Notes under the pieces: model-generated
Told to the model about the DNA's origin: nothing
What the model saw: only the letters and a program-made list of their open reading frames with translations
The model's database searches: none
Made by a program: the position numbers and the translations under genes
NCBI GenBank assembly: GCA_030039865.1
Contig: JASHUS010000205.1
Coordinates: 1 to 39,914, forward strand
DNA: 39,914 bases
Direction: 5' to 3'
Source of the DNA: Thermoplasmata archaeon
GTDB lineage: Archaea > Thermoplasmatota > Thermoplasmata > Lutacidiplasmatales > UBA184
In this document: positions 1 through 39,914 of the stretch, one piece after another
Layout of the letters: every line of letters starts with the position of its first letter
How positions within the stretch are numbered: the first letter of the stretch is position 1

Positions 1-134
1 ACCACCACGGCGATCGCGATCACGGGGGCGAGTCGCCGCCAGGGCGAACGGGCGGGCGGCAGGGGCGGAAGTGAGTACGGTGCCGGTAGACCGGGCGGCG
101 CGGCGGGTGGTGGCGTGGACGGGGAGGACGACAT
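1..134 (-). CDS. Partial CDS (N-terminus only): Pro-rich protein with the start of a hydrophobic anchor; continues beyond the window start
   Basis: The minus-strand ATG (plus-strand cat at 132-134) opens a frame that runs off the window: MSSSPSTPPPAAPPGLPAPYSLPPLPPARSPWRRLAPVIAIAVV. It is absent from the ORF track because there is no stop in the window. GC3 is high. Confidence 0.3.
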   Translation of the reverse strand, partial: MSSSPSTPPPAAPPGLPAPYSLPPLPPARSPWRRLAPVIAIAVV

Positions 135-251
135 TGGCCGTACTAGTCTCGGAACGTGGTTTCAATCTTTCGCGCGATGGGTCGGAGTCCGGACGGCCGT
201 CACCTGTCGCACGTTATGAGGGTCGGCGGCTCGACTCCGAGGGGGACGGCG

Positions 252-623
252 ATGGAGCGACCGATCGTGGCGAGCGTGCTCACCGTCATCGGGGGCGCCC
301 TGATCCTGCTCGGCGGCCTCCTCGTCTTCGTCATCGGCGGGATCATCTCGGCGTTCCTCGGGCACTTCAGCTCCCTGTGGCTCGTCGGTCTCGTCGTCGG
401 CGCCTTCACGATCCTCATGGGGATCCTGATGATGCTCGTGCCGCCGGCGCACGTCGTCTGGGGCGTGCTCGCGATCGTCTTCGCGCTCGTCAGCATCCCG
501 TTCGCCCTCGGCGGATTCATCCTCGGCTTCGTCCTCGCGGTCGCCGGCGGCACGATCGCGATCCGCTGGCGGCCCCCGCCCAAGCCTCAGGTGATCACGG
601 TCGAGGGGAAGACCGTCGTCTGA
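252..623 (+). CDS. Small multi-pass integral membrane protein (about 4 TM helices), unknown function
   Basis: Lies within ORF 156..623. The internal ATG at 252 (MERPIVASVLTVIGGALILLGG...) begins directly at the first hydrophobic helix. The residues upstream of it are Arg/Ser/Gly-rich. Confidence 0.6.
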   Translation: MERPIVASVLTVIGGALILLGGLLVFVIGGIISAFLGHFSSLWLVGLVVGAFTILMGILMMLVPPAHVVWGVLAIVFALVSIPFALGGFILGFVLAVAGGTIAIRWRPPPKPQVITVEGKTVV

Positions 624-668
624 GCGGGCGCGGCCCGCTCCGTCGGGCCCGGTTCCGAGGGATCGTCG

Positions 669-1253
669 ATGTCCGTCCTGTTCGAGCTTGCGTTCGGCCT
701 CGCCCTCGGCTTCTCGCTCACCGTTCCGCCGGGCCCGATGAACGCGCTCATCGCGAGCCGATCGACCCGGGCCTATCGCGGGGGCCTCCTCACCGGCCTC
801 GGCGCGATGAGCGCCGACGGGATCCTCGGCGCGGCGGTCTACGCGCTCCAGAGCGCCGTCGATCTCACGTCGATCGTCCGGTACGTCTACGTCCTCGGCT
901 GCGGCGTGATGGCGTTCCTGGCCTACCGCCTGCTCGCGCGGCCGGCCCCCGCGGAGGTGGCCGAGCCCGGTGGACTCGCGACGTACTCCACGGCGCTCGC
1001 GATTGGGCTGTCGAACCCGTTCCAGATCCTCTGGTGGCTGACGGCCGGCCTCGCGTTCGCGTACCTCGGGGGGCTCGTACTGCTCGCGGGCCTCTTCGGG
1101 GCGATCGCGGTCTGGGTCGTCGTCTTCCCGTGGGCGATGGCGCGGGGGGTGCGCCGGTACCCGGGGCTCGCGCGGGCCGTCACGTGGGTCTCGGGACTCC
1201 TGATGCTCGGCTTCGCCGTCTACTTCGCCTACCTCGCCGCGCACCCGGGCTGA
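669..1253 (+). CDS. LysE/RhtB-family amino-acid exporter
   Basis: 194 aa. N-terminal FSLTVPPGPMNALIASRS motif, about 6 TM helices, and a size typical of the LysE family. Confidence 0.8.
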   Translation: MSVLFELAFGLALGFSLTVPPGPMNALIASRSTRAYRGGLLTGLGAMSADGILGAAVYALQSAVDLTSIVRYVYVLGCGVMAFLAYRLLARPAPAEVAEPGGLATYSTALAIGLSNPFQILWWLTAGLAFAYLGGLVLLAGLFGAIAVWVVVFPWAMARGVRRYPGLARAVTWVSGLLMLGFAVYFAYLAAHPG

Positions 1254-1265
1254 CCGGCGCGCGGA

Positions 1266-1850
1266 TCACGCCGGTGCGGAACGCAAGCGGTCGGCGTACT
1301 GGTGCCGGAACTTCGCGACCTTCGGGGCGATAACGACCTGGCAATAGCCCTTCTCGGGGTTGCGACGGAAATAGTTCCGATGGTACTCCTCGGCCGGATA
1401 GAACGCCGTGAACGGCACGATCTCGGTCACGATCTTCTTCGACCAGACCCCTTCGTGCGCGAGCTCGCGCACGACCTCCTCGGCGGCCGCCTTCTGGGCC
1501 GCGTCGTGGTAGAAGACGGCCGAGCGGTACTGGGTGCCGACGTCGTTCCCCTGACGGTTGAGCGTCGTGGGGTCGTGCGTCGTGAAGAAGATCCGCAGCA
1601 GGTCCCGGAAGCTCACGACCGACGGGTCGAAGACGATCTCGAGCGCCTCCGCGTGCCCGGTCGTTCCCGTGCACACCTGCTCGTACGACGGGTTCGCGAC
1701 CGTGCCGCCCGCGTAGCCGGGCAGGACGCGCTCGACCCCGCGCAGATCGGAGAAGACGGCCTCGGTGCACCAGAAGCATCCGCCCGCGAACGTCGCCGTC
1801 TCCCGGCGGCCGCTGGCGGCCGGGGTCGCCCCGGGGGGCTCCGGCGTCAT
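1266..1850 (-). CDS. msrA: Peptide-methionine (S)-S-oxide reductase MsrA
   Basis: C-terminal 194 aa of ORF 1266..2570, starting at MTPEPPG (cat at 1848-1850). Catalytic [10 protein letters not shown] motif plus GYAGG, HAEA..V.FDP and YHRNYF. Confidence 0.93.
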
Positions 1851-2590
1851 GCCGGAGGCGCCTCCCTCAGCTTTCGCTCCGCGGCGCGGCCCCCCGCCAG
1901 GACCAGCGCCGGCGCCGCGATGACGAGCACCGGGAGGAGCAGGAGGATGTAGCGCATCCCCGGGATCTGCGCGATCAGGCCGATGAACGGGATGAGCACG
2001 ACGATGAGGAGGACGAGGTAGACGACGCCACCGGCGCCGATCGCGCCGCGGCCGAGGTGACCCGCCGACAGCAGGAGCCCCACGGCGATCCCGAGACCGC
2101 CGAGCCAGGCGCAGCCGAACCCGATCACCGCCGTGTAGCCACCGAACGGTTGGCCCGACTCGAGGCAGCTCAGGATGCTCGACGCCGGGCCCTTGACGCA
2201 GCTGGTCAGGGTGTCGGTGTGCCCGGCGAGGACCCCCGCCGCGAGGACGAGCAGGAGGAATCCGACCGACCCGATCAGGCAGAGCACCGTCGAGGCCCAG
2301 AGCTTCGAGTCGAACTTGCGCATCTTGGAGAACGCGCTGCGGTAGAAGTAGAGCGAGACCAGGTACAGGATCGCGCCGAGGATGATGAGCAGGCTCGACG
2401 TCAGGACCGAGTCCGCCGCGAGCGTGAAGAACCCGCTCGGGGAGTACTTGCTGATCTCGAGGATGAGCACCGGGATCAGCACCGCGAGCACGCCCGCGAT
2501 CAGGCCGAACCACGCGCCGGCGGCCAGCCGGCGCGCGCCTTTTTCGTCGCGTTCCCGCTCTTTCGCCCACGGGACCCGGGGTTCCGCCAT
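1847..2590 (-). CDS. Multi-pass membrane protein (DUF973-like archaeal membrane protein), unknown function
   Basis: 247 aa with 6-7 hydrophobic helices. Its stop overlaps the msrA start by 4 nt (ATGA), which implies co-translation. The DUF973 assignment is from memory of that family's architecture only. Confidence 0.6.
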
Positions 2591-2667
2591 CGCTCGCCGC
2601 CTCCGCGTCGCCCCCAGCCCGCGACCGGGTTATCTAACCTCGCCCCTCCGGTGAGCGTCCCGTCGGG

Positions 2668-3120
2668 TCAGGGGCGGACGACGATCTCGACGGTGCAGTG
2701 CGCCCAGGCTCGCGCGTTCCGCCACGGGTCCGCCGTGTAGACCTCGCGATAGTCGCCCACGGAGCGGATCTTCTTCTCGCGGCGCTGGGCGCGGAGCCAA
2801 TCGTAGACCCCGTGGTAGATCACCCGCGGCGAGACGGCCTCGGGATCGAACGTCACTCGGGCGACCCGCCCCGCCGCGAGCGAGCGCACCCGGATCCCGT
2901 CGCCCCCGCGCGCCTTCCCGAGGACCTGGATGGCGACCTCGAACGACGTCGGGTTCGGCTCCCGGAAGATCCAGGCACCGGTGCGGAGCCCCCGCGCCTT
3001 CGTCCACTTCTCGATCCGGGCGAAGTTCGAACGGATCTTCGCCTCGCTCCAGGTCCCCTTCCACGCGATGCTCGCGACCCGCCGCAAGGGTACCCGCCCG
3101 TATCCGAAGTCCACCGTCAT
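2668..3120 (-). CDS. GyrI-like / effector-binding-domain small protein
   Basis: C-terminal 150 aa of ORF 2668..4080, from MTVDFGYGRV (cat at 3118-3120). The size and a duplicated beta-alpha-beta-beta pattern (…WKGTWSE…, …YREVYTADPW…) resemble the GyrI-like fold. The upstream part of the long ORF overlaps moaA in another frame and was rejected. Confidence 0.5.
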   Translation of the reverse strand: MTVDFGYGRVPLRRVASIAWKGTWSEAKIRSNFARIEKWTKARGLRTGAWIFREPNPTSFEVAIQVLGKARGGDGIRVRSLAAGRVARVTFDPEAVSPRVIYHGVYDWLRAQRREKKIRSVGDYREVYTADPWRNARAWAHCTVEIVVRP

Positions 3121-3149
3121 AGTGCCTCGAACGCGGAAGGCGCCGAACC

Positions 3150-4151
3150 CTATTGAAGGCGCCGAAACGAAGGGTCCGCGGCGGCCGCCCGGGGCGCGAC
3201 CATCGGTAGCGGCACCGAGGGCGCGTTCCCGCGGGGGTAGTCCTTCACGTACGCCCCATAGTACGGCACGCGCGTCGAGATGACCTGACGGAACGCGTCG
3301 CGCAGCGCGGCATCGTCCAGACCGCGCGTGGGCACGAGGTCGTCGGACCGGTTGAGACAGCCTTTCAGCTCCCCGCGGTGGGTCACCCGGATCCGGTGAC
3401 AGTTCGAGCAGAACTCGGCGTTGTACACGGGGTCGACGAGCTCGACCTCGGCGTGCTGGAATCGGTAGACGCGCCGGTGGTGCATCTCGCGCACTAGGAC
3501 GTGGGAAGCGTGCGTCTCCAGCCAGTCGCGGACCGCGCGGATATCGACCCGGCGCTCTTCGTGGGCGACGAGCTCGGGCATGTACTCGATGAGCTGGAGC
3601 TTGAGGCCGTCCGTCGCGCCGACGAACTCGATCATCCGCGGGATGCTCTCGACCGTCGGACGGAAGACGACCATGTTGAGCTTCACCGGCTTCAGTCCGA
3701 CGCGCAGCGCCGCCCGGATCCCCCGCAGGACCGGGGCGAGGGCGCCGCCCCGGATCTGATGGAACGCCTCGGGGTCGACCGAGTCGACCGAGACGTTGAC
3801 CCGCTTCAGGCCGGCGTCGCGCAGCGACTCCGCGCGGCGTTCGAGCATCGAGCCGTTGGTCGTCAGGGAGACGTCGGCGATCTGCTCGACCGTCCGCTCG
3901 ACGATCCGTTCGAGGTCGTCCCGGACGAGCGGTTCGCCGCCCGTGAACTTCACCGATCGGATCCCGAACTCGCGGGCGACCCCGACGAGCCGCTCGACCT
4001 CGACCGGGCTGAGCTCCTCGTCGTGCGGCGCGCGCGGCCGCGCGACCGGGCCGAGCCCTTCGTCGTGGCAGTAGACGCACCCGAAGTTGCAGCGCTTGGT
4101 GACGCTGATGCGGATGTCGGTGACCGCCCGCCCGAACGCGTCGGAGAGCAT
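3150..4151 (-). CDS. moaA: GTP 3',8-cyclase MoaA (radical SAM, molybdenum cofactor biosynthesis)
   Basis: 333 aa. N-terminal CNFGCVYCH radical-SAM cluster motif, C-terminal CSNCHRIRVTHRGELKGC auxiliary cluster motif, and the GGEPL motif. Confidence 0.9.
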   Translation of the reverse strand: MLSDAFGRAVTDIRISVTKRCNFGCVYCHDEGLGPVARPRAPHDEELSPVEVERLVGVAREFGIRSVKFTGGEPLVRDDLERIVERTVEQIADVSLTTNGSMLERRAESLRDAGLKRVNVSVDSVDPEAFHQIRGGALAPVLRGIRAALRVGLKPVKLNMVVFRPTVESIPRMIEFVGATDGLKLQLIEYMPELVAHEERRVDIRAVRDWLETHASHVLVREMHHRRVYRFQHAEVELVDPVYNAEFCSNCHRIRVTHRGELKGCLNRSDDLVPTRGLDDAALRDAFRQVISTRVPYYGAYVKDYPRGNAPSVPLPMVAPRAAAADPSFRRLQ

Positions 4152-4217
4152 CGGACCACTAGGAGGCGGACGCCGCTTAACGGGGAGGGTCGGCCCTCCC
4201 CGTCGCCCCGCGCGTCC

Positions 4218-5177
4218 TCAGGCGCGCGCGGCCGGCGTGTCCGGGCTCTCCTCGAGCGGTACGTTGACCTCGAGCGTCTGGCGGCGGCGCTGGATCGCCA
4301 TCGCGACGTCCGAGCCGACCGGGAATTTCGAGAGCGACTCGATCAGCTCGCGGACCCGGTGGACCTCGAACGGCCCGACGCGCGACACGACATCGCCGGC
4401 CCGCAGCCCGGCCCGATGCGCGGGGGACCGGGGCACGACCTCCGCGACGAGCAGGCCCGCGCCCGGAACGAGTCCGTGCGAGCGCGCGAGCTCGGGTCCG
4501 AGCTCGGCGACCTGGACGCCGATCCACGGTCGCACGACGCGTCCGTGCCGCCGCAGTTCGTCCGCGATCCGCCGCACGGCTTGCGTGGGGATCGCGAAGC
4601 CGACCCCCTGCGCGAACGGGATCATCGCGGTGTTGATGCCGATCACCGATCCGGCGAGATCAAGGAGCGGCCCGCCGCTGTTGCCGGGGTTGATGGCGGC
4701 GTCGGTCTGCACGAGCCCCTCGAAGATGAAGTCCGAACCCGGGAGCGGACGGCCGAGGGCGCTGACGACCCCGGTCGAGACGGTCGGGCCCCCCGGCAGG
4801 CCGAGCGCGTGCCCGACCGCGAGGACGATCTGCCCGACCCGGAGCGCGTCCGAGTCGCCCAGGTGCGCCGCCGGGACGTCGATCGCGTCGACCTTGACGA
4901 GCGCGATGTCCGTCACCGCGTCGCCCCCGACGACCTCCCCGGGGAGTTCCCGCCCATCCGCCAAGTGGACGCGGAGAGCGGTCGCGCCCTCGACGACGTG
5001 CTCGTTCGTCAGCAGATAGCCGGTCGGGTCCCAGACGACGGCCGAGGCCTGCCCCGGCCGCGCGAAGGGGCCCATCCCGCGCTGTCGTCCGACCCGCAGG
5101 GTCTCGACGCTGGCGACGCTCGGGCCGATCGCTCCGACGGCGGCGACGATCCGGTCCTCGAGCTCGGTCAGGCCCAT
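4218..5177 (-). CDS. HtrA/DegP-family trypsin-like serine protease with one PDZ domain
   Basis: Catalytic triad contexts TNEHVV, DIALVKV and GNSGGPLL, with a C-terminal PDZ (GLLVAEVVPRSPAHRAGLRAGDVV). Start chosen at MGLTELED (cat 5175-5177), which is preceded by GGGGGTGA on the coding strand. The ORF could extend to 5222. No obvious signal peptide or TM helix. Confidence 0.85.
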   Translation of the reverse strand: MGLTELEDRIVAAVGAIGPSVASVETLRVGRQRGMGPFARPGQASAVVWDPTGYLLTNEHVVEGATALRVHLADGRELPGEVVGGDAVTDIALVKVDAIDVPAAHLGDSDALRVGQIVLAVGHALGLPGGPTVSTGVVSALGRPLPGSDFIFEGLVQTDAAINPGNSGGPLLDLAGSVIGINTAMIPFAQGVGFAIPTQAVRRIADELRRHGRVVRPWIGVQVAELGPELARSHGLVPGAGLLVAEVVPRSPAHRAGLRAGDVVSRVGPFEVHRVRELIESLSKFPVGSDVAMAIQRRRQTLEVNVPLEESPDTPAARA

Positions 5178-5289
5178 GCGGTCACCCCCGCGCGCCCGGA
5201 CGCGGCGCCCGAGCCGGGCCACGGCAGCATCGGCTCCGGCCCCATCGGCGGGCTCGGCATCGGCTGGCCCGGGGTGGTCGGCATCGCCC

Positions 5290-5544
5290 TCACTCCTCGA
5301 GAAGCTTCTCGAGCTTCTCGAACAGGGCCTCGGCTCCCTTCTCCTTCTTGCGGCCGCCTTCCCAGCGGGCGTTGACGATCTCCACCAGGACGTCGGCGAC
5401 CTTGTCCATCCACGGTCCCTCCTGTGCGTCGAACCGCTTCTTGATCTTCTCGCGGAGTAGCTCGTTGTACGCCCGATAGGCGGACCAGATCCACGGTCCG
5501 TAGTGGGGGTTCCCGTTTCCCGAGTCGTTCTCGTTCTCGCTCAT
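5290..5544 (-). CDS. Small charged hypothetical protein (84 aa)
   Basis: Clean ATG ORF, MSENENDSGNGNPHYGPWIWSAYRAYNELLREKIKKRF…LEKLLEE, predicted helical, with AAGGA upstream of the ATG. Same strand as the HtrA-like gene and 112 nt upstream of it. I recognise no family. Confidence 0.5.
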   Translation of the reverse strand: MSENENDSGNGNPHYGPWIWSAYRAYNELLREKIKKRFDAQEGPWMDKVADVLVEIVNARWEGGRKKEKGAEALFEKLEKLLEE

Positions 5545-5708
5545 GTTCGATCCTTGGAACTTGGTTCCGAGGAGTGTTACCCGGCGGCGGAGGATATTGA
5601 CCGGGTGGAACGTCGGCCGGTCACACGGGGCCGGTCGTGGCCGTCGGCTCGAGGAAGGAAGGGATCGCGGAGTCCGGCCCTCGTGGTTACGGTGCCGTAA
5701 CCGACGGG

Positions 5709-5714
5709 ATAAAT
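5709..5714 (+). promoter_or_regulatory. TATA-like box upstream of the wHTH regulator gene
   Basis: ATAAAT lies 24-29 nt upstream of the GTG at 5738. Confidence 0.35.
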
Positions 5715-5737
5715 CCCATCGCCCGCTCCGGCCGGTC

Positions 5738-6352
5738 GTGCCCGAGGAGCGGGAGGAGCCGTCGGCGTTCGCCTCGACTCGCCTGGACGACCGGGTCCTG
5801 GTCGCCCTGCAAGGGCTTCCCGGTCGGCTCGCGTTTAGCGGTCTCCGCCGTGTCCTGCACGCGCACCCGGAATCGCTGGCGCGGGCGCTTCGACGGCTGG
5901 AGCGTGAGGGTCTCGTCGAGCGCGTCGACGGCGGCTATCGCGCCCTGACCGGGTCGTCCGGCTCGCCAGCGGTGCTGTCGAACGACCTCCGAACGATCGC
6001 GGCGATCGATCTCCCCGGGGGTGCCTCTCCGGATTCGCTCCTCGCGAGACTGGCCGGGCACTGGTTCGGCTCCCTGCGATGGGTGGGGATCGTGGACCGG
6101 CCCGACGAGCGCTTGCTCGCTTGGGCCCGGCGCGACGGGTCCGATTACGTGCTCCTCGGGATCGATCGCGGCAAACTGCGCGTCTACGTCCCTTCGGGAC
6201 CGTCCAACGCCACGGCCGAAGCGGACGACGCAGCCTACGAGCTCCTGGTCCACGCGGTCGAGGCGTTGCGCCCGGCGCCGACTGCCAACGGCCCGGTGAC
6301 GTTCCTCTCGTTGGAACGCGACGACCGACCCCGCTGGCTCCCCGATAACTGA
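5738..6352 (+). CDS. Winged-helix (ArsR/MarR-like) transcription regulator with an uncharacterised C-terminal domain
   Basis: wHTH signature LAFSGLRRVLHAHPESLARALRRLEREGLVERVDGGYRAL. The track start (ATG 5543) overlaps the divergent gene and encodes Arg-rich junk. The in-frame GTG at 5738 lies 29 nt downstream of an ATAAAT box (5709-5714), consistent with a leaderless mRNA. The start remains uncertain. Confidence 0.55.
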   Translation: MPEEREEPSAFASTRLDDRVLVALQGLPGRLAFSGLRRVLHAHPESLARALRRLEREGLVERVDGGYRALTGSSGSPAVLSNDLRTIAAIDLPGGASPDSLLARLAGHWFGSLRWVGIVDRPDERLLAWARRDGSDYVLLGIDRGKLRVYVPSGPSNATAEADDAAYELLVHAVEALRPAPTANGPVTFLSLERDDRPRWLPDN

Positions 6353-6426
6353 TCGGCCCGCCGGTGCCTCGTCTCGGCCCCCACGCCTTAAGCCGCGTCG
6401 GCGGTGTCTAGGCTCGGAGCGCCGAA

Positions 6427-7245
6427 ATGGAGGGGTCGAACCGACTTCCGGAGTCCGCTCCGCCCGCGACCGTCGCGGGGCTCGCGGTCGATGTCCGCGG
6501 AGTCTCGAAGCGGTACGCCGCGGTGCTGGCGCTCGCCCACGTCAGTTTCACCGTTCCCTCGGGACAGATCGTGGGGCTGCTCGGTCCGAACGGCGCCGGA
6601 AAGTCCACGATGATGAAGTCGATCCTCGGACTCGTCCGCCCGGATTCCGGCCAGGTGCTCGTCTTCGGCCAGGACGTCCAGACGGACGCCGTCGCGACCA
6701 AGCGCCTGGTCGGCTACGTGCCCGAGTCTCCGTCGCTCTACGAGTTCCTCACGGGGGCCGAGTACCTCGACTTCGTCGCGGACATGTACGGTCTATCCCG
6801 CGCGGAACGATCCGAACGGATCGGACACTTCCTCGGCGGCCTCGAGCTCGCCGGGCACGAGAACTCGCTCATCAGCACGTACTCGCAGGGCATGCGGCAG
6901 AAGGTCGCCCTCATCGCCGCCCTCGTGCATCGGCCCCGCCTCCTCGTGCTCGACGAGCCGCTCAACGGCCTCGATCCGAGGGCCGCGCGCGTGACGAAGG
7001 ACCTCTTGCGGAACCTCGCGGACGCCGAGGGGGTCGGCATCCTGTTCAGCACGCACGTCCTCGAGATCGCCCAGGCGATCTGCGATCGGGTCGTGATCCT
7101 CAACCACGGGGAGGTCGTCGCCTCGGGCACGATCGCGGCCCTGCGCGAGCGGGCGGGCCTCGCGGGCTCGGGACTCGAGGAGCTCTTCCTCTCGCTGACC
7201 GGGACCGGGGACCTGCACGACGTCGTGGCCGCGCTCGCGCACTGA
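6427..7245 (+). CDS. ABC transporter ATP-binding protein (ABC-2/exporter type)
   Basis: Walker A GPNGAGKST, signature YSQGMRQK, Walker B LLVLDEPLNGLD, and an H-loop (STH). Confidence 0.9.
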   Translation: MEGSNRLPESAPPATVAGLAVDVRGVSKRYAAVLALAHVSFTVPSGQIVGLLGPNGAGKSTMMKSILGLVRPDSGQVLVFGQDVQTDAVATKRLVGYVPESPSLYEFLTGAEYLDFVADMYGLSRAERSERIGHFLGGLELAGHENSLISTYSQGMRQKVALIAALVHRPRLLVLDEPLNGLDPRAARVTKDLLRNLADAEGVGILFSTHVLEIAQAICDRVVILNHGEVVASGTIAALRERAGLAGSGLEELFLSLTGTGDLHDVVAALAH

Positions 7246-7251
7246 GGCAGG

Positions 7252-8853
7252 ATGGACCTCCACCGCGTCCGGCGCCTCGCGGAGATCCTCGTCGCCTCGC
7301 AGCTCCGCTCCGGGCGAACGAACTCGAATCCGCGGAGCCTGTTCGGTCGGGGGTACTTCACGGCCCTCCTCGACGCCGGGCTGTTCCTCGTCACGTTCGG
7401 CCTCGCCTCGCTCGTCCTCCCCGCCCTCGGTCTCGGTTCCGCGGCCCTCGGAGCCACGCTCACGACGCTCGCGCCGCTCCTGCCGCTGGTCTCGGTCGCG
7501 GCCGTGCTCGTGGCGGGCGTCCTCTTCGAGCTCGTCACGACGGCGAAGTTCACGGGGAGCGACGCCGCGAACTGGCTCCCCCTCACGCCGACCGAGTACG
7601 TCGCCGCTTCCGCGAGCGCGATCGCGTACTCCTACTCGCCCGCGGTCGCGCTGATGCTCGGCGCGCTCCTCCCCGTCGCCCTCGCGGCGGGCCTCGTCGG
7701 GTACTACCTGCTCGCGGCGCTCCTGACGACCGTCGGACTCTTCGAGGGCGCGGTGCTCGTCGAGATGGTCCGGGCCGTCAGCCAGCGATCCACCTCGGTC
7801 GGGCTCGGCCGGCACGCGCGGCTCGCCCTCCTCCTGCGCGCGGCCCTCCTGGTGGTTCTGGTCCTCATCTTCGACCTCTCGTTCAACCCGGTGATCATCA
7901 TCGGCTTCGTCCACTCCTTCACGGCGGTGGAGTGGCTGACGTCCTCCGTCCCGCTCTTCTGGTCGACGCGGGCGCTCGCGGAGGGCGCGAGCGGCAACGC
8001 CCCCCTCGCGGCGGCGTTCGCGGTGGCCCAGATCGCGTTCGTCGGGCTGCTCGTCTACCTCGCGGGGCTCCTCCGGGCCCGGTTCTGGGTCCCGATCCCG
8101 CGGGAGACGGTCGAGGTCGGTCCGGCCGTGCGCTCGGGGCACCCGGTCCTCAGGCGGGTCGGGCTCAGCGGGCCCGAGGCCGCGATCGCCGCGAAGGATC
8201 TCCGCGGGTACGGCCGCCGCCGCGAGATGCTGTCGATGCTCGTCGTCCCGGTCGTCCTCGTGCTGCTCCTCGTGGTCGAGGGCTCGACGTTCGGGGAGGT
8301 CAGCGTCCTGCTCTGGGTCGGCTGGGTCGTCGGCTTCTACGCGCTGATCCTGTCGCTCACCTCGGTCGGTCAGGAGCGCCGTTCGCTGCAGTCGCTCTAC
8401 GCGTACCCGATCCGGGGGGTCAACATCCTGCGGGCGAAGGTCGCCTCCGTCCTCGTCATCGCCTACATCGCCGCGATCGCCCTGTCGATCTTCGCGGCGT
8501 GGCGCGTCCATCTCGCGCTCGGCGCGGGGCTCGCCTTCCTTGCGGCGTGCCTCATCGGCGCGACCGTGCTGACGTTCTGGGGGCTCGCGTTCGCGGCCCG
8601 GTTCTCCGACTTCCAGGACCGGCCGCGGCCGCAGTTCCTGCGTCCCGGCGCGATGGTGGGCGCGCTCGGCTCCGGGATGGTCCTCCTCTTCGCGATCCTC
8701 GGACCGACGGCGTTCGCGCTCGAAGGAGCGAGCGCGGGCGCGGCGGTCGGCCTCGCCGTCGCCGCCGGGGGCGCCGCGCTCGTCGGCGGCGCGCTCGCCG
8801 TCCATTGGGCCCGGACCGGCTTCGATCAGCTCTTCCGGCAGCTCCCGTTCTGA
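7252..8853 (+). CDS. Large polytopic permease partner of the ABC ATPase (putative ABC exporter family)
   Basis: 533 aa with at least 10 hydrophobic helices. Starts 6 nt after the ATPase stop. Confidence 0.75.
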   Translation: MDLHRVRRLAEILVASQLRSGRTNSNPRSLFGRGYFTALLDAGLFLVTFGLASLVLPALGLGSAALGATLTTLAPLLPLVSVAAVLVAGVLFELVTTAKFTGSDAANWLPLTPTEYVAASASAIAYSYSPAVALMLGALLPVALAAGLVGYYLLAALLTTVGLFEGAVLVEMVRAVSQRSTSVGLGRHARLALLLRAALLVVLVLIFDLSFNPVIIIGFVHSFTAVEWLTSSVPLFWSTRALAEGASGNAPLAAAFAVAQIAFVGLLVYLAGLLRARFWVPIPRETVEVGPAVRSGHPVLRRVGLSGPEAAIAAKDLRGYGRRREMLSMLVVPVVLVLLLVVEGSTFGEVSVLLWVGWVVGFYALILSLTSVGQERRSLQSLYAYPIRGVNILRAKVASVLVIAYIAAIALSIFAAWRVHLALGAGLAFLAACLIGATVLTFWGLAFAARFSDFQDRPRPQFLRPGAMVGALGSGMVLLFAILGPTAFALEGASAGAAVGLAVAAGGAALVGGALAVHWARTGFDQLFRQLPF

Positions 8854-8859
8854 GGCGTG

Positions 8860-10605
8860 CTACCAGCCCACCGGCGCGCCCTGGTTCTCGTGATCGAGCC
8901 ATCGCTGGAGCGGGGCGAAGTACTCCAGCAGCGCCGCCGCGTCCATGCGGCGCTCGCCCGTCGCGGCCTCGAGCGCGTCGGGCCACTCCCGGCGGCTGCC
9001 GAGCTCGAGCATGGACCGCAGACGTTCGCCGGCGGCGCGCGAGCCATGGATCGTCGCGCGGTGGAGCGGCCCGGAAGAACCCGCTGCGCGCACGAGGGCG
9101 CGGTGGAACTGGAACTCGAGGATGTGCGCGAGGAAGTAGCGCATGTACGGGGTCCCCGAGGCGACGTGGAACTTCGCGCCCGGGTCGAAGTCCGCCTCGC
9201 TTCGGCCGGGCGGCGGGGCGATCCCCTGGCGCTCGGTGCGCATCTCCCACCAGGTCCGGTTGTACCGCTCGGGGCCCACGTCGCCCGAGAAGACCCGCCA
9301 GCGCCATTCGTCCACGACGAGCCCGAACGGCAGGAAGGCGAGCTTCGCGAGCGCGCGGCGGAGCAGGTAGGGGATGTCATCGGTCGGTCCCGACGTCGCG
9401 TCGAGGAGGCCGATCGCCGTGAGGTACTCCGGCGTGACCGAGAGCGCGATCGTGTCGCCGATCGCCTCGTGAAAGCCGTCGTGCGCGCTCTCGCGGAAGA
9501 GGAACGGCTGGCGCGCGTAGGCCCGCTGGTAGAAGTTGTGGCCGAGCTCGTGGTGGACGACGAAGAAGTCCTCCTCGCTGATCTCAAGGCACATCTTGAG
9601 ACGAAGGTCGTCGGCGTAGTCGATGTCCCAGGCGCTCGCGTGGCAGACGACGTCGCGGCCGGGAGGGCGCACGAACATCGAGCGCTCCCAGAACGTCGCG
9701 GGCAGGGGCTCGAACCCGAGCGAGAGAAAGAATCGCTCCCCGTAGCGCACGAGCTCTTGCGGTGTGGTCTTCCGCTCGCGCAGCACCGCGCCGAGGTCCC
9801 AGCTCGGCCCTTCGGTGTCGGGCGCGAGGAGCGGGTAGATCCCGGCCCACGATTGGGCCCACATGTTTCCGAGCAAAAACGCGGGGATCGGTCCGGTGTC
9901 CGGAACGAGCTCGGGACCGTACCGGGCGCCAAGCCGCCGCCGGACATAAGCGTGGAGCGATCGGTAGAGAGGACGCACCTGGTCCCAGAGGCGCCCCGCC
10001 TCGCGGGCGAAGTCGTCCGCCGGCATGTCGTACTTCGCGCGCCAGAGGGCCCCGAGGTCCGGATAGTCGAGCTCGCGGGCGCCTCGATTGGCGAGCTCGA
10101 CGTACCGGGTGAAGTCGGAGCGCATCGGGCGGGCGATCGCGTGCCAGCCGCTCCAGGCCTCCTCGAGCGACGCCGGGTCCCGGCTCGTCTCCAGGATCCG
10201 CGAGAGTCCCTGCACATCGAGCGGCGCCGGGGATCCCCGAGGTTGGTAGCGCCCCCGGGCGTACAGGGCCTGCATCGCGCTCGACAGGCGGCTCAGCTCC
10301 TCGGCCTCGCCCGCGCCGGACGGCGCGATGAGCGTGAACGATCGGCGCAGCAGCTCGAGCTTGCGCGCGTCGACCGGACTCCGAGTTCGCCCTCGCAGGG
10401 CCGACGAACGCTTCGCGAGGTCCGTCGCCGCGGTCATCAGCCGGGCGGCCGCGAGCGAGGTGAGCTCCTCCGTGTCGGGTGTGATGAACGTGCAGTAGAT
10501 CCAGTCCGCGCGGTTCGCCTGGATCGACAGTTCGAGCAGGCTGCGCTCGGCCTGGTCGAGGAACTCGGCCGGATCCGCGGGTGGGACGTCGAGGGGTTCG
10601 CTCAA
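8860..10605 (-). CDS. Peptidase family M2 (angiotensin-converting-enzyme-like peptidyl-dipeptidase)
   Basis: 581 aa. Zinc motif [15 protein letters not shown] followed by [12 protein letters not shown], the ACE-type third-ligand Glu context. N-terminal [13 protein letters not shown] resembles ACE W.Y.TNIT. The start is TTG at 10605. No signal peptide. Confidence 0.85.
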
Positions 10606-10780
10606 CGCGCGAGCGAGCGTCGCTCGAGTTATGAAGGGAGCCGGCCCGACCGCGACCCGGGCGTCCGGTCCGCCATTTGTCGGCTCCGCTTCTCTCTCGG
10701 GCCGGACGGTCCCGGTCGGCAGTTGCCGCTCGAGGTTCTGCCTTTATGTATGACGAACGTCTGACATGCCTCGGCGAGTT

Positions 10781-10930
10781 ATGTCGGACGGTTACGAAAG
10801 ACCCACAACACTCGCTGCGATCGCGCTCGACTACGTCCTCTCGGACGAGCCGCCCTGTCCCCTGGCCGCGCTCCCGTGCCACTTCGACTACCTCACGGGC
10901 CGCTTCCCGGCGTTCGCCGAGGGACGATGA
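10781..10930 (+). CDS. Possible small ORF (49 aa), unknown function
   Basis: Found by hand and below the track cut-off: MSDGYERPTTLAAIALDYVLSDEPPCPLAALPCHFDYLTGRFPAFAEGR. High GC3. TTTATGTA box at 10743-10750. The stop overlaps the next ATG (ATGA at 10927-10930). Confidence 0.25.
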   Translation: MSDGYERPTTLAAIALDYVLSDEPPCPLAALPCHFDYLTGRFPAFAEGR

Positions 10931-11145
10931 GCGAGGGCGCCGAGCGATCGGGTCCGGTTCCGCCGGCCGCCCGATGGTCGCTCGGGGTACCCAACGTCTT
11001 GGGCTCGGGGAGTCCGCGGGGATACGGCATGCGGCCGAAGCTCTCCCCAGAGGCGGCCGCGGCGTTCGCCACGTACGTCGACTCGGCCCGCGCCCGCGCG
11101 GCGATCGAGGGGCGGACGCTGATCTACACGGTGCGCTGGAGCTAG
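10927..11145 (+). CDS. Possible small ORF (72 aa), unknown function
   Basis: Internal ATG of ORF 10876..11145: MSEGAERSG…MRPKLSPEAAAAFATYVDSARARAAIEGRTLIYTVRWS. High GC3. 4-nt start/stop overlap with the preceding small ORF, and 4-nt convergent overlap with rnhA. Confidence 0.3.
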   Translation: MSEGAERSGPVPPAARWSLGVPNVLGSGSPRGYGMRPKLSPEAAAAFATYVDSARARAAIEGRTLIYTVRWS

Positions 11146-11687
11146 GCCGGCCCGCGCGGCCGATCCTCGTCGGGCCCGGTCCCGCGCGATCTCTCGGATT
11201 CTTCGGCGCGGTCCCGTCCGCCGGAGGCGCGCGCCTCATCGAGGGCCTGCTTCGAGAGCGCGTCGGCCCGGGCGTTCTCCTCCCGGGGAATCCAGCGGAA
11301 GTCGACCCGAGCGAACGCCTTCGTGAGCGACCGCAGATGGTCGTGGTACGCCCGAAGATGGTCGGCCTTGACCTCGTACTCGCCGGTCATCTGCCGGACG
11401 ACCAGCTGGCTGTCCCCGAACAACTCCACCGGGCCCGTGTAGCCGTGCCGGGCCAACCACTCGAGCGCGCGGATCGCCGCGACGTACTCTGCGACGTTGT
11501 TCGTCGAATGCGCGGACCCCGGCGCCACCGCGAGCCCGCAGTCCTCGTGCAGGAACCCCGCCCCTTCGAGATGGTACCCGAACGTCGCGAGACCCCCGCC
11601 CCGCGGAGGCTCGCACGCGCCGTCGAAATGCGCGCGCACGGATCCCCCGAGCGACGCCACGCCCCGGGGGATCTCGCGGTCGTCCAT
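11142..11687 (-). CDS. rnhA: Ribonuclease HI (archaeal type 1 RNase H) with a charged C-terminal tail
   Basis: DEDD contexts FDGAC, NNVAEYVAAIRAL, GDSQLVVRQM and NARADALS. 181 aa. Confidence 0.85.
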   Translation of the reverse strand: MDDREIPRGVASLGGSVRAHFDGACEPPRGGGLATFGYHLEGAGFLHEDCGLAVAPGSAHSTNNVAEYVAAIRALEWLARHGYTGPVELFGDSQLVVRQMTGEYEVKADHLRAYHDHLRSLTKAFARVDFRWIPREENARADALSKQALDEARASGGRDRAEESERSRGTGPDEDRPRGPA

Positions 11688-11697
11688 CGATGGGCGC

Positions 11698-12219
11698 CTA
11701 GCCGTGGCGGGGACGAACGGAAGTGCCGGAGCCCGAGGGCCGAACGCGACCGAGCTTCGGGCAGTTGCAGAACGCCTCCGCGCGATGGCAACCGGGGCAG
11801 TCGGTCCGATCCGCCGCCATGCCGAGGGCCCGGCCGCAGACCCGGCAGTCGCGCGGGCGCGCGCACCGGGGGCAGTACGCGAGGTCCCACGCGATCACTG
11901 TGTGGCAGTACCGGCAGTCGACCGCTTCGCGGGGGCTGAACCCGGCCCGGCTCGCGGAGGAAGCGGGCGGCGCGCGGGGGCCCGCCGGCCGGTTCGAGCG
12001 GACGTCGGGGTTCCCGAACGTGCCCCCGACCGTCGTCCGCTCGGGGTTCGCTTGGACGGCCCCGATCATGATGACGAGGAGTCCGACCGGCGTGATGAAG
12101 ATGCCCGCCTCCTGCAGCGTCGTGAAGACTTCCGCGCCGTAGAGGACGATCGGCGACGCGACGAGTCCAAGGCCGCCGAGGATGACCGCTACCCCGAGCA
12201 GGGCGATCGAGCGGTTCAT
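11698..12219 (-). CDS. Membrane-anchored zinc-ribbon protein, unknown function
   Basis: Two N-terminal TM helices, a Pro/Ser linker, then Cys pairs CRYCH…CPRC…CRVCG…CPGCH…CNC. Ends 10 nt upstream of the rnhA start on the same strand. Confidence 0.6.
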
Positions 12220-12307
12220 CGGTTCGGTGCGTCGGCGAGCCGCCGGCGTTCGATGATAGCCGGCTACCGCCTCATAAAACGGTCGGCGCTCGCGGCGCCG
12301 CCGGGCC

Positions 12308-12313
12308 TTTTAG
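12308..12313 (+). promoter_or_regulatory. TATA-like box upstream of the cyclophilin gene
   Basis: TTTTAG lies 23-28 nt upstream of the ATG at 12336. Confidence 0.3.
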
Positions 12314-12335
12314 GACCGCCGGGTTGGGGGCGCGC

Positions 12336-12806
12336 ATGGCGAACCCCACCGCGACGATCCGCACGACGCTCGGCGACATGAAGATCGAGCTCTTCCGCGA
12401 CCGAGCCCCGAAGACGGTCGAGAACTTCGTGACCCTGACCCGGAAGGGGTTCTACAACGGGCTCACCTTCCATCGCGTGATCCCGGGGTTCATGATCCAG
12501 GGCGGGGACCCGAAGGGCGACGGGACGGGAGACCCCGGCTACGAGATCAAGGACGAGTTCCACCCGACGCTCCGCCACGACGGACCCGGCGTGCTCTCGA
12601 TGGCGAACCGGGGGCCCAACACCGGGGGCAGCCAGTTCTTCATCACCCTCGCTGCCACGACGTGGCTCGACGGGAAGCACGCGGTTTTCGGCAAGGTGCG
12701 TTCCGGCCAGGACGTCGTGGAGAAGATCGCCGCGGTCCCTCGCGACAAGAGCGACCGCCCCACGTCGCCGGTCCGTATCGTCGAAGTGACGATCGCGGGC
12801 GCGTAG
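12336..12806 (+). CDS. Cyclophilin-type peptidyl-prolyl cis-trans isomerase
   Basis: [31 protein letters not shown] and [11 protein letters not shown] motifs. ATG at 12336 inside track ORF 12324..12806, which starts at TTG. Confidence 0.93.
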
Positions 12807-12849
12807 GCGAGTGGGCGGCGGCGGGCGCGGTATCGATCGGACGCCGACC

Positions 12850-13428
12850 TTACGCCGGCGCCGCGGCGAGGGGCACGCGCACCGTACGAAGCGCGGTCCC
12901 CCACGAGATGACCTGGTCGAGCACCGCCGTCAGTGACCTTTCCTTCAACGGGTCCGGCCGGAACGTGCGGAAGTTCTCGAAGTCGGTGAAGAGCGAGAAC
13001 GATACCTGGGCCCGGACGGTCGCGACCATCAGCTCGGCCATGACGAGCCGGAGGTTCTCGACCGCCCGGACGCCGCCCGCGCTCCCGTAGCTTACGAAGC
13101 CGGCGACCTTGTTGTTCCACTCCGCGTAGAGGAAGTCGATCGCGTTCTTGAGCGCCCCCGACGTACCGTGGTTGTACTCGGGCGTCACGAAGACGAAGGC
13201 GTCGAGCGACGCGATCTTCTGCGCCCAGGCCTTGGTGTGGTCCTGCGAGTACTTCCCCATCGACGGGAGCGCCGGCTCGTCGAGGTGCGGCAGCCGGTAG
13301 TCGAGCAGGTCAACGAGCTCGAACTCCGCGTCGGTGCGCTTCCGCGCGAGATCGTAGACCCAATTGGCCACCGAGGCACCCACGCGGCCTGGGCGCGTGC
13401 TGCCGATGATGATCCCGATACGGATCAT
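12850..13428 (-). CDS. NAD(P)H-dependent FMN reductase family flavoprotein
   Basis: MIRIGIIIGSTRPGRVG (GSxRxxS-type loop), TPEYNHGTSGALKNAIDFL. ATG at 13428 (cat 13426-13428). The track ORF begins at an upstream GTG at 13458. Confidence 0.85.
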   Translation of the reverse strand: MIRIGIIIGSTRPGRVGASVANWVYDLARKRTDAEFELVDLLDYRLPHLDEPALPSMGKYSQDHTKAWAQKIASLDAFVFVTPEYNHGTSGALKNAIDFLYAEWNNKVAGFVSYGSAGGVRAVENLRLVMAELMVATVRAQVSFSLFTDFENFRTFRPDPLKERSLTAVLDQVISWGTALRTVRVPLAAAPA

Positions 13429-13952
13429 ACACGGCCCCCCGTCGGCCGTCGGACGCACAGTTCCGAATTCGCTCCTCTCCCCCTCAGCTCGAGATCCGCC
13501 GATGCGAGCGCTATCATTTCGAAATCAGGTATCTGACGGTTAGCCTATAAACTCTCACCGAAACGCGGGTAAGCTGGTCACGGGCGGGTCGACGGCCGGG
13601 GCCGGCGATGGTGCCTGTCGTCTCTCAGTCGCGGTCGGTATGGGGTCCCCCCGGACGCGGCGCGATATCCCGCGAGAGCCTCGTCACTCAAAGCCCCGCC
13701 TTCCGCTGGATCTCCTGGAACCGGGGATCGAGCCGAACGTACTCGAGCCGGGGGATCGAGCCGCGATACTTTGCGAGCGCATCGGCGTCGTGCCACTCAA
13801 CATCCCCGATCATGTCGGCGGGTATGAATCCACTCCCGGGTCAGTCGACTGGCCCGCGTAACGATCGCGTCAGATCCCCCGGCGTCCCCGCCCCGCGGGG
13901 ACGAAATTCCTCTGGGGGCAGCCGGGCCGATTCCGAATGGGAACGGAATACT

Positions 13953-15887
13953 CTAGTTGGATATGCCGTAGGATTTGCGGACCTTATGAAGCAGGTCCGC
14001 GAATCGAGGATCCGCCGCCATGTTTCGGTACGAGGGGTCTCGAAGTTCGCCGGCCCCCGCGACCTTGCGCTCAATCATGTCTTCCACGAAAGGAAAGAAA
14101 CGCTCCCGATCACCGATGAGCGCCATCGCATACGATACTTGGCCAATCTCACCCAGCGTCGCCGGCGAGTCACGGGCGGCGGCGAGGGCCAGAGTCTCAT
14201 CGATCAGTCGCGAAGCTTCCTCCTTGTTCCCGAGGTGCGCTTCGATCCGGGCCTGGACGCTCTTGTACCTCATCTCGTCCGGCTCTAGTCTTCGGATGGT
14301 TCGCAGATCCCGGTAGGCATCCTCTCGCCGTCCCTTCGTGGCGTTTAGCACGGCGCGGGCGAAGTAGGCCCAGGAGAGGGCGGGCTCCATTTCGATCAAC
14401 CGAGTCGTGGCCGCGAGACATTCGTCGTAGCGGTCCGCGAAGTAGTACGAGATCAGGAGAAACCACGTTCGAGACGATGGAAGCGGGTCCAACTCGTAGG
14501 CCCTCTTCGCCTCGTCGAGGGCTTCGTCCAGCCGACCCAGTCCCCGCAAGACATACCCGTACCGTTCATGGGCGTCGGCGTGACTCGGGTTCAGCGCGAG
14601 CGCCTTCTTGAGTTCGACTTCAGCGCCCGGGTAGTTGTCCCGCATCATCACGTTCGCCATGGCGACATGAGCCTCGGGCAATGTACCGTCGAGTTCGATG
14701 GCCCGCCGAGCGAGCGACTCGGCCCGTCCGTACCCCTCGTCCGGGTCGAGGTATCCTGCCGCTGCCAGATCGCGGTAACAATCGGCCAGCCCGGCAGTCG
14801 CCCGCGCCGACTCCGGATCGAGCTTCATCGCGTCCTCGTAGAGGACCTTGGCCTGTTCGGTGGCTTCCCGGCCGATCTTCGCCCACAAGGCGAGAGCTCG
14901 AAGGCAGAGGGCGTGAACTTCGGGACTTTCCGCCCGGCCCCCGACTCGAGGGGAGGGGAGCTTCAACGCTTCCGCAATCTTGCGCGCGATGTCGGACTGG
15001 GTCTCGAAGACGTCGTCCAGGCTCCCATCGTAGCTCTGTGACCAGAGATGGCTATCTCGCTCGGCGTCGATGAGTTGAACAGTGATTCGCACGCGGTTAC
15101 CGGACTTCCGAACGCTACCTTCGAGGAGTTTTCCGGCCTTCAGTTCGCGTCCGATCTCGGGCAGGCTCTTCGAAGACTGCTTGTACCTCATCGCGGAGGT
15201 CCGCGAGATCACGCTCAGACCGCCGATCCCGGACACCGCCGAAATGATCTCGTCCGTCATCCCGTCGGCGAAGTACTCGTCGCTGGCGGCGGGGCTGAAG
15301 TTGGCGAGGGGAAGAATCGCGATTCGATTCTGATCGACGGCGTACGGTACCGCGCCACCCCTTTCCGTCCACGGCATGACCACCTTGAACAATTCCGGGG
15401 GCGTGCTCACGTTCTTGAGTGGCTTCGGACCGAGGCTCGTCATGGGCAGTTCGAATTTGTTCTGGACCTGGTCGTAGACCTGCCGAGAGATACAGACCCC
15501 GCCGGCTTCTGCGAGCGGCTCGATCCGTGAGGCCACATTCACCGCGTCGCCCGAGATGTCGTCCGGGGTTCCCACCACGTCTCCGAGGTGCACCCCGACC
15601 CGGAGGAGCACCTGCCGCTCGGACGGCCGAGAGAAGTTCGCCTCGCGGCTCGTCCGCTGAATCTCGTAGGCGCACCGCACGGCCTCGAGCGCGTTCGGGA
15701 ACTCCACCAGGAAGCCGTCTCCCATCGTCTTGACTTCCCTCCCCCCGTGGCGCTCGAAAATCGGTCGAAGCATCGCGCGCTGTTCTCCAAGCAACTCGAG
15801 CGAGAGCGCTTCGTCGCGCTGACCGAGCGCCGTGAAGCCGACGATGTCGGTGAACATGATGGCGGAGAGACGACGGACCGACGCCAC
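13953..15887 (-). CDS. Class III adenylate/guanylate cyclase fused to a TolB-N-like domain and TPR repeats
   Basis: 644 aa. Cyclase homology domain with FTDIVGFT, KTMGDGFL and GDAVNVASRIE (metal Asp residues, Lys, Asn-Arg all present). This is followed by IAILPLANFS…YFADGMTDEIIS…LIDAERDSHLW, then repeated TPR-like helices. GTG start at 15887. The gene is visibly A/T-richer than its neighbours. Confidence 0.85.
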   Translation of the reverse strand: MASVRRLSAIMFTDIVGFTALGQRDEALSLELLGEQRAMLRPIFERHGGREVKTMGDGFLVEFPNALEAVRCAYEIQRTSREANFSRPSERQVLLRVGVHLGDVVGTPDDISGDAVNVASRIEPLAEAGGVCISRQVYDQVQNKFELPMTSLGPKPLKNVSTPPELFKVVMPWTERGGAVPYAVDQNRIAILPLANFSPAASDEYFADGMTDEIISAVSGIGGLSVISRTSAMRYKQSSKSLPEIGRELKAGKLLEGSVRKSGNRVRITVQLIDAERDSHLWSQSYDGSLDDVFETQSDIARKIAEALKLPSPRVGGRAESPEVHALCLRALALWAKIGREATEQAKVLYEDAMKLDPESARATAGLADCYRDLAAAGYLDPDEGYGRAESLARRAIELDGTLPEAHVAMANVMMRDNYPGAEVELKKALALNPSHADAHERYGYVLRGLGRLDEALDEAKRAYELDPLPSSRTWFLLISYYFADRYDECLAATTRLIEMEPALSWAYFARAVLNATKGRREDAYRDLRTIRRLEPDEMRYKSVQARIEAHLGNKEEASRLIDETLALAAARDSPATLGEIGQVSYAMALIGDRERFFPFVEDMIERKVAGAGELRDPSYRNMAADPRFADLLHKVRKSYGISN

Positions 15888-15906
15888 GACCCGAAACCTG
15901 CTCCCG

Positions 15907-15916
15907 TTAGATTAAG
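15907..15916 (-). promoter_or_regulatory. TATA-like box upstream of the cyclase gene
   Basis: CTTAATCTAA (minus strand) lies 20-29 nt upstream of the GTG at 15887. Confidence 0.35.
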
Positions 15917-15998
15917 CCCTACACCCCGGAGCCGGCGGAGTCCCACGTCGGAAAGTCGGACCGCTCGGGCTCGTCTTGCCCCAGGCGCCGGTCCGTCG

Positions 15999-16012
15999 AG
16001 TGGACACGGGGG
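15999..16012. repeat. Exact 14-nt copy of the tRNA-Ala 3' end (att-like)
   Basis: AGTGGACACGGGGG at 15999..16012 equals 17150..17163 (two trailer nt plus the discriminator, acceptor 3' strand and T-stem 3' strand of tRNA-Ala, plus-strand reading). Confidence 0.7.
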
Positions 16013-16021
16013 CGTCCGCAT

Positions 16022-16040
16022 CCCCCGGGGGAGTGGACGC
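16022..16040. repeat. Second, imperfect copy of the tRNA-Ala 3' end/trailer junction
   Basis: CCCCCGGGGGAGTGGACGC versus CCCCCGGGGAAGTGGACAC at 17140..17158 (17/19). Together with 16013-16021 it forms the hairpin GCGTCC…GGACGC. Confidence 0.5.
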
Positions 16041-16073
16041 AGAGCCGACGCCCTTCCTGGTTTTGCGAGGTTA

Positions 16074-16262
16074 TCAGACCGATTTGCTCCCGGCCCAGAT
16101 CGTCGGCGCTTCGAGATAGCCTTCGAACACTTCGGTGAAGTTCCGGTTCAACTCGGCCCGGGTCTTCCCCACGGCGATACATCCGGGGAACTCCCGGCAA
16201 TACGCCCAGTACGATCCGCCCTCGCGAACGACGACCTCGGTGAACGACGTAGGATCGCTCAT
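16074..16262 (-). CDS. HicB-like (UPF0150) antitoxin-fold small protein without a DNA-binding extension
   Basis: MSDPTSFTEVVVREGGSYWAYCREFPGCIAVGKTRAELNRNFTEVFEGYLE matches the HicB N-terminal pattern (…GGY.A..P.lPGC...G.T.eEa…i.e.i..yLe). ATG at 16262 within ORF 16074..16322. Confidence 0.6.
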   Translation of the reverse strand: MSDPTSFTEVVVREGGSYWAYCREFPGCIAVGKTRAELNRNFTEVFEGYLEAPTIWAGSKSV

Positions 16263-16522
16263 CCCGGCTCGACCTTCTTCGACTTCGCCTTTGCGAGAGC
16301 ACCGTCGATCCACTTCTCCCACCGCTCGTCCTCGAAAACGGCGAGGCGGGTCATCCCGGCGTTGGAGAAATCAATCCCCTCTCCCTTCGGAGGGAGGCTT
16401 CGGACAAGCAGGCCGAACCGGAAGTCGGGCTGCAGGGCCCAAAGCTCGCCGAGCTTCCGGAGGGTGAGGTCAATCCGCTTCGGGTCTGTCACTCGCCAGG
16501 CCTCTCGGGCGTAAGCGGCCAT
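16259..16522 (-). CDS. Hypothetical 87-aa protein, weakly YihD/DUF1040-like
   Basis: ATG ORF. Its stop overlaps the HicB-like start by 4 nt (ATGA). LGELWALQPDFRFGLLVRSL recalls E. coli YihD (…AWQKEPDFNLLQFLQKL). It does not resemble HicA. Confidence 0.45.
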   Translation of the reverse strand: MAAYAREAWRVTDPKRIDLTLRKLGELWALQPDFRFGLLVRSLPPKGEGIDFSNAGMTRLAVFEDERWEKWIDGALAKAKSKKVEPG

Positions 16523-16554
16523 TTAAGTTGGTGGGCGCGGAGAAATTCGCCGTA

Positions 16555-17058
16555 CTAATGCGGAATCGACTGCCTGACCACCGCGACCGCTTCGCCTGAG
16601 ATAACGAACGATCTCGACCAAGACGGATGCTTCGGAGGATGATAGACCAAAACGTACCGTTGAGATACTTCGGATGCCTCGGTAGTCGAAGGCCCGGATA
16701 GAACCGAGACATTGGCCCAAGAAATCCGCAGATAGTGGTCTCGGAATAGATATCGACGGGCCAGAATGAGGCCGCCCGGGTCCGATCCTACGTGATGGGG
16801 AATGAGGTCAACAGCCGGATAGATCTCTAGACAGAACACCCAACCTACCACAGCGAGCAAGACGGTGAACGGAAGGATCGCGAACAGCCCTGGTCGCGCT
16901 GCGACCGCTAATCCGGCGCCGACAATCGCAAGATCCAACGCCCCAACCAGAATCCAGATCATTTTCCTCGTCTTCGGATAGTCGGCGTTGAGGGCTAAGG
17001 GGCCCGGCGCCTGACTCGCGACGGACTCGGTATCGGACGCGAAACTTGGCCGAGCCAT
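16555..17058 (-). CDS. Two-TM membrane protein with a roughly 100-aa C-terminal soluble domain (architecture reminiscent of bPH/DUF304 proteins)
   Basis: ATG at 17058 (MARPSFASD…) inside ORF 16555..17124. TM helices MIWILVGALDLAIVGAGLAVAA and LFAILPFTVLLAVVGWVFCLEIY. A/T-richer codon usage. Confidence 0.55.
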   Translation of the reverse strand: MARPSFASDTESVASQAPGPLALNADYPKTRKMIWILVGALDLAIVGAGLAVAARPGLFAILPFTVLLAVVGWVFCLEIYPAVDLIPHHVGSDPGGLILARRYLFRDHYLRISWANVSVLSGPSTTEASEVSQRYVLVYHPPKHPSWSRSFVISGEAVAVVRQSIPH

Positions 17059-17151
17059 GGTTAGATTCCGAGACGACCACGAGAGTGATTTCGGCCCCCG
17101 CCTCGACCAGAGCGAGAGCACCAAGTAATGGATTCGAACCCCCCGGGGAAG

Positions 17152-17223
17152 TGGACACGGGGGGATTTGAACCCCCGACCTCTGCTTTGCGAAAGCAGCG
17201 ATCTTCCGCTGATCTACGTGCCC
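17152..17223 (-). tRNA. tRNA-Ala (anticodon CGC), no intron, CCA not encoded
   Basis: Minus-strand read: GGGCACGTAGATCAGCGGAAGATCGCTGCTTTCGCAAAGCAGAGGTCGGGGGTTCAAATCCCCCCGTGTCCA. Acceptor GGGCACG/CGTGTCC with the G3:U70 Ala identity pair, anticodon loop TTCGCAA, T arm GGGGG-TTCAAAT-CCCCC. Confidence 0.95.
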
Positions 17224-17250
17224 TCGCGCGGTGGGGAGGAAGCTTCGGCC

Positions 17251-17256
17251 TTAAGC
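17251..17256 (-). promoter_or_regulatory. Possible TATA-like box for tRNA-Ala
   Basis: GCTTAA (minus strand) lies 28-33 nt upstream of the tRNA 5' end (17223). Confidence 0.3.
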
Positions 17257-17299
17257 GCTTCGAGGAGAGAATCCGTCGGGTGTCGTGTCCGGGGCCGGT

Positions 17300-17920
17300 C
17301 TAGGCCGCGGCGAGCCGCTCGCTGGCGGTCGCCGTTTGCGAGATCGTCGATCGGGGGGTGCTCGACGTCGCTCGACCGCTGCCGCCGGAGCCGCCGCCGG
17401 ACAGGCCCCCGGTCGGAGGGGGACGGTTCGTCGACGACGCGCGGCTCGACGGACGCGGCCGCGCGATCAGGCGCTGGTCCGCCGCGTCGTAGCGGAACAG
17501 CTCCGCGTAGCGGCCCCAGTTCACGATATTCTGCACGAGGGCGTCGGCGGGCGCCGTCGTGAGCGAGACGATCTGGTGGAGCTGCTCGTCCGAGAGCGTG
17601 TGGTCCGGCGCGCCGTCGAGGGCGCGCATCAGCGTCTTGAACAGTGTCGTGCGCAGCAGCTGGTCGCGGACGACCTCCTTGCGGTCCCGGATCGACGCGG
17701 CGACGAACCGCTTGCCGAGGTCGGTGAACGTCGCGCGGCCATCGTGGACGGTGACGAGCTTCAGCACCTCGGCGAACTCGAGCGCGGGGAAGATCTCGTC
17801 GATCTCGAGATCGAGGTCGTCGGCGAGCAGCGCGACGTCCTCGGAACCTTTGTGGGAGTTCAGGAGCACGAGGAGCCCGATCATCTCGGTCGGGCTCGCC
17901 TTTGGGTACGCGGTCGGCAC
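17300..17920 (-). CDS. Stand-alone AAA-associated C-terminal domain protein of NitT/TauT-type ABC systems, with a Gly/Ser/Pro-rich tail
   Basis: ASPTEMIGLLVLLNSHKGSEDVALLADDLDLEIDEIFPALEFAEVLKLV…FKTLMRAL resembles the domain normally fused to the C-terminus of NitT/TauT ATPases. GTG start at 17920. Lies 35 nt downstream of the ATPase gene. Confidence 0.7.
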   Translation of the reverse strand: MPTAYPKASPTEMIGLLVLLNSHKGSEDVALLADDLDLEIDEIFPALEFAEVLKLVTVHDGRATFTDLGKRFVAASIRDRKEVVRDQLLRTTLFKTLMRALDGAPDHTLSDEQLHQIVSLTTAPADALVQNIVNWGRYAELFRYDAADQRLIARPRPSSRASSTNRPPPTGGLSGGGSGGSGRATSSTPRSTISQTATASERLAAA

Positions 17921-17955
17921 GGGAATTCTCTACCCTAGACCTACCCCATGCTGTA

Positions 17956-18777
17956 CTATAACATTTGGCCGGCGCGTTCCGCGCCCTCGCCGGCCGGCTC
18001 GGCGCCGGTCGTCGGCCGGCCCTCGGTGATCAAGGAGTAGACGCGGTCGGTCATGTCGTAGAACGCGCTCGACTTGCGGTCCCGCGGGCGCGGGAGCTCG
18101 ATCGGGATCTCCGCGAGGATGTGCCCGGGCCGGCGCGACAGCACGAGGACCCGGTCCGCGAGCTCGATCGCCTCCTCGATGTTGTGCGTCACGAGGATCA
18201 CGGCGTCCGGCGGCAGGGCCGGGTCCTGCCACAGTTGCAGGATCTCATCGCGCAGGCTCTCGGCCGTCAGCGCGTCGAGCGCGCTGAACGGCTCATCCAT
18301 CAGGAGGACCGATGGCTCCACCGCGAGCGCCCGCGCGAGGCCGACGCGCTGACGCATCCCGCCCGAGAGCTCGCGTGGGAACGCCTCCTGGAAGCCGTCG
18401 AGCCCGGTGACGTCGATGTACTTCTCGACCTGCGGGGCGATCCGCTCGGGCGACCAGCCGAGCGCTTCGAGGCCGAAGGCGACGTTCTGCGAGACCGTGA
18501 GCCACGGGTAGAGCGCGAAGCTCTGGAAGACCATCGCCATCTGCCGGGCGACGCCGTCGACCGGCTGGCCCCGGAACAGGATCCGCCCGGCGGTGGGCCG
18601 GTCGAGGCCCTGGATGAGCCGCAGCAAGGTCGACTTCCCGCACCCGGACGGCCCGACGATCGCGACGAAGTCGGAGTCCTTGACCTCGAACGAGATGTCC
18701 TGCATGATCGAGATGGTGCCGTGGCGCGACGGGAAGCTCTTGTCGAGATGCTCGACCCGGATCAGCGCCACCCTCAT
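17956..18777 (-). CDS. ABC transporter ATP-binding protein, NitT/TauT (nitrate/sulfonate/bicarbonate) family
   Basis: Walker A GPSGCGKST, signature LSGGMRQRVGLARAL, Walker B VLLMDEPFSALD, and VTHNIEEA. Confidence 0.9.
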   Translation of the reverse strand: MRVALIRVEHLDKSFPSRHGTISIMQDISFEVKDSDFVAIVGPSGCGKSTLLRLIQGLDRPTAGRILFRGQPVDGVARQMAMVFQSFALYPWLTVSQNVAFGLEALGWSPERIAPQVEKYIDVTGLDGFQEAFPRELSGGMRQRVGLARALAVEPSVLLMDEPFSALDALTAESLRDEILQLWQDPALPPDAVILVTHNIEEAIELADRVLVLSRRPGHILAEIPIELPRPRDRKSSAFYDMTDRVYSLITEGRPTTGAEPAGEGAERAGQML

Positions 18778-18807
18778 CCCCCCGAGGCGTCCGACGCGCC
18801 CCGGCGC

Positions 18808-20529
18808 TCAATCGTACCGGTATCGCGTCGCCGCCCGGCGGTAGAGCGGCTTCCATATGAGCTCGTTGATGGCGATGACGGTTCCGACCATCGCGAGGAG
18901 CGCCGTCGCCATCAGCGCGTAGCCCGACGAGCCCAGCGAGTTGCCGATGTCGATGAGCTGACCGAGGCCGAGCAGGCTCAGCTGCTTCGTCGGACCGACG
19001 CTGAGGTACTCCGCGACGATCAGCGTGTTCCACCCCCCACCGAACGCGGTGATCGAGCCGGTGATGAGCGCCGGGAAGATCCCCGGGAGGAGGACGCGCC
19101 GGAAGAACTTCCAGCCGCGCACGCCGTACGAGCGCGACGCCTCCACGAGGTCCGGCGGCAGGGAGCGCACGCCCGAGAGAATGTTGAAGAAGAGATACCA
19201 CATCATCCCGGTCATCAGCATCAGGATCGACGCGCCCTCCGCGCTGATGAACGGGATCAGCTGGAAGATGATCACGGGAAAGAGCGCGGTCGCGGGGAAC
19301 GACGCGATCACCTCGATGATCGGGAGCCCGACCTTGCTCGCGCGCGAACTGCGGGAGATGTGGATCGCGAGCGGCAGCGAGATGCACAGGCAGATCGCGT
19401 ACGACGCGACGATGCGTAGCGTCGACGCGCCGACGGCGGCCGGCACCTGGGCGATCAGCGCGCGCACCGACGGCTCGATCGGATGCGTGTAGACGCTGAG
19501 GAGCGCGACGACGAGGGCGATCAAGAGCAGCCAGACGATGACCAGGATAGTCCCGAGCGCGAGGTAGTAGTAGACCGAGCGGCGCCGGGCGCTCGAGGGC
19601 CGGACCGGGCGCACGGTGATCGCCGCGAGCTGGACGAGCGGGGTCGTCACCCGCGTGACCCCGGTCCGGACGCGCTCCGTCACGTAGACCCGGGCGCGAT
19701 GGAACCGGCCGGCGGAGTCCCGCTCGGGCGCGACGATCTCGGTCTCGCCGGACGGCGAGACGTCGTACCGGAACCGCTCCGCCCAGCGGCCGAGCGGACG
19801 CCAGACGACGAAGTCGAGCAGCGCGATCACGATCACGAGGACGACGATCCCGGCGAGGAACTCGGCGGCGTTCGAAGCGCTCGCGGCGAACGAGAGGTAG
19901 CTCCCGATCCCCTGCAGCGCGTTCTTGGTGTTGGTCGTGAAGATCTCCGCCTCGACGAGGAAGAACCATCCGGCCGTCCAGGAGAGGACGGTGTTGTAGA
20001 CGAGCCGGTTGACGCACGCGGGATAGAGGACGCGGCGGAAGAGCAGCCAGCCCCGCAGGCCGAACGTGTCGGCGGCCTCCTTGAGATCGCCGGGGAGGGT
20101 CTTCAGCGACTCGTAGACGCCGAAGACCATGTTCCAGGCCATCGAGGTGAAGATCAGGAAGACGGACGCGAAGTTCGGACCGATGAAGCTGCCCGGCGTG
20201 GCCGCCGCGAGGATCACGACTGCGAACGGAAAGAAGCCGAGGATCGGAACGGATTGGAGGATGTCGAGGACGGGGATCATGATGCGTTCCCCGCCTCGGT
20301 GCGTCGCCGCGTAGTACCCGTACGCGAGGGAGAAGCCGAGCGACAGCGCGTAGGCCGCGAGCATGCGCGTGAACGAGTAGGACATGTCGACCGTCGCGCG
20401 GGGGAGGTACGACGCGAAGTTCGAGAGCGACGAGCCCGAGCTCACGGCGAGGAAGACGAACGCGAGCGTCGGGATCGCCGCGTAGATCGCGAGCGCGCGC
20501 CGCGCCGAGGGAAGGACCGTGGTCCGCAC
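18808..20529 (-). CDS. Tandem-fused ABC permease (two BPD_transp_1-type domains), NitT/TauT family
   Basis: Two EAA loops: EAADTFGLRGWLLFRRVLYPA and EASRSYGVRGWKFFRRVLLPG. At least 12 TM helices. The track ORF extends to 20781, but that Arg/Pro-rich extension would overlap tRNA-Gln. The in-frame GTG at 20529 (VRTTVLPSARR…) sits just before the first TM helix. The start is uncertain. Confidence 0.8.
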   Translation of the reverse strand: MRTTVLPSARRALAIYAAIPTLAFVFLAVSSGSSLSNFASYLPRATVDMSYSFTRMLAAYALSLGFSLAYGYYAATHRGGERIMIPVLDILQSVPILGFFPFAVVILAAATPGSFIGPNFASVFLIFTSMAWNMVFGVYESLKTLPGDLKEAADTFGLRGWLLFRRVLYPACVNRLVYNTVLSWTAGWFFLVEAEIFTTNTKNALQGIGSYLSFAASASNAAEFLAGIVVLVIVIALLDFVVWRPLGRWAERFRYDVSPSGETEIVAPERDSAGRFHRARVYVTERVRTGVTRVTTPLVQLAAITVRPVRPSSARRRSVYYYLALGTILVIVWLLLIALVVALLSVYTHPIEPSVRALIAQVPAAVGASTLRIVASYAICLCISLPLAIHISRSSRASKVGLPIIEVIASFPATALFPVIIFQLIPFISAEGASILMLMTGMMWYLFFNILSGVRSLPPDLVEASRSYGVRGWKFFRRVLLPGIFPALITGSITAFGGGWNTLIVAEYLSVGPTKQLSLLGLGQLIDIGNSLGSSGYALMATALLAMVGTVIAINELIWKPLYRRAATRYRYD

Positions 20530-20727
20530 GGGCTTCGACGCGGCCGGACGTCCGACCGTCGTCGCGGGCGCCGGCCCGGTGCGCCCGCGGCTCGCCGCTT
20601 CCGCCGGATCCGAGTCGGTCGTCGGTCTGCCCCCTGGGGCCGGAATCTCTCGCGGACCCCGCTTGGATATATGGGTCGAGTGGTCGAACGGAGTCGGCGG
20701 GGCGCGCGGACGTCGAATTTCGGCAAC

Positions 20728-20735
20728 TTTTATCC
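20728..20735 (+). promoter_or_regulatory. TATA-like box for tRNA-Gln
   Basis: TTTTATCC lies 25-32 nt upstream of the tRNA 5' end (20760) in otherwise GC-rich sequence. Confidence 0.45.
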
Positions 20736-20759
20736 GTACCGCGACGCTGGCGCGGATGT

Positions 20760-20866
20760 AGCCCCGTGGTGTAGTGGCCAATCATGCGAGACTCTGGATC
20801 TCGCGACGCAGGTTCGAACGCCGCGGGGGCGCGTCGCCCTGCCGGCCGGAACTCCTGCCGGGGCTA
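20760..20866 (+). tRNA. tRNA-Gln (anticodon CTG) with a 34-nt intron (20819..20852) in the T loop (between positions 59 and 60); CCA not encoded
   Basis: Acceptor AGCCCCG/CGGGGCT (7/7 bp, A1-U72 as in archaeal tRNA-Gln). Anticodon stem CGAGA/TCTCG with loop CTCTGGA. T stem GCAGG (20808-12)/CCTGC (20854-58). The T loop TTCGAA|T is interrupted. The intron junctions form a bulge-helix-bulge: central helix TTCG (20813-16) with CGGA (20847-50), 3-nt bulges AAC and ACT, and inner helix GCCG (20820-23) with CGGC (20843-46). Confidence 0.9.
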
Positions 20867-20918
20867 CTCGGCGTTCCGACGCGAACTTCCTGTGCGGGGG
20901 TGCTCCAGCTCGGCCAAG

Positions 20919-20938
20919 CGACCCCGGATCCGGGGTCG
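20919..20938. repeat. Perfect 20-nt palindrome downstream of tRNA-Gln
   Basis: CGACCCCGGATCCGGGGTCG is self-complementary. It lies in the intergenic region between tRNA-Gln and the PPP phosphatase gene. Confidence 0.6.
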
Positions 20939-21074
20939 GGTCACCGAGGCAGGGCTTAGGACCCTGTTGCCTAGGGCATGCGCCGGTTCAAAAGGCGCGC
21001 CGGCGCGTCGGGCCGGCCGCCGGGACGTCCGGCCCCCCGCACTCCGCCCGCCCGATTGAGGAGGTCGCCGCGCG

Positions 21075-21968
21075 TTGAGCGAACTCCCCTTCCCCCCCGA
21101 GTCGGTGCTGGCCGCGAGCCCGGAGCAGGCGGACGAGCTTCTCACGCAGCTCGAGCGGACCGTACCGCTCTATCCCCCGTTCCTCTCGATCCCCGCCGGC
21201 GCGGCGCGGGAGGCGGTCGTCTTCGGCGACACGCACGGCGACTGGCGCTCGAGCGTCGCGACGGCCGAGCTCTTCGATGGTCCGGGTTCGTCGCGCCGGT
21301 TGATCGGTCTCGGCGACTACGTCGATCGCGCACCGGACGACAGCGGCGAAGGCTCCGTCGCGAACGCGTTCTATCTTCTCAGCCTGGCCGCGAAGTACCC
21401 CGATCGGGTCATCCTCCTGCAAGGGAACCACGAGACGACCCGCCGCGTTCCGGCGTCCCCGCACCACCTCCCCGAGGAGGTCGACGAGCTCTGGGGACCG
21501 GAGTCCGAACGGTACGACCGCCTGATGGGCCTCCTCGAGCGCGGACCGATCGCGGCGGCGACGCCGAGCGGAGTGTACTTCGCGCACGCGGGCTTTCCGC
21601 GCCATCTGCTCGAGCCGTGGCCGTCGACGTTCGCGAAGCTCGACCTCGAGGGGCTCTGCGAGGTCGTGTGGGCCGAGTGCGACGCCGCCCGGTCCCGGCG
21701 CGGGGCCGCGCCCCCGTGGAGCGGAGCCGACCTCGACCGATTCCTCGACGCGAGCGGTCTCTCGATCATGTTGCGGGGCCACGACCCGGACCTCACCGGA
21801 CGGCCGCTCTACGCGGGCCGGTGCCTTACCCTGCAGACGACCCGGATCTACGAGCGGTTCGGCGGCGTGATCGTGGCGGTCGTGCCGCTCGAGGGGAGCC
21901 TGCGTTCGGTGGCGCAGCTCACGATCCGCCACCTGCCGACCGAGGGTCGGTCCTATCCGCCGCCGTAG
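21075..21968 (+). CDS. PPP-family metallophosphoesterase (Ser/Thr protein phosphatase-like)
   Basis: GDTHGD, GDYVDR and GNHE motifs in the canonical order. TTG start at 21075 preceded by GAGGAGGT (21057-21064). Confidence 0.8.
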   Translation: MSELPFPPESVLAASPEQADELLTQLERTVPLYPPFLSIPAGAAREAVVFGDTHGDWRSSVATAELFDGPGSSRRLIGLGDYVDRAPDDSGEGSVANAFYLLSLAAKYPDRVILLQGNHETTRRVPASPHHLPEEVDELWGPESERYDRLMGLLERGPIAAATPSGVYFAHAGFPRHLLEPWPSTFAKLDLEGLCEVVWAECDAARSRRGAAPPWSGADLDRFLDASGLSIMLRGHDPDLTGRPLYAGRCLTLQTTRIYERFGGVIVAVVPLEGSLRSVAQLTIRHLPTEGRSYPPP

Positions 21969-22567
21969 CTAGCGCGCCGCCGGTCGTCGTGGCGCCGGCG
22001 TGGGGGCGGGCTCGGCGTAGAGGGCCCGCTCGAGCTCGCGGGCGGCCTCCGCCGTGCCGGCCGAGCGGAAGGCGTCGAGCCGGGTCCGATTGACCTCGAA
22101 GAACGCCGGTCCTCCCGCGAACCCGTGGAGCAGCTCGGCCGCCTCGGTCGGCCGACCGAGCAGATAGATCGCCGCCCCGAGCGCCTCCGCCGTGTTGAGC
22201 TCGCCGAAGCGGCCGTAGTGCTGGGGATTGGTCGCGATCAGGAACGGCAGGCGCCGACGGGCGAGGGCCCCGCCGTCGCGGATCGGCAACGCCGCGCGGG
22301 CGGAGAGGCGGTTCCACGAGCAGTCGATGACGAGCACGCCGACGCGCTCCGCCGCGGCCGGTCGGCACCCGAGAGCGGACGATCCGCGTACGGGTCGAGG
22401 ACGACCGGGGCGCCGGCGCGCGCGTCCCCGGAGTAGGCTCGGACCAACCCGAGGCTCAACAGGCGTCGACCCGTGCACGCGCGCGGGTGGTCGTCGCCGA
22501 TGACGCGGATCCAGCGGCGGAGGGGGGCGCTAGGTCGGGGGTTGGGCGTACTCCCGGAAGATCCCAT
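21969..22567 (-). pseudogene. tsr3: 16S rRNA aminocarboxypropyltransferase Tsr3 (DUF367) interrupted by a 1-nt frameshift near 22350-22363
   Basis: The N-terminal part (…IRVIGDDHPRACTGRRLLSLGLVRAY…VVLDPYADRPLSGADR) is in the frame of ORF 22238..22807. The C-terminal part (AAAERVGVLVIDCSWNRL…LPFLIATNPQHYGRFGELNTAEALGAAIYLLG…FAGGPAFFEVNRTRL) is in the frame of ORF 21969..22478. Joining the two needs a -1 shift in GACCGGCCGCGG. The only in-frame start is ATG 22567, which overlaps the aldolase 3' end. Confidence 0.75.
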
Positions 22568-23441
22568 GGATCTCACGCGTGATCGCGAGCGCCTCGTCCC
22601 TCGGGCGTTGCCAGAGGTTGCGGCCGAAGATGATGCCGGTCGCACCGGCCTCCATCGACGAGCGAACCTTCGTGAGGAGGTCCGTATCGTCGACCTTCTC
22701 TCCACCCGAGACAAGCACGAACGCGCGGCCGGCGCTCTGCACGACCTTGTGGAACGCCGCCTCCGGCGACAGGTGAAGCGTCGGGTACGGCGCGGGACTG
22801 TCGGCATCCTTCTCCGATGCGACCGGATAGTTGATCTTGACGACGTCCGCGCCGAGCTCGAGCGCGACGCGAGCCGCGTAGTCGACGGCGTACAGGCTTT
22901 CCCGGCCGCCCTTCTTCGCGACGTAGTCGCCGCGCGGGTACGACCAGACGATCAACGGCATGCCGAGCCGGTCCGCCTCCGCGCGCACCTGGGTCAGTTG
23001 CGCGAAGTCGCGGTCCTGCGACGGCGAGCCGACGTAGAGCGTGTAGCCCACCGCATCGGCCCCGAGCCGGACCGCGTCCTCGACGCTCCCGGTGAGCCCG
23101 CTGAACGCGGCGCCGTCGGGGGGGATCCCGGTCTTGCCGTTGATCTTCAGGATGAGGGGGACGTCGCCCGCGAACTCGTGATAGTACTTCTCCGCGAGGC
23201 CGATGTGCAGCGCGATCGCGCTGAAGTTCCCGTCCCGGGCGAGCTCGTACTGGTAGAGCGGATCGAGCGACGCGGGGTTGGCGAAGAAGTCGATCGGACC
23301 GTGCTCGAGGCCCTGGTCGATCGGGAGCGCGAGCATCGTGCCGCCCCCCGGTCCGTGCTCGTAGAGCAGCCGCTTGAGCCGCGTCTTCTTCCCCGGCGAC
23401 AGGCCGATCCGGTCGAGCGCGGGTCGAGGGTAATGCGCCAC
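22530..23441 (-). CDS. fba: Class I fructose-bisphosphate aldolase, DhnA/FbaB family
   Basis: LALPIDQGLEHGP…FFANP…DP resembles E. coli FbaB (ILPVDQGVEHSA…FAANPLYFDP). PLILKINGKT, and the Schiff-base Lys context GADVVKINYP. GTG start at 23441. Confidence 0.85.
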   Translation of the reverse strand: MAHYPRPALDRIGLSPGKKTRLKRLLYEHGPGGGTMLALPIDQGLEHGPIDFFANPASLDPLYQYELARDGNFSAIALHIGLAEKYYHEFAGDVPLILKINGKTGIPPDGAAFSGLTGSVEDAVRLGADAVGYTLYVGSPSQDRDFAQLTQVRAEADRLGMPLIVWSYPRGDYVAKKGGRESLYAVDYAARVALELGADVVKINYPVASEKDADSPAPYPTLHLSPEAAFHKVVQSAGRAFVLVSGGEKVDDTDLLTKVRSSMEAGATGIIFGRNLWQRPRDEALAITREIHGIFREYAQPPT

Positions 23442-23562
23442 GCGAACGCACCTCGGCCGCGCACCCGGGCCTGCGATTTAAGGCTTGACGCGGCCCCGGC
23501 ACGCGTCTTTATCCTCCGGACCCCGTAGCGACCGTGCCCTCCCGGTCGGGGAGCTGGCCTCG

Positions 23563-24447
23563 ATGCGGGCGCAGGTCATCATCGTCGCGACGCTCGCCCT
23601 CAACGCCGGGCTGTTCGCGGCGAACCTCGCGGTCGCGATCTTCTCGGGCAGCCGCACGGTCTTCGCCCAGGCGATCTACACCGTCACCGACCTGATCGGC
23701 AGCGGTCTCTTGCTCTGGGGGCTCCACGTCTCGCGGAAGCCGGCCGACTACACCTACCCGTTCGGCCGCGGGAAGGAGCGGTTCTTCTGGGCGTTCGTCT
23801 CGATCCTCGTCACCTTCACGGTCGCCGGGATCATCGCGCTCGTGACCGGCTTCGAGCAGGCGATCTCGCCCGCGCCGATCCACCACGAGCTCTACGGCCT
23901 CGCCGTCATCGCCGCCTCGCTCGGCGTCAGCCTCGGGGGAATCTGGATCACGCTGCGCGAGCTCCGCGTCTCGCGGGAGTCCCTCCAGGCCCTCCTCGAG
24001 AGCGCGAACCAGGGGCTGAAGTCGATCTTCTACCAGGACCTCGTCACCATCGCGGGCTGCATCGTCGCCTTCAGCGGCCTCGTCACCGTCTATCAGACGG
24101 GGTACTACTGGGTCGACGGGCTGACGGCGGCGATCCAGGGACTGCTCCTGGTCGCGACCGGCTTCCTCTTGACCGCGGAGAGCCGGGAGTACCTCATCGG
24201 TCGGGCGCTCGACCCGCAGGTCGCCCGGTCGCTCCTCGGCGTCATCGAACGCGATGCGCGGGTCGGCCGCGTCCGGAGCCTGCAGTCGATGCTCCTCGGA
24301 CCGGACGACGCGCTCCTCGCGCTCAGGATCAACTTCCGCGACGACCTGACGACCGATCAGATCGAGACCGCGATCGACGAGATCACGTCCTCGCTCCGCG
24401 GCAGCTATCCGGTGCTGCGGCACATCGTCATCGAACCGGAGTCGTGA
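23563..24447 (+). CDS. Cation diffusion facilitator (CDF) family transporter, divergent metal-site residues
   Basis: Six TM helices plus the CDF C-terminal domain (…RVRSLQSMLLGPDDALLALRINFRDDLTTDQIETAIDEI…RHIVIEPES). ATG 23563 inside ORF 23485..24447. The usual HxxxD pairs in TM2/TM5 are not obvious. Confidence 0.8.
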   Translation: MRAQVIIVATLALNAGLFAANLAVAIFSGSRTVFAQAIYTVTDLIGSGLLLWGLHVSRKPADYTYPFGRGKERFFWAFVSILVTFTVAGIIALVTGFEQAISPAPIHHELYGLAVIAASLGVSLGGIWITLRELRVSRESLQALLESANQGLKSIFYQDLVTIAGCIVAFSGLVTVYQTGYYWVDGLTAAIQGLLLVATGFLLTAESREYLIGRALDPQVARSLLGVIERDARVGRVRSLQSMLLGPDDALLALRINFRDDLTTDQIETAIDEITSSLRGSYPVLRHIVIEPES

Positions 24448-25678
24448 CGGGCGGCAGCGCCCCCGCGACGAGCTCGCGGTAGCGCGCGACCGTGAGGACG
24501 ACGAGCGCCACCGCGACCGCCCCGAAGAAGAGGTAGAGGCCGGGCTTCCCCAGGAGATCGTAGAGCCCGGACGACGCGAAGAGGCCAAGGATCATCCCGA
24601 GGGAGATCGTAAGGGAGTAGATCGCCATCGTCGTCGCCCGGCCGTACTCGCTCGTCAGGTCCGCGAGCGCGGCCAGCGCCGCCGGCCCGTAGGAGAGGGC
24701 CGCGATGACGCTGATCCCGATGCCGACGATCAGCGGGAGCTCGGCCCCGTAGGCGACGAGCAGGCTCGCGAAGAGCATGACCGCGACGAACCCGCCGGCC
24801 CCGATCGTCATCATCCGCATCCGCCCCGCCCGGTCGGCGAGCCGGCCGAAGAGCGGCTGCGTCACCACGAGGAGCGAGCCGGCGCCCGCGATCACGATCG
24901 CGAGGTAGACGTCGGAGATCCCGAGCCCCGCGGCCGACGTGGCGAGGAAGACGAGCGCCGTCCCGATCAGCATGTAGATCACGAGCCAGGGCAGCGTAAC
25001 GAGGAGCACGCTCCGACGGAACGCCGAGCGGACCACGGTCCGGACCGGGAGCCCCGGGGTCCCCGGCGCCACCGGCAGCCCCCGGGTGAGCCCGTAGGCG
25101 AGGAGGAGCCCCGCCGCGAGCGACGCGGCGCCGAGAAGGAAGGCGAACGCGAGCGAACGGTTCGCGACGATCCCGAGCAGGCCGAAGCCGAGCGCGAACC
25201 CCGCGATCCAGCCGAAGAGGTTCATCGCGTCGAATCGGCCCATCTCGAAGCCGACCTCGTCGGAGCGCGAGTGGCCGGCGACGATCGCGAGGCTCGGCGC
25301 GAGGATGGCGCCGCTCGCGATGCCGAACAGGAAGTTGAGCGCGCCGAGCGCGATGGGCGAGCGCGTGGTCGCGACCGCGACCAGGAGGAGCGCCGCGCCG
25401 CCCATTCCGAGGAAGAGGACCGGGAACCGTCCGTACCGGTCGGCGGCCGCGCCCGAGAGCAGCACGGTCGAGAACTCCCCGACCGACGCGAGGGCGCTCA
25501 CGACGCCCGCCTCGCCGACGTCGGCCTGGCCGAGGTTCGTCGAGCGCAGCAGGATGTAGCTCGCGAAGACCGCGATTGAGATCCCGAAGGCGAAGCGCAC
25601 GAAGAACGTCGCGCCGAAGACCGCGAGGAGCGGTCGGGAGTGTTCCCGCCCGACGGGCCCCCGCGCCGGTGCGTCCAC
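24428..25678 (-). CDS. MFS transporter
   Basis: 416 aa with 12 predicted TM helices and the loop 2-3 motif GAAADRYGRFP. GTG start. Its 3' end overlaps the convergent CDF gene by 20 nt. Confidence 0.85.
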   Translation of the reverse strand: MDAPARGPVGREHSRPLLAVFGATFFVRFAFGISIAVFASYILLRSTNLGQADVGEAGVVSALASVGEFSTVLLSGAAADRYGRFPVLFLGMGGAALLLVAVATTRSPIALGALNFLFGIASGAILAPSLAIVAGHSRSDEVGFEMGRFDAMNLFGWIAGFALGFGLLGIVANRSLAFAFLLGAASLAAGLLLAYGLTRGLPVAPGTPGLPVRTVVRSAFRRSVLLVTLPWLVIYMLIGTALVFLATSAAGLGISDVYLAIVIAGAGSLLVVTQPLFGRLADRAGRMRMMTIGAGGFVAVMLFASLLVAYGAELPLIVGIGISVIAALSYGPAALAALADLTSEYGRATTMAIYSLTISLGMILGLFASSGLYDLLGKPGLYLFFGAVAVALVVLTVARYRELVAGALPPVTTPVR

Positions 25679-25688
25679 GGTCCCGGGC

Positions 25689-26081
25689 CTACCCGGGGGC
25701 GGACGGCGCCCGCTCGATGAGCTCGATCCAGACGTCGTTCGGATCGAGGATGAACGCGATGCGCGACGAGCCGCCGCCGAGCCGGAACGGCTCCTTCGCG
25801 ACCCGCACGTTCTTCTCCCGGAGCTTGAGCAGGACCCGATCGAGCTCCGCGACCTCGAACGCCAGGTGGTCGAGCTGCTCGCCGGCCGGGAAGTCGTCCT
25901 TCCCGTCCCAGTGCGTGAGCTCGATCCGCGCCCCGCTCGCGGGGTCGCGGACGAACGCGATCTCCGCGTGGTTCTCGGGGATCGTCCGACGGCGCTCGAA
26001 CTCGAGCCCGAGCACGTCGGTGTAGAACGCGAGGCTCTCGTCCATGTGCCGCACCGTGATCGACGTGTGGAGGAACTTCAT
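25689..26081 (-). CDS. VOC-family protein (glyoxalase I / lactoylglutathione lyase-like)
   Basis: 130 aa. MKFLHTSITVRHMDESLAFYTDVLGL…IELTH…DHLAFEV…DPNDVWIELIE, a typical paired beta-alpha-beta-beta-beta pattern. Ends 10 nt upstream of the MFS start on the same strand. Confidence 0.8.
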   Translation of the reverse strand: MKFLHTSITVRHMDESLAFYTDVLGLEFERRRTIPENHAEIAFVRDPASGARIELTHWDGKDDFPAGEQLDHLAFEVAELDRVLLKLREKNVRVAKEPFRLGGGSSRIAFILDPNDVWIELIERAPSAPG

Positions 26082-26133
26082 CGCCGTGCGGTTCTAGCGA
26101 CGCTCGGGCGGGTAAAGTCTCGCTTGCTCGGGA

Positions 26134-27864
26134 CTAGGGGTGTCCGTAGACGACCCGCAGCGGGGTCGAGCCGGGCGCCCAGTCCCCGTCGACCCGGACG
26201 AACCCAACGCGCTCGAACTGGAGGATGTCGCGCGGCTGCGCCGCCGCGAGCGCCGCCTCGCCGATCCCGCCCGACCGGCCCCCCTCGGGCGAGAGTACCT
26301 CGACCGGGAGCGCGTCGGCCGCCGACACCCACTGGAGCCGAGGGAGACGCTGGTTGGGGCGGCTCGTGAACGTCGCGCGGATCGATCCGCCGGCTCCCGG
26401 GACCTCGGCCGGCAGGCGCACGTTGACGAGGTCCTTCAGGCGGACCTCCTCGCCCGGGTGGGCTGCGAGGTCCTTCGCGGCGAGGTAGAAGTCGGGCCCG
26501 GCGCGGACCGTGCGCCGTCCGAGCTCCGGCCGGTCCGGATGGTTCGCGAGCTCGACCGAAGCGAGCTCGAACGGGTAGCCGTCGACCCCGACCCGGACGG
26601 GATCGGCCACGAACGAACGGCGGACGGTCGTCGCATCGATCCGCTGGCGGTTCTCCGCGTAGAGCGTCTCCGCGGGCACCTCGATGTCGGCGAGGGAGAG
26701 GCCGAAGGAGAGCGTGAACGCCCGGAGGGCGTCCATCGAGATCCCCCGTCGATCGAGGGACCGCAGCGACCAGGTCCGCGGGTCGGCCCACCCGTCGTAC
26801 TCGCCGGACTTGACCTCGGCGTAGGACTTACTCTTCGAGACCTTGGCTTCGCGGACGCGCAGGATCCCCCAGTGGAGGAACGGCGGGCCGGTGACCCCGA
26901 GGAGGTCCCAGACGTACCGTTCGACGCGGTCCTCCATGACGAGGTCCTTGCCCCGCACGACGTGCGTCACGCCGAGCTCGACGTCGTCCACGACCCACGA
27001 GAACTCGAGGAGCGGCCAGACGCGGATCCGCTGCCCGACGCGCGGATGCACCTGGTCGCTGATCCGGAAGAGCACCCGGTCGCGGAACGCGGGGTCCGGG
27101 TCCGCGAGATCGGTGCGCAGGCGCAGCACCGCCTCGCCGGGACCGTAGCCGTTCCCGAGCATCTTCTCCCATTCCGTGAGCGTCTCCGCGACGGTCTGGG
27201 CACGCTCGGGACACGCCCGCCCGAGCCGACGATTCTCCCGCAGGAGCTCGGGCGGGCAGCGGCAGACGTACGCCCCGCCCTTTTCGATGACGCGCCGGGC
27301 CCACGGGTAGTGCGACGGGATCCGGTCGGACTTGTAGAGGACGCGATCCGGCCGCACCCCGGCGAGCTCGAGATCGCCGAGGATGAGGTCGAAGAACTCC
27401 GGCTCGACCCGCTTCTCCTCCGAGCCGATCGTGTCGTCGAAGACGAGGAGGAGCTCGCCGCCGTACCGCTCGTGGTAGTACTGGTTCACGAAGAGCATCC
27501 GGGCGCTCCCGATGTGGAGGCCCCCGCTCGGGAACGGCGCCATCCGCAGGCGCACCTTGCCCGGCACGGCCCCGGGGAGCTCGGGGAACGTTCCCCCTTC
27601 GTCGCGGGCCGGGCGGGGCGCCCCGGCCTCGGGACCTCCGCGGCGGACGAGCTCCTCCTCGAGCTCGGGCACCGGGCGGCCGGCGAGCTCCGCGACGACC
27701 TGCGACGCGAACGACCGGACCTCCTCCGCCCGCCGCCGCAGGGTCGGCTCGCTCGCCAGGATCCGGCTGACGACCGGGGCGACCTCGGCGACGCCCGCAT
27801 GCGCGACCGCGTTCTCGAGCGCGATCCGCCGCACCCGGTCCTCGACCCCCGGCGGGAGCGGCAC
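26134..27864 (-). CDS. gltX: Glutamyl-tRNA synthetase, archaeal type
   Basis: RMAPFPSGGLHIGSARM (HIGH-region), KVSKSK (KMSKS), RGKDLV, and an archaeal N-terminal ALENAVAHAG region. Start taken as GTG 27864, 24 nt after the upstream gene's TAA. The track ORF (to 28725) reads through the upstream gene in another frame. Confidence 0.92.
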   Translation of the reverse strand: MPLPPGVEDRVRRIALENAVAHAGVAEVAPVVSRILASEPTLRRRAEEVRSFASQVVAELAGRPVPELEEELVRRGGPEAGAPRPARDEGGTFPELPGAVPGKVRLRMAPFPSGGLHIGSARMLFVNQYYHERYGGELLLVFDDTIGSEEKRVEPEFFDLILGDLELAGVRPDRVLYKSDRIPSHYPWARRVIEKGGAYVCRCPPELLRENRRLGRACPERAQTVAETLTEWEKMLGNGYGPGEAVLRLRTDLADPDPAFRDRVLFRISDQVHPRVGQRIRVWPLLEFSWVVDDVELGVTHVVRGKDLVMEDRVERYVWDLLGVTGPPFLHWGILRVREAKVSKSKSYAEVKSGEYDGWADPRTWSLRSLDRRGISMDALRAFTLSFGLSLADIEVPAETLYAENRQRIDATTVRRSFVADPVRVGVDGYPFELASVELANHPDRPELGRRTVRAGPDFYLAAKDLAAHPGEEVRLKDLVNVRLPAEVPGAGGSIRATFTSRPNQRLPRLQWVSAADALPVEVLSPEGGRSGGIGEAALAAAQPRDILQFERVGFVRVDGDWAPGSTPLRVVYGHP

Positions 27865-27887
27865 GGGGCGCGCGACCGTTCTCGGGG

Positions 27888-28700
27888 TTAAAGGGATTCG
27901 CGCGGCGGGCCGGGCGGACGCGGGCCGCGGTACGCGGGGTTGCGCTCGATCGTCTCGATGACGGCTTCCGCGAGGGTGATCTCCCCGCGCAGGACCCGGT
28001 GCGCCGAGGTGCGCGAGATCGTCACCCGGCCGTCGCTGCCCTCGCGGCTCAGTCGCTGGAGGTTGGCGATCTCCCCCGGGGTGTACGACTCCGGGATCGG
28101 CTCCCGGACGACGAGCCCGCGGCCGCGGGCGATCTCGCGGGCGGCCGCGGCGTCGCGCGGGCGGCGTCGCCCCCGGGGCGTCGTGCCCTGCTCGTCGACG
28201 AGTTCGACCGTTCGCTGGTGAGCGAGGAGCGCGTTGACGATTCGATTCCGAGCCGGGGGGTCTCCTGTCCCGACGCGGAAGACGACGCGACGGGTCTCGA
28301 ACCGGTGGCGCAAGTGCTTCGCGAAGACGCCCGCAGCCTCGGGCGAGTCGAGGTTCCCCTGACCGATCACGGAGGCGCCGGCGAGGATCGCGTAGCCCGG
28401 CCGGGGACCGGGATCGATCCCGACGACGATCTCCTCCTCCGCCGAGCTCGGTCCGAGGGCGTGCTCCACCGCGGCGCCGAGCGCCCGTCGATCGATCCCT
28501 TCCGAGACGGCGATGACGTTCGAATGGGCGATCGAGGGAGCTTCCGCCGGTGACGTGAGCACGATGGCGACGCTCTCGGGGATCCGGTCCCCGGGAAAAA
28601 GGCTCACCGTGGGCCAGCGTCGGTCTCGGAGAAGTCCCGCCAGCTCGTGATAGAGCGACGGGTCCCGAGTGACGAGTGCGACCGACCGACGTGCCACCAT
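27888..28700 (-). CDS. Conserved-looking hypothetical protein with an RNase H-fold (RuvC/YqgF-like) central domain
   Basis: 270 aa. IVVGIDPGPRPGYAILAG… is the GIDPG signature of RuvC/YqgF-like folds. The C-terminal region is helix-turn-helix-like. The family assignment is tentative. Confidence 0.5.
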   Translation of the reverse strand: MVARRSVALVTRDPSLYHELAGLLRDRRWPTVSLFPGDRIPESVAIVLTSPAEAPSIAHSNVIAVSEGIDRRALGAAVEHALGPSSAEEEIVVGIDPGPRPGYAILAGASVIGQGNLDSPEAAGVFAKHLRHRFETRRVVFRVGTGDPPARNRIVNALLAHQRTVELVDEQGTTPRGRRRPRDAAAAREIARGRGLVVREPIPESYTPGEIANLQRLSREGSDGRVTISRTSAHRVLRGEITLAEAVIETIERNPAYRGPRPPGPPRESL

Positions 28701-28711
28701 GGTACCTGACG

Positions 28712-29089
28712 ATGATATACGGCATTAACCTTCGCCCCCACGTGCCCGTCTGTCTCCACTGCGGCGAGCTCGCTCCGGAAGGGGCGCTCTTCTGCGCGAA
28801 GTGCGGCTACACGCTTCCCCAGGTCGACGCCCCCGGCGCGGCTCCGGCGCCTGCCCTCCCGGCCCCGCCTCCTTCGATGCCGGGGGCGGCGCCGCCTCCT
28901 CCGCCCCCCGCGCCGACGAGCGCGAGCGCGTTCGTCCCGATCGCGACCCCAGCGTACCTCGTCGCGATCCCGCCGGGCGCCACGGGACCGATCCCGCCGC
29001 CGCCGAGCGGCAAGTACTGCGTCCACTGCCGGACGATCATCGCCCGTGCGGCGGCCTACTGCCCGGTCTGCCAGCAGCCGCAACCGTGA
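28712..29089 (+). CDS. Double zinc-ribbon protein with a Pro/Ala-rich linker
   Basis: CLHCG…CAKCG at the N-terminus and CVHC…CPVC at the C-terminus. ATG at 28712. Alternative starts are GTG 28676 (track) and GTG 28742; the latter lies 27 nt downstream of an ATATAC box (28715-28720) and would give MPVCLHCGE…. Confidence 0.6.
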   Translation: MIYGINLRPHVPVCLHCGELAPEGALFCAKCGYTLPQVDAPGAAPAPALPAPPPSMPGAAPPPPPPAPTSASAFVPIATPAYLVAIPPGATGPIPPPPSGKYCVHCRTIIARAAAYCPVCQQPQP

Positions 29090-29535
29090 CGACGCGCGGC
29101 CGCCGGGGACGACGCACCGGCGCGATGGTCCGGATCGCCCGGACCCGTGTCTCGGACCTCTTCGCGCTCGCCGAGCGGGAGGCCGCGGGCGGGGACTTGG
29201 CGCTCGCCGACCGCTACGTGCTCCTCGCGCGCCGCGTGAGCACCCGCTACAACGTCCGTCTTCCGCGAACGTACGGCGAGCTGTACTGCCGAGGCTGCTC
29301 GGCGTTCTGGGTCGAGGGCCGCACGGTCCGGACCCGCCTGCGGTCCGGACGGCGGGTCCGGACGTGCCTCAAGTGCGGGCGGGCCCGGCGCGCCCCGCTC
29401 GCCCCGGCTCGATTGTCGACGGTCCCGGCGCCCGGCCGGGGGTCGGAAGGCATCGAGCGGGAGGAGGGGGCGCTCTCGTTCGTCCTCCCCGAGGAAGAGT
29501 CGGAGCTCGCCGACGAGGAATCGGAAGAGGAATAA
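29086..29535 (+). CDS. rnp4: RNase P protein component 4 (Rpp21/Rpr2)
   Basis: …RIARTRVSDLFALAEREA…LADRYVLLARRVSTRYNVRLPRTYGELYCRGCSAFWVEGRTVRTRLR…RTCLKCG is the Rpp21 helical N-domain plus zinc ribbon. GTG 29086 overlaps the preceding TGA (GTGA) and supplies the usual basic N-terminus (TTRGRRGRR). The alternative start is ATG 29125. The C-terminal tail is acidic. Confidence 0.85.
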   Translation: MTTRGRRGRRTGAMVRIARTRVSDLFALAEREAAGGDLALADRYVLLARRVSTRYNVRLPRTYGELYCRGCSAFWVEGRTVRTRLRSGRRVRTCLKCGRARRAPLAPARLSTVPAPGRGSEGIEREEGALSFVLPEEESELADEESEEE

Positions 29536-29536
29536 C
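29531..29536 (+). promoter_or_regulatory. Possible TATA-like box for tRNA-Leu
   Basis: AATAAC lies 27-32 nt upstream of 29563 and overlaps the rnp4 stop codon. Confidence 0.3.
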
Positions 29537-29562
29537 CCCCATTGACACCTCGCCGACGACGC

Positions 29563-29645
29563 GCCGGGGTGGCCGAGCGGCCAAAGGCGGCAGACTCAAG
29601 ATCTGCTCTCGCAGGAGTTCCCAGGTTCGAATCCTGGCCCCGGCA
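29563..29645 (+). tRNA. tRNA-Leu (anticodon CAA), long variable arm, CCA not encoded
   Basis: GCCGGGGTGGCCGAGCGGCCAAAGGCGGCAGACTCAAGATCTGCTCTCGCAGGAGTTCCCAGGTTCGAATCCTGGCCCCGGCA. Acceptor GCCGGGG/CCCCGGC, anticodon stem GCAGA/TCTGC with loop CTCAAGA, T arm CCAGG-TTCGAAT-CCTGG. Confidence 0.95.
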
Positions 29646-29738
29646 CATGAACCCTCCCCTGGGCGTCGCCGAACGGAATCCTTCCGGGGCCCTCGGCGCC
29701 CTCCGCGAGTTCGATCTTCGCTCGGGGAAGCATCGTCT

Positions 29739-30008
29739 CTAAAGTCCGTAGGCTTCGTCGTGGTGGGCCAATCTTAGCAAACGCACTACCTGTTGTTTGA
29801 GCAAAGGTTCGAAGAGCAGAACATACGATCCTGCGACGTGCACTCGGCGCACTCCTTGAAGGGGGGCATGCAGGGGCTTGTAATGGAGAGGGTTCCGGAG
29901 AATTTGGTCCACCTTGGTTTCGACAGCGCGTTTGAATCCGGCGTTGCGTGCGCAGAGCTTCCGGTAGTCACGCTCGAACTCAGGGGAGACCTCCAGGTCC
30001 CAGCTCAC
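29739..30008 (-). CDS. RelE/ParE-family type II toxin
   Basis: 89 aa. …PEFERDYRKL…ILRNPLHYKPLHAPLQGVRRVHVAGSYVLLFEP…VVRLLRLAHHDEAY follows the RelE/ParE pattern (NP…k.L.g.l.g..R.rvG.Yr….v.i..v.hR..aY). Confidence 0.8.
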   Translation of the reverse strand: MSWDLEVSPEFERDYRKLCARNAGFKRAVETKVDQILRNPLHYKPLHAPLQGVRRVHVAGSYVLLFEPLLKQQVVRLLRLAHHDEAYGL

Positions 30009-30241
30009 CGCGACTCACCAAAGACTTCGTTCAGGGATCGGATCTTCCGAAACTTACCCTTCCGGATCCGCTGGAGGTCTGCTGCGAAATCGGGCCGGAG
30101 GGCCGGGTCGAGGATTGTCTCCTCATAGGCGGCGACGATACTCTCGAGTGCCTCCGACTTGCCCTTGAGTCCGTCTCGGGCCTTGACCACATTGACGACG
30201 CGATTAGCGTGCTCCGAGAGCTCCACGACAGCCTTGGGCAT
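30005..30241 (-). CDS. Cognate antitoxin (DUF2683-like archaeal antitoxin)
   Basis: MPKAVVELSEHANRVVNVVKARDGLKGKSEALESIV…. Its stop overlaps the toxin start by 4 nt. ATG 30241 lies about 30-36 nt downstream of CTTATAT (minus strand, 30271-30277). The track ORF extends to 30292. Confidence 0.65.
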   Translation of the reverse strand: MPKAVVELSEHANRVVNVVKARDGLKGKSEALESIVAAYEETILDPALRPDFAADLQRIRKGKFRKIRSLNEVFGESR

Positions 30242-30270
30242 AATCCAACGTAACTCCATGTAACGTCGAG

Positions 30271-30277
30271 ATATAAG
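30271..30277 (-). promoter_or_regulatory. TATA box upstream of the antitoxin-toxin operon
   Basis: CTTATAT (minus strand) lies 30-36 nt upstream of the ATG at 30241. Confidence 0.4.
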
Positions 30278-30368
30278 AGCTATAGGTCCCACGTGCCGTG
30301 TCCAAGAGCGACTGCGGTTAGCGAGGAGATTTTCGCTCGAGTCACGTTCTCGGATTCGATCTTTCCTG

Positions 30369-30386
30369 CGAAGCCTGGCCCCGGCA
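30369..30386 (+). repeat. Direct repeat of the tRNA-Leu 3' end (att-like)
   Basis: CGAAGCCTGGCCCCGGCA versus CGAATCCTGGCCCCGGCA at 29628..29645 (T loop, T stem, acceptor 3' strand and discriminator). 17/18 identical, same orientation. Confidence 0.8.
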
Positions 30387-30438
30387 TGCGGACGGCGAAC
30401 CGAACGGAGTTGTGCGGGGACGCCCTACGCGGATCCGG

Positions 30439-31362
30439 TCATCGCGGACCGGCGAGAAATCGTCCCACCGCCTCGGTCACCTGCTCGCGGCACGTGAAGA
30501 CCAAGTCGTCGTGGGTTCCCGGCAGGTTCACGATCTCCACGTTCCGGATCTCGCGCCGTATCCTCTCAATGGACTTTTCCCGCCACGGTGCGATGTACGT
30601 CCGATTCCATTCGAGATTCTCGGCGATCCAGCCCGGGTCACCGCGCTGGACGTCCTCGAACGACGCGGAGAATATCGCGAGTGCGGGCGCGCGGATCTTG
30701 GCATAGTCCCGGGGCTCGGCCATCGCCGCGACGAACGCGGGACGAATTCCCTCCCGAGCGATCATCCGAACGGTTCCGTCGGGCTGGATCTCGATGTCCT
30801 CTCGCATCCAGGCTTCGGTACGGCGCTGGTCCTCCACGCCGGGCAGCAAGGCGCGGGCGTACGATCGGAATGCGTCCCACGACGTCAACGCGCTCGCCGG
30901 CCACCCGGCCTGCAAGTGGGGCGGGAAGGCCCGGATCGCCGCGGCGAACTCGGGGTCGGCCATGTCGTACGCCGCATCCAAGTACACGACGCGGTCAACG
31001 CGCTCCGGGTACGTGCCCGCCAGGCGAGTGATCTCGTTGCCTCCCATGGAATGGCCCACGAGATGGGCGCGAGCGATCCCCAGTTCGTCCATGAGTCCAC
31101 GGAGGTCGTCGGTCAAGGTCTCCGTGTCGCACGGTTCCTTCGCTTCCGAACGACCGTGACCTCGCCGCGCGTACGCGACGACCCGAAAACGATCGGCGAA
31201 GACGGGGGCTAGGTCGTCGAAATAGTGGGGATTCTGGCCCGCCCCGTGAAGGAAGATCAGCGCGGGCCCGGAACCGCCCCAGTCGAGATAGTTCAACCGG
31301 ACGCCGTTGACGCTCGCGTAGCCCGTTTTGTGCGCGGCAGGATCGGACCAGACGTCCGGCAT
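30439..31362 (-). CDS. Alpha/beta-fold hydrolase
   Basis: ALIFLHGAGQ (oxyanion HG), nucleophile elbow GHSMGG, and a C-terminal GTHDD (His). ATG 31362 inside ORF 30439..31527, whose upstream 55 aa are Arg-rich. Confidence 0.85.
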   Translation of the reverse strand: MPDVWSDPAAHKTGYASVNGVRLNYLDWGGSGPALIFLHGAGQNPHYFDDLAPVFADRFRVVAYARRGHGRSEAKEPCDTETLTDDLRGLMDELGIARAHLVGHSMGGNEITRLAGTYPERVDRVVYLDAAYDMADPEFAAAIRAFPPHLQAGWPASALTSWDAFRSYARALLPGVEDQRRTEAWMREDIEIQPDGTVRMIAREGIRPAFVAAMAEPRDYAKIRAPALAIFSASFEDVQRGDPGWIAENLEWNRTYIAPWREKSIERIRREIRNVEIVNLPGTHDDLVFTCREQVTEAVGRFLAGPR

Positions 31363-31669
31363 CCTACGGGCTCCCGACAGCGTGGAACTGCGGGTTCGGT
31401 GGGAAGTCTCGCGTCCTCTCGAGGAATGATGCCTCGCCCGTCCCGGGGGCGCAAGACCATGACCGCGACGCGGCCCGAGCTTCGCGATCAGGATCCGCCC
31501 GGTCGCTCGGGGCCATCGAGTTCGCATCGGACCCGGACTTAAAGGGACTTTTCTCGCTCCTCACGGCACTGCGATTCTGGGACCGGCGACCGTGCGCCGA
31601 GGAACCGAGCCGCGCGCGCTGCGACGAGCGGGGGGGACGTGCACGTCTATCGCGGGCGGGCCCGCCGGA

Positions 31670-32086
31670 TCACCGGGGTATCCGCAGGGGTTCTCTCCCG
31701 AGAAACATCGTAGATCGATCGACGAAGCAGAACTTGTTCCCGAAGGGATCCTTGGCGTAGAACGAGCGCTCCCCCCAGGGCTGGATCTCGATCGGACTGA
31801 GGTCCTCGGCCCCGAGGTCCGTGGCCTTCCGATGAGCGGCCTCCAGGTTTCGGACGCCGAAGTAGATGTGATCCGGGTTGGGACCCAGATCGAAGTCGTC
31901 GGTATCCGCCCGGGGATCGAAGCACGCGAGGATGGTCCCGTCGCAGTCGAAGTAGTGACGCCCCGGGGTGACCCGCACGCCGGGCATTCCGAGGAGCTTC
32001 GCGTAGAACTTCGCGGCCCGGTCGATGTCCGTAACGGGAAGTATCACCCGGAAGAGTTTCGGAGTGTCGCGGGTGGATCGGCCCAT
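31670..32086 (-). CDS. VOC/glyoxalase-family protein
   Basis: 138 aa. FRVILPVTDIDRAAKFYAKLLG…HIYFGV…ERSFYAKDPFGNKFCFVD. Confidence 0.75.
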   Translation of the reverse strand: MGRSTRDTPKLFRVILPVTDIDRAAKFYAKLLGMPGVRVTPGRHYFDCDGTILACFDPRADTDDFDLGPNPDHIYFGVRNLEAAHRKATDLGAEDLSPIEIQPWGERSFYAKDPFGNKFCFVDRSTMFLGREPLRIPR

Positions 32087-32221
32087 AGCGCGGCATCGAA
32101 CCCCGGCCCAAAAGTTCCTCGGCCGTGCCGGACGCCGAGCTGCGCTGGCGAAGGTACGGTCGGTCGCTACCGGCCCGCCGCCGGTCGCGGTTCCTTGAGT
32201 GCGATACCCCTGCTCGGTGCG

Positions 32222-32458
32222 TCAGTCGCGCGTCTGCGCGATGCTGGCCATCGCGTACGCGTCTTTCTCCGCGTCGGTCAGATCCCGCATGTGGACGGAC
32301 ACGGTGACGGTGCCCGTGAGCCGGATCGCCAGATGGCTGTCGCCGAGCGTCAAGGTGAGACCCTGCAGATGCAAGTCCAATTGGCTCTGCTTGTCCGATA
32401 GCGCCTTGACGAAGTCCTCGACCATCCCATGGGTTCCTGCCTCTCCCTCCGTCGACAT
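32222..32458 (-). CDS. Small hypothetical protein (78 aa)
   Basis: C-terminal part of ORF 32222..32887, from the ATG at 32458: MSTEGEAGTHGMVEDFVKALSDKQSQLDLHLQGLTLTLGDSHLAIRLTGTVTVSVHMRDLTDAEKDAYAMASIAQTRD. Lies 62 nt downstream of the PhoU-like gene on the same strand. No family recognised. Confidence 0.45.
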   Translation of the reverse strand: MSTEGEAGTHGMVEDFVKALSDKQSQLDLHLQGLTLTLGDSHLAIRLTGTVTVSVHMRDLTDAEKDAYAMASIAQTRD

Positions 32459-32520
32459 CGAGCGCCTCGAATCCCGGAGGGCGCTCGGGGATTTCAACCC
32501 TCGGGCGGCGGCCGAGCGAA

Positions 32521-33534
32521 CTAGGCGATCGCCGGTTCGCGGAGCACGGAGAGGTCGAGCGCCTGCTTCGCGATCTCGTACGTATGGCTGACCGAGCGAT
32601 CGAGGCTCTCGACGACCCGGTGCACGCTCAATAGGTCGTGCCCGGTGAGCTTCGAGAGTCGCGCCAGGAGCTCTTCGAGCTGCTCGCGGAGCCGCAGGCA
32701 GCCATCGATCGCGTCGTTGGCGAGCTCGCTGTCGCTGCCGAAGAGCGCCTCGAAGGCGCCGTCGAGGCGGGCCGTCACCTCGCCGACGCACGCTTCGAGC
32801 TCCCCGTTGAGCCCGGGATCGCGGAGCGGCGTGCCATGGAGGGTCAACGCGCGCTGGGCGAGCTCGACCGCGTCCTGCCCGATGCACTCGAGCAGCTTCG
32901 CGACGAGCCGCAGGTACGGCGCCTCGAGGGAGCCGTCCGGCGCCGGCGGGCCCCCGTTCGTCCGCGACGCGTGCGTGAGCTTCGCGACGATCCAGAAGAG
33001 ACGGTTGAGATCCTCGTCGTGGAGCTCGACGTCCCGCGCGCGGTCGGGGTCGCCGTCCTGCAACGTTCGCAGGGAGTCGGTCAACATCGCGCGGACGACC
33101 AGGTGCATCCGGCGGAGGCAGCGCGCGGCGCTGAGTTCGGACCCGTTCGAGAAATCCTGGAGGACCAGGTGCGTCGGCGTCTCGTCGATGATCTCGGGCC
33201 CGTTGACGAGCCGGCAGAACTCGCGGGCCACCCGACGCGCCGCGATCCGGCCCCGCGGCGGGTACCGGACCTCGATGAGCCGGAAGTTCGTGACGTACGC
33301 GCCGATCAACTTCCGCAGGAGGTGGTCGGACGACCCGATCCGGGCCGCGTCGAACACCTTGCGCTCGTTCGGTGCGTGGTCCGCGGCATCGGCGCGGACG
33401 CAGACGGTCCCGTCGCGCTCGGTATCGATGTAGAGCAGGTCACCGGCCTTGAGACCGCGATCAGCGACCCATCGCCGGGGCAGGGAGACCTGGAACGTCG
33501 AACCCCCGACGAGCTGTAGCTTCCGCCCTTCCAT
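32521..33534 (-). CDS. Archaeal phosphate-uptake-regulator-like protein: AbrB/SpoVT N-terminal domain plus PhoU repeats
   Basis: MEGRKLQLVGGSTFQVSLPRRWVADRGLKAGDLLYI (SpoVT/AbrB), followed by helical PhoU-like repeats (…ARCLRRMHLVVRAMLTD…, …SVHRVVESLDRSVSHTYEIAK). Confidence 0.85.
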   Translation of the reverse strand: MEGRKLQLVGGSTFQVSLPRRWVADRGLKAGDLLYIDTERDGTVCVRADAADHAPNERKVFDAARIGSSDHLLRKLIGAYVTNFRLIEVRYPPRGRIAARRVAREFCRLVNGPEIIDETPTHLVLQDFSNGSELSAARCLRRMHLVVRAMLTDSLRTLQDGDPDRARDVELHDEDLNRLFWIVAKLTHASRTNGGPPAPDGSLEAPYLRLVAKLLECIGQDAVELAQRALTLHGTPLRDPGLNGELEACVGEVTARLDGAFEALFGSDSELANDAIDGCLRLREQLEELLARLSKLTGHDLLSVHRVVESLDRSVSHTYEIAKQALDLSVLREPAIA

Positions 33535-33554
33535 TCTTGGTGCGTCCCCGGTGA

Positions 33555-33563
33555 GGAAATATC
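33555..33563 (-). promoter_or_regulatory. TATA-like box upstream of the AbrB-PhoU gene
   Basis: GATATTTCC (minus strand) lies 21-29 nt upstream of the ATG at 33534. Confidence 0.35.
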
Positions 33564-33628
33564 ATGCAAAGCGGGGGGTCTTAAGCAGAAAGACGTGCGC
33601 AAAGACCCTACGCGTGTGCAATTTCTGT

Positions 33629-33641
33629 ACGTATTATACGT
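33629..33641. repeat. A/T-rich 13-nt palindrome in the divergent phoU-like/oxidase intergenic region
   Basis: ACGTATTATACGT (ACGTAT-T-ATACGT), nested inside the inverted repeat CGCGTG (33611-16)/CACGCG (33642-47). Confidence 0.6.
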
Positions 33642-33732
33642 CACGCGCCGGCGGTCCGGCGCCGGTCCGGTCCTCACCGGCCCGAGATAAACGCGGGGGC
33701 TGCTCGACCTCCCGACCGGAGCGCCCACGGCG

Positions 33733-36465
33733 ATGTCGGGCACGGACCTCCGTCCCTCGCAGGCCGGTGCCGAAGAATCGAGCATCCCGGTCTTCGAGCG
33801 GCCCCCGGCGCTCATCCAGTGGCTCGACGCGACCGAGGATTCGATCCGGCTGAGCCTCGCGAAGCTCCGACTGTTCGAGCGGATCTTCCTCCTGCGGCGC
33901 GACTGGATGACCCGCATCACGATGCTGATGCTGATCGCCGGCCTCCTCTGGGGCGCGGTCGGAGGGTTCGACGCCTTCGGGTTCCAGACGCAGGTGGTCG
34001 CGTACGCCACCGGTTCGGTCGTGCACCTGTCGAACGTCGAGATCTACTCGTCGGTCACGCTCCACGGCATCCGCGAGCTGTTCGGCTTCGCCCAGCAGCT
34101 CGAGATGGCCGCGCTCGGATTCCTCGTCGTCAACGCGCTCGGCCTTGTGCCCCGGCACAAGTGGACGCTCTACTCGACCGTCATCCTGCTCAACGGCTCG
34201 ATGCTCCTGATCCAGGGACCGATCTACTTCCTCCCGTTCAACGACAACTACTTCCCGGCGAGCGGATGGTACTTCCTCTCCCCGCTCGGGATCAACGGGC
34301 AGAGCGCGTACGTCGTCAGCCCGCTCTTCTTTCTCGGCTGGCTCGCGCTGTGCGCCGCGCTCTTCCTGTGGACCGCCTGGATGGTGATCCACCTGCGCGA
34401 TTGGTACCGGCAGCACCGCGCCGAGGCGCAGGGGCGGCGGTACCCGGTCTTCCTCTGGTTCGTCGTCGGCACGCTCGTCCTCGTGCCGCTGACGTACGGG
34501 CCGCTCGTCGTCTCGACCGCGTGGGACATCGGTAGCGCGTACGCGGGCTGGCCGATCAGCGCGCTCGCCAACCAGGTTATCTTCTGGATGTTCGGCCACA
34601 GCCTCGTCTACCTCCTCTTCCTCCTGCCGATCGTCGCCCTCTACGTCCTCATCCCGATCCTGGCGCGCCGGCCCCCCTACAGCTACCGCTGGGCGGTCGC
34701 GTCGGCGATCCTCTTCGTGCTCCTCACGCCGCTCCTAGGGCTCCACCACCTCTACCTCGCGCCCCTCCCGGCGTGGTCGACCTGGCTCACGATGGCGCTC
34801 TCGTTCGCCATCGCGCTACCGTCCGCGATCACGTTCTTCTCGGTCTGGATGACCGTGAAGGGCGTGCCCGCGGGGCAGTGGGAATGGAACGCGGTCGCGC
34901 TCTTCGCGCTCCTCGCCTTCGCGGGGGCGATCTTCGGCGGGCTCTCGGGCCCCGCCCTCGCCACGATCCCCTGGGACGTGGACGTGCACAACAGCCTGTT
35001 CGTGCTCGGCCACTTCCACGCCATGACGATCCTCGCGATCGCGGCCGGCGGGTACGCGCTCCTCTACGCGGTCTTCCCGATCCTCACCGGCCGGCAGTGG
35101 TTCTCCGCCTGGCTCGCGCGGCTCCACTTCCTCTTCACGGTCGTCGGCGGCGCGACGATCGTCGTCGCGTTCGAGGAGCTCGGCAGCCTCGGCGTCCTGC
35201 GCCGCGAGTTCATCCTCCCGCATCTCGCCGCGATCACGAGCTACCAGCTGATCCTCCTCGGCGGGATCGTCGTCATGCTGGGCGGCCAACTGTTCTTTGT
35301 CGCGAACGGCGCGCTCACCGTCTTCCGCGGGGAGCTCTACAGCGCCGCCGGGCTGTCGTTCGACGAAGCGATCCGGCGGGCCGCCCAGTCGACGGTGCCG
35401 AAGCGGCGCCGTCGGGTACCGATCGCCGACGTGCCGTTCGTCCGCCGGGTCTCCCGCGCCCGGCGCGAACGGATCGAGGCGGCCTGGGTCGGTACCGTCA
35501 TCGTGCTGCTCGCGGGCGTTCTCGCGGCGGCCACGCCGGGGGCGTTCGCGGTCGGGAACTCGATCAACGGCGACGCGGCCGACCCCGGCGTGAGCGAGTG
35601 GATCGATCTCCACGGCCAGCAGTACTACTGGAGCGCGACGGAGTCGGGCGCGGTCAACGGGACGTACGACAACGCGCTCGTCGTCTTCGCCGGCGCGTCG
35701 GTCGAGGTGAACCTCTCGGCGAGCGGGGCCACGCAGTCGCTCCTGATCCCGTTCCGGGACCAGGCGGTCGTCGACGTCCAGGCGGTCCCGGGCACGCCCT
35801 CGTACGCCTCGTTCACCGCTCCGAGCGTCGCTGGGGTGTACGGCGCCCCCGACGGCGAGTACGACGGGCCCTGGTTCGGCCAGGACGTCTCGGCGCTGAT
35901 CGTGCTGCCGACCGGCGCCGACACCGGTGCTTCCCTCGCCAGCTTCCAGTCGAACGGGGGCGGTGGGGACATCTACAATCCTCCCGTCCTCCCCGCCGCG
36001 ACGGCCGACCTCGTCGGGAATCCCGAAGGGCTGTTCAACGACTCTGTCCCCGGCCCGACGCTGTCGGCGAACGTGGTCGCCGGGGGCGGTCCGGTGTCGC
36101 TAGAGTGGACCGTGCCGCTCGACAGCATCGGCATCAACAACTATCTCGTCAACGTGACATCGAACAGCCCGAACGCGCAGCAGCAGTACGTTCTCCAACA
36201 CAACGGCACTCTTCCCTATCCCACGGGACTCTGGAGGATCGATCCGGCCCGCGGGCTCGCGCCCGTCAACGGCACGCTCGGTCCGCTCGTGATCGGGCGG
36301 AACGTCTCACTGAGCTCGGACCTCGTCCCGGGCGCGTACCTGTACGGGCTCCCGAGCCCGGTCGACTACTCGTACGACCCGGCGGGCGACTCCGGGCCGG
36401 GGGTCGGGATCCAGACGGGCGACGTGATGGGGCTCTGGGGGGTGCTGTGGGTGGGCGGGGCATGA
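33733..36465 (+). CDS. Heme-copper oxidase subunit I (B-family/ba3-like) fused to an extra TM helix and a roughly 305-aa Cys-free extracellular tail of cupredoxin-like domains
   Basis: 910 aa. Ligand contexts: TLHGIRELFGF (helix II His), FWMFGHSLVY (CuB His with the cross-link Tyr), GLHHLY (helix VII HH), VLGHFHAMT (helix X HxH). After helix XII comes a basic linker, then the TM helix AAWVGTVIVLLAGVLAAA, then the tail from about nt 35548. IDLHGQQYYWSA…VEVNLSASGATQSLLIPF…VPGTPSYASFTAPSVAGVYGA resembles the subunit II cupredoxin fold, but the CuA Cys/His/Met residues are absent. Confidence 0.85.
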   Translation: MSGTDLRPSQAGAEESSIPVFERPPALIQWLDATEDSIRLSLAKLRLFERIFLLRRDWMTRITMLMLIAGLLWGAVGGFDAFGFQTQVVAYATGSVVHLSNVEIYSSVTLHGIRELFGFAQQLEMAALGFLVVNALGLVPRHKWTLYSTVILLNGSMLLIQGPIYFLPFNDNYFPASGWYFLSPLGINGQSAYVVSPLFFLGWLALCAALFLWTAWMVIHLRDWYRQHRAEAQGRRYPVFLWFVVGTLVLVPLTYGPLVVSTAWDIGSAYAGWPISALANQVIFWMFGHSLVYLLFLLPIVALYVLIPILARRPPYSYRWAVASAILFVLLTPLLGLHHLYLAPLPAWSTWLTMALSFAIALPSAITFFSVWMTVKGVPAGQWEWNAVALFALLAFAGAIFGGLSGPALATIPWDVDVHNSLFVLGHFHAMTILAIAAGGYALLYAVFPILTGRQWFSAWLARLHFLFTVVGGATIVVAFEELGSLGVLRREFILPHLAAITSYQLILLGGIVVMLGGQLFFVANGALTVFRGELYSAAGLSFDEAIRRAAQSTVPKRRRRVPIADVPFVRRVSRARRERIEAAWVGTVIVLLAGVLAAATPGAFAVGNSINGDAADPGVSEWIDLHGQQYYWSATESGAVNGTYDNALVVFAGASVEVNLSASGATQSLLIPFRDQAVVDVQAVPGTPSYASFTAPSVAGVYGAPDGEYDGPWFGQDVSALIVLPTGADTGASLASFQSNGGGGDIYNPPVLPAATADLVGNPEGLFNDSVPGPTLSANVVAGGGPVSLEWTVPLDSIGINNYLVNVTSNSPNAQQQYVLQHNGTLPYPTGLWRIDPARGLAPVNGTLGPLVIGRNVSLSSDLVPGAYLYGLPSPVDYSYDPAGDSGPGVGIQTGDVMGLWGVLWVGGA

Positions 36466-36680
36466 CGGACGCCGCGCCCGATCGACCGACGGCTGGGGTC
36501 GGCCCCTTCGGGGTGTTCGGGATCGTTGCGGCGATCGCGGCGGCCGGCGCCGTCTTCGAGATGTCGTACTACTCGGCCAACGCCGCTCTCTCCCCGGCCG
36601 CGCTCGGCACCACCGTCGGGATCGTGATCGCGCTCCTCGCGTTCTTTGCCTGGGGGATCCGCGCCCCGCCGAACGAATAG
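36462..36680 (+). CDS. Small two-TM membrane protein (72 aa), possible accessory oxidase subunit
   Basis: The ATG at 36462 overlaps the oxidase TGA (ATGA). MTDAAPDRPTAGVGPFGVFGIVAAIAAAGAVFEMSYYSANAALSPAALGTTVGIVIALLAFFAWGIRAPPNE. Read from the end of track ORF 34773..36680. Confidence 0.5.
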   Translation: MTDAAPDRPTAGVGPFGVFGIVAAIAAAGAVFEMSYYSANAALSPAALGTTVGIVIALLAFFAWGIRAPPNE

Positions 36681-36683
36681 GCA

Positions 36684-37583
36684 GTGGGAAAGACGTCTTG
36701 GACCGGGTCGCCTCGCTCCGGCGGGATGGACCGGGGCGGGTGGGACGGCCTCGCGGCATGGCGCGACGACCGGATGGGCGAGGAGGGCGATCTCTGGCAC
36801 CGGGCGATCATCGACCCCACGCTCCTCGACGTCGTGGGACCCGTGCGGGGCCTCGCGGTGCTCGACCTCGCCTGCGGCAACGGCTACCTCACGCGCCGCT
36901 GGGCCCGTGCGGGGGCGACCCGGGCGGTCGGCATCGAGCGGTCCCGGCCGACGATCGCGAACGCGCGTCGTCGGGAGCGAGACCGCCCCTCGGGCGCGGT
37001 CTTCCTTGAGCGCGACGCGGCGCATCTGCGCGGACTCTCGAGCCACTCGTTCGACCTCGTCGTCGCGAACATGGCCCTGATGGACATCCGCAACGCCGAG
37101 GGCGCGATCCGCGAGGCGAGCCGGGTCCTGCGCCCGGCGGGGCGCTTCGTCTTCTCCCTGAACCATCCCTGCTTCGACGTCGACGAGCGCTCGGGCTGGC
37201 TCGTGGAGCACGCGCGGGACCCGCGGGGCGACCGGCACGAGGTCGTGGCGCGCAAGGTCGCGCGCTACCGCGACGAGCGGGCGGTCCGCGTCCCGTGGGA
37301 CGTCGGGCCCGGCCGGGTCGGGTGGACGACCTCGTTCCACCGGACGATCCCGACCTACGCCCGCTGGCTGCGCGCGGCGGGCCTCGCGATCACCCGCCTC
37401 GAGGAACCGGTACCGACCGACGAAGCCGTCGCGAAGAGCCCGGAAGGTCGGTTCCTGCTCGAGATCCCGCTCCACCTCGTCGTCGAGGCCCGGCCCCTCC
37501 CCGGGCTCCGTCCGGACGGGGCCGTCAGGCGACGGGGGTCGCGAACGTCGGAAGGTACGACGACGCAAACGTCCCCACGATAG
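36684..37583 (+). CDS. Class I SAM-dependent methyltransferase
   Basis: Motif I VLDLACGNGY, motif post-I GIERS, LRPAGRFVFS. GTG 36684, with the alternative ATG 36726. The low-complexity C-terminal tail overlaps the convergent radical SAM gene by 59 nt. Confidence 0.8.
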   Translation: MGKTSWTGSPRSGGMDRGGWDGLAAWRDDRMGEEGDLWHRAIIDPTLLDVVGPVRGLAVLDLACGNGYLTRRWARAGATRAVGIERSRPTIANARRRERDRPSGAVFLERDAAHLRGLSSHSFDLVVANMALMDIRNAEGAIREASRVLRPAGRFVFSLNHPCFDVDERSGWLVEHARDPRGDRHEVVARKVARYRDERAVRVPWDVGPGRVGWTTSFHRTIPTYARWLRAAGLAITRLEEPVPTDEAVAKSPEGRFLLEIPLHLVVEARPLPGLRPDGAVRRRGSRTSEGTTTQTSPR

Positions 37584-38592
37584 GTATCCGGTGACCGCAG
37601 GAAGAACAGCGGTTCTCGGCGTCGAGGTTCCAGGAGCGGATCGTGAATCCGTACCGTTCGACCGCGATCGCCCCGCACTTCGGGCAGTATGTGTGCTCGA
37701 GCGGATGGCCCCAGACGTTGCCGAGGTAGACGTAGTCGAGCCCCTCGGCCTTCGCGACCGCGTGCAGGCGCTCGAGCGTCGCGATCGGGGTGTTCGGCAG
37801 GTCCATCATCTTGTAGTCGGGGTGGAAGCGGAGTAGGTGGAAGGGCGTCTCGGGTCCGAGCTCGTCATGCACGAAGCGCGCGAGCGTCCGCGTCGCGTCG
37901 ACCGAGTCCCCCACCTTCGGGACGATGAGGTCGGTGACCTCGAGGTGGACGCCGTGCTTCTTGAGGCCGACCGACGACTCGAAGATCGGCTCGGGACCCT
38001 TCGCCGCGATGTAGCGACGCAGGAACCCCGCCTCGCCACTCCCCTTGAAGTCGACGCTCACCGCGTCGAGGTGCGGGCCGAGCGCCGCGACCGCCTCCGG
38101 CGTGAGGTAGCCGTTCGTGACGAAGTTGGCGAAGAGTCCGGCGGCGTGCGCCTCGCGGATGACGTCGAGCGCGTACTCGGCGAAGATCGACGGCTCGTTG
38201 TACGTGAACGTGACGCCGTCGCAGCCGTACCGCCGGGCGCCGGCGACCGCGGCCTTCGGGGGGAGCGCGCGGCCGACGACCTCGTGCTCCTGGGAGATCT
38301 CGGCGTTCTGGCAGTACTGGCATCGCCAGTTGCAGCCCACCGTCCCGATCGAGTAGACGCGCGAGCCGGGGTGGAAGTGCGAGAGCGGCTTCTTCTCGAC
38401 CGGGTCGACCTGGACGGCCGAGGCCCGGCCGTAGCTCAGCAGGACGAGCCGTCCGTCGACGTTCTTGCGCACGAAGCAGAAGCCGTGCGAACCCGCGGGG
38501 ATCGCGCAGTAGCGGGCGCACGCGGTGCAGCGCACCTTTCCGCCCTCGAGCGGTTCGAAGAGCGTCGCCGTGTGACCGATCGCCGCCGCCAT
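37525..38592 (-). CDS. AmmeMemoRadiSam-system radical SAM enzyme (PflA-like activase fold)
   Basis: 355 aa. N-terminal VRCTACARYCAIPAGSHGFCFVRKN, radical SAM CNWRCQYCQN, C-terminal CPKCG…CSSCG. This overall pattern is typical of that family. Confidence 0.85.
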   Translation of the reverse strand: MAAAIGHTATLFEPLEGGKVRCTACARYCAIPAGSHGFCFVRKNVDGRLVLLSYGRASAVQVDPVEKKPLSHFHPGSRVYSIGTVGCNWRCQYCQNAEISQEHEVVGRALPPKAAVAGARRYGCDGVTFTYNEPSIFAEYALDVIREAHAAGLFANFVTNGYLTPEAVAALGPHLDAVSVDFKGSGEAGFLRRYIAAKGPEPIFESSVGLKKHGVHLEVTDLIVPKVGDSVDATRTLARFVHDELGPETPFHLLRFHPDYKMMDLPNTPIATLERLHAVAKAEGLDYVYLGNVWGHPLEHTYCPKCGAIAVERYGFTIRSWNLDAENRCSSCGHRIPIVGTFASSYLPTFATPVA

Positions 38593-38691
38593 CTCGCCCC
38601 GTAGGTGCTAGGCCCCGGGGCGGGATAATGCTCGCTCCGGCGCGGGGCCTCCAACCGAAGTTTCATCCGCCGGGTTCTCCCGTCCTCGCGC

Positions 38692-39914
38692 GATGACCGT
38701 AGAGGCGGCGGCGCCCGGCGCGTCGGCCGAAGCGGACCGGGTCGAGGCGGCGGTCGCGGCGCGCATCGACCCCTCGCCCGAGTTCCTCGCGCGGGTCGAG
38801 CGCGTGCGGACGGAGCTGGTGCGGCGTGTCGCCGAGGCGGCGCAGGCCCGGTCCAGCCCGCTCGTCCGGGCGTTGGTCGCCGGTAGCGCGGCGCGCGGGA
38901 CGTTCCTGACCGATCGACTCGACATCGACCTCTTCCTGCTCTTTCCGCCCGATCTTCCGCGCGAGCGTTTGCGCGAGGAAGGTCTCGCGCTCGGGCGAAG
39001 CGTGCTCGCCGAGCCCGAGACGCGGTATGCCGAGCATCCGTACCTGCGGGGCGTGTTCGAGGGGTTCCGGGTCGACGCGGTCCCCGGGTACGCCGTCGCC
39101 GATCCGAGCCGGCCCCTGTCGGCCGTCGATCGGACCCCCTTCCACCAAGCGTACCTCGAATCCCGAGAGCCCCCCGAGGTCGTGCGGCAGGTCCGGCTCG
39201 CGAAGCAGTTCTTCCGGGCGGTCGGGGTCTACGGCTCCGAGGCCCGGACCGAGGGGTTCTCGGGCTATCTCGTCGAACTGTTGGTCGTCCGCTTCGGCTC
39301 GCTGCGCGCGCTGCTCACCGAAGCGCGGCGCTGGAGAATACCGGCCCGGGTCGGCGAACCGAGCCGCGATCCGCCCCGCCTACCGGAGCACGTGGCGCTG
39401 ATCCTCGCCGATCCGGTCGACCCGAACCGCAACGTCGCGAGCGCTCTGTCGCGGCGCAACCTCGGGCTCTTCATCCTGGCCGCGGGGGCGTACCTCGACG
39501 CCCCCTCCGAACGGTGGTTCCGGCCGACAAGCCCGGCCGGATGGACGCGGGAGCAGGCGCTCGCCCGGTTGCACGAGCGAGCGACGCACGTCACGGTCGT
39601 CTCGCTGCCGCGGCCGGACCTGGTCGACGACACGCTCTTCCCGCAACTCCGCAAGGCCGCGCGCGCGATATCGGACGAGCTTGCGAGGGCCGAGTTCCCG
39701 CCGCTCGGCTGGTCGATCGCGGCCGGGACGGACGAGGTGCATTTCCTCTTCGAGCTGCCGCACGCGCGTCGATCGGCCGTTCGGGTGCAGGACGGCCCGC
39801 CGCCCGGGATCGACCGGGTCGGCCAGTTCCTCGGGAAGTGGACGGACCGGGACGCGCCCGTTCTGCAGGGTCCGTACGTGCGCGAGGACGGCAGCCTCGC
39901 GGTCGAGTCCCGGC
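38692..39914 (+). CDS. cca: CCA-adding enzyme (archaeal class I tRNA nucleotidyltransferase), 3'-truncated by the window end
   Basis: Hand-translated from ATG 38692; not in the track because there is no stop in the window. GSAARGTFLTDRLDIDLFLLFP, YAEHPYLRG, VDAVPGY, SAVDRTPFHQAYL, VRLAKQFFRAVGVYGSEARTEGFSGYLVELLVVRFGS. Confidence 0.88.

Follow-up and report, generated by a model that had tools for sequence, protein, structure and literature searches.

An apparently competent adenylyl cyclase gene beside a tRNA-Ala in a soil Thermoplasmata archaeon, from a multi-copy family that appears to move between archaeal phyla

The gene at positions 13953 to 15887 of the DNA analysed here is one ordinary representative of an extensive lineage-specific family, with about a dozen copies in its own genome (G000). 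"The window" means the whole stretch of 39,914 nucleotides from contig JASHUS010000205.1 of a Thermoplasmata archaeon (assembly GCA_030039865.1). Judged from its sequence and structural model, the product is apparently a soluble, cytoplasmic and catalytically competent class III adenylyl cyclase with a sensor tail. On balance we think it likely that this is an adenylyl cyclase from a lineage-specific soil-archaeal family, that the family has been exchanged between phyla, and that the enzyme is controlled by its sensor; it is from sequence and model that we infer catalysis, ligand and signalling output. The value of the locus is mostly corrective: a low-GC gene beside a tRNA need not be a fresh foreign import, and this one has its home in a lineage-specific gene family that recombines and is exchanged between phyla.

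The features are as follows, with positions in the window.

13953..15887, reverse strand: complete cyclase / TolB-N-like / TPR gene (644-aa ORF, GTG start)
15378..15875, reverse strand: class III cyclase homology domain, residues ~5-170 (Pfam PF00211, E 8e-17)
14958..15341, reverse strand: TolB-N-terminal-like alpha/beta domain, residues ~183-310 (domain model and Foldseek)
13968..14930, reverse strand: TPR solenoid, residues ~320-640 (TPR Pfam families and model helices)
15907..15915, reverse strand: TATA-like, A/T-rich element (gene-strand sequence TTAATCTAA), located 20-28 nt before the GTG
15999..16012, forward strand: distal 14-nt copy of the tRNA-Ala 3'-end repeat AGTGGACACGGGGG, at the edge of a small integrated cassette
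17151..17223, reverse strand: tRNA-Ala(CGC), a synteny breakpoint in five congeners (ARAGORN and Rfam)
13688..13840, reverse strand: relic of another family member's 3' end, ~50 codons plus stop (blastx and HMM)

The N-termini of homologues line up with that of the 644-aa protein, and the full-length AlphaFold model has a mean pLDDT of 89.6. An earlier reading made from the letters alone (the sequence-only reading) had quoted cyclase motifs and the order cyclase, TolB-N-like module and TPR array, and all of these are found in the reverse-strand ORF. The Pfam match, to Guanylate_cyc, covers residues 9-147 with E 8e-17; its 61.9 bits (65.4 in the genome-wide search) exceed the curated threshold of 21.9. 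The mean hydropathy of any 19-residue stretch reaches at most 1.24, and the protein is accordingly predicted to lack membrane helices. It is possible, from its sequence and position, that the TATA-like element TTAATCTAA is a promoter giving a leaderless mRNA.

For the middle domain, a Pfam search gave no family, and Foldseek with the whole model returned cyclase and TPR matches only. Modelled separately (pLDDT 92.4), the domain matched the N-terminal domains of TolB (4pwz, 4r40, 3iax and 1crz; TMq 0.62-0.67, E 1e-6 to 7e-6), with further matches to PelC, GNA1162, LpoB and the CadC periplasmic domain. The TolB-N-like module that had been placed downstream of the cyclase is therefore correctly named at fold level. 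It carries the motifs IAILPLANFS ... YFADG ... EGSVRK ... QLID ... LW and is strongly conserved across 68 homologues. The TPR solenoid, with Pfam matches at residues ~366-570 and about 20 helices in the AlphaFold model, is the fastest-evolving portion of the protein. In the periplasmic sensor of CadC, too, a helical bundle accompanies a TolB-N-like fold.

All seven catalytic residues are intact. FTDIVGFT begins at residue 12 and supplies the metal-binding D14, KTMGDGF begins at residue 53 and contains K53 and D57, and PDDISGDAVNVASRIE begins at residue 108 and contains D110, N117 and R121; R96 completes the set. Alignments of 15 and of 56 homologues show these positions to be invariant or nearly so, with D14, D57, N117 and R121 invariant in the 56 sequences and K53 and D110 each at least 90% conserved. 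The seven-residue spacing of D110 and N117 is that of D365 and N372 in Rv1625c. Adenylyl cyclases are marked by a Lys/Asp pair and guanylyl cyclases by pairs of the Glu/Cys type. The alignment-based specificity check that had been proposed found the Lys/Asp type (K53/D110), not the Glu/Cys type, and ATP is thus the predicted substrate.

The modelled fold agrees. In the cyclase region, where pLDDT is 82-97, the best PDB sequence match is 3mr7 (E 2e-31), and Foldseek gives target TM-scores of 0.90 for 3mr7, 0.92 for Rv1900c (1ybu) and 0.92 for Ma1120 (5d0h) at an rmsd of 1.7-2.2 Å; over all active adenylyl cyclases compared, the rmsd is 1.7-2.6 Å. The catalytic competence proposed in the sequence-only reading is supported by the seven intact residues, by their conservation in 56 homologues and by the closeness of the fold to solved cyclases; substitution of key catalytic residues, which that reading had named as counting against it, was not seen in the alignment.

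If the protein behaves as class III enzymology predicts, the N-terminal cyclase domains of two chains would pair head-to-tail, giving two active sites. The expected division of labour is binding of two divalent metal ions by D14 and D57, choice of adenine by K53 and D110, and stabilisation of the transition state by N117 and R121, with cAMP as the product. The TolB-N-like domain and TPR solenoid may together form a sensor or partner-binding module that governs productive pairing of the catalytic domains. We consider it quite unlikely that the protein instead lacks catalytic activity, serving as a scaffold or pseudo-enzyme, or that it is a guanylyl cyclase: none of the seven catalytic positions is altered and the 56 homologues conserve them, the pair is the adenylyl signature rather than one of the Glu/Cys type, and the modelled fold lies within 1.7-2.6 Å rmsd of active adenylyl cyclases. 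What speaks for such a reading is that no member of the archaeal family has a characterised activity (PMC10249747).

The gene is far from alone. Its own genome holds about 11-13 cyclase-domain matches (13 by PF00211), many of the paralogues lying on contigs of 2-7 kb, and a cyclase domain occurs in 96 of the 144 genomes of its own family (soil Thermoplasmata, Lutacidiplasmatales-like), with up to 20 matches each. Among other Thermoplasmatota, only 5 of 295 sampled genomes have a match. The earlier remark that class III cyclases are uncommon in archaea thus holds for Thermoplasmatota outside this family and fails within it. With about a dozen copies in this genome and hundreds in related soil archaea, the gene is no solitary newcomer from bacteria. 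Paralogues within the genome are 50-57% identical to it in the cyclase domain and 23-28% in the TPR part; their differences lie chiefly in the TPR part, as would suit a set of cyclases that respond to distinct inputs.

The nearest relatives are orthologues in congeners, at 60-76% identity overall (74% in G001, 66% in G003, 65% in G010 and 60% in G006). Neighbouring core genes are 59-82% identical, so the divergence of the cyclase is core-gene-like. Next come proteins of Nitrososphaerales and Bathyarchaeia at 43-49%; the cyclase domain alone is 66-73% identical to proteins of Nitrososphaerota and Bathyarchaeota. Bacterial matches reach at most 41%, including rhizobial proteins of the same architecture at 31-38%. 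The comparison with bacterial and archaeal homologues that had been suggested for the cyclase domain went against a lone, recent acquisition from bacteria, with congeners nearest, then other soil archaea, and bacteria at no more than 41%. Within 10 kb of the orthologues in G001, G003, G010 and G006 there is no neighbour from the window; the orthologues are non-syntenic, and descent within the genus is thus not demonstrably vertical. The sequence-only reading had named, as evidence against itself, homologues widespread and vertically inherited in the same lineage with similar composition; widespread homologues of similar composition were largely what was found, though inheritance does not look cleanly vertical, given the lack of synteny.

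In an unrooted "quick" tree built from the 80 best loci, less three that had frameshifted matches, with rows from the same genus and the same genome added, the window gene falls in a nine-row Thermoplasmata clade (support 99) whose sister is a single Nitrososphaerales gene (support 99), and paralogues from its genome are spread over at least four clades. An AU test on a reduced set of 44 rows (LG+G4), with the group defined after inspection of the tree, rejected a single Thermoplasmata group (delta lnL 329.6, p-AU 3.4e-6). Loci labelled Nitrososphaerota or Bathyarchaeota have a distinct GC of 0.46-0.62 and so are not mis-binned Thermoplasmata contigs. The assembly contains no 16S rRNA gene, and the taxon labels used here follow record titles of related loci and protein names. 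Tree and AU test together point to a cyclase family that is repeatedly exchanged among soil archaeal phyla. We picture the family as having expanded specifically in the soil Thermoplasmata lineage (Lutacidiplasmatales-like), and it would have been swapped repeatedly with soil Nitrososphaerota and Bathyarchaeia. The subclade of the window copy would have been passed down within the genus, diverging about as much as core genes, and the copy probably sits in a fast-turning-over region beside the tRNA-Ala.

Composition was one reason for suspicion, and the gene is indeed A/T-richer than its surroundings, as had been claimed: its GC is 0.633 against a mean of 0.696 for the genome's genes (5.7th percentile), and its GC3 is 0.78 against 0.88 (8th percentile). 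The orthologues in four congeners have GC of 0.605-0.666, each below the local GC of its host. It is possible, although on present evidence we rate it the less likely outcome, that the genus acquired the subfamily from a soil archaeon of lower GC (~54%, Nitrososphaerales-like) and that the GC of the subfamily has not yet reached that of the genome. Such a donor would suit the Nitrososphaerales sister (support 99), which lies on a locus of GC 0.542, as well as the shared deficit of the orthologues, the rejection of Thermoplasmata monophyly by the AU test and the fact that the cyclase domain is closer to Nitrososphaerota and Bathyarchaeota proteins (66-73%) than to its own paralogues (50-57%). 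However, an unrooted tree with a single-sequence sister does not fix the direction of transfer, the paralogues C150_884, C54_1590 and C53 have equally low GC3 within a Thermoplasmata-only clade, C182 and C136 stand beside Nitrososphaerales sisters yet have normal GC3, and weak expression could instead account for low GC3.

As to the locus itself, the gene had been placed between a non-coding gap and the tRNA-Ala cassette, and this position is right: 494 bp devoid of intact genes (13459-13952) lie on one side, and the cassette, with 14-nt repeats at 15999 and 17150, on the other. Exact copies of AGTGGACACGGGGG are confined to 15999-16012 and 17150-17163, and the cyclase gene is outside this pair. 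A second, nested cassette enclosing the cyclase was considered and dropped, as no third copy of AGTGGACACGGGGG lies to the left of the cyclase even with up to 2-3 mismatches allowed. The tRNA-Ala cassette carries a small HicB/UPF0150-like gene. Rfam found nothing besides the tRNA in 13300-17400, and no integrase or mobility domain was present in the ten ORFs scanned across 8860-17920. Genes to the right of the tRNA-Ala are conserved in G001, G003, G007, G010 and G011, whereas those to the left are not; at the tRNA-Ala site these five congeners have neither a cyclase nor any other left-flank gene of the window, and the FMN reductase of G001 lies in yet another genomic context. These comparisons yielded no empty site.

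The gap holds a relic of its own. By blastx it aligns to the C-terminal 20-26 residues of proteins in the family, and an HMM of the C-terminal 60 residues of the family, run against all 24,103 ORFs from a six-frame translation of the genome, recovered it at E 0.0024 (18.2 bits), its other matches being solely C-termini of paralogues and one contig-end fragment; a Pfam search of the relic was empty. With the remains of another paralogue just downstream, the family had been at this locus earlier.

These observations bear directly on the sequence-only reading's main proposal, horizontal acquisition on a low-GC island at the tRNA, which in the form of a recent single acquisition from bacteria we hold to be very improbable and already largely refuted. 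Its attractions are easily listed: the composition (GC in the 6th and GC3 in the 8th percentile of the genome's genes), the adjoining integrase-less cassette at a tRNA-Ala, the synteny break there in five congeners that all lack the cyclase at the site, an architecture common to rhizobia, and the rarity of class III cyclases in the phylum outside this family. Nevertheless, the gene is outside the direct repeats with no third flanking copy, no integrase was seen in the ten ORFs of 8860-17920, and the downstream relic shows that the family was present at the locus before. The nearest kin are archaeal (congeners at 60-76% and other soil archaea at 43-49%, against 31-41% for bacteria), the genome has 11-13 cyclase matches and the family hundreds, and the GC deficit is common to orthologues in four congeners.

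What might read the cyclase's signal is best seen in relatives. The window has no cNMP-binding domain, as the sequence-only reading had noted, and Pfam and tblastn (with proteins of five relatives) found none in the entire assembly, which is 69% complete; its absence there may reflect only that level of completeness. Small cNMP-binding proteins occur in 98 of 120 genomes of the family, often beside a cyclase. In G106 the cNMP-binding gene immediately precedes a cyclase gene in the same orientation, further cases are found in G158 and G129, and all of these proteins have the canonical FGE...PRTA cassette. A cNMP-binding domain is present in 74 of the 76 cyclase-positive genomes scored in both searches, and 18 of the 20 listed genomes without one also have no cyclase. 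The signal readers in relatives are likely to be stand-alone cNMP-binding proteins of ~150 aa.

It could be asked whether the cyclase-TPR proteins are immune-type sensors, in which a variable TPR part senses invader molecules and an alarm of cAMP or another cNMP is read by the small cNMP-binding proteins; the analogy to Pycsar or to STAND/Avs sensors is loose, and we judge the idea decidedly unlikely. A multi-copy family in which the TPR part diverges fastest, a patchy distribution with inter-phylum transfer, a variable region adjoining an integration hot spot with a HicB/UPF0150-like cassette, a weak PADLOC match to PycC (E 3e-6) and the match of the partner protein to the cNMP-binding part of Pycsar effectors would all suit such a role. 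But the PycC match (24.5 bits) amounts to generic cyclase-domain homology, the K53/D110 pair points to a purine (ATP) and not a pyrimidine, the partner proteins have no TIR, membrane or other killing domain, and defence genes are not linked to the window copy. The same architecture is abundant in rhizobia, where cAMP regulates symbiosis and physiology. A broader version, in which the paralogues, placed in variable regions and traded among phyla of archaea, form a repertoire of innate-immunity-like or environment-sensing receptors, each TPR variant answering to its own molecule and raising a cAMP alarm read by the small cNMP-binding proteins, is likewise a long shot; if true, it would be the first defined archaeal cAMP signalling system, with class III cyclases put to a new use.

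The adenylyl cyclase interpretation that we prefer matters for the following reason. The presence of cAMP in archaea is documented, but its synthesis, breakdown and binding have yet to be assigned to any characterised archaeal protein (PMC10249747). Cultured members of the Nitrososphaerales, a group in which the family also occurs, have been noted to carry class III cyclases in additional copies (PMC13577086); the main texts of the Lutacidiplasmatales and Gagatemarchaeaceae papers do not mention cyclases or cAMP. Going by its sequence, the present gene is a further, apparently competent candidate for archaeal cAMP synthesis, and the cyclase family with its co-occurring small cNMP-binding proteins offers a testable pair for archaeal cAMP signalling.

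Several known systems can be set beside this protein. Pycsar resembles it in the use of a separate cNMP-binding partner, which is paralleled in relatives of this genome, and PycC in a distant cyclase-domain homology (PADLOC E 3e-6, 24.5 bits) that is far too low for membership; Pycsar differs in that the pair here is the purine-type Lys/Asp and no TIR or membrane-domain effector is linked. The CadC sensor domain (PDB 3ly8) and regulators of the HilA/CadC type have a TolB-N-like alpha/beta subdomain followed by a TPR-like helical bundle, and residues 183-574 give weak NCBIfam matches to HilA/EilA and CadC. The likeness is at fold level only, since the output of CadC is a DNA-binding domain rather than a cyclase, and its sensor is periplasmic, whereas the present protein has no membrane segment.

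The mycobacterial proteins Rv0386, Rv1358 and Rv2488c (cyclase / NB-ARC ATPase / TPR / LuxR) also have an N-terminal class III cyclase with a TPR-containing regulatory tail and are also lineage-specific expansions of soluble cyclases. Pfam and NCBIfam found no NB-ARC/AAA ATPase or HTH in the archaeal protein, which has the TolB-like domain instead. Among solved structures, 3mr7 (Ruegeria pomeroyi), Ma1120 (Mycobacterium avium), and Rv1900c/LipJ and Rv1264 (M. tuberculosis) are similar at TM 0.85-0.92 and 29-36% identity, with the same metal, substrate and transition-state residues; their regulatory domains are different (alpha/beta hydrolase, pH sensor) or missing, and none has a TolB-like/TPR tail.

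A close architectural match is found in rhizobia, whose cyclase / TolB-like / TPR proteins, annotated as adenylate/guanylate cyclase domain-containing proteins, have the same domain order and the same catalytic residues. To our knowledge, no ligand or partner is known for this architecture in any organism. A tblastn search of plasmids gave 233 records in which 80% or more of the query aligned at 31-38% identity, and examples are WP_064994087.1 (Mesorhizobium sp. WSM1497, pWSM1497) and WP_037380981.1 (Sinorhizobium americanum CCGM7, plasmid A). The rhizobial proteins are shorter (~580 aa, without the last ~100 residues of the archaeal TPR tail) and form a clade separate from the archaea-dominated one (support 100). 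They too are multi-copy, at up to 17 places per replicon, and align over 80-99% of the length with E of 1e-70 to 1e-89. The sequence-only reading was right to associate the architecture with bacterial signalling cyclases, which in rhizobia share it at 31-38% identity over 80-99% of the protein.

The gene under study joins a class III nucleotidyl cyclase domain to a TolB-N-like domain and a TPR tail; this domain composition, the folds and an intact set of catalytic residues are established by the analysis. The features of the locus are as follows:

13953-15887, minus strand: cyclase/TolB-N-like/TPR gene, a 644-aa open reading frame with a GTG start
residues ~183-310 of its product: TolB-N-like middle domain, from a separate model and Foldseek
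20-28 nt upstream of the GTG: TATA-like TTAATCTAA, read from the sequence
13688-13840, minus strand, as the cyclase: relic of a family C-terminus, ~50 residues and a stop, matching by blastx the extreme C-terminus of family members
15999 and 17150: copies of a 14-nt exact repeat of the tRNA-Ala 3' end
16013-17149: cassette bounded by that repeat, in the right part of the low-GC stretch

The sequence-only reading had described a gene at these positions with a cyclase domain and TPRs, and Pfam agrees: the class III cyclase domain spans residues 9-147 (E 8e-17), and matches to TPR families extend across residues ~366-570. The catalytic motifs quoted there are present: D14 and D57 are the metal-binding aspartates, K53 is the substrate lysine and N117/R121 form the Asn/Arg pair, with D110, 7 residues N-terminal of N117, as the second residue of specificity. 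No substitution of D14, D57, N117 or R121 occurs in either homologue alignment (n=15 and n=56); K53, R96 and D110 are invariant in the smaller and ≥90% conserved in the larger. By sequence, the closest solved structure is the 3mr7 cyclase domain of Ruegeria pomeroyi (E 2e-31), followed by Ma1120 and Rv1900c, and superposition of the full-length AlphaFold model (pLDDT 89.6) on these gives target TM-scores of 0.90-0.92. No membrane helix is predicted in the protein: the highest mean hydropathy over any 19 residues is 1.23, too low for such a helix, so that a soluble protein is predicted. Two other family members, P0052 and P0101 (814-860 aa), have a tandem pair of cyclase domains N-terminal to the TolB-like/TPR tail.

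With a cut-off as loose as E 10, the middle domain still has no Pfam match; it is second in conservation to the cyclase domain alone. Modelled separately with 68 homologues (pLDDT 92.4), it gives Foldseek matches to the TolB N-terminal domain (TMq 0.62-0.67, E ~1e-6) and further to GNA1162, PelC, LpoB, FlgT and the periplasmic sensor domain of CadC. The earlier label "TolB-N-like" is right at the fold level, and JGI names of homologues agree with it ("TolB-like protein/class 3 adenylate cyclase/..."). The CadC match, together with weak NCBIfam matches to HilA/CadC across residues 183-574, suggests a single sensor unit in which the TolB-like domain works together with the helical repeats. Identity to the orthologues of three congeners (G001, G003 and G010) is 78-84% in the cyclase domain, 78-88% in the TolB-like domain and 54-63% in the TPR part; against paralogues in the window's own genome, G000, the values are 50-57%, 49-55% and 23-28%. 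Since TPR identity is lowest in both comparisons, this is the diversifying part of the protein, as an input module would be expected to be. A homologue of lineage B in congener G006 (L052, contig C51) is 84% identical to the window protein in the TolB-like domain and 58% in the cyclase domain, a mosaic that hints at domain shuffling or recombination between paralogues.

Expansion of this protein family is likewise established. G000 (1.54 Mb, 69% complete, 69.8% GC) has 13 PF00211 matches, most in frames of ~650 aa. Many of the paralogues sit on 2-7 kb contigs or meet contig ends (C53, C54, C15, C143, C115 and C136); the assembly apparently breaks at members of the family, which makes the copy number in G000 a lower bound. 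Searches with the full-length protein give matches in 20 of the 24 genomes of the genus (up to 17 per genome); the cyclase domain is present in 96 of 144 genomes of the window's taxonomic family (up to 20 matches per genome) and in none of six from two sister families of the order. Class III cyclases characterise this one family and are otherwise rare in Thermoplasmatota: the expectation that they are uncommon in archaea holds across that phylum generally (a match in only 5/295 genomes outside the family) but fails within the family itself. The relatives are mostly soil and peat MAGs labelled "Thermoplasmata archaeon," the labels being the submitters' own. Lutacidiplasmatales are described as having about 69% GC and 2.1 Mb, in a paper that makes no mention of cyclases or cAMP (PMC9287336).

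As the sequence-only reading had it, no cNMP-binding effector is visible in the window, and we found no such domain in the 69%-complete G000 assembly either, which most likely owes to the missing 31% of the genome. One to five cNMP-binding matches are found in 98 of 120 family genomes, mostly in stand-alone proteins of ~145-200 aa with the canonical FGE...PRTA phosphate-binding cassette. Among genomes scored in both searches, those with the cyclase have a cNMP-binding protein in 74 cases and lack it in 2, and those without the cyclase have it in 21 and lack it in 18 (odds ratio 32, related genomes being counted as independent); both cyclase-only genomes are incomplete (69% and 78%). The two genes also adjoin each other in several cases, the cNMP-binding proteins then having 143-161 aa. 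In G106 (L043, contig C5), a 143-aa cNMP-binding gene (1563-1994) immediately precedes, on the same strand, a 652-aa cyclase (2085-4043); G158 (L044, contig C60) has the same layout, with the cNMP-binding gene at 736-1185; and in G129 (L045, contig C45) the pair is divergent (2215-2817 and 2855-4834). Co-occurrence and adjacency are established in relatives, and we regard these neighbours as candidate archaeal cAMP receptor/cyclase operons.

Where did the gene come from? The sequence-only reading proposed horizontal acquisition, and the gene is indeed richer in A/T than its neighbours: its GC (0.633) falls at the 5.7th percentile and its GC3 (0.78) at the 8th of 892 putative G000 genes (means 0.696 and 0.88), in a low-GC stretch from ~13.5 to 17.2 kb. 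The orthologues (two in G001, one each in G003, G010 and G006) are GC-poor as well, at 0.605-0.666, each 1-4 points under its own surroundings, and G000 paralogues range in GC3 from 0.75 to 0.94. The deficit is on these grounds a trait of the subfamily and of some other copies, not a sign of recent arrival in G000. The closest orthologues, in G001, G003, G010 and G006, are 74%, 66%, 65% and 60% identical, and conserved neighbours in the same genomes are 74-82% (ABC ATPase), 59-67% (permease) and 64-71% (AAA-associated protein) identical. Such similar divergence is what descent within the genus would predict and argues against recent import; a lone, recent acquisition from bacteria is not supported. 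Import from a lower-GC archaeon (the sister locus has 54% GC), its GC incompletely ameliorated, may explain the composition, but low expression would account for the deficit equally well.

The best matches in a 5.8-billion-protein collection are 55-77% identical, those with organism names being "Thermoplasmata archaeon," and proteins named "Thaumarchaeota" or "Nitrososphaerales archaeon" follow at ~49% and below. A genome-collection scan puts Thermoplasmata first, with identities up to 68%, and after them Nitrososphaerales, Bathyarchaeia and Conexivisphaerales at 40-49%. Bacteria come lower, Bacteroidota with a small number of other bacterial MAGs at 35-43% and Alphaproteobacteria at 32-37%. 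Paralogues within G000 have an overall identity of only 37-43%. In a maximum likelihood tree (91 rows, quick search, LG+C20 PMSF), the window protein falls in a nine-row Thermoplasmata clade (support 99) with a Nitrososphaerales sequence as sister (99). One lineage of this clade holds the window gene, G001a and L050, and the other L051, G001b, L052 and a second G000 copy on contig C54, a division that indicates an old duplication. The remaining G000 paralogues are scattered over at least four other clades, in several cases beside Nitrososphaerota sequences, and a single clade for all Thermoplasmata is rejected (delta lnL 329.6, p-AU 3.4e-6; 44-row subset, with the group defined after the tree was seen). 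A binning artefact as the source of this mixing is ruled out by the locus GC, which is 0.46-0.62 for Nitrososphaerota and Bathyarchaeota and 0.61-0.74 for Thermoplasmata. The cyclase family has moved repeatedly between soil archaeal phyla. The nearest relatives are archaeal, and an alphaproteobacterial clade (100) stands apart from the archaea-dominated clade of 72 rows, within which Chitinophagaceae, Fidelibacterota and a few "Thermotogae/Acetothermia"-labelled MAG sequences are nested. As the tree is unrooted and its sample biased towards the query, the ultimate origin may be either bacterial or archaeal.

The locus itself has a history. The gene does lie between a gap and the tRNA-Ala cassette, outside the repeats (no further 14-nt copy occurs to the left of the cyclase), but the 494-bp gap (13459-13952), previously called non-coding, holds the relic. 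An HMM built on the final 60 residues of the family, run against all 24,103 six-frame ORFs of G000, matched only paralogue C-termini, one contig-end fragment and the relic (E 0.0024). Another family member therefore formerly ended here, which implies paralogue replacement or decay and earlier turnover at the locus. Congeners G001, G003, G007, G010 and G011 all keep the right flank of tRNA-Ala, with the AAA-associated protein, the ABC ATPase and permease and, after them, tRNA-Gln; most of them also keep several genes past tRNA-Gln. None of the left-flank genes (cyclase, FMN reductase, cyclophilin, RNase H and M2 peptidase) occurs within ~9.5 kb in these five genomes. The orthologous cyclases stand at other sites, those of G001 in an array (L019 and L020; contig C27, 289458-315216) where ~25 kb hold about eight genes or gene fragments of the cyclase family; the array includes both lineages of the window's subclade, some longer frames (~1000-1100 aa) and a single cyclase domain that is read from the opposite strand. 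The M2 (angiotensin-converting-enzyme-like) peptidase of the non-syntenic left flank is full-length (8860-10605, minus strand; Pfam E 4.5e-200). Just within the cassette edge is a second, partial repeat copy (16017-16038 and 17135-17156; 22 nt, 86% identical), a hint that integration at tRNA-Ala took place more than once. The TATA-like element would be compatible with a leaderless archaeal transcript.

We propose that a homodimer of the protein would turn ATP into cAMP, that the TolB-like/TPR sensor would regulate the cyclase, and that the small cNMP-binding proteins would read out the cAMP. A role for the family as a defence system has little support, as the only PADLOC result is a match to PycC at 24.5 bits and the gene has no linked killing effector. 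According to a 2023 review, no archaeal protein making, degrading or binding cAMP has been characterised (PMC10249747), and Ca. Nitrosocosmicus is noted in a 2025 paper to have additional copies of class III cyclases (PMC13577086). Taken singly, this locus is ordinary; taken together, the members of the cyclase family merit experimental work. The catalytic domain is similar to those of 3mr7, Ma1120 and Rv1900c, and the closest known kind of protein is the rhizobial cyclase/TolB-like/TPR protein, of which the window gene is a member in an archaeal radiation.

Follow-up and report, generated by a model that had tools for sequence, protein, structure and literature searches.

A 1139-bp interval directly behind the tRNA-Ala(CGC) gene of this Thermoplasmata archaeon is an insertion at the tRNA gene's 3' end, and the two exact 14-mers bounding it are likely the attL and attR cores that remain from the site-specific integration of a mobile element. 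The tRNA gene is the integration target and provides the attB side of attL. The elements of the locus in the window, that is, the whole stretch of 39,914 nucleotides analysed, are listed below.

17152..17223 (ARAGORN 17151..17223), minus strand: tRNA-Ala(CGC), from ARAGORN and Rfam RF00005 (68 bits)
17150..17163, minus strand: proximal repeat copy, probable attL core, CCCCCGTGTCCACT on the tRNA strand; repeat family D20
17130..17149, minus strand: putative element-side arm beside the tRNA (P'-like), reading TTCCCCGGGGGGTTCGAATCC
16022..16040, minus strand: second, imperfect core copy with the beginning of a P'-like arm (GCGTCCAC-TCCCCCGGGGG), 17/19 match
15999..16012, minus strand: distal repeat copy, probable attR core, from its exact match; the native trailer follows according to the L014 alignment
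15888..15998, minus strand: native tRNA trailer with cyclase leader/promoter region, from a 132-nt alignment to L014 and in part to L051

The initial annotation had reported that a 14-mer of the tRNA-Ala gene is duplicated 1.15 kb away. Exact copies of this 14-mer, AGTGGACACGGGGG, lie at 15999..16012 and 17150..17163, with no third site in the window even at one mismatch, and searching for the 13-nt core with up to two mismatches still returned just two sites. The proximal copy, CCCCCGTGTCCACT, covers the T-stem 3' strand, the acceptor 3' strand, the discriminator, and two trailer nucleotides of a tRNA gene that is intact, includes the G3:U70 pair, and does not encode CCA. The chance expectation, which had been named as a check on the match, was evaluated within the window: approximately 0.04 matches are expected from shuffles compared to the two found, and none of 100 shuffles reached two. 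For a same-strand match no more than 1.2 kb downstream, the chance is approximately 6e-4.

A G+C-rich chance match in a native interval, or a terminator or hairpin that resembles a T-arm, could in principle produce such a pair, given that the genome is approximately 70% G+C, that CCCCCGGGGG is palindromic, and that the site is intergenic, where a terminator is plausible. We regard this explanation as highly improbable. Besides the low expected count, in approximately 15 other species the repeat lies downstream of the same tRNA, with next to no upstream occurrences, the alignment of the flank to relative L014 begins at the repeat, and the tRNA-Gln gene of the same window has no comparable repeat. 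The T-arm-like hairpin that the initial annotation described at the distal site did not hold up, since its folding is no better than that of shuffled sequences (z -0.4). The chance or hairpin explanation was thus rejected, refuted by the comparative data.

The source of the window is a soil/peat Thermoplasmata MAG, and the host lineage is mesophilic and soil-dwelling. The same tRNA-Ala gene is located downstream of an AAA_assoc_C gene in approximately 72 related Thermoplasmata loci. Alignment of the tRNA-Ala locus with relatives supported the proposal of an inserted cassette that lacks a recombinase. In L014, the nearest relative of the window by its ABC ATPase (85% aa identity), tRNA-Ala(CGC) is followed by a 110-nt leader and then by the cyclase gene, and the site is empty. 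The 132 nt after the distal repeat of the window align to this tRNA-to-cyclase leader, starting exactly at CCCCGTGTCCACTC, and the region 15888..15998 includes the conserved GGGCTTAATCTAACGG. Because the cyclase leader directly follows the distal repeat in the window and directly follows the tRNA in L014, the interval of 1139 bp was inserted at the tRNA 3' end; the 13–14 nt at its distal side appear to be the original end, displaced, as expected of an attL/attR pair. Composition is in agreement with this comparison, as the insert has a GC content of 0.605 (minimum 0.555) against 0.70 in the upstream flank.

The distal copy at 15999..16012 had been annotated as a displaced tRNA 3' half. Displacement is borne out by the L014 alignment, from which this copy reads as the original 3' end of the tRNA-Ala gene; the proposed extent is not, as only a 13–14-nt crossover core is present and Rfam (E<=10) recognized only the intact tRNA and nothing tRNA-like at the distal site. 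The neighboring imperfect copy, also described in the initial annotation, was found as reported, with 17 of 19 positions identical between 16022..16040 (CCCCCGGGGGAGTGGACGC) and 17140..17158 (CCCCCGGGGAAGTGGACAC). Doubled cores that resemble it were observed in L049 and L028. Probably it represents the junction of another, almost wholly deleted element, or else a degenerate P arm. The distal arm of the window is degenerate, having retained CCCCCGGGGG and the spacing and lost GGATTCGAA.

The same site is occupied repeatedly, and by different DNA, among related species. Approximately 15 of 72 contain a like direct repeat 0.7–7.6 kb downstream of tRNA-Ala, the cargo differs in each, and the GC content of these inserts is below that of the upstream flank. 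Near relatives of the repeat-bearing species have empty sites: L034 is empty while L024 carries a 912-bp insert with the repeat, although their ABC ATPases are 96% identical, and the presence of an insert likewise differs between L017 and L015 (97%). When the 12-mer of the tRNA 3' end was sought in the related loci with at most one mismatch, 19 matches were downstream on the same strand, one was upstream, and six were on the opposite strand, a downstream bias with a binomial P of approximately 1e-8. The repeat measures 12–18 nt among the relatives (approximately 23 nt in L075), and in the putative attP or tandem junctions of L239 and L244 the 13-nt core spans the same segment of the tRNA. The tRNA-Ala site turns over unusually fast among related species.

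Closer to the window itself, eleven contigs encode an identical cyclase, and the cassette was found in all those with upstream sequence, with no empty site and no current excision seen; every contig with identical flanking proteins (cyclase or ABC) that spans the site contains it. Neither a circular form nor a second copy of the cassette was found. Logan contigs end inside the tRNA. Since the tRNA is identical across species, such breaks are expected and are uninformative on excision.

A repeat of this length at a tRNA 3' end could also be the target-site duplication of a casposon-type (Cas1 casposase) insertion, with the cassette being a miniature or decayed casposon. Family-2 casposons generate duplications of 14–15 bp and target tRNA 3' ends beside the T-loop (PMC5137440; PMC4779613), and the 14-nt repeat of the window matches them in length and in target. 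This possibility is nevertheless very remote. Terminal inverted repeats are lacking, as the left end compared with the reverse-complemented right end gave z<1.5 for 13 of the 15 elements, among them the window insert (z=0.9); no Cas1 or PolB is present in the insert of the window or apparent in the relatives' inserts that were scanned or read. The repeat length is variable, as described above, and the duplication of the A. boonei casposon overlaps the tRNA by just 5 bp (PMC5137440), whereas here the last 13 nt of the tRNA are covered and the repeat lies inside the gene. In addition, a tyrosine integrase is encoded at exactly this junction in relatives. The casposon explanation was rejected because terminal inverted repeats and Cas1/PolB are absent and because the repeat is placed differently with respect to the tRNA.

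The initial annotation had described a cassette of three genes. Two of them are credible and were both called in the source MAGs; the third is an ORF that has no homologue and was not called in the NCBI MAGs. The contents of the insert, a HicB-like two-gene module and approximately 600 bp of low-GC DNA, are as follows.

16259..16522, minus strand: small gene, 87 aa, or 77 aa if started at 16492, from MAG gene calls
16074..16262, minus strand: 62-aa HicB/UPF0150-like gene, putative antitoxin, from MAG gene calls, Pfam, and PHROG
16555..17124, minus strand: low-GC stretch (0.555–0.60) with a doubtful 167/189-aa ORF, from composition and hydrophobic segments

The 62-aa gene overlaps the upstream 87-aa gene by 4 nt, and its product matches Pfam UPF0150 with E=1.5e-4, under the curated (gathering) cut-off, and PHROG 497 'HicB-like' with E=1.3e-4. 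Its upstream partner belongs to a rare helical family: an exhaustive HMMER search found 13 remote relatives, and the alignment (A2) conserves RDPxRI..LGELW..PD.R..ED.WE. The 87-aa protein has no Pfam, PHROG, or PDB match, and its predicted structure of three helices (pLDDT 72, moderate confidence) has no fold match in the PDB. A homologue with 63% identity in L254 lies in an unrelated context and is again paired with a HicB-like gene. The pair is probably a toxin-antitoxin module. It resembles HicAB-type II systems in its two small overlapping genes, with the HicB/UPF0150-like one downstream, and in being portable between contexts; it differs in that no HicA toxin is adjacent, the upstream partner being from the three-helix family, and in that the HicB matches are sub-threshold. 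An addiction effect of the pair may favor its survival in remnants.

The stretch at 16555..17124 occupies the position of the integrase gene in autonomous elements. Its 167/189-aa ORF has a GC3 of 0.65 and no Pfam or PHROG match. The interval had been described as free of a recombinase, and our searches agree: Pfam and PHROGs recovered none among the three ORFs of the insert, and tblastn with 13 integrase family members (E<0.1) recovered no integrase or integrase fragment in the insert, including its low-GC part of approximately 600 bp, or in the 40-kb window.

In relatives, the same site is occupied by an integrase family, here called c15, which is a divergent tyrosine recombinase of approximately 420 aa (R..YxxR..Y). 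Its ORF starts approximately 40 nt after tRNA-Ala(CGC) in L019, L021, L038, and L043, as well as in roughly a dozen metagenome loci among L175-L199; another copy lies at this tRNA in L050, and L074 holds an N-terminal fragment. Across 79 metagenome loci, c15 is found on the strand of a tRNA, 35–145 nt past its 3' end, in most contigs with enough upstream sequence. The protein matches the PHROG_1 integrase (8e-8), Pfam Phage_integrase (2.5e-3), and the Brujita integrase 5vfz (5e-3), and family members match the XerA model down to 1.7e-10. The R, YxxR, H, and Y residues are invariant in 13 members, within GLR, RPYVLR, MGH, and RY(T/S)TNK, respectively. The tRNA end, the att site, is upstream of the integrase gene, which stays intact. 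No tblastn match to c15 was found among 72,556 plasmid records at E<=1e-3, and none in the phage collection or IMG/VR. The c15 family is an uncharacterised archaeal one, found immediately after tRNA genes of many kinds. The autonomous, integrase-bearing elements exceed 11 kb; no distal repeat was found within 9–11 kb of flank in the c15-bearing elements, and their distal arm was never observed directly.

A second feature shared with these loci is a T-loop-like arm motif. The sequence GGTTCRRAACC precedes the c15 integrase gene, 11 nt past the discriminator, and GGTT[CAT]RRA.. is present at +11 in integrase-bearing loci after many different tRNAs. Among the genome loci, 8 of 72 have the motif at +11/+12 compared to 0.41 expected, four of these eight with an integrase and one with an integrase fragment. 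In the arm of the window, GGTTCGAATCC starts 12 nt after the discriminator. The T-arm-like fragment that had been noted immediately beside the intact tRNA, GGGGGTTCGAATCC, is indeed present at 17130..17143 on the minus strand, but its interpretation as a piece of tRNA gives way to that of an element-borne motif, given its fixed offset of +11/+12 after many tRNAs, ahead of one integrase family. In L029, L037, and L076, the distal core is preceded by an inverted copy of the arm motif, GGATTCGAACCCCCC. A scan of IMG/VR for arm plus core, AACCC-N8-20-CCCCGTGTCCA, gave 83 matches, all random-looking. [quoted passage not shown] The element brought a replacement 3' end, so that the tRNA remains intact, while the original 3' end, the native trailer, and the cyclase gene would have been pushed 1.14 kb downstream. 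The acting enzyme likely belonged to the c15 family, and the window insert still carries a T-loop-like arm motif of the GGTTCRRAACC type; both the identity of this integrase and the position of the crossover are inferred. Excision under this model would yield a circle with the junction ...CCCCCGGGGGATGCGGACG-CCCCCGTGTCCAC-TTCCCCGGGGGGTTCGAATCC... and would restore the empty site GGTTCAAATCCCCCCGTGTCCAC-TCGACGGACCGGCGCC. Lacking an integrase gene, the insert would be either a deletion remnant of a larger element or a non-autonomous cassette. The observations counted against integration are that there is no integrase in the window, that the distal arm is degenerate, that there is no sign of excision, that the c15-bearing elements could not be traced to a distal repeat within 9–11 kb, and that c15 has no detectable similarity to plasmid, phage, or IMG/VR sequences.

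The initial annotation had pointed to the same pattern at a second tRNA gene of the window, and this was confirmed. The features of this locus (29633..30386) are listed here.

29633..29645 and 30374..30386, plus strand: tRNA-Leu(CAA) 3'-end repeat CCTGGCCCCGGCA, 13 nt
29739..30008, minus strand: ParE toxin gene between the repeats, ParE_toxin E=2.7e-10
30005..30241, minus strand: DUF2683-like partner of ParE between the repeats

The two copies are 741 nt apart, with 0.03 matches expected. An additional 11-nt match to tRNA-Leu at 34149 sits in apparent coding sequence and was dismissed as chance.

Rather than a dead remnant, the cassette at tRNA-Ala could be non-autonomous, with both arms present, and moved in trans by an integrase encoded elsewhere, which would make the tRNA-Ala 3' end a platform for cassette acquisition. 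Cis-mobilizable elements (CIMEs), integron cassettes, and Xer-dependent dif modules are small recombinase-less modules between recombination sites that often contain toxin-antitoxin genes and accumulate at one site; the present sites differ in being tRNA 3'-end cores, not attC or dif, and the window has no array-associated integrase. Many repeat-bounded inserts are indeed small (0.7–5 kb), lack an integrase, and contain cargo of an ordinary kind instead of viral or plasmid genes, and conserved sequences are found at both ends in L017, L051, and L077. The very close pairs L024/L034 (96%) and L017/L015 (97%), which differ in the presence of the insert, also fit mobility. Furthermore, the distant species L037 and L075 have in common a cassette with a methyltransferase and RelE/RHH genes (69.5% nt identity), with the same left boundary approximately 55–60 nt from the tRNA, and it is missing in near relatives of both. 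On the other hand, internal deletion of larger elements likewise retains both ends, and the truncated integrase in L074 represents decay in progress. For the cassette of the window no circle, empty-site polymorphism, or second copy was found, its distal arm is degenerate, and no integrase was located in its genome, of which the 40-kb window was searched. Taken together, we consider mobilization in trans unlikely.

A wider form of this proposal, which we hold to be rather doubtful, makes the 3' ends of tRNA-Ala(CGC) and tRNA-Leu a cassette-acquisition site at which the widespread, uncharacterised YxxR family would, acting in trans, capture small integrase-less modules, each with a 13-nt core and T-loop-mimicking arms, pass them between species, and excise them. 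Recognition of the universal T-loop box by this family would then account for the targeting of many different tRNAs.

For the window, the annotation can be settled: the 14-mer pair marks the boundary of an insertion, the 1.14-kb interval consists of foreign DNA, the original trailer of the tRNA is now the cyclase leader, and the 'T-arm-like' pieces are best taken as attachment-site arms, not tRNA debris. In uncultured soil Thermoplasmata, the locus offers occupied and empty sites as a natural series and, alongside them, an uncharacterised integrase family. They provide a model of how the att site is built that can be put to the test, in which T-loop-like arms stand at fixed offsets from a 13-nt core. 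The system could supply candidate tools for site-specific integration in archaea that are still without genetics. That toxin-antitoxin pairs have repeatedly survived in the smallest inserts agrees with the idea of addiction modules outlasting their carrier elements.

Among known systems, archaeal elements of the pNOB8/SNJ2 type, whose tyrosine integrases have their att site outside the int gene, are comparable in their tRNA 3'-end target, short direct repeat, restored tRNA, and original end at the far side. Archaeal integrases are known to use 14-bp cores at tRNA 3' ends, as with the SNJ2 core at tRNA-Met, and the R..YxxR..Y tetrad found in c15 has been described for pNOB8-type integrases (PMC5861418). 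The relatives of the window are also similar in having the integrase gene beside att and intact, while the window differs in its insert without an integrase and in its host, a mesophilic soil Thermoplasmata. Because c15 has no match in plasmid or phage collections and only weak, generic integrase/Xer matches, it was not assigned to either family. Short att sites in mesophilic archaea have been verified against empty sites, and tandem arrays have been reported (PMC6563490). Fragments of tRNA genes are known as attR sites in archaeal genomes (PMC9897764); compared with these scars and arrays, the fragment here is shorter (13–14 nt versus 44 bp in Pyrococcus yayanosii PYG1) and the inserts are unusually small and integrase-free, while the partial tRNA 3' end at the distal border and the tandem or nested events at one tRNA are held in common. 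The insert is a known kind of feature, an ordinary integration scar left by a decayed or non-autonomous integrated element.

The window corresponds to a section of contig JASIEX010000022.1 (MAG GCA_030045725.1), read as its reverse complement. The 14-mer AGTGGACACGGGGG occurs in it exactly at 17150 and 15999, as the initial annotation had proposed, with no third site at ≤1 mismatch; shuffled sequence gave 0.04 matches. Read on the tRNA strand it is CCCCCGTGTCCACT, comprising the T-stem 3' strand, the acceptor 3' strand, the discriminator and two trailer bases of tRNA-Ala(CGC). The imperfect second copy, with 17/19 matches, was likewise found in the sequence. The internal control in the window, tRNA-Gln, displayed no comparable repeat. 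The features of the interval are as follows:

17152..17223, minus strand, tRNA-Ala(CGC)
17150..17163, proximal copy of the repeat (attL)
16555..17124, third open reading frame, low GC3, not called by NCBI
16259..16522, small gene of 77/87 aa, called in every MAG with the locus
16074..16262, small gene of 62 aa, HicB/UPF0150-like, called in every MAG with the locus
16022..16040, imperfect second copy
15999..16012, distal copy of the repeat (attR)

A genome scan with the neighboring AAA_assoc_C protein returned 80 loci from Thermoplasmata archaeon MAGs of soil and peat. tRNA-Ala(CGC) follows the AAA_assoc_C gene in approximately 72 of them, and the sequence 3' of the tRNA varies from species to species. 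Locus L014, the nearest relative of the window by its ABC ATPase (85%), has no such insert: the tRNA is followed by 110 nt and then the orthologous cyclase. The 1139 bp between the repeats are an insertion at the tRNA 3' end, and the distal copy represents the original end, now displaced, because the 132 nt past the window's distal repeat align to the tRNA-cyclase leader of L014, starting exactly at CCCCGTGTCCACTC. This alignment upholds the displaced tRNA 3' end proposed for the distal site; the tRNA-like character assigned to that site did not hold, since the only Rfam match was the intact tRNA, which also led us to reject a tRNA pseudogene. A second pair of loci agrees: L034 is empty, with the trailer CTCGGAC..., and L024, its ABC ATPase 96% identical, carries an insert of 912 bp that holds a single nucleotidyltransferase-like gene and is followed by CCCCCGTGTCCC and next by TCGGAC....

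A conserved GGGCTTAATCTAACGG (15904..15919, minus strand) precedes the cyclase gene in L014 and L051 as well as in the window, and resembles a TATA-like promoter element of archaea. The adenylate-cyclase/TPR gene itself (13953..15887) is part of a region whose GC, at 0.61–0.67, is below background. It may be older island cargo, because its orthologues in L014 (10939..13038) and L051 (11795..14010) are bounded by the tRNA on one side and, on the other, by a distal repeat that has a conserved arm (an element-borne motif near the core); no distal core survives past the cyclase gene in the window.

Windowed GC dips to 0.555–0.60 inside the interval versus 0.68–0.73 around it. The three-gene count of the initial annotation stands for the two small, overlapping genes; the third reading frame, with zero homologues in the search, is doubtful as a gene. 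The 62-aa product shows a weak HicB/UPF0150 likeness in two independent libraries. The family of the 87-aa product is rare, with 13 members found among 1.8 billion proteins, and the predicted model of this product has three helices and no fold match. An unrelated soil contig that has no tRNA encodes a 63%-identical homologue, here too with a HicB-like gene after it; the two genes therefore form a portable module, probably a toxin-antitoxin system. Pfam and PHROG profile searches, and tblastn with the integrase family described below, found no recombinase in the interval, in agreement with the initial annotation.

In about 15 species the tRNA 3' end recurs as a direct repeat 0.7–7.6 kb downstream, at 12–18 nt, or about 23 nt in L075, where the distal repeat shows the T-stem variant of that species (CCTCC) and reaches into the T-loop. 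Across the related loci, a 12-mer of the tRNA 3' end (≤1 mismatch) gave 19 matches downstream on the same strand (457 kb searched), 1 upstream on the same strand (671 kb) and 6 on the opposite strand (1.13 Mb), a downstream excess with a binomial P of ~1e-8. A chance match or a terminator hairpin is ruled out because the repeat recurs in these loci; folding equaled that of shuffled sequence, so the T-arm-like hairpin proposed at the distal site was not supported, and the tRNA-Gln control also speaks against this reading. Cargo differs each time (cyclase-TPR, pyruvate-kinase-like, methyltransferases, MFS, ATP-grasp, large surface proteins, RelE/RHH, HicB-like), and the nearest relatives, at 92–97% identity, mostly lack the insert or carry another. 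The tRNA-Ala 3' end is a hot spot of fast turnover. At this same tRNA, a methyltransferase plus RHH/RelE cassette is common to distantly related species, in L037 (11422..13032), L075 (10759..12265) and part of L076 (69–80% nt identity); its left boundary is constant among them, but its distal arms are not.

Directly 3' of tRNA-Ala, L082, L083 and L085 carry a block of PPIase, 173-aa, RNase H-like and 72-aa genes; the window has this block (10927..12806) in the opposite orientation and ~4.5 kb away. An inverted ...ATCCACTCCC at 13828..13837 (inverted repeat pair I19) resembles a core-plus-arm junction, and together with the inverted block may be the trace of an att-mediated inversion. Nearby, a 581-aa Peptidase_M2 (angiotensin-converting-enzyme family) gene (8860..10605, minus strand) has an L082 counterpart at 59% identity.

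In four loci (L019, L021, L038, L043), an ORF of 421–427 aa starts ~40 nt past tRNA-Ala; L050 holds another copy, and L074 only an N-terminal fragment. It matches PHROG_1 integrase (8e-8), Pfam Phage_integrase (2.5e-3), the XerA model (down to 1.7e-10 among members) and the Brujita integrase 5vfz (5e-3), and is a tyrosine recombinase of a divergent kind, with invariant GLR, RPYVLR, MGH and RY(T/S)TNK forming an R..YxxR..Y tetrad. A metagenome scan with this integrase gave 79 loci; in most of those with enough upstream sequence, the gene follows a same-strand tRNA at 35–145 nt from its 3' end; Ala, Pro, Val, Gly, Arg, Ile, Phe, Lys and Pyl tRNAs are among those so placed. Loci L175–L253, like the five genome loci with the gene (L019, L021, L038, L043 and L050), belong to this one archaeal family of ~420 aa with invariant R..YxxR..H..Y, usually directly 3' of tRNA genes of many specificities.

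Ahead of the integrase, 11 nt past the discriminator, starts a T-loop-like motif, GGTTCRRAACC, of which subfamily variants exist. Motifs of this type occur at +11/+12 in 8 of 72 genome loci (0.41 expected); among the 8 are four with integrase, one with an integrase fragment, and the window (GGTTCGAATCC at +12). The fragment GGGGGTTCGAATCC adjoining the tRNA was correctly noted as sequence; since unrelated tRNAs have the motif behind them at one fixed offset, this fragment is better read as an element-borne arm than as tRNA debris. In L029, L037 and L076 an inverted copy, GGATTCGAACCCCCC, stands ahead of the distal core, and a core flanked in this way by inverted repeats would be expected of a tyrosine-recombinase site. 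Two junctions resembling attP or a tandem joint (L239, L244) have a 13-nt core from the same tRNA segment.

The initial annotation had also claimed the same pattern at tRNA-Leu, where the 13-nt tRNA 3' end CCTGGCCCCGGCA indeed recurs 741 nt downstream (0.03 expected). The layout matches that of the tRNA-Ala site: the repeats enclose two genes, and a GGATTCGATC motif lies ~15 nt ahead of the distal core.

29563..30386, tRNA-Leu(CAA) and repeat region
29739..30008, minus strand, ParE toxin gene (E=2.7e-10)
30005..30241, minus strand, small DUF2683-like partner

The feature at tRNA-Ala is thus an attL/attR scar of a known kind, left by tyrosine-integrase integration into a tRNA 3' end and bounding an integrase-less, toxin-antitoxin-like cassette. 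Autonomous integrase-bearing elements exceed 9–11 kb and the window insert measures 1.14 kb; it is more likely a decayed remnant of a larger element, as suggested by the truncated integrase in L074, the window's degenerate distal arm, the doubled core at 16022..16040, which resembles a junction left by another element that has since been deleted almost entirely, and the presence of the cassette in all sampled site-spanning contigs of the species. Toxin-antitoxin pairs would be the last to go. A non-autonomous cassette mobilized in trans is less likely than decay; it would account for very close species differing by small integrase-less inserts, for inserts conserved at both ends (L017, L051, L077), and for two distant species sharing a methyltransferase plus RelE/RHH cassette (69.5% nt) that has one and the same left boundary in both and is absent from their near relatives. 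Four Logan cassette contigs (L008–L011) all break within the tRNA-Ala T-arm region, probably an assembly-graph branch from a tRNA identical across co-occurring species and not evidence of excision.

Of more interest than the scar itself are two by-products, the wider tRNA-Ala locus and the integrase family associated with it. The family shares its tetrad with pNOB8-type integrases, of which it is the signature (PMC5861418), and is not assigned there because plasmid and phage records gave no sequence match; IMG/VR gave none either. A casposon was rejected, as terminal inverted repeats are lacking, the insert ORFs scanned or read included no Cas1 or PolB, and repeat length varies; the A. boonei casposon has a duplication overlapping its tRNA by only 5 bp (PMC5137440), in contrast to the window repeat, which spans the T-stem 3' strand to the discriminator. 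Short cores about as long as the 13-nt one are documented elsewhere among archaeal integrases: that of SNJ2 measures 14 bp (PMC5861418), and the median in Thaumarchaeota is 17 bp (PMC6563490).

Follow-up and report, generated by a model that had tools for sequence, protein, structure and literature searches.

A conserved tRNA-Gln(CUG) gene with a predicted bulge-helix-bulge intron in the T loop of a high-GC Thermoplasmata archaeon

The window, the whole stretch of DNA analysed here, comprises 39,914 nucleotides of contig JASHUS010000205.1 from a Thermoplasmata archaeon and has a G+C content of 69.6%. A direct check of the sequence places a tRNA-Gln(CUG) gene, intron included, at 20760..20866 on the plus strand. 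The 5′ exon (20760..20818, +) carries tRNA positions 1-59, and the 3′ exon (20853..20866, +) supplies T60, the 3′ strands of the T stem and acceptor stem and the discriminator A73, with no encoded CCA. Between them lie 34 extra bases (20819..20852, +) that separate the TTCGAA of the T loop from its final T and correspond to an intron at 59/60. The acceptor stem pairs AGCCCCG (20760-66) with CGGGGCT (20859-65) and is followed by the discriminator A at 20866. The D arm reads GTGT-AGTGGCCAA-TCAT, the anticodon arm is CGAGA-CTCTGGA-TCTCG with the anticodon CTG at 20794-20796 in the loop CTCTGGA, the variable region is 4 nt long, and the T stem is formed by GCAGG (20808-12) and CCTGC (20854-58).

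Removal of the 34 bases produces a perfect cloverleaf. ARAGORN identifies the spliced 73-mer as a tRNA-Gln(ctg) in which every stem is paired and the T loop reads TTCGAAT. Given the unspliced DNA it proposes nothing better than a defective 76-nt gene (20758-20833) whose acceptor and T stems contain mismatches, and the same DNA scores 24.7 bits with the Rfam tRNA family RF00005, below the gathering threshold of 29 bits, as expected for a gene with a T-loop intron. The first-pass annotation had stated that the cloverleaf forms only if 20819..20852 is removed and that gene finders easily miss this tRNA-Gln, and these calls agree with it on both points. The gene shows the features of archaeal tRNA-Gln, namely the anticodon CUG, an A1-U72 pair and A73. 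The A1 start and the U72-A73 end recur in every complete archaeal tRNA-Gln listed except one anomalous gene (L002), and the spliced molecule matches the intron-less tRNA-Gln(CUG) genes found in other archaea at 59-64 of its 73 positions; the T arm of each of those genes contains GGTTCGAATCC. A self-splicing group I or group II intron was considered and rejected, the insert being only 34 nt long compared with a ribozyme core of hundreds of nucleotides and matching no Rfam intron family.

The comparison brought out other unusual tRNA-Gln genes. The anomalous gene of Woesearchaeota (L002, JAHWHY010000001.1, minus strand, ~6420 of the reverse complement) is tRNA-Gln(UUG)-like with ~29 extra nt after a complete TTCGAAT; between its 5′ end, GCTTGCGGA, and the 3′ acceptor strand CGGGGCT there is no pairing, and the gene may have further introns or be split. 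About 40 haloarchaeal loci (e.g., L005, L013, L043 and L089) have tRNA-Gln(UUG) with canonical 37/38 introns of ~29-78 nt. Other haloarchaea have the same tRNA gene with no intron, a polymorphism of presence, absence and length across genera.

The T arm and intron of the window gene form an hBHBh′ splicing motif (20808..20858, +). The outer helix h is the 5-bp T stem, which runs directly into a central helix H of 4 bp (TTCG 20813-16 with CGGA 20847-50, +). This helix is flanked on opposite strands by the 5′ bulge AAC (20817-19, +) and the 3′ bulge ACT (20851-53, +), beyond which lie the inner helix h′ (GCCG 20820-23 with CGGC 20843-46, +) and an apical hairpin (20824-42, +). In an unconstrained RNAfold prediction the minimum free energy structure of the 107-nt precursor is the cloverleaf with precisely this arrangement, a 3-nt bulge lying on either side of the 4-bp helix between T stem and inner helix. 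The archaeal splicing endonuclease EndA cleaves after the second nucleotide of each bulge. Cleavage by this rule would take out 20819..20852 and leave the T loop TTCGAAT, and in the mature tRNA the expected exon junction is ...GGUUCGAA joined to UCCUGC.... The sequence of one genome alone fits junctions at 59/60 and 58/59 equally well, and the choice between them needs both the rule and a comparison of genomes. The call of 59/60 is made because it follows from the cleavage rule and because no other junction leads to one and the same mature tRNA throughout the 25 genomes compared. The helices and bulges proposed at first reading match the sequence in their coordinates and recur in the minimum free energy fold, and a check of the junction supports the proposal that a cut after the second bulge nucleotide regenerates TTCGAAT. 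The further claim that this is the substrate geometry of the splicing endonuclease, in the strict hBHBh′ form with a 34-nt intron at 59/60, is sustained by the fold and by conservation in 25 of 25 genomes. Motifs with this 3-4-3 geometry have been described (PMC3239211).

Relatives were collected by scanning public genomes with a pattern for the D arm and anticodon loop, which yielded at least 120 loci. Among the matches listed, the same tRNA-Gln(CUG) is found in 24 metagenome-assembled genomes (MAGs) of Thermoplasmata or Thermoplasmatota, one of them Candidatus Lutacidiplasma silvani AcS3-62; with the window they make up the 25 genomes. The exons are identical in all 25 except at position 9 in the 5′ exon, which is G or A, and the flanking genes, although syntenic, are only ~67-78% identical in DNA. 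Every genome has a 34-nt intron at the same site, yet there are 25 different intron sequences. In the gap-free alignment H is paired at 4/4 bp in 25/25 genomes, and its variation is one-sided, the intron side changing only between A and G opposite U54 and U55. The first pair of h′ (G61-C87) is invariant in all 25, the second is kept in 21 and the third in 22, with compensatory exchanges of CG to GC or UA, and h is invariant in the relatives. The apical hairpin sequence varies freely. The conserved positions of the intron are those that the motif needs, and with equal length and compensatory changes in h′ and the hairpin it is the structure rather than the sequence that is conserved.

Three measures of covariation (pairs changed on both sides, cells changed on both sides and a covariation score) reach their observed values in only 3-6 of 500 shuffles, and sliding the 3′ partners as a control lowers pairing from 90% to 22-52%. 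Since the exons are invariant, the exon stems contribute no evidence of covariation. When the T arm and intron are folded with no constraint, 17 of the 25 genomes give the exact motif; in most of the eight deviating folds the register of h′ is shifted while H and both bulges are preserved, and in two H is opened. A conserved apical structure was considered and rejected, as a hairpin model with fixed columns pairs 72% of the cells and the register of the hairpin differs between genomes. Identical exons, a free intron interior and fixed bulge-helix-bulge pairs are together the signature of a spliced, functional gene and not of a pseudogene.

A block at ~-40 to -23 upstream of the gene, with the consensus ggcaacgTTTATCaacgg, is kept in 25/25 loci. 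In the 25-locus upstream alignment it contains a TATA-box-like element, TTTTATCC (20728..20735, +), at ~-32 to -25 from tRNA position 1. From its position and conservation the block can be read as an archaeal BRE/TATA promoter. A mechanically derived open reading frame on the opposite strand (18808..20781, -) runs antisense across this conserved promoter and the first 22 nt of tRNA-Gln. It extends an ABC-transporter permease gene (BPD_transp_1), whose homology to more distant relatives begins only at residues ~93-124 of the long frame. Alignments that do reach residue 1 are explained by the conservation of the tRNA DNA itself. At the identical locus the public annotation has a gene of 573 aa, which matches the GTG start at 20529 and a gene at 18808..20529 (-), exactly 252 nt shorter than the long frame. 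On this evidence the N-terminal extension of 252 nt (84 codons) is spurious, as had been proposed at the outset. An ABC ATPase encoded in the window has identical counterparts on contigs of the assemblies JASIDV01, JASIIU01 and JASIQO01, whose accessions lie in the range of those of the 'Thermoplasmata archaeon JOPF' MAGs among the relatives.

After a spacer of 27 nt, tRNA-Gln is followed by a gene for tRNA-Leu(UAG) (20894..21041, +), which is conserved in 24/24 relatives and specifies a class II tRNA whose variable arm is long. Neither ARAGORN nor Rfam calls it on genomic DNA. Its exons are 20894-20917, 20945-20992 and 21028-21041, the anticodon TAG lies at 20957-59, and ARAGORN recognizes the doubly spliced 86-mer as tRNA-Leu(tag). 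The first intron, 27 nt long (20918..20944, +), is located in the D loop at 21/22, between A21 and C22. It forms a strict hBHBh′ motif with H as GGCC:GGTC and the bulges AAG and ACC, and H is paired at 4/4 bp in 24/24 genomes. The second, at 59/60, is 35 nt long (20993..21027, +) and either 32 or 35 nt in relatives; its central helix consists of three standard pairs and an A57.G apposition, the latter present in 24/25 genomes. The expected exon junctions of the mature tRNA are ...GGCCAA joined to CGAGG... and ...GGUUCAAA joined to UCCGGC.... In Thermoplasmata archaeon JA4.bin45 (L099:916-1036, +) the same tRNA-Leu(UAG) has the 59/60 intron and no D-loop intron. By sequence comparison this is a precise loss or gain of the D-loop intron at the junction that the bulge-helix-bulge motif predicts, and it is a natural control for the rule. 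A scan for 59/60-type motifs on both strands of the window and 27 loci detects, in every one of the 25 genomes, tRNA-Gln and the adjacent tRNA-Leu, and otherwise only three unconserved matches that resemble coding sequence, by which count the tRNA-Gln motif is more than a product of chance. Since the two tRNA-Leu introns are further bulge-helix-bulge introns, the lineage must splice such substrates.

The search for other non-canonical introns recommended in the first-pass annotation thus gives, within the window, two in tRNA-Leu(UAG) and none in the remaining tRNA genes, tRNA-Ala(CGC) (17151-17223, -) and tRNA-Leu(CAA) (29563-29646). The region at ~13000..17150, directly 3′ of tRNA-Ala(CGC), has a G+C content of 60-65% compared with ~70%. 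It has no blastn match in 12 relatives with tRNA-Ala in the locus, 11 of which hold 0.7-4 kb of flank beyond that gene. This island encodes an adenylate/guanylate cyclase-TPR protein (13953-15887, -) and reading frames with no Pfam match; the tRNA-Ala 3′ end is repeated exactly over 14 nt at 15999-16012, and no integrase was found beside the island. The island may be what is left of an integrated element. Elsewhere in the window lies a full-length homologue of Peptidase_M2, the angiotensin-converting-enzyme family (8860..10743, -; E = 6e-200), in this archaeal genome. Several genes with roles in RNA maturation are situated close to the tRNA genes of the window: a Ribo_biogen_C (PF04034) ribosome-biogenesis protein, Tsr3-like by eye (21969..22478, -), a class I aminoacyl-tRNA synthetase of the Glu/Gln type (26134..~27560, -), the RNase P protein subunit Rpr2/Rpp21 (~29150..29535, +) directly upstream of tRNA-Leu(CAA), and a CCA-adding enzyme (38612..39913, +) that reaches the end of the window, whose tRNA genes encode no CCA.

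Taken together, the evidence makes it very probable that 20760..20866 is a functional tRNA-Gln(CUG) gene with an intron, spliced as proposed above, and that it belongs to a Thermoplasmata archaeon of high G+C content resembling Lutacidiplasmatales (TMEG). The gene could instead be a pseudogene, inactivated by the 34-nt insertion, with a functional intron-less copy elsewhere. This would account for the lack of a good ARAGORN or Rfam call on the genomic sequence, and a second copy is conceivable given that only 40 kb of the genome is visible. A pseudogene would hardly keep its exons identical in 25 genomes while the flanking genes diverge to ~70% identity, nor would it retain its promoter block together with the length and bulge-helix-bulge pairs of an intron whose interior varies. 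No second tRNA-Gln(CUG) locus from these assemblies is found among the matches listed. Inactivation, the alternative named in the first-pass annotation, is thereby contradicted by conservation in relatives and is very improbable. Still less credible is that the 34 nt are retained as an expanded T arm, or that the true gene is the 76-nt call at 20758-20833 that ARAGORN does report as a tRNA-Gln. The 76-nt form contains two non-standard appositions and a G-U pair in its acceptor stem and one mismatch and a weak pair in its T stem, and it ignores the perfectly complementary CGGGGCT at 20859-65 that is conserved in all relatives. tRNAs require T54-A58 and the T-loop/D-loop architecture, both of which would be lost with an unspliced T loop.

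A real intron might also be excised at 58/59 or through another fold. The order A58 A59 / C ... A C / T would permit TTCGA plus CT as a 7-nt T loop, and the shifted register of h′ or the opened H in the folds of eight of 25 relatives leaves some room for a different structure. The rule of cleavage after the second bulge nucleotide, as at 37/38, points to 59/60. With the alternative junction position 59 would vary between C, A and T, whereas TTCGAAT results in 25/25 genomes from 59/60 alone, and A59 is found in all intron-less archaeal tRNA-Gln genes listed. Excision at another site has a slim chance at most, and the 59/60 junction is preferred.

From the gene, its motif, the exact geometry and the conservation we infer a transcription unit, the steps of cleavage and ligation and the enzymes involved. 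tRNA-Gln would be transcribed from the TATA-box promoter ~30 nt upstream, and with a spacer of only 27 nt it is probably co-transcribed with tRNA-Leu(UAG), transcription running on into the second gene. In the precursor, T-loop nucleotides 54-57 would pair with the 3′ end of the intron, extending the T stem into a bulge-helix-bulge. The resulting structure would mimic the canonical substrate of the anticodon arm: the T stem takes the place of the anticodon stem, loop nucleotides 54-57 that of 32-35, and 59/60 that of 37/38. The 5′ bulge would consist of positions 58 and 59 and the first intron nucleotide (cf. 36, 37 and intron nucleotide 1), and the 3′ bulge of the last two intron nucleotides and position 60 (cf. 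38). EndA would cut after A59 (20818) and before T60 (20853), an RtcB-type ligase would join the exons to restore the T loop UUCGAAU, and RNase P, RNase Z and the CCA-adding enzyme would complete the tRNA.

No EndA gene is present in the window. With M. jannaschii EndA as query, a sequence that agrees with PDB 1A79 at all 171 residues of the crystallised chain, tblastn found a two-repeat EndA only in L058, a locus of another Thermoplasmatota lineage whose tRNA-Gln has no intron. There the gene, of α′2 type (L058:73-1161, -), lies ~4 kb from the intron-less tRNA-Gln(UUG). Used as a query in turn, the L058 protein has 2,128 homologues at E <= 1e-10 in a first search and 1,436 at E <= 1e-60 in a second. 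The best 120 of each search are two-repeat proteins of ~350 aa with both EndA Pfam domains, shown in the locus tables in the order N-C-N-C, and several are encoded on contigs of 65-70% G+C. The representative P0010 has retained the catalytic Tyr, His and Lys in its C-terminal repeat only and lacks an insertion close to the His, features that assign it to the α′2 type. Eight contigs that carry such homologues all lie outside the intron-bearing assemblies and belong to CDDBJM01, JBFMHR01, DASYUB01, JAZGBJ01, JABAOH01 (twice), JABAOD01 and one Logan contig. On related contigs a PDDEXK_19/HTH_3 gene usually precedes EndA. The intron-bearing lineage itself probably has an α′2 endonuclease, as expected from the Thermoplasmatota homologues.

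The most immediate consequence is for annotation. Two of the four tRNA genes of the window, Gln-CUG and Leu-UAG, are invisible to or miscalled by ARAGORN and Rfam, and the gap left by the missed tRNA is filled by a spurious extension of 84 codons on the permease. MAGs of this lineage from soil and peat could have faulty annotations and misleading measures of tRNA completeness unless tools aware of the bulge-helix-bulge motif are used. On the side of enzymology, the clade is a group of Thermoplasmatota with three conserved non-canonical introns, including a gene with two, all in strict or nearly strict motifs. This fits the view that the strictness of the motif, and not the position of the intron, limits the α4 and α2 enzymes, and the introns of tRNA-Gln and tRNA-Leu are a natural set of substrates for testing the range of an α′2 endonuclease. 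A bolder reading, which is rather doubtful, is that an order-level clade, probably with a strict α′2 enzyme only, has kept T- and D-loop introns in adjacent tRNA-Gln and tRNA-Leu genes throughout its diversification, with that of tRNA-Gln fixed at 34 nt. In that case positive selection would act on the introns for some role other than simply being removable, possibly the disruption of a T-arm attachment site for integrating elements or the ordering of tRNA maturation. The rule of single canonical introns in α4 and α2 lineages would likewise have a natural counter-example in this clade.

Bulge-helix-bulge introns at 59/60 are known from Crenarchaeota and from ARMAN-2. Those documented in ARMAN-2 are cleaved in vitro by archaeal EndA (PMC3239211). 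They share with the window gene the point of insertion in the T loop, a T stem that serves as the outer helix and T-loop nucleotides that pair with the intron. The tRNA-Pro(GGG) of ARMAN-2 has the strict hBHBh′ form, as does the tRNA-Gln of the window. The ARMAN-2 tRNA-Cys intron, cut in vitro by archaeal EndA, is a relaxed hBH motif of 13 nt; the window intron, in contrast, is 34 nt long, strict and conserved across an order-level clade. ARMAN-2 belongs to DPANN and has a three-unit ε2 EndA with broad specificity, whereas the host here is one of the Thermoplasmatota. A G+C content of ~69% and a cytochrome oxidase subunit I gene in the window are as described for Lutacidiplasmatales, and the host is a high-GC Thermoplasmata lineage similar to that order and not a crenarchaeon. 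In the literature searched there is no report of non-canonical tRNA introns in Lutacidiplasmatales (TMEG), and the paper describing the order does not mention tRNA introns (PMC9287336).

The canonical 37/38 introns of euryarchaea, such as those of haloarchaeal tRNA-Gln(UUG), have the same 3-4-3 geometry, with a 5-bp stem leading into a 4-bp helix between loop and intron and a cut after the second bulge nucleotide. Here the motif resides on the T arm instead of the anticodon arm, for which reason gene finders that allow only 37/38 introns miss the tRNA-Gln. Euryarchaea with α4 or α2 enzymes are said to have only single canonical 37/38 introns, and tRNA-Trp introns that bear a C/D box are ~65 nt long (PMC4090602) compared with 34 nt in the tRNA-Gln of the window. 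The multi-intron tRNAs of Thermoproteales and Thaumarchaeota (PMC8450103) resemble the present genes in their non-canonical D- and T-loop positions and, in the case of tRNA-Leu(UAG), in having more than one intron per gene. The lineages concerned have (αβ)2 EndA with a specificity loop and many relaxed motifs, whereas the motifs described here are strict or nearly so.

In the tRNAscan-SE 2.0 survey of 217 archaeal genomes 673 non-canonical introns were counted in 10,372 tRNA genes, with 531 in 2,814 genes of Crenarchaeota, 107 in 498 of Thaumarchaeota and 25 in 6,970 of Euryarchaeota (PMC8450103 Table S7). The initial statement that non-canonical positions are known mainly from Crenarchaeota agrees with this catalogue, in which they are found mainly in Crenarchaeota and Thaumarchaeota. 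The same table gives six for 138 tRNA genes of Methanomassiliicoccales, with two in one gene, and one for 231 tRNA genes of Thermoplasmatales. These are members of the same phylum as the window with a similarly low number per genome, and their introns may be orthologous to those reported here, though the table gives no positions or isoacceptors. Introns of the kind present in this tRNA-Gln are already known from archaea but are rare in the lineage of the window.

Follow-up and report, generated by a model that had tools for sequence, protein, structure and literature searches.

A putative att-bounded toxin-antitoxin cassette at the 3' end of tRNA-Leu(CAA) in a Thermoplasmata archaeon, and its place in recurrent arrays of small units

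Foreign DNA between repeats of a tRNA end is normally attributed to a self-mobile element with its own integrase, of which the repeats are the scars. In the window analyzed here, a stretch of 39,914 nucleotides from a Thermoplasmata archaeon (contig JASHUS010000205.1, positions 1 to 39,914), such repeats enclose 0.74 kb of DNA in which a toxin gene and an antitoxin gene are the only convincing genes. How did so small an insert come to lie behind an intact tRNA gene, and is it the relic of a decayed element or a minimal cassette dependent on mobilisation in trans, two options already proposed in an earlier note on this sequence? The features of the locus are as follows.

29563..29646, plus strand: intact tRNA-Leu(CAA) (ARAGORN; Rfam RF00005, 56.7 bits), the 3' end of which would be the integration target (attB/attL side)
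29628..29645, plus strand: proximal 18-nt repeat copy (putative attL), CGAATCCTGGCCCCGGCA, the last 13 nt of which (29633-29645) are the exactly shared core
29646..29738, no strand: left (Y) non-coding arm, 74% identical to the matching arm of the L061 cassette
29739..30008, minus strand: RelE/ParE-superfamily toxin, 89 aa, GTG start (PF05016, TIGR02385)
30005..30241, minus strand: antitoxin, 78 aa from the ATG at 30241 (ORF list; called as 78 aa in all MAGs)
30270..30277, minus strand: predicted TATA box of the cassette, CTTATATC on the minus strand, ~32 nt upstream of the antitoxin ATG
30293..30373, no strand: right (X) arm before the distal core, with a T-loop-like box, CGGATTCGATC, at 30351-30361
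30369..30386, plus strand: distal repeat copy (putative attR), CGAAGCCTGGCCCCGGCA, with its core at 30374-30386

The two repeat copies lie on the same strand, 741 nt apart, and agree at 17 of 18 positions; their core, CCTGGCCCCGGCA, is identical (13/13), and the reading frame across it is MPGPGT followed by a stop. The repetition of the tRNA-Leu end 0.74 kb downstream in the same orientation, as first described in the earlier note, was thus confirmed, and base frequencies predict 4.7e-5 such matches (17/18 or better) for every 10 kb of a single strand. Only two matches with three mismatches or fewer, namely these two repeat copies, were found on both strands of the 39.9-kb window, and shuffled versions of the window contained on average 0.15 matches to the repeat and never reached two. 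Imperfect 15-20-nt repeats are numerous in GC-rich DNA and several contigs end near the tRNA, both of which could speak for a chance match or for an artefact in the assembly of a repeated tRNA sequence. This explanation is effectively refuted, and has next to no probability left, given the shuffles, the expectation of ~5e-5 and the strong bias of the cores in orientation and position. In a comparison set of about 30 related Thermoplasmata loci, with the core counted over 32 distinct loci (494 kb, at most one mismatch), downstream of the tRNA it was found 16 times in the tRNA orientation and never in the opposite one, and upstream never in the tRNA orientation and once in the opposite one. The same architecture was also present in independent NCBI, ENA, JGI and Logan assemblies and in about ten species.

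The tRNA itself is ~98-100% identical across species, with nearly the same sequence in 28 related loci. The window could be aligned with its two nearest relatives (GluRS 77-79% identical) through the last base of the tRNA; both diverge completely thereafter, and the first unit of one of them is a HEPN-MNT toxin-antitoxin pair. Alignments to loci L099r and L101r terminated at window positions 29645 and 29648, and synteny was gone directly 3' of the tRNA in 22 species, the conserved neighbours, Rpr2, a zinc-ribbon protein, h270 and GluRS, lying upstream of it. The interval is also A/T-richer, with a GC content of 0.584 in 29646-30368 against 0.731 upstream and 0.665 downstream, and the GC3 values of the pair, 0.64 and 0.75, are below those of GluRS, h270, Rpr2, PhoU and COX1 (0.86-0.94). 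A same-orientation repeat of the 3' end, a tRNA regenerated intact, a homology break exactly at the tRNA end and a distinct composition are the marks of a tRNA-targeting element, and these results support the attL/attR geometry proposed beforehand. Three observations had been named in advance as counter-evidence, namely the distal 18-mer without any insert in related genomes, an 18-mer that is a common genomic motif, and uniform GC and codon usage. None of them was made; the core, for instance, had 16 tRNA-oriented copies downstream of the tRNA and one elsewhere in 494 kb.

The overlapping antitoxin/RelE pair comprises the only convincing genes of the interval. The toxin matches two families above their curated cutoffs, PF05016 ParE_toxin (E 2.7e-10, 41.1 bits, cutoff 23) and TIGR02385 RelE/StbE (31.1 bits, cutoff 27.9). 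It had no PDB sequence match and 206 homologues, of which the best 120 were 69-94% identical. The antitoxin matched DUF2683 weakly (E 0.002), and its family assignment is correspondingly weak. Its stop overlaps the toxin GTG start by 4 nt, so that a small upstream antitoxin gene is operonic and translationally coupled with the toxin, as in type II RelE/ParE modules. The pair is kept in all relatives (antitoxin identity 67-94%), and dN/dS ratios of 0.08-0.16 for toxin and antitoxin (about 0.09 for the latter) indicate that it is under purifying selection. Toxicity and neutralisation of the type II kind are predicted indirectly, from these ratios. The TATA box at 30277-30270, whose presence had been claimed earlier, belongs to a block conserved in all six aligned species and, judging from archaeal promoter geometry, is probably the cassette's own promoter; because it lies ~32 nt upstream of the antitoxin ATG, the cassette mRNA would be nearly leaderless. 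The only Rfam match was the tRNA, no RNA known to Rfam being found in the arms.

We consider it on balance probable that 29646-30386 is an att-bounded cassette that was inserted site-specifically at tRNA-Leu(CAA) by a recombinase supplied in trans. A discrete, self-promoted RelE/ParE-antitoxin cassette would have entered the 3' end of the tRNA by site-specific recombination, presumably of the tyrosine-recombinase type, and the 13-18-nt repeat would be the duplicated crossover (att) core. The proximal core copy would complete the tRNA, and the distal one would join the right arm of the cassette to DNA that formerly lay behind the tRNA. If the units are still mobile today, the excised cassette is predicted to form a circle with the junction ...AGTCACGTTCTCGGATTCGATCTTTCCTGCGAAGCCTGGCCCCGGCA|CATGAACCCTCCCCTGGGCGTCGCC..., and its loss to leave an empty site with the junction ...CGCAGGAGTTCCCAGGTTCGAATCCTGGCCCCGGCA|TGCGGACGGCGAACCGAACGGAGTTG....

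The absence of an integrase between the repeats, on which the earlier note had remarked, extends well beyond them. The 741-bp unit, the window and the related units yielded no recombinase family, and hence no element-encoded integrase: the convincing window ORFs scanned included no Pfam integrase family, no called gene at 19.6-39.9 kb of the window matched one, and the junction arms (94 nt and 81 nt) contained no integrase-like ORF. In a Pfam search of 150 six-frame ORFs from all units, the 25 listed of 39 matched families included no integrase, and neither an integrase nor a fragment of one was seen in ~20 units from 10 organisms; among these listed families, the cassette ORFs matched cargo families only, and no leftover replication, structural or transfer genes were present in any unit. 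A weak integrase fragment among the other matched families is still conceivable. The concatenated downstream ORFs of eight relatives likewise gave no integrase in a Pfam search, and no integrase-bearing neighbour was found within 8-10 kb in any of ~30 loci, precomputed Pfam tables included. As no unit encodes a recombinase, the enzyme would have to act in trans, from elsewhere in the genome or from a transient element. The upstream neighbour h270 was considered as a candidate recombinase: it had no Pfam, NCBIfam or PDB sequence match, and its AlphaFold model (pLDDT 80.5) gave no significant Foldseek hit (best E 0.016), the weak RNase-H-like matches, such as that to the IS621 recombinase, reaching a TM of about 0.28 only.

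A source element was also sought. The toxin had no relative in IMG/VR, where no related virus or plasmid was found, and scans for the tRNA-end and core patterns yielded nothing beyond core matches attributable to chance and an unrelated tRNA cluster of a jumbo phage. When the toxin, the hydrolase and Rpr2 were looked up as exact proteins, only contigs of the same species were returned; all 18-22 of these carry the insert, so that neither an empty site, with the tRNA followed directly by the hydrolase gene, nor a presence/absence polymorphism of the insert within the species was seen. No excised circle was seen either. Since the closest relatives, found via h270, lack both the cassette and the distal flank of the window, a flank shared by no relative, no true empty site is demonstrable.

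In the related loci, the cores delimit arrays in which 1-4 small units, each 0.1-3.6 kb long and mostly with one or two genes, follow one another; this architecture recurs in about ten species, and GCA_030045725.1, GCA_050749545.1, GCA_021832805.1, CAVRCS01 and DASWZL01 are among the genomes with arrays. The cargo comprises toxin-antitoxin pairs, methyltransferases, glyoxalases and cyclases, as well as RibD_C and DUF1801 proteins, in mixed orientation, and all units have a GC content of 0.56-0.66 against about 0.70-0.73 for the genomes. Cores were found at +952, +1695, +3343 and +4249 in L061r and at +2011, +3898, +4692 and +4792 in L014; L069r carries two differing toxin-antitoxin cassettes in tandem, and single units are present in L057r, L065r, L032 and L011. 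When species were chosen through GluRS, distal cores within 8 kb were found in only 4 of 22, and profile searches of the window and of the other 18 species added no degenerate sites farther downstream. Among the matches listed, the toxin family is almost confined to Thermoplasmata, and six of eight sampled members lie at the tRNA-Leu locus; a metagenome scan with the toxin returned two loci only. The comparison shows that the window cassette is no isolated relic but belongs, as one unit, to an array that recurs in several species. The tRNA-Leu(CAA) gene of this lineage would serve as a gene-capture hotspot behind which successive small units stack, each with a short left arm, cargo, a 90-170-nt right arm and a core.

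Units with unrelated cargo share this arm of 90-170 nt before each core. The right arms of the L032 unit (cyclase), L061 unit 3 (methyltransferase) and L061 unit 4 (VapB) are 79-85% identical over 89-104 nt, and those of L011 and L014 unit 3 are 73% identical over 170 nt. A profile made from right arms only matched solely directly before cores, in independent loci, each match being individually marginal (E 0.03-0.4). Taken together, the right arm and promoter region of the window cassette share 78% identity with the corresponding L061 arm, and the profile hits cover its right arm.

A unit with the same boundaries was found at another array position in another organism: the 0.74-kb cassette is unit 1 in the window (741 bp) and unit 2 in L061r (743 bp). 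The two are 86.4% identical in DNA over 759 nt, their homology begins after the proximal core and stops at the distal core, and the neighbours on both sides are unrelated, including the flank beyond the distal repeat copy. Between window and L061, protein identity is 91% for the toxin and 94% for the antitoxin as against 51% for Rpr2, and the dS of the cassette is 0.31-0.36 to L061 as against 1.0-1.9 to L057 and L054. The cassette therefore has moved as a unit, because its DNA is 86% identical with homology that ends at the cores while the neighbouring Rpr2 is 51% identical in protein. In L057, L065 and L054, cassette divergence is about that of the flanks (70-73% and 68-74%), a pattern that fits long vertical residence over frequent movement.

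The main rival explanation, plausible although short of probable, is that larger integrase-bearing proviruses or plasmids repeatedly entered tRNA-Leu(CAA), lost the integrase and most of their genes through internal deletions, and left immobile att-flanked remnants that descended vertically, the toxin-antitoxin remnant persisting because it is addictive, as in CIME or "integrase lost after integration" scenarios. The equal divergence of cassette and flanks in three species agrees with it, as do the lack of polymorphism within the species and the many distal cores with 1-2 mismatches, as expected for sites out of use; one family of large elements with conserved attP arms could account for the shared right arms equally well. 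Archaea are documented to contain integrated elements that lack an integrase, as well as tandem integration at one locus (PMC8371274), and such integrase-less elements are known as CIMEs in bacteria (PMC5704250). This explanation is weakened by the ~20 units from 10 organisms and their flanks, which, among the 25 listed of 39 matched families, held no integrase or fragment of one and no replication, structural or transfer genes left over in the units. It is further weakened by the identical boundaries of the toxin-antitoxin cassette at differing array positions and by a similarity between the window and L061 cassettes far greater than that of the adjoining host gene, a discordance that requires the transfer of an already minimal unit. 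Of the two options raised beforehand, the discordant similarity and the shared arms thus lean towards the minimal cassette mobilised in trans, the decayed relic being less favoured.

Movement without a site-specific recombinase was also considered and seems quite improbable. It could consist of homologous or microhomology exchange anchored on the tRNA and the 13-nt cores, for which a tRNA ~98-100% identical across species could provide the anchor, or of casposon-derived or MITE-like transposons whose target-site duplication would be the repeat. Casposon target duplications are 14-15 bp long, close to the 13-18 nt of the repeat, and casposons also insert at the 3' ends of tRNA genes. However, terminal inverted repeats were absent from 14 of 14 units, with scores equal to those of shuffled controls, and a transposon or casposon identity was rejected on these grounds; nor was a Cas1 or transposase family found in the units among the 25 listed of 39 matched families. 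Moreover, the cores are always in the tRNA orientation, and the conserved right arms beside every core indicate that the recognised site exceeds a microhomology in size. In L061 the tRNA cannot be the anchor, because the toxin-antitoxin unit is not adjacent to it there.

The trans-mobilised cassette remains our preferred reading, and what it would mean depends on whether mobilisation of the units still goes on. In about ten species of uncultured archaea, units of one or two genes are stacked, each with a shared arm and a tRNA-derived core, and no integrase lies nearby. If still mobilised in trans, they would form a compact archaeal gene-capture system, integron-like in its working and with a tRNA attachment site, which would give accessory genes a further route of flow in a lineage that is abundant in the environment and poorly known, and would offer a small defined recombination site of ~120 nt together with a way to find the recombinase that acts on it. 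Should they be dead remnants, the locus still shows how completely integrated elements get stripped, the toxin-antitoxin pairs being the surviving pieces. The pair presumably persists because it is addictive, and it may stabilise the array. A broader proposal can be put forward only tentatively: soil and peat Thermoplasmata may possess a tRNA-anchored capture platform, analogous to integrons but mechanistically distinct, in which circularisable cassettes (cargo, a ~100-nt arm and a 13-nt core equal to the 3' end of tRNA-Leu(CAA)) are inserted, stacked and exchanged between species by a putative trans recombinase, with tRNA-Ala perhaps used likewise and toxin-antitoxin pairs stabilising the array.

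Among known systems, classical archaeal tRNA-targeting elements (SSV-type, pNOB8/pTN3-type) share with the cassette the integration at the 3' end of a tRNA, the regenerated tRNA, the direct repeat at the far junction and the lower GC content of the insert. They differ in carrying their own integrase, split at the junctions in the SSV type, and an SSV-type provirus with a "suicidal" integrase was rejected in view of the absence of split integrase fragments from the 94-nt and 81-nt arms. CIMEs and integrase-less archaeal elements are closer: their attL and attR are the 3' end of the target gene, they lack integrase and transfer genes, they occur as tandem units, and they could be mobilised by the recombinase of another element (PMC5704250; PMC8371274); in Streptococcus and other bacteria, CIMEs accrete at tRNA or other att sites. 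As in CIMEs, attL and attR are kept here and recombination and transfer genes are absent among the 25 listed of 39 matched families. CIMEs, however, can be recognised as ICEs or IMEs reduced by deletion, and they usually lie beside a functional relative. Here, neither the ~30 loci, with 25 of 39 matched families listed, nor IMG/VR yielded a parental element or its remnants, and the loci held no integrase remnant or co-resident integrase; moreover, the units are far smaller (0.1-3.6 kb) and have the same architecture across about ten species.

IMEXs such as CTX-phi and TLC-phi, which integrate at dif, are integrase-less, often tandem at a single site, and use a host tyrosine recombinase in trans (PMC5357621, PMC6744903). 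The cassette resembles them in its integrase-less insertion at a single chromosomal site and in its tandem arrays; it differs in that its target is a tRNA 3' end and not dif, and no IMEX is a one-gene cassette, these elements being phages or satellites. An involvement of archaeal XerA, for which the only cue is the palindromic T-arm beside the core, would be pure speculation. The cargo itself is close to the type II RelE/ParE modules of mobile elements and Vibrio superintegrons, with an antitoxin-first operon, a 4-nt overlap, its own predicted promoter, a RelE/StbE-family toxin and strong purifying selection, but it departs from them in the weak DUF2683 match of the antitoxin and in a family that, among the matches listed, is almost confined to Thermoplasmata.

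Finally, integron cassettes and CALINs, including archaeal integrons, also consist of ordered, small and mostly single-gene units at one anchor, each with an end site of ~100 nt that belongs to sequence families common to unrelated cargo. Their cargo is likewise rich in toxin-antitoxin pairs, methyltransferases, glyoxalase, RibD_C and DUF1801, with self-promoted toxin-antitoxin cassettes, and CALINs are arrays without an adjacent integrase (PMC9668308). The tRNA arrays nevertheless lack an attC-type hairpin, a GTTRRRY core and IntI. RNAalifold gave no consensus fold for eight inter-unit sites (two trivial pairs), folding z-scores for the last 120 nt of 16 units on both strands ranged from -1.9 to +1.6, and the attC hypothesis was rejected on both counts; beside the array, no PF00589-type protein was found in the window ORFs scanned as a candidate for an IntI/attI arrangement. 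The resemblance to integrons, small units with a shared end site, is thus one of architecture only: here the 3' end of a tRNA serves as the core and a tRNA gene, not an attI beside intI, as the anchor, and the cargo is of mixed orientation.

The copy of the tRNA-Leu 3' end that the earlier note had placed downstream, in the same orientation and with 17 of 18 positions identical, was recovered, and its reading as attL/attR is supported. When up to three mismatches were allowed, the 18-mer had exactly two matches in the window, the two repeat copies themselves, and base composition predicts 4.7e-5 chance matches of at least 17/18 per 10 kb of one strand. The two copies agree exactly over their terminal 13 nt, CCTGGCCCCGGCA, hereafter the core.

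Features of the tRNA-Leu locus in the window.
29563-29646, plus strand: tRNA-Leu(CAA) (ARAGORN, Rfam)
29628-29645, plus strand: proximal repeat copy (attL), last 18 nt of tRNA-Leu(CAA)
29739-30008, minus strand: RelE/ParE toxin (PF05016, E 2.7e-10; TIGR02385 above cutoff)
30005-30241, minus strand: antitoxin, 78 aa, upstream of the toxin with a 4-nt overlap
30270-30277, minus strand: TATA box, ~32 nt from the antitoxin ATG, kept in six species
30369-30386, plus strand: distal repeat copy (attR), one mismatch to the proximal copy

The other elements of that description also held: the toxin and antitoxin are the only convincing genes between the copies, the pair has its own TATA box, and no integrase family was matched among the convincing ORFs scanned in the window. 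The interval is A/T-richer than its flanks (GC 0.58 vs 0.73 upstream and 0.665 downstream), and its GC3 is 0.64-0.75 vs 0.86-0.94 in core genes. Values of dN/dS of 0.08-0.16 show that toxin and antitoxin are both under selection. An archaeal RNase P Rpr2 subunit and an archaeal-type GluRS encoded in the window, together with identical contigs in MAGs GCA_0300xxxxx, identify its source as a Thermoplasmata archaeon with a GC content of ~70%.

Scanning GTDB species representatives with GluRS retrieved 22 related Thermoplasmata loci (GluRS 61-74% identical). GluRS, the conserved 270-aa protein h270, Rpr2 and a nearly identical tRNA-Leu(CAA) were syntenic in all 22, and gene-order conservation stopped directly 3' of the tRNA. 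The two closest relatives, located via h270 (GluRS 77-79% identical), were alignable to the window until 29645/29648, the last tRNA base, and unrelated beyond it. Since synteny and alignments both stop there, the tRNA-Leu 3' end is a sharp boundary of a hypervariable region. A radical-SAM/CCA-enzyme pair, found at +0.8, +2.8, +7.3 or +7.9 kb behind the tRNA depending on the species, seems to be the ancestral flank.

The toxin had 206 homologues, the best 120 of the 206 being 69-94% identical, and those with a named source belong to archaea, either Thermoplasmata or others. Eight homologue contexts were inspected; six of them (L054, L057, L061, L065 and L068/L069) sit at the tRNA-Leu locus too, and distal cores are present in each. 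Among the loci chosen by GluRS, the terminal 11-17 nt of tRNA-Leu also recur as direct copies behind the tRNA of L011, L014 and L032.

Distal cores in related loci from other genomes, as distances from the tRNA 3' end.
L011: +3571
L014: +2011, +3898, +4692, +4792 (four cores)
L032: +2173
L054: +2093
L057: +726
L061: +952, +1695, +3343, +4249
L065: +705
L068/L069: +630, +1427

The earlier note had also considered that the 18-mer might be a common genomic motif. The 13-mer was counted, with at most one mismatch and tRNAs excluded, over 494 kb from 32 distinct loci that had been selected by GluRS or toxin and not by the repeat.

Occurrences of the 13-mer relative to tRNA-Leu.
downstream, tRNA orientation: 16
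downstream, opposite orientation: 0
upstream, tRNA orientation: 0
upstream, opposite orientation: 1

Because 16 copies are downstream and co-oriented against one elsewhere, in loci not chosen by the repeat, the core is neither a common word nor a chance match; chance or artefact as an overall explanation is poorly supported, with a probability close to nil. Its distribution marks the repeat as an array-forming site and not a one-off.

The units between cores measure 0.1-3.6 kb, with a GC of 0.56-0.66. When 150 six-frame ORFs drawn from all the units were compared with Pfam, the matches included ParE/RelE toxins (10 ORFs), DUF2683 antitoxins, Gp49/HigB-like toxins, several methyltransferases, Glyoxalase_6, RibD_C, DUF1801, alpha/beta hydrolase, an FG-GAP repeat protein and adenylate-cyclase/TPR proteins, and a VapB unit in L061 was known from precomputed annotation. 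In L101, the closest sampled relative, the first unit behind tRNA-Leu is a HEPN(HepT)-MNT toxin-antitoxin pair (8017-8804), closed at +1174 by a degenerate core, GCCGGCCCCGGCA (L101r 12939-12951); the stretch after this core resembles that after the tRNA. The 25 families listed of the 39 in unit ORFs, the other 14 having a single member each, included none for integrases, transposases, Cas1, replication or virions, and no integrase was found in called genes within 6-10 kb of tRNA-Leu in the window and relatives or in downstream ORFs of eight further relatives. In a close relative, the variable region contains a TnpB-like gene with a Cas12f1-like_TNB domain ~8 kb behind tRNA-Leu (L099 347-1543, minus strand). 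The tRNA-Leu arrays of two different species share a 725-nt segment at 85.5% identity: in L014 unit 1 (14426-15148) it spans a methyltransferase gene, and at L054r 5156-5880 no methyltransferase gene is called.

The right (X) arms, 90-170 nt before the cores, fall into sequence families common to units with unrelated cargo from different organisms. Those of L032 (cyclase), L061 unit 3 (methyltransferase) and L061 unit 4 (VapB) are 79-85% identical over 89-104 nt, those of L011 and L014 unit 3 73% over 170 nt, and those of L014 units 1, 2 and 4 ~71%. A profile from the first seven sites matched the L061 sites (E 1e-12 to 1e-4), with matches reaching across the arm, and an arm-only profile, from which the core was removed, matched solely directly before cores in independent loci. 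Most arms carry a T-loop-like box (TTCGAA-like) 9-14 nt before the core. Since the left (Y) arm is short, with resemblance in only ~10-25 nt, and the right arms are long and shared, each unit has the layout of a short left arm, the cargo, a long right arm and the core.

Inter-unit sites had no common secondary structure, and on neither strand did they fold more stably than shuffled sequence, which rules out integron attC sites; Rfam matched nothing except the tRNA. The units lack terminal inverted repeats, which argues against transposon- or casposon-type ends. Recombinase-independent exchange or transposition is poorly supported as an account of the locus, and we consider it very improbable.

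Over 759 nt, the 741-bp unit of the window shares 86.4% identity with the 743-bp unit 2 of L061, and in a multiple alignment this homology starts just past the proximal core and stops at the distal core. The left neighbour is the tRNA in the window and another unit (84-aa ORF) in L061; the right neighbour is a hydrolase gene and a methyltransferase unit, respectively. The non-coding arms of the two cassettes are 74% and 78% identical. Toxin (91%) and antitoxin (94%) identities to L061 are the highest among relatives, whereas Rpr2 identity (51%) is the lowest, and dS for the two genes is 0.31-0.36 against L061 vs 1.0-1.9 against L057 and L054. Given this discordance with host Rpr2, it is simplest to suppose that the minimal unit itself moved between lineages. 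Long vertical residence is apparently also part of its history, since the cassette in L057, L065 and L054 is about as diverged as its flanks. In L064, from a far more distant organism (GluRS 36% identical), a RelE/antitoxin pair homologous to that of the window, with no tRNA nearby, lies between the copies of a different direct repeat, of 30 nt (665-694 and 1488-1517, 823 bp apart, copies 83% identical), containing the palindrome GCCTGAATCCAGGC; this locus, too, suggests that the pair may travel as a repeat-bounded unit of ~0.8 kb.

Because the core is the tRNA end, the tRNA is regenerated, the copies are strictly co-oriented and the arms are specific to the insert side, we infer that a tRNA attB and a circular donor underwent conservative site-specific recombination; this geometry is established for tyrosine integrases targeting tRNA genes. 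Trans mobilisation of minimal cassettes is the best-supported model, and we favour it with modest confidence. A circular donor carrying arm-core-arm would recombine with the tRNA attB by means of a recombinase supplied from elsewhere, since no unit encodes one; minimal cassettes would be inserted either at the tRNA or at a core already in place, occasionally excised, and exchanged between lineages, with the toxin-antitoxin pair as a self-stabilising passenger. Vertical persistence and degenerate cores are accounted for by the main rival, in which larger elements integrated repeatedly and were then stripped down to both arms and one or two genes, a documented route (PMC5704250, PMC8371274). We regard this as possible and less probable than trans mobilisation: it does not readily account for the complete absence of integrase remnants, for unit boundaries that stay the same from one array context to another, or for the discordant similarity with L061.

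A second tRNA of the window, tRNA-Ala(CGC) (17151-17223, minus strand), has a similar repeat geometry. Its last 13 nt, CCCCCGTGTCCAC, recur in the same orientation at 16012-16000 (blastn-short E 0.017), and the copies enclose one low-GC3 ORF (16555-17124) with no family match. The next gene past this repeat (13953-15887) encodes an adenylate-cyclase/TPR protein homologous to tRNA-Leu-unit cargo of L032 and L011, and GC is 0.58-0.65 throughout 13.5-17.1 kb. Just past the distal tRNA-Leu repeat, alpha/beta hydrolase and glyoxalase genes (30439-32086, minus strand; intermediate GC3, 0.81) have no counterpart in relatives and are bounded by no further core; they were probably acquired too. The variable region also holds a heme-copper oxidase subunit I gene (COX1; 33733-36465, plus strand) followed by a small ORF. 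Its product is 52-53% identical to COX1 of the two nearest relatives (L099 16932-19664; L101 16942-19671), where the gene lies between Ribo_biogen_C and Metallophos genes, a position empty in the window, which suggests replacement or relocation by a divergent copy.

The h270 gene (27888-28700, minus strand) adjoins GluRS in every relative. Its product has 505 homologues, the best 120 of the 505 being 66-85% identical to it, and matches no Pfam or NCBIfam family and no PDB sequence. Foldseek on its AlphaFold model (pLDDT 80.5) returned folds of receiver-like and RNase-H-like type with weak, non-significant similarity, the IS621 recombinase among them (E 0.04, TM ~0.28); a putative role in recombination is unsupported. 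The window further encodes a full-length Peptidase_M2 (angiotensin-converting-enzyme family) protein (8860-10605, minus strand; E 4.5e-200 over the whole profile) with a native-like GC3 of 0.91, to our knowledge an unusual family for an archaeon, and a stand-alone RNase H/RVT_3 (reverse-transcriptase-like RNase H) domain protein (11142-11687, minus strand).

The toxin-antitoxin interval is thus best viewed as a gene cassette that is bounded by att copies, lacks an integrase and forms one unit of a tRNA-Leu array recurring in Thermoplasmata. A literature search of limited reach found no description of tRNA-anchored mini-cassette arrays. Integron arrays and CALINs are alike in architecture, cargo spectrum and self-promoted toxin-antitoxin cassettes (PMC9668308), but the attC and IntI that define integrons were looked for at the tRNA-Leu arrays and are absent. 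By analogy, IMEXs may offer a precedent, as integrase-less elements stacked at one site by a host recombinase (PMC5357621, PMC6744903). Functionally closest are CIMEs with tandem accretion in bacteria and integrase-less tandemly integrated elements in archaea, from which the tRNA-Leu locus differs in the size of its units, in having no identifiable parent and in its recurrence across species.

Follow-up and report, generated by a model that had tools for sequence, protein, structure and literature searches.

A single-polypeptide DoxB::DoxC fusion, a likely quinol oxidase of the DoxBCE type, in soil and peat Thermoplasmata

The window analyzed here, a stretch of 39,914 nucleotides from the genome of a Thermoplasmata archaeon (GCA_030039865.1, contig JASHUS010000205.1), contains an ORF that encodes, in a single frame, a protein of 910 aa in which a heme-copper oxidase subunit I is followed by a DoxC-type tail (Table 1). 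The enzyme represents a known complex in fused form, with DoxB and DoxC joined in one polypeptide (DoxB::DoxC), and is not a new kind of enzyme. Together with the small gene that overlaps its stop codon, the fusion gene likely forms a two-gene operon for a B-family terminal oxidase of the DoxBCE type (DoxB::DoxC plus DoxE) that would function as a quinol:O2 oxidoreductase, a reading that we hold with good confidence.

Table 1. Predicted features of the fusion gene and of the small gene downstream; positions are those of the window.
Feature	Position	Strand	Basis
doxB::doxC fusion gene, putative heme-copper quinol oxidase subunit I plus CuA-less DoxC-type subunit II	33733..36465	+	ORF, Pfam COX1, >120 full-length homologous clusters, BLASTP to Saccharolobus DoxB/DoxC, AF2
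N-terminal cytoplasmic extension, residues 1-55, conserved amphipathic helix	33733..33897	+	Family alignments, AF2
12-TM catalytic core, residues 56-545	33898..35367	+	ba3/bovine COX1 alignment, invariant columns, AF2 helices, Foldseek
Basic cytoplasmic linker, residues 546-574, in place of TM13-14 of unfused DoxB	35368..35454	+	Charge count, end of DoxB alignment
TM13, AF2 helix 575-612, homologue of the membrane anchor at the N terminus of DoxC and subunit II	35455..35568	+	BLASTP, hhalign, AF2
Domain D1, residues 619-728, predicted subunit-II cupredoxin fold without CuA	35587..35916	+	Foldseek, hhalign, weak NCBIfam SoxA match
Degenerate CuA loop DGEYDGPWFGQD, residues 707-718	35851..35886	+	hhalign column mapping
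Domain D2, residues 751-910, second beta-sandwich, probably cupredoxin-like, without metal ligands, conserved C-terminal motif VMGLWGVLWV	35983..36462	+	AF2, Foldseek, profile search, BLASTP
doxE-like gene (probable), 72 aa, two TM helices, C-terminal APxNE	36462..36680	+	Sequence, conservation, hhalign

The relationship to DoxBCE was revealed by the tail. A tail profile searched against 1.84e9 representative sequences gave only 30 matches, which included stand-alone DoxC-like proteins (E 1e-39 to 1e-46) of 343-359 aa from Sulfolobaceae that are named "Terminal oxidase, subunit (DoxC)" in UniRef and NCBI. Their genes lie in a doxB-doxC-doxE(-doxF)-like order: in Saccharolobus and Metallosphaera, a COX1 gene for 584 and 585 aa, respectively, is followed by genes for 351 and 348 aa and then by one for 62 aa, with an extra 67-aa ORF in Saccharolobus. 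In BLASTP comparisons, the core matched Saccharolobus DoxB, taken as the COX1 gene adjoining DoxC, at 36% over 502 aa (E = 9e-106), far better than it matched any PDB entry or NCBIfam model, while the tail matched DoxC at 32% over its full length to the last residue (E = 2e-40). Proteins of the DoxC type have ~345 aa, with an N-terminal TM helix, two beta domains and a C-terminal GxVMGLWG motif. Judged by these sequence relationships, the tail is homologous to DoxC throughout, and the nearest known system is DoxBCE, the terminal quinol oxidase of Acidianus ambivalens (PMC5461723, PMC8551704), not SoxAB. An earlier reading made from the sequence alone (hereafter the sequence-only reading) had suggested a quinol oxidase as with Sulfolobus SoxA/SoxB, or an otherwise unusual route of electron entry; the quinol part of that suggestion remains reasonable, whereas DoxBCE is the nearer model and the proposed entry is not unusual.

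The fused enzyme and the aa3-type DoxBCE of A. ambivalens and other Sulfolobales share three components, gene order, lack of CuA and B-family channel signatures. They differ in that DoxB and DoxC are separate proteins in Sulfolobales, where DoxB has 14 TM helices, the last two of which are replaced by the basic linker in the fusion. Consistent with this, the BLASTP alignment to DoxB stops at residue 553 of the fusion and leaves the final 78 residues of DoxB unmatched. The fusion also bears an additional conserved N-terminal segment of ~55 aa, with AF2 helices at residues 26-43 and 46-51, that has no counterpart in Sulfolobaceae DoxB, the alignment to which begins at residue 54. This locus has no doxF-like fourth ORF, and it occurs in a soil-dwelling Thermoplasmata archaeon of high GC content, while the hosts of DoxBCE are thermoacidophilic crenarchaea. 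After the core, 13 K/R vs. 3 D/E are found within residues 546-582, and TM13 pairs with residues 4-35 of DoxC by BLASTP and with the TM helix of CuA-type COX2 by hhalign. Thus the succession of basic linker, 13th TM helix and extracellular tail described in the sequence-only reading is supported by the charge count, AF2 and BLASTP/hhalign; TM12 would end on the cytoplasmic side, with the Arg-rich linker inside and TM13 taking the tail outside.

The AF2 model of the full-length protein has a pLDDT of 86.7 and a pTM of 0.88, and the latter would suggest docking of D1 onto the core. The best Foldseek matches of D1 are the subunits II of caa3, bo3 and aa3 oxidases (E 2e-9 to 1e-7), with 2yev_B, 7xmc_B (CyoA) and 1cyx among the matches, and profile-profile comparison by hhalign with CuA-type COX2 gives a probability of 97.6% (E = 4.6e-12). 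The NCBIfam SoxA model matches residues 648-712 of D1 weakly (E = 5e-4), as it does DoxC. These model-based and profile comparisons support homology of TM13 plus D1 to subunit II and assignment of D1 as a subunit-II cupredoxin, in agreement with what had been read by eye from the first half of the tail. All the side-chain ligands of CuA are, however, replaced in the hhalign columns: the two Cys by D707 and D711, His by F715 and Met by D718, with Q668 at the position of the first CuA His. The CuA-loop Glu is retained as E709, and the residues at these positions are invariant or nearly so in an alignment of 71 sequences.

In its sequence, D2 is related to DoxC-type proteins only among the 1.84e9 representatives. 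Foldseek aligned the two tail domains, queried together and not D2 alone, to Cu nitrite reductases and small laccases over 320-370 columns with E values of ~1e-8, but with TM-scores of only ~0.25 and an rmsd of ~14 Å. The His/Cys/His/Met set of type-1 or multicopper sites is absent from D2, in which only H823 (84%) and M899 (96%) are conserved and no Cys is found. This half of the tail, earlier said to resemble a multicopper-oxidase domain, is thus probably cupredoxin-like in its predicted structure, despite the low TM-scores. Composition and ligand mapping confirm that the tail lacks ligands for CuA or type-1 copper: residues 606-910 contain no Cys, two His and one Met, and Cys-free tails are found in 109 of 121 family members. 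The seven N-x-S/T sequons counted previously exceed the 2.2 ± 1.4 expected from composition-preserving shuffles (P = 0.003), and N660 and N807 are kept in 98% of 120 homologues. The tail would be extracellular and N-glycosylated, capping subunit I where subunit II sits.

The small downstream ORF starts at an ATG (36462) within gcATGAcg that overlaps the stop codon of the fusion gene, and it is present at all 34 loci where the large ORF is complete, which bears out the translational coupling of a 72-aa, two-TM ORF noted earlier. BLASTP produced no alignment between this ORF and DoxE. By hhalign, it matched the DoxE-like ORFs of loci L047, L051 and L050 over 59 columns (Prob 93.8%, E = 1.8e-7); given that this is a match between profiles of short hydrophobic proteins, its identity as a DoxE homologue is probable rather than certain. 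Beyond these two genes, ORF clustering at 42 loci revealed no neighbor common to more than 10 of them. A PhoU/AbrB regulator and an AmmeMemoRadiSam radical SAM gene are local neighbors only. The product of the adjoining gene (36684-37583) was considered as an oxidase-linked quinone methylase and rejected: its UbiE/MenG matches are weak, it scores far under the cut-offs as a generic class I methyltransferase, and the methyltransferases near L050, a fused locus of Thermoprotei, have no BLASTP similarity to it. An upstream palindrome, ACGTATTATACGT (33629-33641), is missing from 51 of 51 loci and was dismissed as a conserved operator.

Searches for a conventional electron-entry partner were negative. 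Neither the window nor 51 related loci, together 848 kb, had the CuA motif C-x3-C-x3-H-x2-M in any reading frame, no CuA subunit II was found within ±10 kb at 42 loci, and no genes for COX2, cytochrome b or Rieske proteins were found among the Pfam-scanned ORFs of the window; the absence of a nearby CuA subunit II, first remarked upon in the window, thus extends to these related loci. Since the enzyme lacks a CuA or heme c relay, electrons would enter directly from membrane quinol to the low-spin heme (H111/H429), as in the caldariellaquinol oxidase of A. ambivalens, before reaching the heme-CuB-Tyr293 site, at which O2 would be reduced to water. Protons would be taken up via a single K-type channel, with pumping like that of the B family. 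By analogy with DoxBCE, the biochemistry of which comes only from A. ambivalens (PMC5461723, PMC8551704), quinol:O2 oxidoreductase activity of the fused enzyme is a reasonable proposal. A quinol site could not be mapped convincingly: D80 and E103 occupy the alignment columns of D75 and H98 in the bo3 quinol site, but R71 and Q101 of bo3 are not conserved and the Asp may be shared with ba3, so that this mapping is a lead only. Alternatively, the enzyme could depend on a cytochrome or blue-copper donor, with a CuA subunit II or cupredoxin as a separately encoded, unlinked partner and the tail a structural appendage only. In Lutacidiplasmatales, blue copper proteins and a CoxB are indeed encoded alongside the A1-type oxidase (PMC9287336), and at least one B-family enzyme, that of Aquifex, is reported to accept electrons from cytochrome c as well as from quinol (PMC8251803). 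We nevertheless regard a separate partner as unlikely: D1 itself is a subunit II homologue that by homology should fill the subunit II site, no such partner is linked at the 42 loci, and the unfused homologue is a characterized quinol oxidase (PMC5461723).

The core matches Pfam COX1 over residues 61-508 (E = 8e-63; 213 bits vs. a gathering cut-off of 34.8). Its ligand motifs, TLHG (H111), GHSLVY (H289, Y293), HH (H338/H339) and HFH (H427/H429), are all invariant in the 71-sequence alignment and line up with the ligands of Thermus thermophilus ba3 and bovine COX1. Accordingly, H111 and H429 are assigned to the low-spin heme, H427 to the high-spin heme, and H289, H338 and H339 to CuB; the numbering of the CuB His and the Tyr was corrected to residues 289 and 293. 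Invariant Y293, one turn past the first CuB His in helix VI, is the candidate cross-link Tyr on the basis of its sequence position. The full set of heme and CuB ligands that had been recognized in the sequence is thereby confirmed. AF2 predicts 12 core helices, and Foldseek alignments to solved subunit I structures have TMt values of 0.7-0.84, which are alike for the A and B families and so do not discriminate between them. By phmmer, A-type structures score 59 bits vs. 25 bits for ba3, and the NCBIfam model for SoxB, a B-family subunit I, gives the core 94 bits, far under the family cut-off. The channel signatures support a B-family-like subunit I at the level of sequence, and DoxB has been placed in family B (PMC3512248). 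The D-channel Glu is absent, the positions of bovine E242 and ba3 I235 being occupied by L291 in the helix VI motif FWMFGHSLVY, which lacks a YS motif. S364, T367 and Y304 correspond to S309, T312 and Y248 of the ba3 K-channel analogue, S364 and Y304 being invariant and T367 conserved in at least 90%. Both signatures favor the ba3-like character proposed in the sequence-only reading. It should be noted that the family currently goes under the database name "cbb3-type cytochrome c oxidase subunit I," a label that is misleading.

Several families of nitric oxide reductase (NOR), among them eNOR, sNOR and gNOR, derive from the B family, and one gNOR subunit is a CuA-less cupredoxin (PMC11214002), so that a B-family-derived NOR or another non-respiratory derivative was also considered. 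It is very improbable: none of the three CuB His varies, nor does the cross-link Tyr (H289-Y293), the Tyr cofactor is a hallmark of O2 reductases while NOR families alter the active site (PMC11214002), and DoxB, the closest relative, is an O2 reductase.

The fusion was found in >120 protein clusters of ~900 aa (53-78% identity) and at 46 genome loci, all of them from Thermoplasmata MAGs of soil or peat, with mean identities across the family of 59-61% for the tail vs. 70% for the core. The comparative sequence data refute a merger of doxB and doxC through sequencing or assembly error, to which we give practically no weight: although the gene is frameshifted or has in-frame stops at three related long-read MAG loci (L013, L042 and L043), these breaks are scattered, with none at the junction, as expected of long-read indel errors and not of split genes, while the ~900-aa ORF is uninterrupted at 34 independent loci from different studies and in the >120 clusters, conservation extends to the linker, and the additional pair of TM helices in unfused DoxB is cleanly missing. 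Recurrence in homologues, proposed earlier as a check, is thus observed.

Comparison with other oxidases places the fusion further. T. thermophilus ba3 (PDB 1EHK/3S8F) resembles it in the ligand set, the lack of a D-channel Glu, the K-channel helix (AVPSLMTAF in ba3, ALPSAITFF here), HN rather than HD past helix IX, and 13 TM helices in the polypeptide. It differs in its separate CuA subunit II and subunit IIa, its oxidation of cytochrome c and its low overall similarity, and TM13 of the fusion matches the subunit II anchor, not necessarily TM13 of ba3. Escherichia coli bo3 (CyoA/CyoB) likewise has a subunit II cupredoxin without CuA and uses quinol, but it is an A-family enzyme with D and K channels, separate subunits and no second beta domain. 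SoxABCD of Sulfolobus acidocaldarius shares a B-family subunit I and the weak D1-SoxA similarity; in contrast, the Sox profile scores are far under cut-offs, neither the cytochrome b SoxC nor SoxD is found near the fusion gene, and SoxA, with ~154 profile positions, has no second domain. Partner or accessory subunits are also joined to subunit I in qNOR (II-like, then I), which has likewise shed its redox cofactor and come to depend on quinol (PMC11214002), in CcoN-CcoO (I, then II; C family) and in SoxM/caa3 (I plus III), all of which differ from the fusion in family, domain fold (cytochrome c vs. cupredoxin) or order. The sequence-only reading knew of no fusion of subunit I to a subunit II-like part in this order; fusions in the order I to II are found in the C family, for which NCBIfam NF011053 models a "bifunctional cbb3-type subunit I/II." For complex IV, a survey of archaeal fusions lists only the I plus III fusion (PMC11237513).

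It is also conceivable, albeit doubtful, that the fused DoxB::DoxC with DoxE is ancestral and the split form of Sulfolobales derived, that the two genes constitute a self-sufficient proton-pumping quinol oxidase, and that D2 might serve a separate role. If so, D2 could, for example, dock an extracellular or blue-copper donor, making a dual-donor enzyme, or anchor the oxidase to the glycosylated envelope.

The function of DoxC has been described as "not clear" (PMC5461723). The fusion bears on this question, as the results show DoxC to be a degenerate subunit II of the CuA type that carries an additional beta domain, and because DoxC and subunit I are covalently joined in nature, there is strong evidence that they work as a 1:1 unit. 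For expression and cryo-EM studies of a B-family quinol oxidase, a single polypeptide that combines subunits I and II, accompanied by one small partner, would be practical to work with. The DoxBCE-type oxidase, so far discussed for thermoacidophilic Sulfolobales, extends to abundant, uncultured and probably mesophilic Thermoplasmata of soil and peat, including Ca. Lutacidiplasma. The A1-type oxidase is the only one described for the Lutacidiplasma group (PMC9287336); the fused enzyme would provide a quinol-oxidizing branch beside the A1-type oxidase reported for Lutacidiplasmatales, and a branched aerobic chain would be implied for the group.

The 910-aa ORF has a third-position G+C of 0.94, which is typical of real genes in this window of ~70% G+C, and its residues 61–508 match Pfam COX1 (E = 8e-63). 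We aligned the protein with subunit I of the T. thermophilus ba3 oxidase, whose sequence was confirmed to be identical to chain A of PDB 1EHK/1XME, and with bovine COX1. All canonical ligands were found (i.e., H111 in TLHG, H289 and Y293 in GHSLVY, H338/H339, and H427/H429 in HFH), and all were invariant in an alignment of 71 sequences. The position of bovine E242, which is the D-channel Glu of A-type enzymes, is occupied by Leu in the fusion protein and Ile in ba3. The bovine K319/T316 K-channel pair corresponds to T367/S364 in ALPSAITFF of the fusion protein and to T312/S309 in AVPSLMTAF of ba3, while Y304 is the equivalent of ba3 Y248. Thus, with a Leu in place of the D-channel Glu and ba3-type K-channel residues, the core is B-family-like at the level of signature residues, as the sequence-only reading had proposed. 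In Foldseek comparisons, A-family and B-family subunits I scored alike (TMt 0.7–0.84), so that the family cannot be told from the fold. We also noticed that residues 1–55 form a conserved extension (PVFERPPAL..FLD.TEEAIR.RLAKLRLF), predicted to be a cytoplasmic amphipathic helix, which all fused proteins of Thermoplasmata possess and Sulfolobaceae DoxB lacks.

The fusion is genuine and conserved. Among the 5.8 billion proteins searched, more than 120 clusters of ~900 aa matched with 97–100% query coverage and 53–78% identity, and every cluster with an organism name was from a "Thermoplasmata archaeon" MAG. Scanning one genome per GTDB species identified 46 loci with the fusion, including that of Ca. 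Lutacidiplasma silvani, in MAG collections from soil, peat and similar sources. The tail is conserved nearly as well as the core (mean identity of 59–61 and 70%, respectively, among 120 homologues). The possibility that two genes had been merged by an assembly error is countered by this recurrence in other assemblies. Interrupted gene copies were found in three long-read (MFD) MAG loci (i.e., L013, L042, and L043). The breaks lie at scattered sites; in L013, a compensated out-of-frame stretch of ~33 codons, bounded by two in-frame stops, falls in the region of the CuA loop and the linker between the two tail domains, D1 and D2. None of the three copies is broken at the domain junction. These frameshifts are most likely assembly indel errors, and they explain the truncated 718-aa database entry P0086. 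Fused proteins such as P0009, P0021, P0026, and P0047 are named "cbb3-type cytochrome c oxidase subunit I" by NCBI; given that they lack C-family features and are homologues of DoxB/DoxC, these names are a systematic misannotation.

After TM12, a linker with 13 Lys/Arg and 3 Asp/Glu leads into a hydrophobic helix (residues 575–612 in the AlphaFold2 model) and then into the tail. The 305 tail residues include no Cys, two His and one Met, as well as seven N-x-S/T sequons, compared to 2.2 ± 1.4 expected from the composition of the tail (P = 0.003); the counts of Cys, His and sequons made from the sequence only were therefore borne out. Cys is absent from 109 of 121 tails, the homologous tails contain no conserved His pair, and the sequons at N660 and N807 are 98% conserved in 120 homologues. 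The AlphaFold2 model of residues 570–910 (69-sequence alignment; pLDDT 87.7, pTM 0.83) shows a single long helix and, after it, two beta domains. Its best Foldseek matches in the PDB were subunit II chains of heme-copper oxidases (caa3 2yev_B, 2e-9; bo3 CyoA 7xmc_B, 4e-9), including aa3 subunit II and the CyoA fragment 1cyx. These matches span the helix and the first domain, in agreement with the subunit II cupredoxin fold previously suggested for the first half of the tail. Two-domain cupredoxin proteins (i.e., Cu nitrite reductases, small laccases, and multicopper oxidases) were matched over 320–370 columns with low TM-scores. The model of the full 910 aa (71 sequences; pLDDT 86.7, pTM 0.88) fits a tail held in a fixed position relative to the core.

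When the tail was compared by profile-profile alignment with four COX2 proteins that contain CuA (Prob 97.6%, E = 4.6e-12, 142 columns), the CuA ligands mapped onto D1. The two His are replaced by Q668 and F715, the two Cys by D707 and D711, and the Met by D718, while the Glu that serves as a backbone carbonyl ligand is retained as E709. Thus, D1 is a degenerate CuA domain, as is that of CyoA of bo3. The degenerate loop DGEYDGPWFGQD is almost invariant in the fused family, and its DoxC equivalent is NGEYNGPWF. The NCBIfam SoxA model gave the same weak match with the window tail and with DoxC. The missing CuA noted earlier extends beyond the window: no CuA motif was found in any frame of the 848 kb of window and related loci. 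No respiratory genes are encoded in the rest of the window. D2 had no sequence relatives outside DoxC-type proteins in a tail-profile search of 1.84 billion representatives, and no metal ligands are conserved in D2 of the homologous tails.

That exhaustive search, with a tail-only profile built from 24 sequences, matched only 30 proteins. These were complete and fragmentary members of the fused family, an 865-aa fusion protein of a Thermoprotei MAG (P0129), stand-alone Sulfolobaceae proteins of 343–359 aa that covered the whole tail (E = 1e-39 to 1e-46), and a few CuA-type COX2 proteins (E = 1e-7 to 5e-4). UniRef and NCBI give relatives of the stand-alone proteins the name "Terminal oxidase, subunit (DoxC)". 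In Saccharolobus/Metallosphaera, the gene order is COX1 (584/585 aa), DoxC (351/348 aa) and a 62-aa ORF, to which Saccharolobus adds a 67-aa ORF; this is the doxBCE(F) arrangement described for the terminal quinol oxidase of Acidianus ambivalens in PMC5461723 and PMC8551704. The core is 36% identical to Saccharolobus DoxB over 502 aa (E = 9e-106), and the tail is 32% identical to DoxC from end to end (E = 2e-40), an alignment that takes in the TM helix as well as the VMGLWGV motif at the C terminus. Unfused DoxB has two extra TM helices beyond TM12, for which the fused protein has no counterpart; in the fusion, TM12 is thus connected at its cytoplasmic end straight to the DoxC anchor, which is oriented N-in/C-out.

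The ATG of the 72-aa ORF lies in the ATGA previously read as translational coupling, and a two-TM gene of 70–87 aa with the conserved C-terminal end AP-x-N-E/D overlaps the stop codon of the large ORF in all 34 loci where the latter is complete. No other neighbor is common to more than 10 of 42 loci. BLASTP gave no match between the small ORF and the 62-aa ORF. A profile of 24 Thermoplasmata small ORFs aligned end to end with three DoxE-like ORFs (Prob 93.8%, E = 1.8e-7), with which they have in common a Glu in TM1 and a C-terminal AP-x-x-E.

A second DoxB::DoxC fusion, P0129, is encoded in a crenarchaeal Thermoprotei MAG, where it is overlapped by a 62-aa DoxE-like gene. Its core is 45–46% identical to Sulfolobales DoxB, compared to 39–40% to the Thermoplasmata proteins. 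Judging from these identities, the fusion may be ancestral to the DoxB lineage or may have arisen twice by convergence.

Taken together, a B-family-like subunit I, with an active site of the O2-reductase type, is covalently joined to a metal-free subunit II homologue and accompanied by a DoxE-like partner. The linker would lie inside, and the tail outside, where it is probably glycosylated. Because a CuA or heme c relay is missing and the unfused homologue is a caldariellaquinol oxidase, the electron donor would be quinol. Electrons would pass to the low-spin heme and then to the heme-CuB-Tyr site, and protons would arrive via a single K-type channel. When the core profile was aligned by hhalign with E. 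coli CyoB (sequence verified against 1FFT_A), the invariant D80 and near-invariant E103 fell on D75 and H98 of the bo3 quinol site, while R71 and Q101 were unmatched; D80 and E103 may offer a weak lead to the quinol site.

Coordinates of the fused oxidase gene, its relatives and other features of the window
Feature	Sequence	Position	Strand
doxB::doxC fusion ORF	window	33733–36465	+
N-terminal extension of oxidase	window	33733–33897	+
D1, first tail domain	fusion protein	residues 619–728	
D2, second tail domain	fusion protein	residues 751–910	
doxE-like ORF (ATG at 36462)	window	36462–36680	+
Palindrome	window	33629–33641	+
Peptidase_M2 ORF (581 aa)	window	8860–10605	-
Low-G+C region	window	12000–18000	
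Adenylate/guanylate cyclase-TPR protein	window	13953–15887	-
ABC permease ORF	window	18808–20781	
tRNA-Gln(CTG) call	window	20758–20833	+
Glu/Gln-tRNA synthetase ORF (863 aa)	window	26134–28725	-
ParE-family toxin gene and 95-aa ORF	window	29739–30292	-
Interrupted fusion gene	L013	10001–12715	
Interrupted fusion gene	L042, L043	10001–12690	
Thermoprotei fusion (P0129)	L050, JAVZLA010000057	3587–6369	

Several other features of the window were also found. The oxidase gene and a divergently oriented PhoU/AbrB-type regulator gene are separated by 198 bp, in which a perfect 6-1-6 palindrome (ACGTAT-T-ATACGT) with a TATA-like core precedes the oxidase start codon by 92 bp. The palindrome occurs once in the window, where 0 are expected, and in 0 of 51 related loci. 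The 581-aa ORF matches the whole profile of Pfam Peptidase_M2 (angiotensin-converting enzyme; E = 4.5e-200), a family whose known members are mainly from animals, with a few from bacteria; a copy in an archaeon is thus unusual and points to horizontal transfer. The region with 64% G+C (compared to ~71%) encodes the cyclase-TPR protein as well as ORFs with no Pfam match; it may be acquired DNA. The 89-aa ParE-family toxin and the overlapping upstream ORF, which has no Pfam match, are a probable type II toxin-antitoxin pair beside tRNA-Leu. ARAGORN called a tRNA-Gln(CTG) at a site shared with the start of the ABC permease ORF; the call was unconfirmed at the Rfam gathering score and is probably a false positive. 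In the Glu/Gln-tRNA synthetase ORF, the catalytic domain starts only at residue 390, and the preceding 390 aa match no Pfam family, which reflects either an over-called start codon in high-GC sequence or a long novel N-terminal extension.

DoxB has been assigned to family B, and DoxC was left out of the Sulfolobales subunit II clades in the same 2012 analysis (PMC3512248); its function has been called "not clear" (PMC5461723). In the genome paper on Lutacidiplasmatales, an A1-type coxA/coxB locus is the only oxidase locus described (PMC9287336), and a survey of archaeal gene fusions includes complex IV only with a I+III fusion (PMC11237513). The literature searched contained no mention of a DoxB-DoxC fusion, although the study of superfamily quinol oxidation by Murali et al. 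(2022) may cover it. The observation made from the sequence only is borne out, and its interpretation was essentially correct. The locus encodes a known enzyme, DoxBCE, in fused form and in a host lineage new for it, and not a new kind of oxidase or electron entry. Of the two readings offered initially for the missing CuA, the quinol-oxidizing enzyme is the probable one, and the otherwise unusual electron entry is not. The fused oxidase clarifies DoxC, corrects the "cbb3-type" annotations and would add a quinol-oxidase branch to the respiration of soil Thermoplasmata.
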